Below, one piece after another: positions 1-38,076 of a stretch of DNA of 38,076 bases; position 1 is the stretch's first letter; the number at the start of each line of letters is the position of its first letter. A model generated the notes under the pieces. That model searched no databases. It had not been told where the DNA came from and was given only the letters and a program-made list of their open reading frames with translations. Position numbers and translations under genes: made by a program. Origin of the DNA: Octopus bimaculoides (taxonomy: Eukaryota); the NCBI RefSeq assembly GCF_001194135.2, contig NC_068985.1, positions 117,808,509 through 117,846,584 on the forward strand, written 5' to 3'.

Positions 1-52
<52 letters not shown>

Positions 53-113
53 TGTGCGTGCGTGCATGTGTGCGTGTATGCGTGTGTGCGTGCGTGTGTG
101 TATGTATGTATGT
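1..113. repeat. (TG)n / (TGCG)n / (TATG)n compound microsatellite
   Basis: Direct reading of the sequence. Confidence 0.95.
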
Positions 114-217
114 CATTATTCAGTTTATTTCAAGATTTCTTCCCAATAGAGAAAGGTTTCTAACTTAGATCCAAAGTTCCTTCAATGGAATTTCAACATC
201 AATACCAAAGTAATTTC

Positions 218-292
218 ATATGTATGTATACATGTATGTATGTATGTATGTATGTATGTATTTATGTATGTATGTATGTATGTATGTATATG
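218..292. repeat. (TATG)n microsatellite
   Basis: Direct reading of the sequence. Confidence 0.95.
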
Positions 293-489
293 TATGGGGG
301 GTGTATATGAAATTATCTCTGTTGCAAGCACAAATTCCTGAAACTCAAGGATGGAATTAGTCCATACCATCTATCCCGGTATATGGCAGGTACTTTAGTT
401 TACCGATCCTGGGAGGATGAAAATCAGTTAACTTTGTTATGACACATAATGCACGACATTTTTCAGCTAATTTAAAGTATGCTAAACCA

Positions 490-559
<70 letters not shown>

Positions 560-1150
560 GAATGAGAGAGTAGTGCATGCCATCAAAGTGTCATTGGGGT
601 AAAATATACGAAGCCCATTATAGCCATCATGACTACCCGTCTGATAAGGGTACACCAGGCACATGCATCACAACCATATGTGCGCGACATGGTGATCTCA
701 TATCAAGATAGACAGCGCATAACCTCGGAGGTGGGGCCCAGCTAGAATTTTCTTCAGGTCGAGTAGCCCATCCCGCTGAAAAGGTCCCTGAATAAGGGTT
801 GTTGAACGAAACACTCGTGTTTCCGAAAGGTGAATTCTCCAAACCCCAAAGAATTTCTCTCAACACATGGCTATGATGATCCCCGACTACTTCTGCTCGT
901 GATCAGAGATGCACATATCGTCAGCCACTAAGGGACAAGCTCAACTGGTTAAGGTCAAATAATTGACAACAAATTTGTGGAATTGAGCAGAATATTTACT
1001 GTAGCCCATCTTTTATGTCAAGACAAAATAATGTACATGATAACACTACCAATCAGTTAAGATGAGAGGCCAAGAGAGTCACTGCCTGGCATTGTATCAA
1101 GGCATTGAGATGTCATGAGAGCCATTGCCTGGTACTGTATCAGGACATTT
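560..1150 (-). mobile_element. ~560-bp non-autonomous retroposon-like element, copy 1, bounded by (ATT)n at 489-559 and 1151-1223
   Basis: Colinear and highly similar to 22476-23040 over its whole length (e.g. shared catcatgactacccgtc, gggtacaccaggcacatgcatcacaaccatatgtgcgc, aaaccccaaagaatt). No ORF. Strand inferred from the (AAT)n 3' tail and from the orientation of the homologous block upstream of the + strand R4 ORF. Confidence 0.85.
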
Positions 1151-1158
1151 ATTATTTA

Positions 1159-1226
<68 letters not shown>

Positions 1227-1665
1227 GTTATTGTTGTTGTTGTCATAGTCAATTTTCTAATTTTATCTTTTCGTCTCCACGAAGACAACTGTGATATATA
1301 TTCCTTTGCAGTATTAACGAAACACGACACAGCATAATAAATGGCGCAACTTTAAATTGGTTAATAGATGTTCACAAGTTTTCTCTTTTTCTAATGAAAT
1401 TCTATGCCAACACTTCTACGTCAAATACACGACTGCATGCGCTCACTAATATTAACACCCTTGTAGCAAAAGACTAAAAAAAAACTAATACCTGTTCTTG
1501 ATTGCAGGAGCAAATCTGATTTTAAAAGTAAAAAAAGTTTGATCCAGTGATAACAACGTTATCATTAACACAATAACATTACCTTGATTCTTTAAAATGG
1601 CAGTGACAATTTCTCTGGCAGATACACACGCGCACACACATGCATACTGACATACATATACATGC

Positions 1666-1701
<36 letters not shown>

Positions 1702-2489
1702 NNNNNNNNNNNNNNNNNNNNNNNNNNNNNNNNNNNNNNNNNNNNNNNNNNNNNNNNNNNNNNNNNNNNNNNNNNNNNNNNNNNNNNNNNNNNNNNNNNN
1801 NNNNNNNNNNNNNNNNNNNNNNNNNNNNNNNNNNNNNNNNNNNNNNNNNNNNNNNNNNNNNNNNNNNNNNNNNNNNNNNNNNNNNNNNNNNNNNNNNNNN
1901 NNNNNNNNNNNNNNNNNNNNNNNNNNNNNNNNNNNNNNNNNNNNNNNNNNNNNNNNNNNNNNNNNNNNNNNNNNNNNNNNNNNNNNNNNNNNNNNNNNNN
2001 NNNNNNNNNNNNNNNNNNNNNNNNNNNNNNNNNNNNNNNNNNNNNNNNNNNNNNNNNNNNNNNNNNNNNNNNNNNNNNNNNNNNNNNNNNNNNNNNNNNN
2101 NNNNNNNNNNNNNNNNNNNNNNNNNNNNNNNNNNNNNNNNNNNNNNNNNNNNNNNNNNNNNNNNNNNNNNNNNNNNNNNNNNNNNNNNNNNNNNNNNNNN
2201 NNNNNNNNNNNNNNNNNNNNNNNNNNNNNNNNNNNNNNNNNNNNNNNNNNNNNNNNNNNNNNNNNNNNNNNNNNNNNNNNNNNNNNNNNNNNNNNNNNNN
2301 NNNNNNNNNNNNNNNNNNNNNNNNNNNNNNNNNNNNNNNNNNNNNNNNNNNNNNNNNNNNNNNNNNNNNNNNNNNNNNNNNNNNNNNNNNNNNNNNNNNN
2401 NNNNNNNNNNNNNNNNNNNNNNNNNNNNNNNNNNNNNNNNNNNNNNNNNNNNNNNNNNNNNNNNNNNNNNNNNNNNNNNNNNNNNNNNN

Positions 2490-2531
<42 letters not shown>

Positions 2532-2789
2532 GACATAGACACGCACACATCAAAGTAAAGAGTTCAAAGAAAAAGTAACTCTGTACAGCAAAGTAAAGTA
2601 ATTAAAAATTATTTATTTGAAGCTGAAATTTCACAAATGACAACTCTGAGTTTCACGTTTCCGATTCGTAGATGATAATTGGAGTAAAACAAAGTGATAA
2701 CACTTCTACATGTATTGAGGTAGTGTACAATTTGATTATGAAGGTAAAGACGCGAAGAAAAACGAGACAGTATAGGAGAAACAATTTTT

Positions 2790-2900
2790 CCCAGATACTT
2801 TAATAGTTTAATGCTGAAACAGAGAGGAAAAAAGACTTAACGTTTCGATACGAGCGCTACATCAAGTGGAAATTATAGAAGAAAGTAAATAAGTGTGGAA
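2790..2900 (-). mobile_element. Degenerate Penelope-like terminal-repeat remnant (same family as 8830-9010)
   Basis: agtttaatgct...aaaagacttaacgtttcg...gctacatcaa aligns loosely with agtttaacgct...aaaagtatttgacgtttgg...gctcttcaa at 8868-8927. The minus strand reads cTTGATGTAG...GAAACGTT, a decayed hammerhead-like core. Confidence 0.35.
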
Positions 2901-2989
2901 GGGGAAAACTGGTTGATAAAGGAAAATACGGCGAGTGGCTAGATTCTAGGGATCTCTGTTTAATTTGAATACTCAGAGTACAGTTGGGA

Positions 2990-3007
2990 AACAGACAGAC
3001 AGATAGG

Positions 3008-3052
<45 letters not shown>

Positions 3053-3161
3053 GCATTCTCACATATTTCATACCTGTTATATCTAGCCAGGCATCTAGCC
3101 AGGCATGCAGCCAGCCAGCTAGTCAACTATACATCTATCTATCTATTTATTATTATATACT

Positions 3162-3197
<36 letters not shown>

Positions 3198-3214
3198 ATA
3201 ATAACATAATGATG

Positions 3215-3265
<51 letters not shown>

Positions 3266-3285
3266 GCGATAATATCAATAATAAT
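2990..3285. repeat. Compound (GACA)/(GATA)n, (TA)n and (AAT)n microsatellites
   Basis: Direct reading of the sequence. Confidence 0.95.
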
Positions 3286-4090
3286 NNNNNNNNNNNNNNN
3301 NNNNNNNNNNNNNNNNNNNNNNNNNNNNNNNNNNNNNNNNNNNNNNNNNNNNNNNNNNNNNNNNNNNNNNNNNNNNNNNNNNNNNNNNNNNNNNNNNNNN
3401 NNNNNNNNNNNNNNNNNNNNNNNNNNNNNNNNNNNNNNNNNNNNNNNNNNNNNNNNNNNNNNNNNNNNNNNNNNNNNNNNNNNNNNNNNNNNNNNNNNNN
3501 NNNNNNNNNNNNNNNNNNNNNNNNNNNNNNNNNNNNNNNNNNNNNNNNNNNNNNNNNNNNNNNNNNNNNNNNNNNNNNNNNNNNNNNNNNNNNNNNNNNN
3601 NNNNNNNNNNNNNNNNNNNNNNNNNNNNNNNNNNNNNNNNNNNNNNNNNNNNNNNNNNNNNNNNNNNNNNNNNNNNNNNNNNNNNNNNNNNNNNNNNNNN
3701 NNNNNNNNNNNNNNNNNNNNNNNNNNNNNNNNNNNNNNNNNNNNNNNNNNNNNNNNNNNNNNNNNNNNNNNNNNNNNNNNNNNNNNNNNNNNNNNNNNNN
3801 NNNNNNNNNNNNNNNNNNNNNNNNNNNNNNNNNNNNNNNNNNNNNNNNNNNNNNNNNNNNNNNNNNNNNNNNNNNNNNNNNNNNNNNNNNNNNNNNNNNN
3901 NNNNNNNNNNNNNNNNNNNNNNNNNNNNNNNNNNNNNNNNNNNNNNNNNNNNNNNNNNNNNNNNNNNNNNNNNNNNNNNNNNNNNNNNNNNNNNNNNNNN
4001 NNNNNNNNNNNNNNNNNNNNNNNNNNNNNNNNNNNNNNNNNNNNNNNNNNNNNNNNNNNNNNNNNNNNNNNNNNNNNNNNNNNNNNNNNA

Positions 4091-4182
4091 TGCTCCCGTA
4101 ACTTAGTGGTTCGGCAAAAGAGTCGATAGAATAAGTACTAGACTTACAAAGAATAAGTCAAACGACTGAAACAAATAAAAGA

Positions 4183-4185
<3 letters not shown>
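4091..4185 (+). mobile_element. SINE family A, 3' portion
   Basis: cccgtaacttagtggttcggcaaaagagtcgatagaataagtactagacttacaaagaataagtc matches the 3' half of the copy at 5585-5925. Confidence 0.85.
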
Positions 4186-4229
<44 letters not shown>

Positions 4230-4231
<2 letters not shown>

Positions 4232-4375
4232 CAGGACGGACTTCTTTCAATTTCCGTTTAATAAATCCACTGACAAAGTTTAATCGGCCTGGGGCTGTAG
4301 GAGAAGACACTTGCCGAAGGTGCCACTCAGTGAGACTGAACAGAGACCACGTGGTTGGGAAGCAACCTTCTTACA
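4230..4375 (-). mobile_element. SINE family A, 5' tRNA-like head
   Basis: Reverse complement of the head seen in other copies (gaagacacttgccgaaggtgccactcagtgagactgaac...gtggttgggaagcaaccttctta). Confidence 0.85.
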
Positions 4376-5584
4376 TATGAAGTGACGCTTTCGTCTATTA
4401 TGCATGTCATATGTTGTGGACACCAGAAATTGAAATATTTAATGCACCAGCAATTAAAATAGCAACATAAGGTGAACACCATTTCATAGAAATAAAAATG
4501 TCCATACTAAATTCGAAATCTGTTCGTGAATTGTGTGAAGATTCTGTAGATATAAAGAAACCGTCTTGAAGCGTTTTAGCAGCATACACATGCATGGGTC
4601 ATATATTCCTAATGCATATACACATAGATACAAACACAAGCATACACTCTTTATCTAATTCAGTATTCATTAAAACTTCTTCCTCCTGGGTTGTCTTTTC
4701 ACTATCTTTTAATCTTAATTACATTTACAAAGTGTATATATACATATATACGTGCATACTATATATNNNNNNNNNNNNNNNNNNNNNNNNNNNNNNNNNN
4801 NNNNNNNNNNNNNNNNNNNNNNNNNNNNNNNNNNNNNNNNNNNNNNNNNNNNNNNNNNNNNNNNNNNNNNNNNNNNNNNNNNNNNNNNNNNNNNNNNNNN
4901 NNNNNNNNNNNNNNNNNNNNNNNNNNNNNNNNNNNNNNNNNNNNNNNNNNNNNNNNNNNNNNNNNNNNNNNNNNNNNNNNNNNNNNNNNNNNNNNNNNNN
5001 NNNNNNNNNNNNNNNNNNNNNNNNNNNNNNNNNNNNNNNNNNNNNNNNNNNNNNNNNNNNNNNNNNNNNNNNNNNNNNNNNNNNNNNNNNNNNNNNNNNN
5101 NNNNNNNNNNNNNNNNNNNNNNNNNNNNNNNNNNNNNNNNNNNNNNNNNNNNNNNNNNNNNNNNNNNNNNNNNNNNNNNNNNNNNNNNNNNNNNNNNNNN
5201 NNNNNNNNNNNNNNNNNNNNNNNNNNNNNNNNNNNNNNNNNNNNNNNNNNNNNNNNNNNNNNNNNNNNNNNNNNNNNNNNNNNNNNNNNNNNNNNNNNNN
5301 NNNNNNNNNNNNNNNNNNNNNNNNNNNNNNNNNNNNNNNNNNNNNNNNNNNNNNNNNNNNNNNNNNNNNNNNNNNNNNNNNNNNNNNNNNNNNNNNNNNN
5401 NNNNNNNNNNNNNNNNNNNNNNNNNNNNNNNNNNNNNNNNNNNNNNNNNNNNNNNNNNNNNNNNNNNNNNNNNNNNNNNNNNNNNNNNNNNNNNNNNNNN
5501 NNNNNNNNNNNNNNNNNNNNNNNNNNNNNNNNNNNNNNNNNNNNNNNNNNNNNNNNNNNNNNNNNNNNNNNNNNNNNNNNNNNN

Positions 5585-5658
5585 ATAGCCTCGGGCCGAC
5601 CAAAGCCCTGTGAGTGGATTTGGTAGACGGAAACTGAAAGAAGCCTGTCGTGTATATG

Positions 5659-5700
<42 letters not shown>

Positions 5701-5925
5701 TGTGTGTCTGTGTGTCTGTGTTTGTCCCCCTAGCATCGCTTGACAACCGATGCTGGTGTGCTTATGTCCCCGTCACTTAGCGGTTCGGCAAAGAGACGGA
5801 TAGAATAAGTACTAGACTTACGAAGAAAAATCCCGAGGTCGATTTGCTCGACTAAAGGCGGTGCTCCAGCATGGCCACAGTCAAATGACTGAAACAAGTA
5901 AAAGAGTAAAAGAATAAAAGAGTAT
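5585..5925 (+). mobile_element. SINE family A with internal (TA)n(TG)n tract; head lost in the gap
   Basis: gcctcgggccgaccaaagccctgtgagtggatttggtagacggaaactgaaagaagcc, microsatellite, then gcttgacaaccgatgctggtgtg...ggcggtgctccagcatggccacagtcaaatgactgaaacaagtaaaagag. Homologous blocks recur at 8 or more sites in the window. Confidence 0.9.
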
Positions 5926-6329
5926 TATTTCTCTCACTCTCTCTTTCCCACTCTCCCTCTCTCTCTATATATATATACACACACATACATATATGTGTGT
6001 GAGAATGTGTGTGCGTGCATACGTGTGTGTGTGTGTGTGCATTTGCTCATCACTAGTCTTCCATAGAATGCTAACGTGGAAGCATCACAGAACGTATTAT
6101 CCGAGTGGTAGAGAGTTGTGCAAGCCTCTGACAAAATTCTCAGTGCTAGGCACTCAGTCTTGGTTTTCTACCATATTTACCCCCACCTCGTTTATTTTTT
6201 CAGCAAATTTACTGGAGGTCAATACGTCGTTTTCACCTGTATTTTTCTCTTCAAGTGGTACTCGAAAGTTGATGACGGTTCGACCGAAAAGGAAAGTATC
6301 TAGCCTCAATATTTAGCTTAAAAACTCGT

Positions 6330-6530
6330 CCACCAGTTGAGAGTGTTGCACTCACAATCGAAAGATCGTGATTTTGATTCCTGGACCTGTCAGCGAGTTG
6401 TGTTCTTGAGCAAGACACTTCATTTCACGTCGCTCCAATCTAGTCAGTTATTAATGAATTCCAGCGGTAGCTGGGAAGTTAACATTCCGGTGGACTGGCG
6501 CCCAGTTCAATGGAGCATGTTGTAATCTTA
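6330..6530 (+). mobile_element. tRNA-derived SINE family C, degenerate
   Basis: B-box-like ttgattcctgg followed by tgtgttcttgagcaagacacttcatttcacgtcgctcca, the reverse complement of tggagcaacgtgagataaagtgtcttgctcaagaac at ~34248-34283. Confidence 0.7.
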
Positions 6531-7103
6531 GTCATTTATGCACCATCGAATCTAATTTAAGCTCCTGCTTTATGCGTCCCAGACATAGGTCATGACAGAC
6601 CAATGTTTAGGCTTAAGTTGTCCACCGTATTAATATTAATTATGACAAGGATATTAAGGACTGTTAATAACCCCACGCACACACCATACACGCATTTTTT
6701 AAGTCTAAAAAGAAATTTAAACAATAATTTTTTTTTTAAATAATGCAATTTTCAATAAAAGTTGATTTTAATCGGCAATAAATCAACAACTTTTTATATT
6801 TACAAATCAAAGAATGAAAAACACAGAACAATAATTTTTTTTTAATTTTATTTTAAATATCAAAGGCAAAAGTAAAACATAATTAAATTTCTAAAAAATG
6901 ATTTTATGGGAACTTAATTCTTTGCCAAGGCGATAAGAGATTATTGCAACGACAACAACTACAAAAACAGGAACGAACAAAACTAAATATTCAGCGAAAC
7001 AATATAAAATAACATTTAAGGAACGGAAATCAACAGCTCAAGAAATAAGCAAAATAGGTAAATAAATATATAGAGATAGATAGATAGAGAGATAGACAGA
7101 GAT

Positions 7104-7145
<42 letters not shown>

Positions 7146-8247
7146 TGACTGATAGATGTGTAGGTATATATATATGTATACATATGTATATGTGTGTGTG
7201 TNNNNNNNNNNNNNNNNNNNNNNNNNNNNNNNNNNNNNNNNNNNNNNNNNNNNNNNNNNNNNNNNNNNNNNNNNNNNNNNNNNNNNNNNNNNNNNNNNNN
7301 NNNNNNNNNNNNNNNNNNNNNNNNNNNNNNNNNNNNNNNNNNNNNNNNNNNNNNNNNNNNNNNNNNNNNNNNNNNNNNNNNNNNNNNNNNNNNNNNNNNN
7401 NNNNNNNNNNNNNNNACATACACACACGCACGCACATACATACATACATACATACACACATACATACACACACATACATTTCTCCACAATATGCATAATG
7501 TTTTAAATAAAGATTAAACGGTCTGTTAGGATTTTCATTAAGACATCAAAAGCTAGTCTAAATGGCTCTCTTAACGGTGGAAGTGTCGATTGAAGGTTAA
7601 AAGTGACAAAAGTGGTGGAGTGGGGTGGAAGTAGAGTGAGGTGATGGTTGTAGTGGTCGTGGCAATGGTGGTAGTGGTGGTGGTGGTGGCGATGATTGTG
7701 ATGGTAAAGGTAGATTATTCAGCTGGGACGGTTATTGGTTAATGATTAAAGGTAAGAACTCTATGAGTTTACAGGTAAGGGATAATGTTAAGCGTATGTT
7801 TCGAGCTGTTTAACCAAGGTTGGTTAGAAGTTGATTGAATGGCGGAAGATGATTTGGCAGCCGACATGTAGTGGACGAAATTGCTTATTTGTGGGCAATG
7901 GTCAGTGGTTCAATTACGGGAGACGCCAAATTACGATTTTTTCTCTTTTTTTTTTTCGTTATGTCAAAACAATTTATTGTTACAAAACATGAGTAAATGA
8001 TGGTGATGGAATGGAAAGTTAATGCATATACACATACAATTGCACCCATACACACAGCCGTATATACCCATGCAAAACCATAGTGATATCTTCTACCGGT
8101 ATGTGTAGCCACTTTTTTCTGTCTTCTAAAGAACATTTACCTGATTTCCTAAGCTGTCTTCACATCCATCCTGCGTTCAAGGAATTCCTTTATTTTCTGT
8201 ATAACACCGACTCAGCTGGTGTCACATTCCAAAACCTATTTTTTAGC

Positions 8248-8476
8248 GAATAAAAAGTTTTGAATGGTACAACAATGCCTTATAATACAAAAAATGGACT
8301 ATATACTTGTTATAATTTAGCTATCCATGGTCCGATGATATTTCGGAATACAATTCCTTCTTCAAATATTCTTAGATGGAGTCGCTCATCGGACTATGAT
8401 TAAGTAAATTACTACAGGTATATAGTCCATTTTTTGTATTATAGTGCATTGTTGTACCATTCAAAACTTTTTATTC
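8248..8476. repeat. 91-bp inverted repeat pair with 47-bp spacer (MITE-like hairpin)
   Basis: 8248-8338 versus the reverse complement of 8386-8476: I count 10 mismatches in 91 nt, only 2 of them in the outer 59 nt. Confidence 0.9.
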
Positions 8477-8829
8477 TTTACAAACAATACACAATGCTTC
8501 AAGCGAACTACAATACTCTCCTATTTTTTAACATTATAAAAAGTCGATAAGTGTTACCATGTGTCTCTTAGTTTAATAGTACAGGGCATTCAGCCAGAAT
8601 TTGAGAGGTGCAGGGTTCGATTCTCTGTAGAGGCCTACTGATCACCTTTTTCCCACTTCTTACTTAAGGGTATTTACCCGATTTTCTTAGCTAGTCCATA
8701 GCCATCCTGCGTTAGAGGAATTCCTTTATTTTCTGCTGAAAATGTGTGTGTGTGTGTGTGTGTGTGTCTGTGTGTGTGTGTGTCTGTGTCTGTGTCTCTG
8801 TGTGTGTGGTTCAAATTGACAGAAAACAA

Positions 8830-9010
8830 TAGACGTAGACAGGTGCTGGAACAACGAGCAGGTGTGTTAGTTTAACGCTCGGGAAGAATGGAAAAGTATT
8901 TGACGTTTGGAACCAATGCTCTTCAACAGAAAATATTGAGAGAGAAAAAATGTGTAGGGATTAAGAAAGAGGCTGAGTGGAATGGAGATAATAACGATAA
9001 CCCAGCCGAA
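8830..9010 (-). mobile_element. Penelope-like terminal-repeat remnant with degenerate minimal hammerhead motif (8896-8936)
   Basis: Minus strand reads tttt-CTGTTGA-A-GAGcattggTTC-CAAA-CG-TC-aaa, the layout of a type I minimal hammerhead with two core changes (A6U, G12C). Confidence 0.4.
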
Positions 9011-9027
9011 CCAGGGTGAGCAAGCGC

Positions 9028-9084
<57 letters not shown>

Positions 9085-9085
9085 T

Positions 9086-9395
9086 CCCAACCACATGAAT
9101 CCAAGTTCAGTACCACTACGTAGTACCTTAGGCAAGTGTCTTGTGAGTGGATTTGGTAGACCGAAACTGAAAGAAACATATCCCTATCGTATATATGTAT
9201 ATATCTATGTGTATCATTGTGTCTGTGCTTGTCCCTCCATCACCGCTTGACAACCGGTGCTGGAGTGTTTACATCCCCGTAACTTAGTGGATCACGAAAG
9301 AGATCCTAAAATCGACTTCTTCGACTGCAACCTTTCAAGGCGGTACTCCAGCATGGCTGCAGTCAATTAAAAGAAACAAGTAAGAAAAATAAAAG
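9086..9395 (+). mobile_element. SINE family A, internally deleted copy
   Basis: tcccaaccacatg...ggcaagtgtctt joined to gtgagtggatttggtagac; short (TA) core; gcttgacaaccggtgctgg; tail ggcggtactccagcatggctgcagtcaa. Confidence 0.85.
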
Positions 9396-9530
9396 AAATA
9401 TGTATATAAATATATATATTTAAATATCGAACACTGCATTGGTTGACAAAATTTCTTTCTTTGTGTATTAAGGCTATACTTTGGTTTCATGTTAAGAAAA
9501 TATCTTAATATTTTAACAATTGTAAAGCCT

Positions 9531-9726
9531 ATCACAAGGAGAACTGGTGTTCGTCTCCATTTTGGATAAAAACACGAAAATTCACAGTAAAGTCTCTTAA
9601 AGAAAATAAGAAATTCAAGAGTAGCGCTCCTTGATTTCTTCTTTTTTTACGAGACTTTATTGTGAAAACCCGTGAAAATTCGTGTTTTCATCCAAAATAG
9701 AGACGAACACTGTTCCTCCGTCTGAT
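9531..9726. mobile_element. ~195-bp fold-back (MITE-like) element
   Basis: Left arm atcacaaggagaactggtgttcgtctccatttggataaaaacacgaa is the inverted homologue of the right arm ttcgtgttttcatccaaaatagagacgaacactgttcctccgtctgat. The termini resemble those at 33182 and 34156. Confidence 0.8.
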
Positions 9727-9809
9727 CAGCTTGAAAAATTGCTAAGATATTAAGATATTTCTTAACATGAAACCAATTACGGCCTTAATACACAAATAAA
9801 AGTATATAT

Positions 9810-9840
<31 letters not shown>

Positions 9841-10006
9841 NNNNNNNNNNNNNNNNNNNNNNNNNNNNNNNNNNNNNNNNNNNNNNNNNNNNNNNNNNNN
9901 NNNNNNNNNNNNNNNNNNNNNNNNNNNNNNNNNNNNNNNNNNNNNNNNNNNNNNNNNNNNNNNNNNNNNNNNNNNNNNNNNNNNNNNNNNNNNNNNNNNN
10001 NNNNNN

Positions 10007-10460
10007 TAAGCAGCGATGCGTACAAACATAAACTTGTTATCAGTTCAAATATACTTGAGACATATTGGAACCTGTAAGAAAACTATTCCCTAATTTTGCC
10101 GTAGAGGAAAAACCTCGCTGAAGACTAGAAAGTGTAAACAAGTCAGTCTGGATCGCTCTCCACCTATATCGATGGATGCGTGCATTTCGGATTAGTTATC
10201 TCCTCTTCAACAGTGATCACTTGAAAGAGAGGTGTTCCGAGCTGATTACGGGAGACCACATCTCTCTAATTACCTTCCATTAAAAGTATTGTAACTAGTT
10301 GTGCTAATCGACAGTCCAGCCGTAGCAAATGCGGAATAAAAGCGCTAAGATGTGATGTGTACAAATATAAACTTGTTAGCAGTTCAAATATGCTTGGGAT
10401 ATATTCGCATCAGAAAGAAAGCCTTTCACTACAGAAAAATTCTCGCTGGAAAGTTTGATG
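10007..10460. repeat. ~110-120-bp imperfect direct repeat (10007-10127 and 10347-10457)
   Basis: gtacaaacataaacttgttatcagttcaaatatacttg versus gtacaaatataaacttgttagcagttcaaatatgcttg; both are followed by a gaaaaa..ctcgctg motif. Confidence 0.75.
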
Positions 10461-10769
10461 CTTAGAATAGTCCGGCAGAAAATTGCTTCATAGACTTATG
10501 CTAATTGCACAAATATATATTGGAGCAAGACGAACATCATCGCTTTAGTAATTCACGATCACGACCCATGCGTTTCGCCTTTATTCTGCCTCTCAATGGT
10601 GTGCACTCGAATGTCACCTGTTTAAACGAAATTCGTGTCTCAACATATAAGAAACAATGAATAAAACAATCATTGGTGCTGCGGAATCTTGCTGGACTGT
10701 CCATGAAGAGATTTTATCTAAGACAATTTCACAGCATTGTGTTTGTCAACGGTGTATATCCTCTTTTAT

Positions 10770-11152
10770 TCTTTCATTTAATTCAGTCATTTGACTGTGG
10801 CCATGCTGGAGCACCGCCTTTAGTCGAGCAAATCGACCCCAGGACTTATTCTTTGTAAGCCTAGTACTTATTCTATCGGTCTCATTTGCCGAACCGCTAT
10901 GTTACAGGGACGTAAACACACCAGCATCGGTTGTCAAACGATGTTGGGTGGACAAACACAGACACACAAACACACATATATGTATATATACATATATACG
11001 ACGGGCTTATTTCAGTTTCCGACTACCAAATCCACTCACAAGGCTTTGGTCGGCCCAAAGTAGGAGATACTTCTTCAAAGTACCTCGCAGTGGGACTGAA
11101 CCCTGAACCATGAGGTTGGGAGGCAAGTTTCTTACCACACAGTCATGCCTGC
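10770..11152 (-). mobile_element. SINE family A, near full length
   Basis: The minus strand starts tgcaggcatgactgtgtggtaagaaacttgcctcccaacctcatggttcagggttcagtccc (tRNA-like A and B boxes) and ends ggcggtgctccagcatggccacagtcaaatgactgaat. Confidence 0.9.
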
Positions 11153-12361
11153 ACCTTTGAAATCCTGAGCATGACTTTAAGCATTCAGTGTTTTGGGTCT
11201 GGTTCAGGAGTTCCGTGTGTTTGAAGAGTGTGGAACCACTTATTAGCCATTATTGATCCCTGGTCTGCTCTGACCCAGAGGAGTAGCCCTTGCAAGGCTC
11301 CTAGTTATGGGTTAAGTTGCATATGTTAGGACATTACATCAGTAAGTGGAGACGCAGAAATACCTTTGGTTGGTGTCAGTATGCGCACTAAAACGTCTAA
11401 CTGTTGTCACAGCATCCTTCTATGAGAGAGACACTCTGATGCAAAATCTGCGGTTTCAGGTGATAACTAGTCATGTTTTTGCCTAACACTAGCTACTAAT
11501 CACGGAGATTCAGAAAGCAGCACTTGTGCTATATAAATGATTTTCAGTATAATTCTTTGACGTACAAATGTCTTTTTAAGGGTGACTTCACTTGTCATTT
11601 GTCATTCCATCCGTTAAAAGTCCTATGACGGTGGAAGAGTGGTGACATGTACAGACATAGCTTCTTGGAAGCACACAGTAAGTTACAACTTTCGTCTGTC
11701 ACCTACGCTTCAAACCATGCGGATCTGCAACGGGATAGAATAGACATCTGGGAGGTCAATGATGGAACGTCAGAAATGCCGTTGATGGCAAGGAAACTGT
11801 AATCATTAGCGACGATAGAGGAGCAATTACCATATATATNNNNNNNNNNAATATTTTGTTTACTTTTGGTTGATAATTACACGCAACCTGCCGATAATTC
11901 GACCTTTATTCCTGTATTTGAAACTGATAGTAATTGTCGTTCTGTCCTGGAACTGTAATATACGTATCAAGCAGGTATATGAATCTCTGGTGAAGTTTCA
12001 GTTGTATAATCAACCGAATTACCTGCTCCTTTAAAATTCACTATAGTAAAGTTTCGGGGTTATCTCCCCTGCTTTGTCCTGAGATTTTTTTTGTTTTTGA
12101 TTTTATATATAATGACTAATTTAGATAATTATTCTCCATACTAAAGTTGTAGTTCTCATTGATTAAAAATATCTTTACTTTCTGTATCAAGTATGCAATG
12201 CCAAATTTACCGTTAAGTTTTCATCCATATTTTCTTTTTCTTTTCTCATTTTTTTATCGGCGTGTATGTGCATATGTATATATATATGCGTATGTTTGCG
12301 AATATTTGTACAAGATATGTGTGTGTGTATGTGTGTATGTGTGTATGTGTACACATACATA

Positions 12362-13233
12362 TACGTGGTTTCATCATAGTAACAATGCTAAAGCACACAG
12401 AGTGAAGCTGCTTGGCACAGATTGGACTTGAACACTGCTGTACATGCACACTACGTTCTAATGTTCTAGCTCACTTCCTCTGTTTATAGTAGTGCTTGGA
12501 AGGAAGGTATGTAGCGTGTGATGGTCACATTGACCATGACAGAGAGAGGGGAGCAGAGAATCTGCATCAAATTTTGCGTCAAATCCTTGGCGATACCTGC
12601 TCAGAGGCCTACGCAAAGTTTTCAAAAAGTTTTCATCGTTCTCGACACAATCAACGAGATCTTGCGCAACTGAAGCCCGAATGTCTTTTTGGTCAGTTGA
12701 AAGCAGTTTTGGCACAAACTTGGCAGACACGCGTCTCATACCCAAATCTTTGCTGATAATGGACTGAACTGAACTGTAACTAATCTGCACATCCTCTGAT
12801 AACTCACAGATCGTAATTCGACGATTTTCCCTCACAGCTGCACGCTTCTTTGCGATATCTTTCTCAATTCTGCTGGTTGTAGATCTCCCAGAACGTTCGT
12901 CACTATCAACATTTTTCGGCCATCTTGGAAACGTCTGAATCACTCGTTTACTCATACACTCATACACTCCTCTCGATACAATTTCTACAACTTTGCGTAG
13001 GCCTCCGAGCAGGTATCGCCATGACAACTTTTCTGTCATGGTCAATGCGACGAACATACGCTACACAACTTCCTTCCAAGCACTGCTGTGAACAGCAGAA
13101 TTTAGCTAGAACGTTAAAACTTAGAGCACATTCACAGCAGAGTTCAAGGTCAATCTTTGCCAAGCGGCTTTACTTAGCATGCTTTAGCTTCGTTACCATG
13201 ACATCAGTCTGGATACTTATTGATTAGACCTCG
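12362..13233 (-). mobile_element. Mariner (Tc1/mariner superfamily) fold-back remnant made of two converging 5' ends
   Basis: Minus-strand ORF has DSDERSGRSTTS...RENRRITICELSEDVQIS..SVQSIISKDLGMRRVSAKFVPKLL, typical of the mariner HTH region plus the WVPHEL-like linker. A mariner-type TIR cgaggtctaatcaataagtatccagactg lies at 13233-13205. The plus strand from 12536 reads MTERGEQRICIKFCVK, a mariner N-terminus. No DDD catalytic domain. Confidence 0.85.
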
Positions 13234-13242
13234 TGTTTATAA

Positions 13243-13243
<1 letters not shown>

Positions 13244-13319
<76 letters not shown>

Positions 13320-13326
13320 TGTGTGT

Positions 13327-13362
<36 letters not shown>

Positions 13363-13580
13363 TATACACACTCATGCACTCACTCTTACACATGCAATTC
13401 TGACATGTAAATGTTTGCATAGATACATCTGTGCGTATTCTCATAACCATGTGTGTGTGAGTGTGTGTGCGTATGTGTGTTTGTGTATGCTTGTGTGTGT
13501 GTGTGCGTATGTGTGTTTGTGTATGCTTGTGTGTGAAAGTGTGTTTGGGAATGCGCGCGCTCGTGTATGTGTGCGAGTGA
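13244..13580. repeat. (TG)n microsatellite and derived ~36-bp tandem duplication
   Basis: Direct reading; gtgtgtgcgtatgtgtgtttgtgtatgcttgtgt occurs twice at ~13463-13535. Confidence 0.9.
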
Positions 13581-14599
13581 GTCTATGGTACGAAAGCGAC
13601 TAGAATTTATAATTTTGTTTTACTTATCGAAGTTGAATATCTATTCATTCATTAAAGTTTGGCGCCGATCACGATTACTGTAGAGGGATATTTAAATGAA
13701 AGAAACATCGATTTCTTTTTTTAAAAAAATACAATAACAAGCTCAATAATGATTTTTAGTTTTGTTAAATTTGATCGTATGGTCGTCATCTCGATCATAT
13801 TGTTTTTTTCGTTTTGCTCTTTTCTTTTTCTGGCGACGGTTCGATTAGTCTCTTGTTTATTCTCAAAATAACAAAAGTGCTCAATAATATTTTTTCAGCC
13901 GTGCAGAGCTGACACTATTTTGTGCGGTTGATACAAGGTCTTGTATGTTTAATGCTGATCATTCAATCTAAATCAATACCTATCAGCCTCCACATGTGCA
14001 TTGAGGAAGCCTTAGTGTTTTTTTTTTTTTTACATTCTATCTGAAAGCAGAGCGTCTTTCTTTTAATTTTTTTCCGGTAGCATCATGTCAAAAGGCGTTT
14101 AAGCTGCACTACTTTTAAGATGCAGCACCCGTAGGCATCCATATGTGTACATCAATCAACACGTTCGGATTTCTGAACGGTTTGTATGGCCACCACATGC
14201 AAGTAACGGGCATTAACCCGCAGTCATTTACATCGCCTTTGGTACTTGACTCGTACATTATATTATGCTATATTAGGATGAGAGATAAAGTCGACTTCGA
14301 TGGGATTTGATATCAGGACATAAAAAGCTACATCTGGATATCGGACAGCTACTTTTCCGAGTCTCTTATAATTCTGCTAATCCACCGACTTCGTAAGACT
14401 TATGGTCGAAGAAACGGTTTTTGGAAGTATCTTCGCTGATTTTGATGCCATTTCTTTCAGTTTTACCAGTACTGCTTTTGGATATAACATTTGCTCGGTA
14501 AAACAATACTTTACATAAACAATTGACAATTGTCTTCCTTGTTTTATTCCACAGCAAGAACATATATTTGTTGTAATCTTATAAATATATTTCGGTAAA

Positions 14600-15450
14600 T
14601 CAAATGTTCTCCTTTTTTTGTTCTGCTAGTGTATTAGTAATATTGTCTCTTATAGCATTGATCCTAATATTTGTGCTAAGATGTAACGACAGTACATCTA
14701 TAATATTATTGTTTAACTTCTCTATAAACTTTTCACTTGTTTCCAATAAACAAATTATTTTCTCTAAAATCTTATTATTTTCTTTTTAAACGTATTTATT
14801 CTCTGTGTTAGCTTTCACCAGCTGAATAAGAATTTCTATAGTTTTAATAAGTTCGTGTTTATCTTTAATTATACGTTTTTGAATAGCTTTGCTACTTCTT
14901 TGAAATTTGCGAACTTTTCCTCGATTACATATTATTGATATATATATACTTTCTAACAGTCCTTTTGTATTTTCGATTTCAAAACCTTGTATTCACTATT
15001 ATGTTTGTTTTTTCCTTAAATATTAATTCTAGCTTCTTGTATTATTACACAGGCTTTTGTATAAATCACTTGATTTAGCTCAGAAGTATTTCTGTTATTC
15101 TTTTGAATTGTTACTTCATCAAGACCATCATAGGTTTGTTTTGTGAATCTTTTATAATAATGTCATATTCAACTTTACTGTGTTATGATTCTTCACTGAA
15201 ATTTAACAAGTTTTATTTTTCCTTGTTTTCTCTTATCGTGTATTCAAAATACCAACACTGTTGCATTTATTCGCGTATTCCTATTATTACATCAAATCTT
15301 CCATTCTGTAGAAGGTTTATGACGAGGAAGAGCGATTATTTTCTTTTGGTAGACTTTATGCGCCGTTGAATATCAACTGAGCAGTCTTTTAAAACTCAGG
15401 ATAACTTCCCAAAATGTCTGACCTGACAATGGGTCATAGTCGGTTTGTGA
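14600..15450 (-). pseudogene. Heavily decayed R4/Dong-like LINE, N-terminal ORF fragment
   Basis: Broken minus-strand frames give SELNQVIYTKACVIIQEARI and TIEILIQLVKA..QRINTFK...FRENNLFIGNK-KVYREVK, paralleling KIQAKAQRLSRYIKRIKQFRQ in the + strand copy at ~16400-16470. Many stops and frameshifts. Confidence 0.6.
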
Positions 15451-15645
15451 CAAACCATTCAAGCTTGACTAAGATGCGCTCTGACCAATAAAACAAGGCA
15501 TTGGTGACTTCTGGAGTTATGCATAAAAGCTGGTGTTGCGTGTAGGAAATATCTGGCGCTAAGCTCCGTCCAATGTGAAGATTGCCTCACCTCCAGTTTT
15601 CTTTGGCTGAAGTGGGGAGTTAGTTTTCTTGTTTCGCGGCTATGG

Positions 15646-15790
15646 AAGAAGAAGAAGAAGAAGAAGAAGAAGAAGACCAGTTTCAAATTTTGGCACAAGG
15701 TAAGTAATTTTGGGAGAGGGGTAAGTTGATCCCATCTAGCCCAGCCCAGTGCTTAATTGTTACTTATTTCATCGACTCGACCCCGAAATG
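15646..15790 (-). mobile_element. SINE family B 3' tail ending in (CTT)n
   Basis: Reverse complement of the tail at 22255-22363 (cttatttcatcgac..gaccccgaaa; ttttggcacaagg..aattttgggagagggg). (GAA)n at 15646-15676. Confidence 0.7.
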
Positions 15791-15796
15791 AAGAAA

Positions 15797-17872
15797 GGGC
15801 TCCACCTGCAAGGTCATGCGTTGTTTATCTTGATGTGAGTTCACCATGTTGCGCACATATGATTGTGATGCATGTGCTTGGTGTAACCTTGTGAGACGTG
15901 TAGTCATAATAGGTATACTGGGCTTATCAATTATGGAGACAACAAAATCCAACTTTAAGGTTAAATATGGATCCCAACAAGTTAGGGAATGTCCGAAGCG
16001 ATATCATTAAAAACAGGAGGCTCACAGACACTGAGCTGGAAGAAATAAAAGAAAAAGTCAACAGATCTCAACGTATAACACCAAATACAAATGAAATAGA
16101 AATAGGGACTGCAGAAAACCAAGAAGAGAATTATTTGAGGAGCCCTCTGTAGGTAATGAGATAGAAGTACTTGTAAAACAACCAACAGCACGAAACAGGG
16201 ACTTGGATAGGGAGAAATATTTGGAACTAAAAGAAGAAATACAGAGAAAATGGGAGCAGGTGAAAGCACAAGACACCACAGACAGAGAGTCCCTACCGAA
16301 AGTCAGTATGAATAAGAACCTGAAGGAGTTGATTAAAATTGGCAATAATGTAATAGATGAGATAAAATCAACAACAATACCTGAAGCAAAAGAAAACCTA
16401 AAGTAAAAAATCCAAGCAAAAGCACAACGACTGTCACGATATATAAAGAGAATCAAACAATTTAGGCAGAAGATGGAAAGAAATTTTACAGGGAACTCGG
16501 TAAACAAGAAATAAATGTTGAGCAACCGCAAAAGAAAGAGGATATGGAAAATTTCTGGAGTACGATATGGGAAAATGAAAAACAACATAATGAAGATGCA
16601 GAATGGATTAAGGAACAAGAGACACTCCTGGAAAATAAAGAAGTACAGGAATGGGAAGATATTCAAAAGGAGGAGGTCACCCTGGCCCTGAAAAAGGCCA
16701 GAAATTGGAAGTCACCGGGGAATAGATCGAGTACCAAACTTCTGAATCAAACAGCTAGTTCATATACATGGAGATATGTCATCAGCATACAACGAAGCCA
16801 TGAAATACCCAGAAAATAGCCCAGACTGGTTGACACAGGGAGTGACATACCTAATACCAAAAGCAAATGACACAAGAAACCTAAAGAACTATAGACCAAC
16901 CACCTGTCTACCAACAATGTATAAAATATTAACATCTGTAATCACTGAAAGAACATACACATTCCTAGAAGAAAACAACCTACTACCACCAGAACGAAAA
17001 GGTTGTCGAAGAGGGAGCTACGGATGCAAGGACCAATTGCTAATAAACAAAATGATCCTTTCCTGCAAAACCAGAAAAACAAATCTGAGTACATCATGGA
17101 TCGACTATAAAAAGGCGTTCGATAGTGTACCTCACTTATGGATTATGAAAGTGATGGAAGTATACAAAGTATCCCCAACTCTCATCAAGTTTATGAAACA
17201 CAGCATGAATACATGGGAAACTACGTTAACGCTGAACCATTCCAGTGGATCAATAACAAGCAGACCAATCAAAATCAAAAGTGGTATCNNNNNNNNNNAA
17301 CGCTGAACCATTCCAGTGGATCAATAACAAGCAGACCAATCAAAATCAAAAGTGGTATCTTCCAAGGGGACTCGCTGTCAACCTTAGTATTCTGCTTGGC
17401 ACTGGCACCATTAAGTACCATGCTCAACAAAACCGGGTATGGATGTGAGATCAGGAAGAAAAAAGGGAGTCATCTGTTCTACATGGATGATCTGAAAATG
17501 TACTCAAAAAATGACGAACAACAAGGTCTACCTGCTACCGTTAAAAAGTTCAGTGATGATATCAGGATGCAGTTTGGACTGGAGGAATACGCAAAGGTCA
17601 CTTTCATAAGAGGCAAACTGGCATGTTCTGCGGATATCCACGTAGATACAGAAGCAAGAATCCGAGCACTGGACCAGGAAGAAGCATATAAATACCTTGG
17701 CGTAGACGATAGTAACGACATAAAACATTCAGCAATGAAAGAGAAGAGTACTACAGGAGAGTACGGTTAGTAACAAAGCCTGAACTCAACGCTGCAAGCA
17801 AAATAGAAGGCATTAACACTCTTGCAGTATCAATCGAAGCTTACAGTTTTAACACAATCAACTGGCAAACGA
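15797..17872 (+). mobile_element. R4/Dong-clade non-LTR retrotransposon, 5' half with RT domain; frameshifted and 3'-truncated
   Basis: FWSTIWE..., ARNWKSPG, GVTYLIPK, NYRPTTCLPTMYKILT, KGCRRGSYGCKDQLLINK, WIDYKKAFDSVPH, GIFQGDSLS, HLFYMDDLK, YKYLG; ends at INTLAVSIEAYSFNTINW. No APE domain upstream, consistent with an RLE-type element. Confidence 0.9.
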
Positions 17873-17875
17873 GGA

Positions 17876-17916
17876 CGTAATCTTTGTAAGCCTAGTATTT
17901 ATTCTATTGTTCTCTT
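17876..17916 (-). mobile_element. Short SINE family A fragment at the R4 breakpoint
   Basis: tctttgtaagcctagtatttattctattgttctct matches tctttgtaagcctagtacttattctatcggtctc at ~10850-10883. Confidence 0.7.
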
Positions 17917-17955
17917 TTATTATTATTATTATCATTATTATCATTATTATTATCT

Positions 17956-18160
17956 TAGCAGAATCGTTAGCAGACCGGGCGAAATGCTTTGCGGTGTATC
18001 GTCTGTCGCTACGTTCTAAGTTCAAATTTCGCCGAGGTCGACTTTACATTTCGTCCTTATGGGGTCGGTAAATTAAGTACTAGCTGAGTACTGGGGTCGA
18101 TATAACCGACTAGTCTCCTCCCCAAAATTTCAGGACTTGTCCCTTTAGTAGAAAGGATTA
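17956..18160 (+). mobile_element. tRNA-derived SINE family B, copy 1 of a tandem pair
   Basis: gcagaatcgttagcagaccgggcgaaatgc...agttcaaatttcgccgaggtcgacttt...ggggtcg...aaaatttcaggacttgtccctttagtagaaagg followed by (ATT)n. Confidence 0.88.
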
Positions 18161-18178
18161 TTATTATTATTATTATTA

Positions 18179-18384
18179 AGGCGGTGAGCTCGCAGAATCG
18201 TTATCATGCCGGGAGAAGTGCTTAGTGGCATTTCGTCCGTCCTTATGTTCTGAGTTCAAATTCCGCCGAAGTTCACTTTGCTTTTCATCCTTCCAGAGTC
18301 GATAAAATAAATACCAGTTACGCCGATATAATCAACTTATCCTCCTCCCACAAATTTGCTAGCCCTGTGTCAACAACTAAAATG

Positions 18385-18385
<1 letters not shown>
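18179..18385 (+). mobile_element. tRNA-derived SINE family B, copy 2 of a tandem pair
   Basis: aaggcggtgagctcgcagaatcgttatcatgccgggag...gagttcaaattccgccgaag...gtcgataaaataaataccagtt, followed by an (AGT)n tail. Confidence 0.88.
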
Positions 18386-18416
<31 letters not shown>

Positions 18417-18529
18417 TAGTAGTGTTATTGTTATTCTTCTGTTTTTCACTCACTTTCTCTCAGTATATTCTCTTTCTTATTTCCTTTAAAATGTCTCCAG
18501 ATATATGAGTATGTGTCTGTGTGTATGAA

Positions 18530-18795
18530 TGATGTGGTTAATGGCGGACGTGGTCGTAGTGGTGTCGCGGTGGTGGTGGTGGTGGTGGCGGCGGCGGCGA
18601 TTGCGGTTGTGGTGTTGGCGGTGGAGACAGAGCTAACGTTAAGCAAGTATTGCACAAGGGACTACACAATCAAAATATATACATATACAAATATAAGTTA
18701 TGTATGTGCGTGTATATACATACATATATGTATGTATATATGTGTGTGTGCGTGTGAGTGTGCCTTCATGTGTCTGTGTACACACACACACGCAC

Positions 18796-18883
<88 letters not shown>

Positions 18884-19033
18884 GTACATACATATATATA
18901 TATATATATATATGCACATACTTACATATACATAGGTGCACACAATAAGTGTCTATGAGTGCGTGAGTGTATGTGCGTGCCTGCGTATGTGTGTGTGTGT
19001 GTATGTGAGTGTGTGTGTGTGTGTGTATGTGAG

Positions 19034-19065
<32 letters not shown>

Positions 19066-19417
19066 TGCGTGTGTATAAACAGGTATACATTCTCGTATTC
19101 CGGCTGTCTAGACAGTATTATTGTCACGTCTCACAATCAATATGCAATAATTTTTTGCCCCGTGGTTCAGTAGTAGTAGTAGTAGTAGTAGTGTTAGTAG
19201 TAATGGTGGTGGTTGTATTTGTAGTAGGAGGAGGTGGAGGAGTGGGTGTGCTGGCGGTGCTGCTGCTGCTTGTACTGCTGCCGCTGGTGGCGCTGGTGTT
19301 AGCGTTGATAATGGTTATAATGATGAGGGCGGTGGTAGATTTGATGCCAATAACAATGTTTAGGACGAACACAGTTATGACAATTGCTGCTGTTGTTGTT
19401 GATGTTATTACTACTAC

Positions 19418-19486
<69 letters not shown>

Positions 19487-19515
19487 CATTATTGTTGTTG
19501 TTGCTGTTGTTGTTA
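18530..19515. repeat. Compound microsatellite field: (GTG)/(GCG), (CA)n, (TA)n, (TG)n, (AGT)n, (ATT)n, (GTT)n
   Basis: Direct reading; explains the low-complexity ORFs at 18513-19637. Confidence 0.9.
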
Positions 19516-19957
19516 CTTCAGTGTGCTCTTATTTATTAGTGTTACGTATTTTCGTTGCACAGCTAGGTACATCATTGTGTGTGTTTTTAGACTCAATGTT
19601 TTATTTTCATCTTCCCTATTGTGTCAACTCGACATAATGCTGGGTGCGACAAAAACACCTTCTCATATTCACAATTCATGATAAACATTTCAAATGTTAT
19701 GGCACGCTGTGCGACGGTTCAAATCATAAGCATATCTAAGAAAAACGATAAAATATTGGCTATTTGAAGATAGTGTTAACAACTGCCTAACATTACTAAC
19801 TTTACATCGAATGCCGTGTAAAATGTGGGAGGTTTTTCTACTGCAGGTTATGTATGTGTATTGTGTTAAATGTTCTATTGGGAATATATCTAAGTGTTGG
19901 AGTTTCGATTTTGTATTTGTCTGCACGCTTTTAATACCCTCCATAACACCTATATTA

Positions 19958-20007
<50 letters not shown>

Positions 20008-20008
<1 letters not shown>

Positions 20009-21553
20009 TTGCTTTGTATTTGTTCACGTTGACTCCAAGTCTCACCCAGATACCTCAAGAGACAACAAGTTAGAAGTTCAAGTTCGTGTTAAGACAAGGG
20101 TGCCATTTATTTGGCTTTGCACAAAGTATTGTTTTAGAGAATTCATTTTCTTTTCATTTTATCTAGTTTCAGCTCATGAGCTGTGACCATGCTGGGGCAC
20201 CGCCATTTGGTGTTGCTACATAACTTTACTTCACGAATTTTACTTCAGGAATTGACATTTGGTGCATGAGAGAGTTTGATGCTGCTGCCCTCATCTGCAC
20301 CTCCTGCCGCGAAGTTGGTTCATCTGTTTAAGAAAACACAAGAAAATTATAAGTTTGTTTTAAAATTTGAGATTACATAGACAGTATTTTACGTAAGATA
20401 TGGGCAGTTCCGATGAGCACTATTTTTTTTTTTAATTTCTGCCATTTTTTAAATTTCCTGGTATCTGAGGTATGTAGCAGTCAGCCCTTTGTGCTATCAT
20501 TCCCAGGGCACTTATGACAACAGGTGTTGTTTTAATCTTGAGGCACCACGTTTTGCCAATTTCTATTTCAAGATCTTTATACTTGCTCAGTTTTTGGTAG
20601 GTCTTGACAGATATATCTATGTCGATTGGGACAGTCATATCGATGAGGCAGCATGATTTTTGTCTGAAGACCTTCAATATAATGCCTGGTCTATTCACAT
20701 TTATCTTTCTGTCAGTTTGAACGGTGAAGTTCCAGAGGAGTGAGATGTGGTCATTTTCAAGCACTGGGGATGGCTTGTGTTTCCACCAGTTCTTTTCACG
20801 GGGCAGGTCCAAGTTTTTGCAAATTATCCAGTGAATATACTGTGCTGCTCTATCATGCCTGTTGAGATACTCTGTAGGCGCAAGAAGACTGCACATGGAG
20901 ACATGATCGATGGTTTCATTTTGTTGATTACATACATGACATGTTGGGCTACTGCTGTTCTTTAATATGTTGGCCTGGTAGTTTCTTGTAGATAGACATT
21001 GATCTTGGGCTGCTATAATAAACCCTACTGCCTCTGATTTTAAGCCAGAAGACACTAACCATTGATGGGTAAGGGCTTTGTCAAAATCGGCACTATTAGC
21101 TCTATTTGGGTATTTGTCATTGAGAGGTTTTTCTTGCCATTTATCATTAAGAATATCGAAGGCAGCAGTGTTAGCACAGGTTTTCATACGCTTAGCTTTT
21201 TCTGTGCTTGTTTCTAATTCCACGATTTGTTGTATTTAGAATTCATATAGATATTCCTTTGCATATTTTGTTACTGAGTATGATGTTTTCTTATTTTTGT
21301 GCTTTAGGACAAGTTTTAACATCCAATCATAGTTTTTCAGGTAGGGGTTTAGGCCAATTGTGGCAATCTTCATTATTAATTCCAGTTGTAAAATTCCACG
21401 GCCACCCTCTTTCCTTGGCAGGTAAAGTTGTTCTATATCTGCCTTATTCTATTCTATGCATTGTCAACAATTTTCGTATTTTTTTCTCAAGATTGCATGT
21501 TTCAGTAATTGACCAGTTAATAATGTTGAAACTAAGTCTCGACCGTATGGCTG
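20008..21553 (-). mobile_element. R4/Dong-clade LINE, 5'-truncated 3' half (R4-A), with (AAT)n on both sides
   Basis: SFNIINW...RKLLTMH...LYLPRKEGGRG, then WQEKPL, GFIIAAQDQ.L.TRNY, CCHC knuckle CHVCNQQNETIDHVSMC, RHD, LLWNFTVQTDRKI.VNRPGII (PD mutated to PG), LIDMTVP, KLSKYKDL, and C-terminal IVLIGTAHILRKILSM*, then a 3' UTR and an (AAT)n tail at 19953-20007. Confidence 0.92.
20160..20330 (-). mobile_element. SINE-derived insert within the R4-A 3' UTR
   Basis: Minus strand ggcggtgccccagcatggtcacagc...tgaaactag resembles the family A tail ggcggtgctccagcatggccacagtcaaatgactgaaacaag. The upstream extent is uncertain. Confidence 0.5.
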
Positions 21554-21656
21554 ATTATTATTATTATTATTATTATTATTATCATTATTATTATTATTAT
21601 TGTTGTTGTTGTTGATGGTGTTGTTGTTGTTGCTGTTGTTGTTGTTGTTGTTGTTG

Positions 21657-22214
21657 TATTAAAACTCACAGCTTATGTTGCTGGGTATGATGGAAAGTGT
21701 CAGCAAGCTAAGGTGACACTTTTTTACTGGTCATGCTTCAAGAACCTTGCGAAGAATTCTTGCAGCTCCAAGCAATGCTGATATGTTTAGGTGTTCTACC
21801 TTAACATTTACACTGATCTTTTTCAGCCATGTTGGTAGTTGAGTACTGACACTTCCAAGTGCACCTTTACTATTGGTATCACATCTACTCTCTTCATTGA
21901 CCACAACCTTCGTATTTCCTACCTTAAATCGTCATAGTTGTTTATTATTTCCTCTTTCACATTGATCCTGTTGTCCCCGGGGCATGCTATGTCGATTATC
22001 ATACATGTTCTTTGTTTTTTATTCCCCACAACAATGTCCGGTTTCCGATGTCTGGTCAGGTGATCGTACTGGATCATTGAATCCCACAAGATTTTGCAAT
22101 TCTCATTTTCAGTGACTCCTTCTGGGGTTTGCTGATAACACATCTTTGCTCTCTTTAGGCTGTAATTTCCACAGAGCTCCCATTGGATCATTCTTGCTAC
22201 ATTGTCATGGCATC

Positions 22215-22215
<1 letters not shown>
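21657..22215 (-). mobile_element. R4/Dong-clade LINE, endonuclease-only 3' fragment (R4-B), a distinct subfamily
   Basis: RCHDNVARMIQWELC (RHD region), ENENCKILWD, HRKPDIVV, IIDIACPGDNRI, VDVIPIVKGALG, ALLGAARILRKVLEA*, short 3' UTR. (AAT)n at the 5' junction; (AAC)n then (AAT)n at the 3' junction. Confidence 0.9.
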
Positions 22216-22254
<39 letters not shown>

Positions 22255-22363
22255 TTTCATCCTTTCGGGGTCGATTAAATAAGTACCAGTTACGCACTGG
22301 GGTCGATGTAACTGACTATCCCCTCCCCCAAATTTCAGGCTTTGTGCCTATAGTAGAAAGGAT
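22255..22363 (+). mobile_element. SINE family B, 5'-truncated tail between two (ATT)n tracts
   Basis: ttcatcctttcggggtcgattaaataagtaccagttacgcactggggtcgatgtaac...caaatttcaggctttgtgcctatagtagaaaggattat matches the 3' part of 17956-18160. Confidence 0.88.
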
Positions 22364-22369
22364 TATCAA

Positions 22370-22438
<69 letters not shown>

Positions 22439-22475
22439 CATTATTATTATTATTATTATCATTATCATTGTTATT

Positions 22476-23038
22476 GAGTGAGAGAGCAGTGCATGCCATC
22501 AAAGTGACACTGGGGTAAAATATACGAAGACCAGTATACCCATCATGACTACCCGTCAGATAAGGGTACACCAGGCACATGCATCACAACCATATGTGCG
22601 CAACATGGTGATCTCATATCAACATAAACAGCGCATGACCTCGCATGTGGGGCCCAGTTAGAATTTTCTTAAGGTTGAGTAGCCCATCCCGCTCAAAAGG
22701 TCCCTGAATAAAGTTTGTTGAAGGATGTTGATCAAAAAACACATGTTTCCGAAATTGAATTATTCAAACCCCAAAGAATTCCTCTCAACACATGGCTATG
22801 ATGTTCCACCACTACTTCTGCTCATGATCAGAGATGCACATATCGTCAGCCACCAAGGGACATGCTCAACTGGTTATGGTCAAACAACTGACAAGCAAAT
22901 CTATGGTATTGAGCAGAATATTTGTTATAGCCCATCTTTTTATACCAAGACAAAACAATAAACAATATACATGATAACACTTCCAATCAATTAAGATCAG
23001 AAGCCATGAGAGCCACTGGCTGGCACTGCATCCGAGCA

Positions 23039-23040
<2 letters not shown>
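22476..23040 (-). mobile_element. ~560-bp non-autonomous element, copy 2, bounded by (ATT)n on both sides
   Basis: Colinear with 560-1106; tracts at 22364-22475 and 23043-23103. Confidence 0.88.
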
Positions 23041-23102
<62 letters not shown>

Positions 23103-23103
23103 C

Positions 23104-24720
23104 AATCTTTTAACTCAGGTTTTCTTGAAACTCTTGGATTCTTGCATGCGTAGTGGGCTTGCTACCTGCGTCCTATGATACCATAGTATCTGTTTCTGTT
23201 TTGTTCTTAAAATATCTAATATTTTCCTGATGATTCTGACCGTGCAAAAGACCAAACCCTTTGTAACATCTCTACTGGGCATTCTATTCCGATTTCTTAT
23301 ATATTCTTCTTGATGCCTTCTGATATTGTCCCCAACAATAGTTGACACTATCTTTACCTTCTTCATTTTCCACAGCAGTGCTATTTCATATTTGCGACCC
23401 TTTCATGGAGCCCTCTCAGCTTCTTCACCCAATAACCATGAACACCGTCCGGTCTTGGATTCTTTCAATTTGAAATTGTACTTATCTATCTTTTTATGTT
23501 TCTGTATTTATTTTTATGTTGTCTTGGCCTTGTATATTTCTCAACCTATTTTGGATTTCATTCAGCCACTCCCCTTTATCATTATGCTTTATATGTTGAT
23601 CTTAGATTCTTCCTCCAGAATTCCTTGCTTTCATATGTATCAGGTACCAGTGTTAGGTGTAATTGCCCATCTAGTTCCACAAACAGTTTTTCTCCGATTG
23701 CCTTCGAAGTATCCGTCTGAGTGAAATTTTTTTTTCCTATTGTCAAGTTTTGCCTTGATTGCTACTGCTCTTTGTTTTAATTATTCCGACATTACATCAT
23801 ACCCTTTATCTTTTATTCTCTATGTTCTTTCCGCTTTTATTCTTACGCTTTCGTTTGCAGTTCCCCTCTTTTAAATCAATCAACTTGTCCCAAATGTCTT
23901 TCTAACTTTGTTTCTCACAAAATCGTCTCCGTCTGTATGGTTCTTTACTTAGTGTTTGTTCTCTTCCTGTGTAACCAACTCTTTCAGCGGCAACCCTAGC
24001 TGCAACCCTTATTATCGTGTTAGTTTCAGTTATATATACCCTCTGAAATAGTCCAAGAGCAGAATCTATTTTTTAGGTTTCTGCTTTTAGCTTGCGCCTA
24101 TCAGCATATCTCAGGTTAGAGGCGGGTGTATTTGAACCTGGCTTTCTCTAATATATCGGAATATCATTCTCACTGCTTTGTTAATCAGCATCATATCCTT
24201 GTAATATAGCTCTTCCCACTACTTCGTCTTCATTTGCCAGCAATGCATTTACACCTTGCCCTAAATCTTGTTACTATTCATTCCTGTCCCCGATAGGCAC
24301 ATTATCTGCTGAGGCAGTATTATCATCATTTTCTATTTTCCTTTTTATCTCTTCAATTTCCATGTCTGTTAACCACCAATTTGTTCTTATTGCTTTGTGC
24401 CTACCCGTTGCTTACTTATCTCAAAGAGTCCCGTTTCATCCCATTTTGATTTCAGGCGTTGTCGGAAACCCCTTCTACTGGGTTCACTTCTGATTCAGCA
24501 TTCAATCAGAGAACGGTTTGCTTCCTTGTCCCACCCTTTTCTCTGCCTCCGACTTTGGGTTTAAGCAGTTTCTGAATGGCAACATGGCCTGCGCTGCTCA
24601 ACCACAGTGCATCCGCCGAGCAAAAGACCTTCCGCCTTGGTTCCACTCTCATCCACGGGACACTTGTATTGGACGTTTTCACTCTACATTGAGGTTTGTG
24701 TCTTAAAGTTAGCCACCAAC
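23104..24720 (-). mobile_element. R4/Dong-clade LINE with a large internal deletion (R4-C)
   Basis: N-terminal frames GGCTVVEQ, SEPSRRGFRQRLKSKWDETGLFEISKQR, WLTDMEIEEIKRKIEN, PDGVHGYWVKKLRGLHERVA, fused at ~23393 to C-terminal KYEIALLWKMKKVKIVSTIVG...TVRIIRKILDI, then a 3' UTR and (AAT)n. The 5' boundary is approximate. Confidence 0.8.
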
Positions 24721-24789
24721 CAATATTTTTATCGAAACACCATCACCAGTAAGATTGTCAACCATGACTGAGGACTTCTTCCTACTCCT

Positions 24790-24925
24790 ACCAAATCCAC
24801 TCAAAAGGTTATGGTCGGCCGAACTCTATAGTAAAAGATACATCCCCAAGGTGCCACACAGTGGGAGTGAACCCGGAATCATATGGCTGGAAAGCAATCT
24901 TCTTGCCACACAGACCATGCCGGCA
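24790..24925 (-). mobile_element. SINE family A head fragment
   Basis: ccaaatccactc...tggtcggcc...ccccaaggtgccacacagtgggagtgaacccggaatc...cttgccacacag matches the reverse complement of the family A head. Confidence 0.8.
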
Positions 24926-24969
24926 TCAATAATATATACACATAGATGCATATATATGCATATAGACAT

Positions 24970-25001
<32 letters not shown>

Positions 25002-25509
25002 GTATATATGTGTGTGTATATATGGACAACGCTGTATGGCGTTCGATTATAAATAAATAAGATAGAAAATACACATGAAGTACAGAACAAAATACCAAAA
25101 TATACACAGTAAGGACAGAACACCAGCAACGAGTGAAAAATATGTAAACACATAACAAGAGACAAGAACGGGACAAAATACCAAAAAAACCTCTAACACC
25201 TCCTGAGTTGTCCACTGTTTTTATTACTCCCTACTCCGCGCTTTCAACGACGAGATAGGAAAACTTCATAAGGTAGCAGCATCCAGAAACTTTAAAAAAT
25301 ATAAAATTTGTGGAAAGTTAGGGTTTCGAACGAACAAACAGCAACAGAGTGGACGTACAGAGTAAACAATCGACGAAGAGAAATATTAAGCGCTGTTAGG
25401 CCAAGACGCAATGTAATGGATACGCCTAGGAGAAATTTTGAAAGGATATAGAATAAATAGAAGAGGAGAAAATAGTAGAAGATATCTATAAATATATACG
25501 AATATATAC

Positions 25510-25672
25510 TCTTTACTTGTTTCAGTCATTTGATCCCATGACTTATTCTTTGTAAGCCTAGTACTTATTCTATCGGTCTCTCTTGCCGAACCACTAAGTT
25601 ACGGGGACGTAAACACACCAACATCGGTTGTCAAGCGACGTTGGGAGGACAAACACAAACACACAAACATAC

Positions 25673-25709
<37 letters not shown>

Positions 25710-26192
25710 NNNNNNNNNNNNNNNNNNNNNNNNNNNNNNNNNNNNNNNNNNNNNNNNNNNNNNNNNNNNNNNNNNNNNNNNNNNNNNNNNNNNNNNNNNN
25801 NNNNNNNNNNNNNNNNNNNNNNNNNNNNNNNNNNNNNNNNNNNNNNNNNNNNNNNNNNNNNNNNNNNNNNNNNNNNNNNNNNNNNNNNNNNNNNNNNNNN
25901 NNNNNNNNNNNNNNNNNNNNNNNNNNNNNNNNNNNNNNNNNNNNNNNNNNNNNNNNNNNNNNNNNNNNNNNNNNNNNNNNNNNNNNNNNNNNNNNNNNNN
26001 NNNNNNNNNNNNNNNNNNNNNNNATATATATATATATACATATATACGACAGGCTTCTTTCAGTTTCTGTCTACTAAAGCCACTCACAAGGCTTTGGTCG
26101 GCCCGAGGCTATAGTAGAAGACACTTGCCCAAGGTGCCGCGCAGTGGAACCATGTGGTTGGTAAGCAAGCTACTTACCACACAGCCACTCCT
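25510..26192 (-). mobile_element. SINE family A; internal microsatellite largely in an N gap
   Basis: 3' half at 25510-25650 and 5' half at 26046-26192 flank a (CA)/(TA) tract plus gap. Confidence 0.88.
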
Positions 26193-26514
26193 CTATTATA
26201 TATTGGGAAATTTGATTTAAAATTGCTAAATCGAATTTTCCCTGTAAGTTTTGAAATTGTATTCCTTAATATTATTATTATATATCGCAATCATCTATCA
26301 GTATATATAATGATTTTTTCTTGCTGGATTTAACACACTTAATTAATACTAACGCTGCATCATGTATCTCTTCTATTCAGTAGAGTTTCTTTAACGGGAA
26401 AAGAATAACGTGTGGAGGGCGTCTATGTGTGAGTGAGTGTGCACGTACTGTTATGCGTGTGTCTGAGTGTATACCCTTATATACATTTTTACATACATAC
26501 ATAATACATACAGG

Positions 26515-26626
<112 letters not shown>

Positions 26627-27667
26627 TTAACTTATAGACATAGATATAAATAAAGATAGCATAAAAACATGAAATTTATACTTAGAAACATACAAACATC
26701 CATTTCTATATATGTGGGAAACTGTATATGTATATTTGTATGTACATATATACATATATATNNNNNNNNNNNNNNNNNNNNNNNNNNNNNNNNNNNNNNN
26801 NNNNNNNNNNNNNNNNNNNNNNNNNNNNNNNNNNNNNNNNNNNNNNNNNNNNNNNNNNNNNNNNNNNNNNNNNNNNNNNNNNNNNNNNNNNNNNNNNNNN
26901 NNNNNNNNNNNNNNNNNNNNNNNNNNNNNNNNNNNNNNNNNNNNNNNNNNNNNNNNNNNNNNNNNNNNNNNNNNNNNNNNNNNNNNNNNNNNNNNNNNNN
27001 NNNNNNNNNNNNNNNNNNNNNNNNNNNNNNNNNNNNNNNNNNNNNNNNNNNNNNNNNNNNNNNNNNNNNNNNNNNNNNNNNNNNNNNNNNNNNNNNNNNN
27101 NNNNNNNNNNNNNNNNNNNNNNNNNNNNNNNNNNNNNNNNNNNNNNNNNNNNNNNNNNNNNNNNNNNNNNNNNNNNNNNNNNNNNNNNNNNNNNNNNNNN
27201 NNNNNNNNNNNNNNNNNNNNNNNNNNNNNNNNNNNNNNNNNNNNNNNNNNNNNNNNNNNNNNNNNNNNNNNNNNNNNNNNNNNNNNNNNNNNNNNNNNNN
27301 NNNNNNNNNNNNNNNNNNNNNNNNNNNNNNNNNNNNNNNNNNNNNNNNNNNNNNNNNNNNNNNNNNNNNNNNNNNNNNNNNNNNNNNNNNNNNNNNNNNN
27401 NNNNNNNNNNNNNNNNNNNNNNNNNNNNNNNNNNNNNNNNNNNNNNNNNNNNNNNNNNNNNNNNNNNNNNNNNNNNNNNNNNNNNNNNNNNNNNNNNNNN
27501 NNNNNNNNNNNNNNNNNNNNNNNNNNNNNNNNNNNNNNNNNNNNNNNNNNNNNNNNNNNNNNNNNNNNNNNNNNNNNNNNNNNNNNNNNNNNNNNNNNNN
27601 NNNNNNNNNNNNNNNNNNNNNNNNNNNNNNNNNNNNNNNNNNNNNNNNNNNNNNNNNNNNNNNNNNN

Positions 27668-27837
27668 GGTGGTGGTGGTGATGATGGTGATGGTGGTGAT
27701 GATAAGGAGGAGGAGGAGAAGAAAGAGGAGGAAGAGGAGGAGGAGGAAGAAGAGGAGGAAGAAGAAGAGGAGGAGGAAGAAGAGGAGGAGGAAGAAGAAG
27801 AGGAGGAAGAAGAGGAGGAGGAAGAAAAGGAGGAGTA
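27668..27837. repeat. (GGT)/(GAT)/(GAG)/(GAA)n trinucleotide field
   Basis: Direct reading of the sequence. Confidence 0.95.
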
Positions 27838-28039
27838 AATAAATATGATCCTGTTAATATCATCATTATCATCATTATAGCTTTTAGAAACATCCTCGTC
27901 AGAATTATAATAATAATGTTGAAAGTGATGATAATGGTGATGATGATGATTATCAACATCAAAACGTTTGTCAAAATGAACAGCAGCAACAGTAATATAA
28001 GATATAATTATCCGGCTCGTAGATATCTTTTCCAGTAAA

Positions 28040-28252
28040 GTCACAAGGCCTGGAATTTGGGGATGGTGGGGGAGGGGGGTTAATCGATTATATCGACCCC
28101 ACTGCGTAACTGATACTTATCGCATTTGCATCGACACCGAAAGGATAAAAGGTAAACTGACCTTGGCGAAATTTGAACTTAAAACGTAAAGGTGGACGAA
28201 ATGCCACCAAATAAATTTCCCAGCGTGCTAACGATTCTCCCAGCTCACCGTC
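28040..28252 (-). mobile_element. SINE family B, near full length
   Basis: Minus strand begins aagacggtgagctgggagaatcgttagcacgctggg and continues ...gttttaagttcaaatttcgccaagg..., matching 18179 onward. Confidence 0.85.
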
Positions 28253-28299
28253 TTCCGACCCGTAATAATAGTTCAAATATTTGTCTATTAGTATCCAGG

Positions 28300-28409
28300 G
28301 GTGGAGGCGCAATGGCACAGTGCTTAGGGTAGCGGACTCGCGGTCATAGGATCGCGCAATCGATTCCCAGACCGAGCGTTGTGAGTGTTTATTGAGCGAA
28401 AACATCTAA
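28300..28409 (+). mobile_element. tRNA-derived SINE family D, head; continues at 29812
   Basis: ggaggcgcaatggcacagtgcttagggtagcggactcgcggtcataggatcgcgcaatcgattcccagacc is tRNA-shaped (A-box-like tggcacagtg, decayed B box). Its last 33 nt are identical to 29812-29844. Confidence 0.8.
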
Positions 28410-28529
28410 NNNNNNNNNNATATATATACACACACACATATACATATATAATATGAAGCAGGTGCCGCATGTGGTGATGTTAATACAATAGAAGACATTG
28501 CTGCGATGGTAGAGATTGCTGTCGATAGT

Positions 28530-28577
28530 GCTAGCAGCAGTAGCAGCAGTAGCAGCAGCAGCAGCAGCTGCAGTAGT

Positions 28578-28664
<87 letters not shown>

Positions 28665-28680
28665 TCTAGTAGTAGTAGTG
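28530..28680. repeat. (AGC)n(AGT)n microsatellite
   Basis: Direct reading of the sequence. Confidence 0.95.
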
Positions 28681-29811
28681 GAGAAGTCAGTGATGGTATT
28701 GAGTGTAAAGGGGAGGATTATGGTGGTGGTAGCGGTGGTTGGTGATAGTGCAAAAAATATCATAACTTAAAGAATAAACGTTAAGAGACGAGACATTGCT
28801 TACAATTCTTTAGAAATACGAAATCCATAGGTTTTTGCAATAGAAAACTTTGCAGACGTCACGCTAAATATTGAAAACTTTCAATAAAAATTTCATCACA
28901 ATCATCATCACCATAACCATCGTCGTCGTCGTAGTTCCAAAAGTTATCATCAACATCATTATTATCATCAATACCAATATCGGTATATCTTTTGTGATAA
29001 TATTCATTTGCAGAATAACGTCGATGATGATGATAATGATGATGATGATCGTAGTGGTGGTGGTGGTGGTGGTGGTGGTGGNNNNNNNNNNNNNNNNNNN
29101 NNNNNNNNNNNNNNNNNNNNNNNNNNNNNNNNNNNNNNNNNNNNNNNNNNNNNNNNNNNNNNNNNNNNNNNNNNNNNNNNNNNNNNNNNNNNNNNNNNNN
29201 NNNNNNNNNNNNNNNNNNNNNNNNNNNNNNNNNNNNNNNNNNNNNNNNNNNNNNNNNNNNNNNNNNNNNNNNNNNNNNNNNNNNNNNNNNNNNNNNNNNN
29301 NNNNNNNNNNNNNNNNNNNNNNNNNNNNNNNNNNNNNNNNNNNNNNNNNNNNNNNNNNNNNNNNNNNNNNNNNNNNNNNNNNNNNNNNNNNNNNNNNNNN
29401 NNNNNNNNNNNNNNNNNNNNNNNNNNNNNNNNNNNNNNNNNNNNNNNNNNNNNNNNNNNNNNNNNNNNNNNNNNNNNNNNNNNNNNNNNNNNNNNNNNNN
29501 NNNNNNNNNNNNNNNNNNNNNNNNNNNNNNNNNNNNNNNNNNNNNNNNNNNNNNNNNNNNNNNNNNNNNNNNNNNNNNNNNNNNNNNNNNNNNNNNNNNN
29601 NNNNNNNNNNNNNNNNNNNNNNNNNNNNNNNNNNNNNNNNNNNNNNNNNNNNNNNNNNNNNNNNNNNNNNNNNNNNNNNNNNNNNNNNNNNNNNNNNNNN
29701 NNNNNNNNNNNNNNNNNNNNNNNNNNNNNNNNNNNNNNNNNNNNNNNNNNNNNNNNNNNNNNNNNNNNNNNNNNNNNNNNNNNNNNNNNNNNNNNNNNNN
29801 NNNNNNNNNNN

Positions 29812-30118
29812 CGTTGTGAGTGTTTATTGAGCGAAAACATCTAAAACTCCACGAGACTCCGGCAGGGGATGGTGGCGAACCCTGCTGTACTCTTTCACCA
29901 CAACTTTCTCTCACTCTTGCTTCCTGTTTCTGTTGTGCCTGTAATTCAAAGGGTCAGCCTTGTCACACTGTGTCACGCTGAATATCCCCGAGAACTACGT
30001 TAAGGGTACACGTGTCTGTGGAGTGCTCAGCCACTTGCACGTTAATTTCACGAGCAGGCTGTTCCGTTGATCGAATCAACTGGAACCCTCGTCGTCGTAA
30101 GCGACGGAGTGCCAACAC
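29812..30118 (+). mobile_element. tRNA-derived SINE family D, body
   Basis: Starts with the same 33 nt that end the head at 28377-28409; higher-GC non-coding body ending gtcgtaagcgacggagtgccaaca. Confidence 0.7.
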
Positions 30119-30599
30119 AAGTATCCAGGAGCAACATAATTTCACAAATATATAGTTACCGATTTTTAACATTAGCTTTTCTCAATACTTCGTTTCTGGA
30201 TTTGGTTTGCAAGATTCTTTATGTGAGTTCGTGTGTTGAAACATATTCTGTTGTTTCTGGGGAGAGTCATTTTCTTTTGGTGCCTTATAATTTAACACTC
30301 TCACCGGATGAAATTTCCACTTATTTCTTATTTTTATTTTCCTAAAATTTTCGTTGCGTCTTGCAACCTTTTCAATAGCCTTTCCTCAATACATTTTTCC
30401 TTTTAGTATCGGAGCTTTCTCAACTCTATCTCAACGAAATTGGAACAGAATGGCACCTTTCTGCACGCTTTGCGTTGGTTTTCAAAAGATCATTGGAATG
30501 TTCATGGTTCCTTTAATCTTTTTTCAACATCAGGCTTTCAAAAGCTATTTAATGATTATGTCCTATATTTTTCCAGGTGAAAAGTAACATCTCTGTAGA

Positions 30600-30915
30600 A
30601 TTTTAGCAACAGATTTTTTTTAGCAAAGCCTTCGTAGATACTCTTCTGTGTGCTGTCATCTGGGTTTTTTTTTCCTATCTTTATTGAATGTACAATATTC
30701 AAGTCGTGATGAATCCTTGTTATAAATGCATAGTCAAACGACGGAGGATTGTTGTACTTGACCAACGTAGCGATTCGTTTCATAAATGTTACAAGTTTTA
30801 TATAATTAATAAGTACCAGTGCATACATGAAAGTTGTAATCTTCACAAATTAAACACTTTGTGTCATGCAACAAGAATATCGCATCGCTTGACCATGCAT
30901 TTGCCAGAAGTCACT
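30600..30915 (-). pseudogene. Possible Penelope-like GIY-YIG endonuclease remnant
   Basis: Across frameshifts the minus strand gives KCMVKRC, CLICE, LYKTCN, NRYVGQ and LRRLTMH, in the order of the Cys-rich linker, YIG and R..EH motifs of Penelope-like endonucleases. Confidence 0.4.
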
Positions 30916-30974
30916 GTAAAACGCTAAAATACATTACATGCAATACAGAATAGACTTTTTATACATATATAAGT

Positions 30975-31090
30975 ATGGTACTTATTCTAGCGGTCTCCTT
31001 TGCTGGACTACTAAGTCATAGGGAAATAAACGCATCAACACAGATTGTAAAGTGATGGCGGGGACAAACATAAACAAAGTGATATACATC
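30975..31090 (-). mobile_element. Degenerate SINE family A 3' fragment
   Basis: gtacttattctagcggtctcctttgctggactactaagt...ggggacaaaca resembles the family A 3' half. Confidence 0.65.
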
Positions 31091-31117
31091 TACACACATA
31101 TATGCGTACACACACAC

Positions 31118-31156
<39 letters not shown>

Positions 31157-33181
31157 NNNNNNNNNNNNNNNNNNNNNNNNNNNNNNNNNNNNNNNNNNNN
31201 NNNNNNNNNNNNNNNNNNNNNNNNNNNNNNNNNNNNNNNNNNNNNNNNNNNNNNNNNNNNNNNNNNNNNNNNNNNNNNNNNNNNNNNNNNNNNNNNNNNN
31301 NNNNNNNNNNNNNNNNNNNNNNNNNNNNNNNNNNNNNNNNNNNNNNNNNNNNNNNNNNNNNNNNNNNNNNNNNNNNNNNNNNNNNNNNNNNNNNNNNNNN
31401 NNNNNNNNNNNNNNNNNNNNNNNNNNNNNNNNNNNNNNNNNNNNNNNNNNNNNNNNNNNNNNNNNNNNNNNNNNNNNNNNNNNNNNNNNNNNNNNNNNNN
31501 NNNNNNNNNNNNNNNNNNNNNNNNNNNNNNNNNNNNNNNNATATATAAACATATATATATATATATATACACATATACATATATATATATATATATTAAT
31601 TATAAGTGGCGATGGCAGTCGATGTTACGATGGGGCACGTGACTGAAACTGATAACAATATTTATAACGATGATGATGACGATGATGATGATTATGATGG
31701 TAGCAATGTTAGTTATTTTAAAACAACAAAGAATTATATTTCTGTTTTTGTTTGTTTATATTTATATATTCTATATATTTTTCTTCTTTTCTTTTTCTTT
31801 TTTTTTTCTATAATTTATCTCATTTCATTTCATTCTATTTCGTTTCAACATTTGTTTTGTTGTTAGTTTGTTTTTTTGCTTTCTTTTTTGTTTGTTTCCT
31901 GTGTTGTTTTCGTTTTGTAGCTAGCTTTATATATAATTTTATTTATTCATTTATTTATTTATTTATTTATTTATTTATTAAGAAATTTTATGTATTTATT
32001 TTCTTTTTCGTCCGCTATCGAAGTTGATTAAAAGATACTTTGTATTGAAATACGTTTTTGAAATTCTGTTAAAAGACGGGTTTAGAACGGTGCACTAAAC
32101 AAGCTTACTGAATAGATCGGCCATTTTCATTGCGGCATCGTTAGCAGAGAAATGTTGATAGTGGTGCTGGTATTACTGGTGGTGGTGGTGGTGGTAGTGG
32201 TGGTGGTGGTGGTGGTGGTGGTGTTACTGGTGGTTGTAATGTCGGTGGCGGTAGAGATAGCAAGATCTACAATGGTAGTGTTTCTGCTGGTAGTGGTATG
32301 GTAATACTGATTATTATTGTGGTGGTGGTGGTAGTATTAGTGGTGATGATAGCAGTAGTACAGATGGTATTTTTCTTATTGTTAGTCGTGGTCATGACGG
32401 TGGCATTGGCGGTATTATTGGCGGTGGTGGTGGTGGTGGTGATGGTTACAGTCTGTCATACCGGCCATGATGAAATACCACAAGGTATAGAAANNNNNNN
32501 NNNNNNNNNNNNNNNNNNNNNNNNNNNNNNNNNNNNNNNNNNNNNNNNNNNNNNNNNNNNNNNNNNNNNNNNNNNNNNNNNNNNNNNNNNNNNTATATAT
32601 ACACATATATATATATATACATATATACATGTATGTATGTATGTATGTTTGTATGTATGTATGTACTGTATTCGATGGCTTGTACAACACACTTTTTTTC
32701 AAAAACAAAAAAATACTGCAGAAATCGCCCCGGGTCTTATATGAGAAGTTGCGTTTCTCTTAAGCTAATTCTGTTCCTGACGCTCACAGCAGTAGGCTAA
32801 TTTTTATCTTCTACGTAGTCTGACTTCATGATATATGCTCAGCTATTCTACTAACTTACTTTTTATATGCAGTAATGATCTCTGCTACAGCTATGGTATT
32901 TTTGTAATGCTCTGTAATGTACTGTAGTAATGTACTACTTTAAGTATTACACACTTTAATGCACAAGAACGCTCTTTTTGTTAATATATGCTGCTGGAAT
33001 TAGGGTGCATTTTATATGCCCGAAAATGTTTTATGCCATCAAATAGATCATGTATGCTTATATAAAAAAAATAAGATATAGCTCCTTGCCGAGTCATATA
33101 GACTCATAGTATTGGCTTCCTGGATTCTCTGACGGGAAACTCTTCCGTTGTAAGATTACTCACTTTTGCCAGCTGAGTGGA

Positions 33182-33449
33182 CCGATCACATGGAGCAAAG
33201 TGTTTGCCTCCATTTCGGATAACACAGTCTCGTTTAGAGATTCTCGTGAATTCTCGTGAATAAGACAATGATATAAGGGACGTTACTCTTGGGCATCATC
33301 TTTTGAATGTTTTGTCTTTTGGGAAAACTGTTGTATGGTCAATTTGTTTGCATTTATTTTTGTTCTGGGTGCGGTGTTGTAATATTGGTGTGCTGAAGTA
33401 GTTCGTCATTGGTGCATATTTCTTCTGGGAGTGGAGTGTGTTCAGATCT
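33182..33449 (+). mobile_element. ~270-bp interspersed unit, copy L (inverted relative to 33858-34156)
   Basis: ccgatcacatggagcaaagtg...cacagtctcgtttagaga...ttctcgtgaataa...cgttactcttggg...caatttgtttgcatt...gtgtgttcagatct aligns end to end with the reverse complement of 33858-34156. Confidence 0.85.
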
Positions 33450-33857
33450 CGCGTTCAGAAAAGGTATATANNNNNNNNNNNNNNNNNNNNNNNNNNNNNN
33501 NNNNNNNNNNNNNNNNNNNNNNNNNNNNNNNNNNNNNNNNNNNNNNNNNNNNNNNNNNNNNNNNNNNNNNNNNNNNNNNNNNNNNNNNNNNNNNNNNNNN
33601 NNNNNNNNNNNNNNNNNNNNNNNNNNNNNNNNNNNNNNNNNNNNNNNNNNNNNNNNNNNNNNNNNNNNNNNNNNNNNNNGTGTGTGTGTGTGTGCGTGCG
33701 TGGTAGTATATGTGTGCGTAGGGTGAAGAGTAAAGACTCTCTTCAGTCACAAATGACCATGACATTGCAATTAGAAAGTTCCCTTCCGGGACACAAGTCC
33801 AGGCAAGGTTATTTGTGGAAGACCAGCAGTCGCCCATGCATACCAGCCTCCTCTCTC

Positions 33858-34156
33858 CAAATCTGAACACACATAGCACACAAACTCCACACACAGAACA
33901 AAATATGCCCCAGTGTCGAACTACCCCAACACACAAGTATGAGAACATACCCAGAACAAAACCAAAATAATGCAAACAAATTGACCACACAACAGTTTGC
34001 CCAAAAGACAAAACCAAAAGGAGACAAACACTCAAATAATGCCACCCAAGAGTAACGACCCTTGTTTCATTGTTTTATTCACGAGAATTTGCGAGACTCT
34101 CTAAACGAGACTGTGTTTTCCAAAGTAGAGGCGAACAACTTTCTCCATGTGATCGG
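33858..34156 (-). mobile_element. ~300-bp interspersed unit, copy R
   Basis: See copy L; both copies share the same two endpoints. Confidence 0.85.
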
Positions 34157-34340
34157 CTTGGATGGGTTTGTTGTCCAAGGGAAAAGGCAAAGGCCGATGC
34201 AGTTTGGCACTACTGACATCACAACTCATTTCTGCAGATGAGTGGATTGGAGCAACGTGAGATAAAGTGTCTTGCTCAAGAACGCCACACACACAGCCCA
34301 GTCTGGGAATCGAACTCACAACTTCACAATTGTAAGACCA
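34157..34340 (-). mobile_element. SINE family C, 5' portion; 33790-33857 is probably its 3' portion
   Basis: gagtggattggagcaacgtgagataaagtgtcttgctcaagaac and gggaatcgaactcac (B box on the minus strand) match 6330-6450. Contiguity with 33790-33857 rests on my recollection of this family, not on a second full copy in the window. Confidence 0.7.
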
Positions 34341-34342
34341 AC

Positions 34343-34380
<38 letters not shown>

Positions 34381-35208
34381 NNNNNNNNNNNNNNNNNNNN
34401 NNNNNNNNNNNNNNNNNNNNNNNNNNNNNNNNNNNNNNNNNNNNNNNNNNNNNNNNNNNNNNNNNNNNNNNNNNNNNNNNNNNNNNNNNNNNNNNNNNNN
34501 NNNNNNNNNNNNNNNNNNNNNNNNNNNNNNNNNNNNNNNNNNNNNNNNNNNNNNNNNNNNNNNNNNNNNNNNNNNNNNNNNNNNNNNNNNNNNNNNNNNN
34601 NNNNNNNNNNNNNNNNNNNNNNNNNNNNNNNNNNNNNNNNNNNNNNNNNNNNNNNNNNNNNNNNNNNNNNNNNNNNNNNNNNNNNNNNNNNNNNNNNNNN
34701 NNNNNNNNNNNNNNNNNNNNNNNNNNNNNNNNNNNNNNNNNNNNNNNNNNNNNNNNNNNNNNNNNNNNNNNNNNNNNNNNNNNNNNNNNNNNNNNNNNNN
34801 NNNNNNNNNNNNNNNNNNNNNNNNNNNNNNNNNNNNNNNNNNNNNNNNNNNNNNNNNNNNNNNNNNNNNNNNNNNNNNNNNNNNNNNNNNNNNNNNNNNN
34901 NNNNNNNNNNNNNNNNNNNNNNNNNNNNNNNNNNNNNNNNNNNNNNNNNNNNNNNNNNNNNNNNNNNNNNNNNNNNNNNNNNNNNNNNNNNNNNNNNNNN
35001 NNNNNNNNNNNNNNNNNNNNNNNNNNNNNNNNNNNNNNNNNNNNNNNNNNNNNNNNNNNNNNNNNNNNNNNNNNNNNNNNNNNNNNNNNNNNNNNNNNNN
35101 NNNNNNNNNNNNNNNNNNNNNNNNNNNNNNNNNNNNNNNNNNNNNNNNNNNNNNNNNNNNNNNNNNNNNNNNNNNNNNNNNNNNNNNNNNNNNNNNNNNN
35201 NNNNNNNG

Positions 35209-35300
35209 AGGGAGAGCAGGAGGGAGAGCAGGAGGGAGAGCAGGAGGGAGAGCAGGAGGGAGAGCAGGAGGGAGAGCAGGAGGGAGAGCAGGAGGGAGAG
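35209..35300. repeat. 12-bp minisatellite (AGGGAGAGCAGG)n, 7 full units running into a gap
   Basis: Direct reading of the sequence. Confidence 0.95.
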
Positions 35301-35544
35301 AGAGTAATAGATGTGCAGAGGTACATAGAAAGGCAAATAGACGGAAGATATTAATAGTGGGAGAAAGTGAAAGAGGGGGATATAGAGATCAAGAAGGGGA
35401 GGGGGAGGAGAGGAGCAGAAGAGAGTTAGAAAGCTGAGTCGAAGAAGAGAGAAAACTTGTAGAAAGAGAAAGAGATTGTTTTGATTGAATAAAGTAAGTC
35501 ATGAATATGGCGACTGAGAGAAAGAGCTGTATAGAAGAATGGTG

Positions 35545-36010
35545 AGAGAGAATGAGAGACAGAGAGAGACAGAGAGAGAGAGACAGAGATAGAGAGACAG
35601 ACAGAGAGAGACAGACAGAGAGAGACAGAGACAGACACTGAGAGACAGACAGACAGACAGAGACAGAGACAGACAGACAGAAAGAGAGAGACAGAGAGAG
35701 ACAGAGAGAGAGACAGAGAGAGAGAGACAGAGAGAGACAGAGAGAGACAGAGAGAGACAGAGAGAGACAGAGAGAGACAGACAGACAGACAGAGACAGAC
35801 AGAGACAGACAGAGAGAGACAGGCAGAGAGAGACAGACAGAGACAGACAGATAGGGAGAGACAGAGAGAGACAGAGAGAGACAGAGAGAGACAGAGACAG
35901 ACAGACAGAGAGAGAGAGACAGAGAGACACGGAGAGACATAGAGAGACAGAGAGAGACAGACAGACAGACAGACAGGCAGAGAGAGACAGACAGACAGAC
36001 ACACAGAGAG
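35545..36010. repeat. Complex (GA)n/(GACA)n purine-strand satellite
   Basis: Direct reading of the sequence. Confidence 0.95.
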
Positions 36011-36449
36011 CGTGGATGAAGGGGAGGGGTGTTAAGAAAAGAAACATAAATGGCAGAAGGTGTTAGGCAGGTGTTAGTTATAGTATGAGGTAAAACAGAT
36101 AGAGAGGGTGGTAATGAGGTGGAAGGAGGAGGAGGAGGAGGAGGAGGAGAGAAAATCGAGCAGAAAGAAAGAAAGAAAGAAAGAAAGAACTTAGAACAAG
36201 GTGGTGAAGAGAGAAACTAAGTTGGAGAGGAAATGAAGAAGAAGAGAACAGGAGTGAGTGAGGTTGGCTGGAAGAATATCTGAGAGACAAAGTGGTGAGT
36301 GACAATTATAGGATGAAGATAAGAAGTGGATGAGAGAGAGAGAGAGAGAGTGAGAGAGATAGCGTGTGAGATACGGTGAGAGATACAAAGAGAGAGAGAG
36401 AGAGAGAGAAATCGATAGATCGGTAGATCGATTGTTGCGCCCTTCACTA

Positions 36450-36490
36450 AATTATTATTATTATTATTATCCAAACTGCTACATTTCGGT

Positions 36491-36538
<48 letters not shown>

Positions 36539-36570
36539 CGATGGCGATGATGATGAGGAAGAGGAGGAGG

Positions 36571-36607
<37 letters not shown>

Positions 36608-36691
36608 CGATGATGACGATGACGATGACGATGATGATGAGGAAGAGGAGGAGGATGATGATGATGATGATGATGTGGTGGAGGAAGAGGA

Positions 36692-36739
<48 letters not shown>

Positions 36740-36790
36740 GAGAAAGAAAGAAAGAAAGGAGAAAGAAAGAAAGAAAGAAAGAAAAGAAAA
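36450..36790. repeat. (ATT)n, (GAT)/(GAC)/(GAG)n and (GAAA)n compound microsatellite
   Basis: Direct reading; gatgatgatgaggaagaggaggagga occurs twice. Confidence 0.95.
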
Positions 36791-37189
36791 TGGCGAAGCA
36801 CAGCAAGGTTGGAAATAGCAACAGAGCTGTTTGAAAAGCGTGCGTTGTGATAAGAGAAAGTGTAATATTAGTTATTTGATGCACTCTACAGGAAAATAAT
36901 TATACTATTGTCGGTGTGAACACATAGACAGTCCTGTAATTAGCCTCTCTGTAAAGTAATTTTGGAATTAAAGCCATGAGGAAAAATAAGTGAGTGTCTG
37001 CCGTCCGCAAATGGAGAGATCGTTACGCCGTTATTCACATCTGGTTAGGTCTCGTCAGCCAAGGAAATGCTAGCGCAGGAGTTTTGTTTATTTTTATTTT
37101 ACTTATTTTATTTTATTTTTTTTTTGTACGGTTATCGATATGTATTTGGTATAAATGTGTATTGGTAGTTATTTGGTATGTACTGATAT

Positions 37190-37497
37190 CTTTACTCTTT
37201 TACTCTTTTACTCTTTTACTTGTTTCAGTCATTTGACTGTGGCCATGCTGGAGCACCGCCTTTTAGTCGAGCAAACCGACCCCAGGACTTATCTTTTGGA
37301 AGCCTAGTACTTATTCTATCGGTCTCTTTTGCCGAACCGNNNNNNNNNNCAGTTTCCGTCTACCAAATCCACTCACAGGGCTTTGCTCGGCCCGAGGCTA
37401 TAGTAGAAGACACTTGCCCAAGGTGCCACGCAGTGGGACTGAACCCGGAACCATGTGGTTCGTAAGCAAGCTACTTACCACACAGCCACTCCTACGC
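37190..37497 (-). mobile_element. SINE family A, central tract collapsed into a 10-N gap
   Basis: Tail at 37190-37339 and head at 37350-37497 match the other copies. Confidence 0.9.
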
Positions 37498-37599
37498 CTA
37501 TATCTGTTAGTATGTAATTTATATTTTGCCGTCTCCTTTATTTTTTTCTTTGCTTCAGTCTTTTGTATGTATATCTTCTCTTTTATCAATGATTTTTTT

Positions 37600-37768
37600 T
37601 TTACTTGTTTCAGTCATTTGAATGCGGCCATGCCGGAGCACCGGCTTTAGTCGAACAAATCAACCCCATGTCTATTTTGCCCAACCGCTAAGTTACGGAG
37701 ACGTAAACACACCAACATCGGTTGTCAAGCGATGGTGGGAAGCAACACAGACACATAAACACACACAC

Positions 37769-37802
<34 letters not shown>

Positions 37803-37941
37803 CGGGCTTCTTTCAGTTTCCGTCTACCAAATCCACTCACAAGGCTCTGTTCGGCCCGAAGCTATAGTAGAAGACACTTGCCCAAAGTGCCACGCACTGA
37901 GACTGAACCTGAGACCATATCGTTAGGAAGCAAGCTTTTTA

Positions 37942-37945
<4 letters not shown>
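37600..37945 (-). mobile_element. SINE family A, second tandem copy
   Basis: ttacttgtttcagtcatttgaatgcggccatgccggagcacc...(CA)(TA)n...gacgggcttctttcagtttccgtctaccaaatccactcacaagg...gactgaacc. Confidence 0.9.
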
Positions 37946-37972
<27 letters not shown>

Positions 37973-38076
37973 GATTCAGATGAATATGGTACTTAAGTTG
38001 AGGCACCAGAATTTAGTACGGTATTATCCATACAATTTCAAGTGTATGGAAGTCCGTCGCTTATACATATATATAT

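What the first reader, a model, noticed from the sequence alone, without database searches (positions are those of the whole stretch)
19953..24720. Same-strand stack of R4/Dong-type retroelements strung on (AAT)n tracts
Seen: four minus-strand elements follow one another (R4-A 20008-21553, R4-B 21657-22215, the 560-bp element 22476-23040, R4-C 23104-24720). Every internal junction is an (AAT)n or (AAC)n tract, and the three LINE pieces have different 3' UTRs and divergent proteins, so this is not a tandem duplication. Known: RLE-encoding R4-clade elements can be sequence specific, and Bombyx Dong inserts into (TAA)n. Inference: several lineages target the same microsatellite strand, so each new tail re-creates a target and an oriented array builds up, like telomeric retrotransposon arrays but at an internal microsatellite. 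This could help explain the high (AAT)n load of the genome.
Basis: partly seen in the sequence, partly recalled or inferred. Interest (0 to 1): 0.78.

Follow-up and report, generated by a model that had tools for sequence, protein, structure and literature searches.

The report
Dong-type retroelements stacked on (AAT)n
Five dead retrotransposon copies, three of them Dong-type LINEs of a family that inserts only into (TAA)n microsatellites, lie head to tail on one strand of an octopus genome; this is real, but it is the expected by-product of a known insertion preference.

Summary
Window 19953-24720 carries five, not four, minus-strand retroelement pieces, each followed by an (AAT)n-type tract. 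A 107-bp SINE head at 22255-22361 was missed.

R4-A, R4-B and R4-C all match profiles built from Dong-like proteins. Their architecture is RT, then a CCHC zinc knuckle, then a C-terminal restriction-like endonuclease. The closest solved structures are R2 proteins. R4-C is an internally deleted copy that keeps its own C-terminus, 3' UTR and tail. The 560-bp element is a non-coding, SINE-like repeat of roughly 10^4 copies.

The targeting idea is supported. In other animals, 5 of 5 single homologous copies are flanked on both sides by sense-strand (TAA)n. One locus (L006), by its contig name probably from a long-read assembly, holds three unrelated Dong-like lineages in the same orientation, separated by (AAT)n. 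The stack abuts single-copy DNA.

(TAA)n targeting by Dong elements, including in molluscs, is published, and Dong is already annotated in octopus. This is therefore a new example of a known kind.

Three things were not done: a long-read check of this locus, an octopus-wide 5'-junction table, and an RT tree with reference Dong/R4 sequences.

The parts
19515..19952 (.). Single-copy flank on the 3' side of the stack. It is not a sixth element.
   Evidence: Read depth is 0-6 at about 0.7-1.4x sampling, against hundreds to thousands for the elements. There is no self-similarity in the window.
19953..20006 (-). (AAT)18 tract: the tail of R4-A and/or the remnant of the original target microsatellite.
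   Evidence: TRF; sequence.
20008..21553 (-). R4-A, a 5'-truncated dead Dong-like LINE. It keeps the end of RT (21469->21095), the CCHC knuckle and restriction-like endonuclease (21340->20444), the C-terminal end in a shifted frame (20429->20376) and a ~365-nt 3' UTR.
   Evidence: Profile HMM E 1e-121 and 2e-19. It is 78% identical to O. bimaculoides A0A0L8FXY1. Reads from other copies continue upstream of 21533, so this copy is 5'-truncated. The first catalytic motif reads RPG where homologs have RPD. The frame carries stops and a frameshift.
21554..21657 (-). Compound tail (AAC)19(AAT)16 between R4-B and R4-A.
   Evidence: TRF; sequence.
21658..22214 (-). R4-B, a 5'-truncated dead copy of a second, divergent Dong-like lineage. 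It keeps the endonuclease and C-terminus plus a ~77-nt 3' UTR.
   Evidence: Profile HMM positions 167-288 (E 2e-31) and 285-327 (E 2e-5). tblastn gives 33-37% identity to homologs.
22215..22254 (-). (AAT)13 tract.
   Evidence: TRF.
22255..22361 (-). It ends at ...GAAAGGATGAAA and runs straight into (AAT)13.
   Evidence: 81% identical to 18049-18156. Full copies at 18385->18179 and 18156->17954 continue to ...GCCGCCTT(AAT)n. The family depth is about 7,000-18,000.
22362..22475 (-). Imperfect (AAT)38 tract.
   Evidence: TRF.
22476..23040 (-). The 560-bp element: a non-coding, SINE-like, very high-copy retroelement with an (AAT)n tail. A second copy lies at 1106->560, also with AAT tracts on both sides.
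   Evidence: 86% identical second copy, flanked by tracts at 490-559 and 1149-1224. Depth is 5,000-17,000, lower toward 23040, which fits minus orientation with 5' truncation. It has no Dong HMM hit. ATT-like sequence is the commonest class among the listed continuations upstream of its 5' end.
23041..23103 (-). (AAT)21 tract: the tail of R4-C.
   Evidence: TRF.
23104..24720 (-). R4-C, an internally deleted Dong-like element of a third lineage. It comprises the 5' region and N-terminal ORF (24720->23747; motif LTDMEIEEIK at 24372), the pre-RT region (23746->23387), then directly the last ~60 codons (23390->23211) and a ~105-nt 3' UTR.
   Evidence: RT-family HMM positions 16-136, E 6e-8. For the C-terminal HMM, 1 of 2000 shuffles reaches the real score, and pairwise alignments agree. 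Motifs are collinear with the + strand copy and with L001. Depth is 50-200 over 23104-23424 but about 1-10 upstream. The 5' boundary is uncertain, between 24720 and 24787.
24788..24930 (-). 3'-truncated fragment of a third, tRNA-like SINE family. It abuts the 5' side of R4-C with no AAT tract between them.
   Evidence: Copies at 37360-37485, 11023-11153, 37824-37951 and 26071-26184 continue differently beyond consensus position 143.

Best explanation
The locus is a graveyard of independent retrotranspositions into one (AAT)n microsatellite.

The LINEs involved are Dong-type. They encode a single ORF with an N-terminal DNA-binding region, a reverse transcriptase, a CCHC knuckle and a C-terminal restriction-like (PD-(D/E)XK) endonuclease.

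Inferred mechanism:
1. The protein recognises and nicks (TAA)n in one polarity.
2. The element RNA, which ends in (UAA)n, is reverse-transcribed from the nick.
3. A full-length or 5'-truncated copy is joined to the upstream part of the tract.

Each insertion splits the tract and adds a new tail. Target sequence therefore remains on both sides, and every later insertion has the same orientation. Three divergent Dong lineages (R4-A, R4-B, R4-C) and two non-autonomous elements (the 560-bp repeat and a SINE head) accumulated this way next to single-copy DNA. All copies here are dead.

Shown: the anatomy, the family relationship, the (TAA)n flanks in other species, and stacks in other species. Inferred: the nicking specificity, the order of events, and that the short elements use the Dong machinery.
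For: **Anatomy.**

**Family.**
- Profile HMMs built from 240 homologs hit all three LINE pieces.
- An intact 1116-aa relative has RVT_1 and zf-RVT, no APE domain, and a weak PD-(D/E)XK-type hit at its C-terminus.
- Its best solved relatives are R2 proteins (E 4e-29, against 1e-16 for L1 ORF2).
- One alignment to R2 runs collinearly from RT to the endonuclease.

**Targeting.**
- Five of five homolog loci have sense (TAA)n at both ends. They come from a coral, a starfish, a marine metagenome scaffold and two ENA assemblies. Three are 5'-truncated copies.
- In the window, the 5' truncation points of R4-A and R4-B, both copies of the 560-bp element and the SINE head all abut AAT tracts, which make up only 1.84% of the sequence.

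**Stacks elsewhere.** L006 holds three lineages with no blastn similarity on the same strand, bounded by (AAT)n, in a 2.3-Mb contig. See also L007.

**Boundary.** The stack abuts single-copy DNA.

**Literature.** Dong targets (TAA)n in insects, molluscs and cnidarians (PMC7998251; PMC3812793). A Dong consensus with a full ORF exists for O. bimaculoides (PMC9115989). Dong-R4 is abundant in O. vulgaris (PMC13282606).
Against: - R4-C has no AAT at its 5' side. It abuts a truncated SINE instead.
- The SINE head family is not strictly tract-specific. Two of four copies in the window have non-AAT 5' flanks, and genome-wide its 5' flanks are heterogeneous. It may use another LINE, since octopus RTE also has microsatellite tails (PMC9115989).
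- A Dong-like RT copy on the opposite strand lies 2 kb away (16401-17874), so orientation is local to a tract, not regional.
- At the R4-A 3' end almost no reads from other copies continue into this copy's tract. I attribute this to tract phase and read filtering but did not prove it.
- No HDV-like ribozyme was detected.
- No octopus-wide junction statistics and no long-read support for this locus were obtained.
Confidence: 0.72

Rival explanations
1. Assembly artefact. Each element-to-tract junction is real, but the short-read assembler joined unrelated contigs through (AAT)n tracts. Under this reading the order and adjacency of some pieces is wrong, and the 'stack' is partly fictitious.
For: The window is a gap-ridden short-read scaffold with 16 N runs. 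One gap (17289-17298) has the same 20 codons on both sides. Two tracts are 104 and 114 nt, at or beyond short-read length. No PacBio run is served, and read-laying refuses long ATT stretches.
Against: The pure ATT runs are at most 66 nt and carry interruptions. The same architecture is seen in large contigs and chromosome-level assemblies of other species (L004, L005, L006, L007). It is also seen twice more in this window (560-1224 and 17917-18385). The flanking unique DNA sits in the same contig.
Confidence: 0.12
2. Tail annealing without endonuclease specificity. Elements that merely carry (AAU)n tails are inserted by any LINE machinery wherever a nick exposes complementary ATT. Pre-existing tails are then favoured by microhomology rather than by sequence-specific cleavage.
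For: The SINE head family has (AAT)n tails but mostly heterogeneous 5' flanks. Octopus RTE, an APE-type LINE, also ends in a microsatellite (PMC9115989).
Against: For the Dong-like LINEs themselves, 5 of 5 foreign loci and 2 of 3 copies in the window have the tract on the 5' side too, including at random truncation points. This is the signature of target specificity. The family encodes an R2-type endonuclease, and most lineages of that type are target-specific (PMC4640811).
Confidence: 0.1
3. One-shot chimera. A single target-primed reverse transcription event jumped from template to template (R4-A RNA, then R4-B, SINE, the 560-bp element and R4-C), producing the whole array at once.
For: By my own recollection, not checked in a paper read here, R2-type reverse transcriptases can jump between templates. 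All units share one orientation. R4-C is internally deleted and abuts a truncated SINE without a tract, which looks like template switching.
Against: The jumps would have to leave R4-A and R4-B at internal positions. Each unit carries a long tract of its own, 39-114 nt. Stacks elsewhere contain full-length units (L006). Nothing here measures whether the units are the same age.
Confidence: 0.06

Closest known systems
Dong (Bombyx mori) and Dong-like elements (DongAg, DongBg of the snail Biomphalaria glabrata), R4 clade
   Same: Single-ORF LINE with RT and a C-terminal restriction-like endonuclease. It inserts into (TAA)n in one orientation, with (TAA)n on both flanks (PMC3812793, PMC7998251, PMC3774820). 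Flanks seen here.
   Different: No direct sequence comparison with Bombyx Dong was possible. No 5' HDV-like ribozyme was detected here. The octopus copies are dead fragments. Three lineages and two short non-autonomous elements share one tract.
R2 elements and their internally deleted derivatives (SIDEs)
   Same: R2 proteins are the closest solved structures, collinear from RT through the CCHC knuckle to the endonuclease. R4-C is an internally deleted copy that keeps its 5' and 3' ends, like a SIDE.
   Different: The target is a microsatellite, not 28S rDNA. Pfam reports no family on the N-terminal ~450 aa, so no N-terminal zinc finger or Myb domain was found. R4-C is low-copy, so it is not an amplified SIDE family.
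Telomeric retrotransposon arrays (TRAS/SART in Bombyx, HeT-A/TART in Drosophila)
   Same: Head-to-tail, single-orientation arrays that build up because each insertion lands in a simple repeat or leaves a new end for the next one.
   Different: This array is internal and abuts single-copy DNA. It uses an RLE-type rather than an APE-type LINE. No host function is implied.
RTE-type LINEs that seed microsatellites
   Same: Retroelement 3' ends that carry and spread microsatellites (PMC2887409). Octopus RTE has a microsatellite 3' UTR (PMC9115989).
   Different: RTE elements insert without tract specificity, whereas here the tract is also on the 5' side. RTE may nevertheless be the driver of the SINE head family.

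Membership tests
R4/Dong clade (Dong-type, (TAA)n-specific RLE LINE) | Non-LTR reverse transcriptase domain. | tested here: met
   RVT_1 in intact and near-intact relatives. The RT-family HMM hits R4-A (RT end), R4-C (pre-RT region) and the + strand copy at 16401-17874. R4-B retains no RT part.
R4/Dong clade (Dong-type, (TAA)n-specific RLE LINE) | CCHC knuckle plus a C-terminal PD-(D/E)XK restriction-like endonuclease, and no APE domain. | tested here: met
   The alignment to R2 structures is collinear through CxxC...H...C and the PD...D...K region. zf-RVT scores above its cutoff, PF15518 (which I recall is a PD-(D/E)XK endonuclease family) gives a weak hit, and there is no Exo_endo_phos in the 1116-aa ORF. 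R4-A has RPG in place of RPD, so it is an inactive copy.
R4/Dong clade (Dong-type, (TAA)n-specific RLE LINE) | Insertion into (TAA)n in sense orientation, with the repeat on both flanks. | tested here: met
   Five of five single loci in other species, plus L006 and L007. In the window this holds for R4-A and R4-B on both sides, but for R4-C only on the 3' side.
R4/Dong clade (Dong-type, (TAA)n-specific RLE LINE) | RT phylogeny groups it with Dong, R4 and Rex6 rather than with R2, NeSL, CRE or HERO. | not testable with these tools
   No reference Dong, R4 or Rex6 protein sequence could be obtained, and the paper supplements hold no alignments. Indirect support only: octopus repeat libraries label an abundant LINE class as Dong-R4 (PMC8967140, PMC13282606, PMC9115989). 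HERO also has microsatellite-specific members (PMC4640811), so this remains open.
R4/Dong clade (Dong-type, (TAA)n-specific RLE LINE) | Divergent N-terminal Myb/SANT-like domain without zinc fingers (PMC7998251). | tested here: inconclusive
   A conserved LTDxE(I/L)EEIK motif is shared by R4-C and the + strand copy. There is no Pfam hit in the N-terminal 450 aa, and the database search with the R4-C translation found nothing.
R4/Dong clade (Dong-type, (TAA)n-specific RLE LINE) | HDV-like self-cleaving ribozyme at the 5' end (shown for Dong and R4, PMC3774820). | tested here: inconclusive
   The Rfam scan of 17300-25700 at E<=10 gave no ribozyme hit. Only R4-C may retain a 5' end, it is degenerate, and Rfam models may not cover this lineage.
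Non-autonomous partner of the Dong LINEs (SIDE/SINE), considered for the 560-bp element | Same target and tail as the LINE, with the tract on both flanks. | tested here: met
   Both copies in the window have AAT tracts on both sides. ATT-like sequence is the commonest class among the listed continuations upstream of the 5' end. The listed clusters are 538 ATT-like, 290 pure ATT, 292 palindrome and 214 internal duplication. Reads with long pure ATT may be under-counted.
Non-autonomous partner of the Dong LINEs (SIDE/SINE), considered for the 560-bp element | A 3' (or 5') end shared with the autonomous LINE. | tested here: not met
   There is no DNA similarity to R4-A, R4-B or R4-C in the window. 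Only the (AAT)n tail is shared. A parent LINE elsewhere in the genome was not searched.

The most novel reading that the evidence does not exclude
The octopus's very abundant short retroelements with (AAT)n tails, above all the ~10^4-copy 560-bp element, may be mobilised by the Dong-type endonuclease LINEs and share their (TAA)n targeting. In that case tract-borne stacks would be the birthplace of the modular, composite octopus SINEs: the same head is fused to different bodies at 15680-15925, 17954-18385 and 22255-22361. This LINE/SINE system, rather than replication slippage, would generate much of the genome's (AAT)n load.
Probability: 0.25. Interest if true: 0.55.

Novelty: new member of a known kind. 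Interest (0 to 1): 0.3.

Why it matters
The locus is a clean worked example of how a microsatellite-specific LINE family shapes a genome. Each insertion renews its own target, so one tract grows into an oriented multi-family array. The same elements seed many of the (AAT)n tracts that fragment short-read cephalopod assemblies and complicate microsatellite markers.

For annotation, (AAT)n-bounded fragments in octopus should be read as nested Dong-type insertions, not as tandem duplications.

The mechanism itself is already established for Dong elements, so the gain is descriptive. That would change only if the high-copy short elements prove to depend on the Dong machinery.

Tried and rejected
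**Steps that failed or found nothing**
No junction could therefore be bridged.
- No PacBio run is served.
- Exact-protein look-ups of the R4-A ORF and of the octopus UniRef hit P0042 found no contigs, so no further octopus copies could be fetched.
- The Rfam scan gave only low-complexity miRNA-like noise and no HDV-like ribozyme.
- ARAGORN found no tRNA-like SINE heads.
- The database search with the frameshift-joined R4-C translation found nothing.
- The RT search returned no hit above 66% identity and none labelled as octopus.
- Paper supplements held no RT alignments for a tree.

**Readings I held and dropped**
- I first thought R4-C was a 3'-truncated 5' fragment with no 3' UTR. I rejected this after the HMM and shuffle tests showed the extreme C-terminus next to the tail and the read depth rose over 23104-23424.
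- I considered 19515-19952 a possible sixth element with an (AAC)n(AAT)n tail. I rejected this because it is single-copy.
- I considered the 107-bp SINE piece and the 560-bp element to be + strand elements with (ATT)n tails. I rejected this after seeing the full SINE copies at 17954-18385 and the depth gradient.

**A limit of the tool**
Read-laying under-reports ATT flanks. The fractions derived from it are lower bounds.

Full report
**Source and setting.** The window is a short-read scaffold with 16 runs of N. The best named protein hit for the largest ORF is Octopus bimaculoides A0A0L8FXY1, at 78% identity. Public runs of one organism hold the sequence. The finding lies in one contig, 17299-25709.

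**Observation.** Tandem Repeats Finder and the sequence confirm the tracts. On the + strand they are:
- (ATT)18 at 19953-20006
- (ATT)16(GTT)19 at 21554-21657
- (ATT)13 at 22215-22254
- imperfect (ATT)38 at 22362-22475
- (ATT)21 at 23038-23102

Read on the minus strand, the order is:
1. R4-C (24720->23104), then (AAT)21
2. the 560-bp element (23040->22476), then (AAT)38
3. a 107-bp SINE head (22361->22255), then (AAT)13
4. R4-B (22214->21658), then (AAC)19(AAT)16
5. R4-A (21553->20008), then (AAT)18
6. single-copy DNA

Self-BLAST shows no DNA similarity among the LINE pieces, which rules out a tandem duplication. AAT-type tracts cover 1.84% of non-N bases, and 11 of 12 have the same polarity. 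Four of the five 5' junctions in the stack abut a tract, which random insertion would give with probability below 1e-5 (my binomial inference).

**What the LINE pieces are.** R4-A encodes the end of RT, a CxxC...H...C knuckle and a PD...D...K region. Its homologs are widespread in marine invertebrates.

I built two profile HMMs. One came from the 120 C-terminal homologs and one from 120 RT homologs of a second, + strand copy in the window. Scanned over the whole window, they hit only four places:
- R4-A (E 1e-121 and 2e-19)
- R4-B (E 2e-31 and 2e-5)
- R4-C 23746->23387 (pre-RT region, E 2e-7; 6e-8 in the 10-kb scan)
- the + strand copy at 16401-17874

In R4-C the pre-RT match ends at 23387. 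The last ~60 residues of the family ORF begin at 23390 (pairwise alignments). Only 1 of 2000 shuffles of that peptide reaches its HMM score. Read depth is 50-200 over 23104-23424 but about 1-10 upstream. R4-C is therefore an internally deleted copy that retains its own C-terminus, a ~105-nt 3' UTR and a tail. My interim idea that it was 3'-truncated was wrong.

All three copies are dead. They carry stops and frameshifts, and R4-A has RPG where homologs have RPD.

**Architecture of the family.** A near-full relative (L001) and an intact 1116-aa ORF (L006) show RVT_1 and zf-RVT, with no APE domain. A weak hit to PF15518, which I recall is a PD-(D/E)XK endonuclease family, lies at the C-terminus. 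The best solved relatives are R2 proteins (E 4e-29, against 1e-16 for L1 ORF2). One alignment runs collinearly from RT through the knuckle into the endonuclease. This is an R2-group, RLE-type LINE.

**Target specificity.** I fetched the DNA around homologs from other species.

| Locus | Copy | Upstream tract | Downstream tract |
|---|---|---|---|
| L001 | 3.76-kb element | (TAA)18 | (TAA)23 |
| L002 | 5'-truncated | 51-nt AAT tract | ACT/AAT/AGT tract |
| L003 (marine metagenome scaffold) | ~3.9-kb element | (TAA)43 | (AAT)26 |
| L004 (coral Oculina patagonica) | 5'-truncated | (AAT)32 | (AAT)5... |
| L005 (starfish Asterias amurensis) | 5'-truncated | (AAT)36 | (TAA)73 |

In all five, the repeat is on the sense strand at both ends.

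Two further loci show stacks. L006 lies in a 2.3-Mb contig. It has three Dong-like LINEs on one strand, each bounded by (AAT)n, and two of them are directly head to tail. No blastn similarity exists between any pair, so they are different lineages. L007 has six same-strand AAT tracts spaced 2-4 kb apart around a Dong-like RT.

**Literature.**
- Dong elements target (TAA)n in B. mori, A. gambiae and the snail B. glabrata (PMC3812793).
- Dong RNA is processed by a 5' HDV-like ribozyme from a transcript that begins in TAA repeats (PMC3774820).
- Most RLE clades are target-specific (PMC4640811).
- A Dong consensus with a full ORF is in the O. bimaculoides repeat library (PMC9115989).
- Dong-R4 is abundant in cephalopods, with 1129 recent insertions in O. 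vulgaris (PMC8967140, PMC13282606).
- I found no paper that describes multi-lineage stacks on internal microsatellites. They follow directly from the known specificity.

**The short elements.** The 560-bp element is non-coding. It has a second copy at 1106->560 with AAT tracts on both sides.

It is very abundant. Read depth is 5,000-17,000 in a sample of 1,934 Mb of reads. The single-copy flank shows depth 0-2. Taking a genome size of about 2.7 Gb from my own knowledge, the sample is about 0.7x, so the element has on the order of 10^4 copies.

Depth falls toward 23040, which fits minus orientation with 5' truncation. Among the listed continuations upstream of its 5' end, ATT-like sequence is the commonest class. 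The listed clusters are 538 and 290 reads of ATT-like sequence, 292 reads of a palindrome and 214 reads of an internal duplication.

The SINE head belongs to a ~200-bp SINE that ends ...GCCGCCTT(AAT)n. Two full copies lie head to tail at 18385->17954, joined by (AAT)7. Its 5' flanks are mostly heterogeneous, so it is not strictly tract-specific. It may use another LINE, because octopus RTE also ends in a microsatellite (PMC9115989). That these short elements use the Dong machinery is inference only.

**Boundaries of the stack.** On the 3' side, 19526-19941 is single-copy. On the 5' side R4-C has no AAT tract. It abuts a 3'-truncated tRNA-like SINE fragment on the same strand (24788-24930). This is the one junction that does not fit strict targeting. 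It could reflect a 5'-junction deletion or a template switch.

**What could not be done.**
- Read-laying refuses stretches with long ATT runs and seems to under-report reads that contain them. No tract could be bridged, and genome-wide flank fractions are lower bounds.
- No long-read run is served.
- No further octopus copies could be fetched.
- No Dong, R4 or Rex6 reference sequences were available for a tree.
- Rfam found no ribozyme.

**Verdict.** It is an instance of known biology in a genome where the family is already annotated. I rate it a new member of a known kind with modest interest. The most novel reading still open is that the high-copy (AAT)n-tailed short elements depend on the Dong machinery, and that stacks are where composite octopus SINEs arise.

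Noticed in passing
window 16401-17874 (+), N gap 17289-17298: A fourth Dong-like copy (pre-RT region and RT, E 2e-109) lies on the opposite strand 2 kb from the stack. It is cut at about 17874, and the tail of a minus-strand SINE begins at 17917. The same 20 codons (TLNHSSGSITSRPIKIKSGI) appear on both sides of the 10-N gap, so that gap is a false gap with overlapping ends.
   Followed up: partly
window 17917-18385 (-): A second small stack: two full copies of the ~200-bp SINE lie head to tail, joined by (AAT)7 and followed by an (AAT)n tail. The upstream copy is preceded by an (ACT)n tract, not AAT.
   Followed up: yes
window 15680-15925 (+); 22255-22361 (-); 17954-18385 (-): The SINEs are modular. 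The same ~107-nt head, ending ...GAAAGGATGAAA, occurs in three settings. It is fused to the 3' part of the 560-bp element at 15680-15925. It is fused to a different body in the full SINE copies. In the stack it is followed directly by (AAT)13. Stacks may be where such composites arise.
   Followed up: partly
genome-wide reads laid on window 22908, 23039 and 20101-20106; absent from the window: A 28-nt perfect palindrome, GGTTCGTCCATCGATCGATGGACGAACC, is the commonest non-ATT sequence upstream of 560-bp-element 5' ends and of the R4-A 3' module in other copies. It has no match in the window. Its identity is unknown.
   Followed up: partly
window 1063-1149 and 22894-23040: The 5' end of the 560-bp element is prone to tandem duplication. 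There is a 43-bp unit repeated twice in the copy at 560-1149. Genome-wide there are many reads in which position 23040 is joined back to 22894 or 22992.
   Followed up: no
window 20141-20340: About 195 nt of the R4-A 3' UTR is skipped in many contigs of other copies (joints 20140->20325-20343). Part of it (20157-20211) resembles 37214-37267 and 5854-5903. It is a subfamily-specific or nested segment.
   Followed up: no
window 19405-19514 and 1225-1250: The compound (AAC)n(AAT)n arrangement seen after R4-B recurs in single-copy DNA at 19514->19405 and upstream of the second 560-bp copy (...GACTATG(ACA)4...(TAA)n). Reads also show GTT/ATT compound tracts elsewhere.
   Followed up: no
L004 5231-5964 (coral): A ~600-nt piece with no Dong HMM hit lies between two (AAT)n tracts, directly upstream of the 5'-truncated Dong-like copy. 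It is a possible two-element stack with a non-autonomous partner in a coral.
   Followed up: no
window 18660-19090 and 24930-25040: The Rfam 'mir-297/mir-466/mir-3149' matches (E down to 3e-8, all below gathering scores) fall on TG/TA/CA microsatellites and are low-complexity artefacts.
   Followed up: yes
window 24788-24930 and copies at 4263-4372, 11023-11153, 26071-26184, 37360-37485, 37824-37951: A third, tRNA-like SINE family is scattered through the window, mostly on the minus strand. Its copies continue with ACGGAAACTGAAAGAAGCC..., unlike the fragment next to R4-C.
   Followed up: partly
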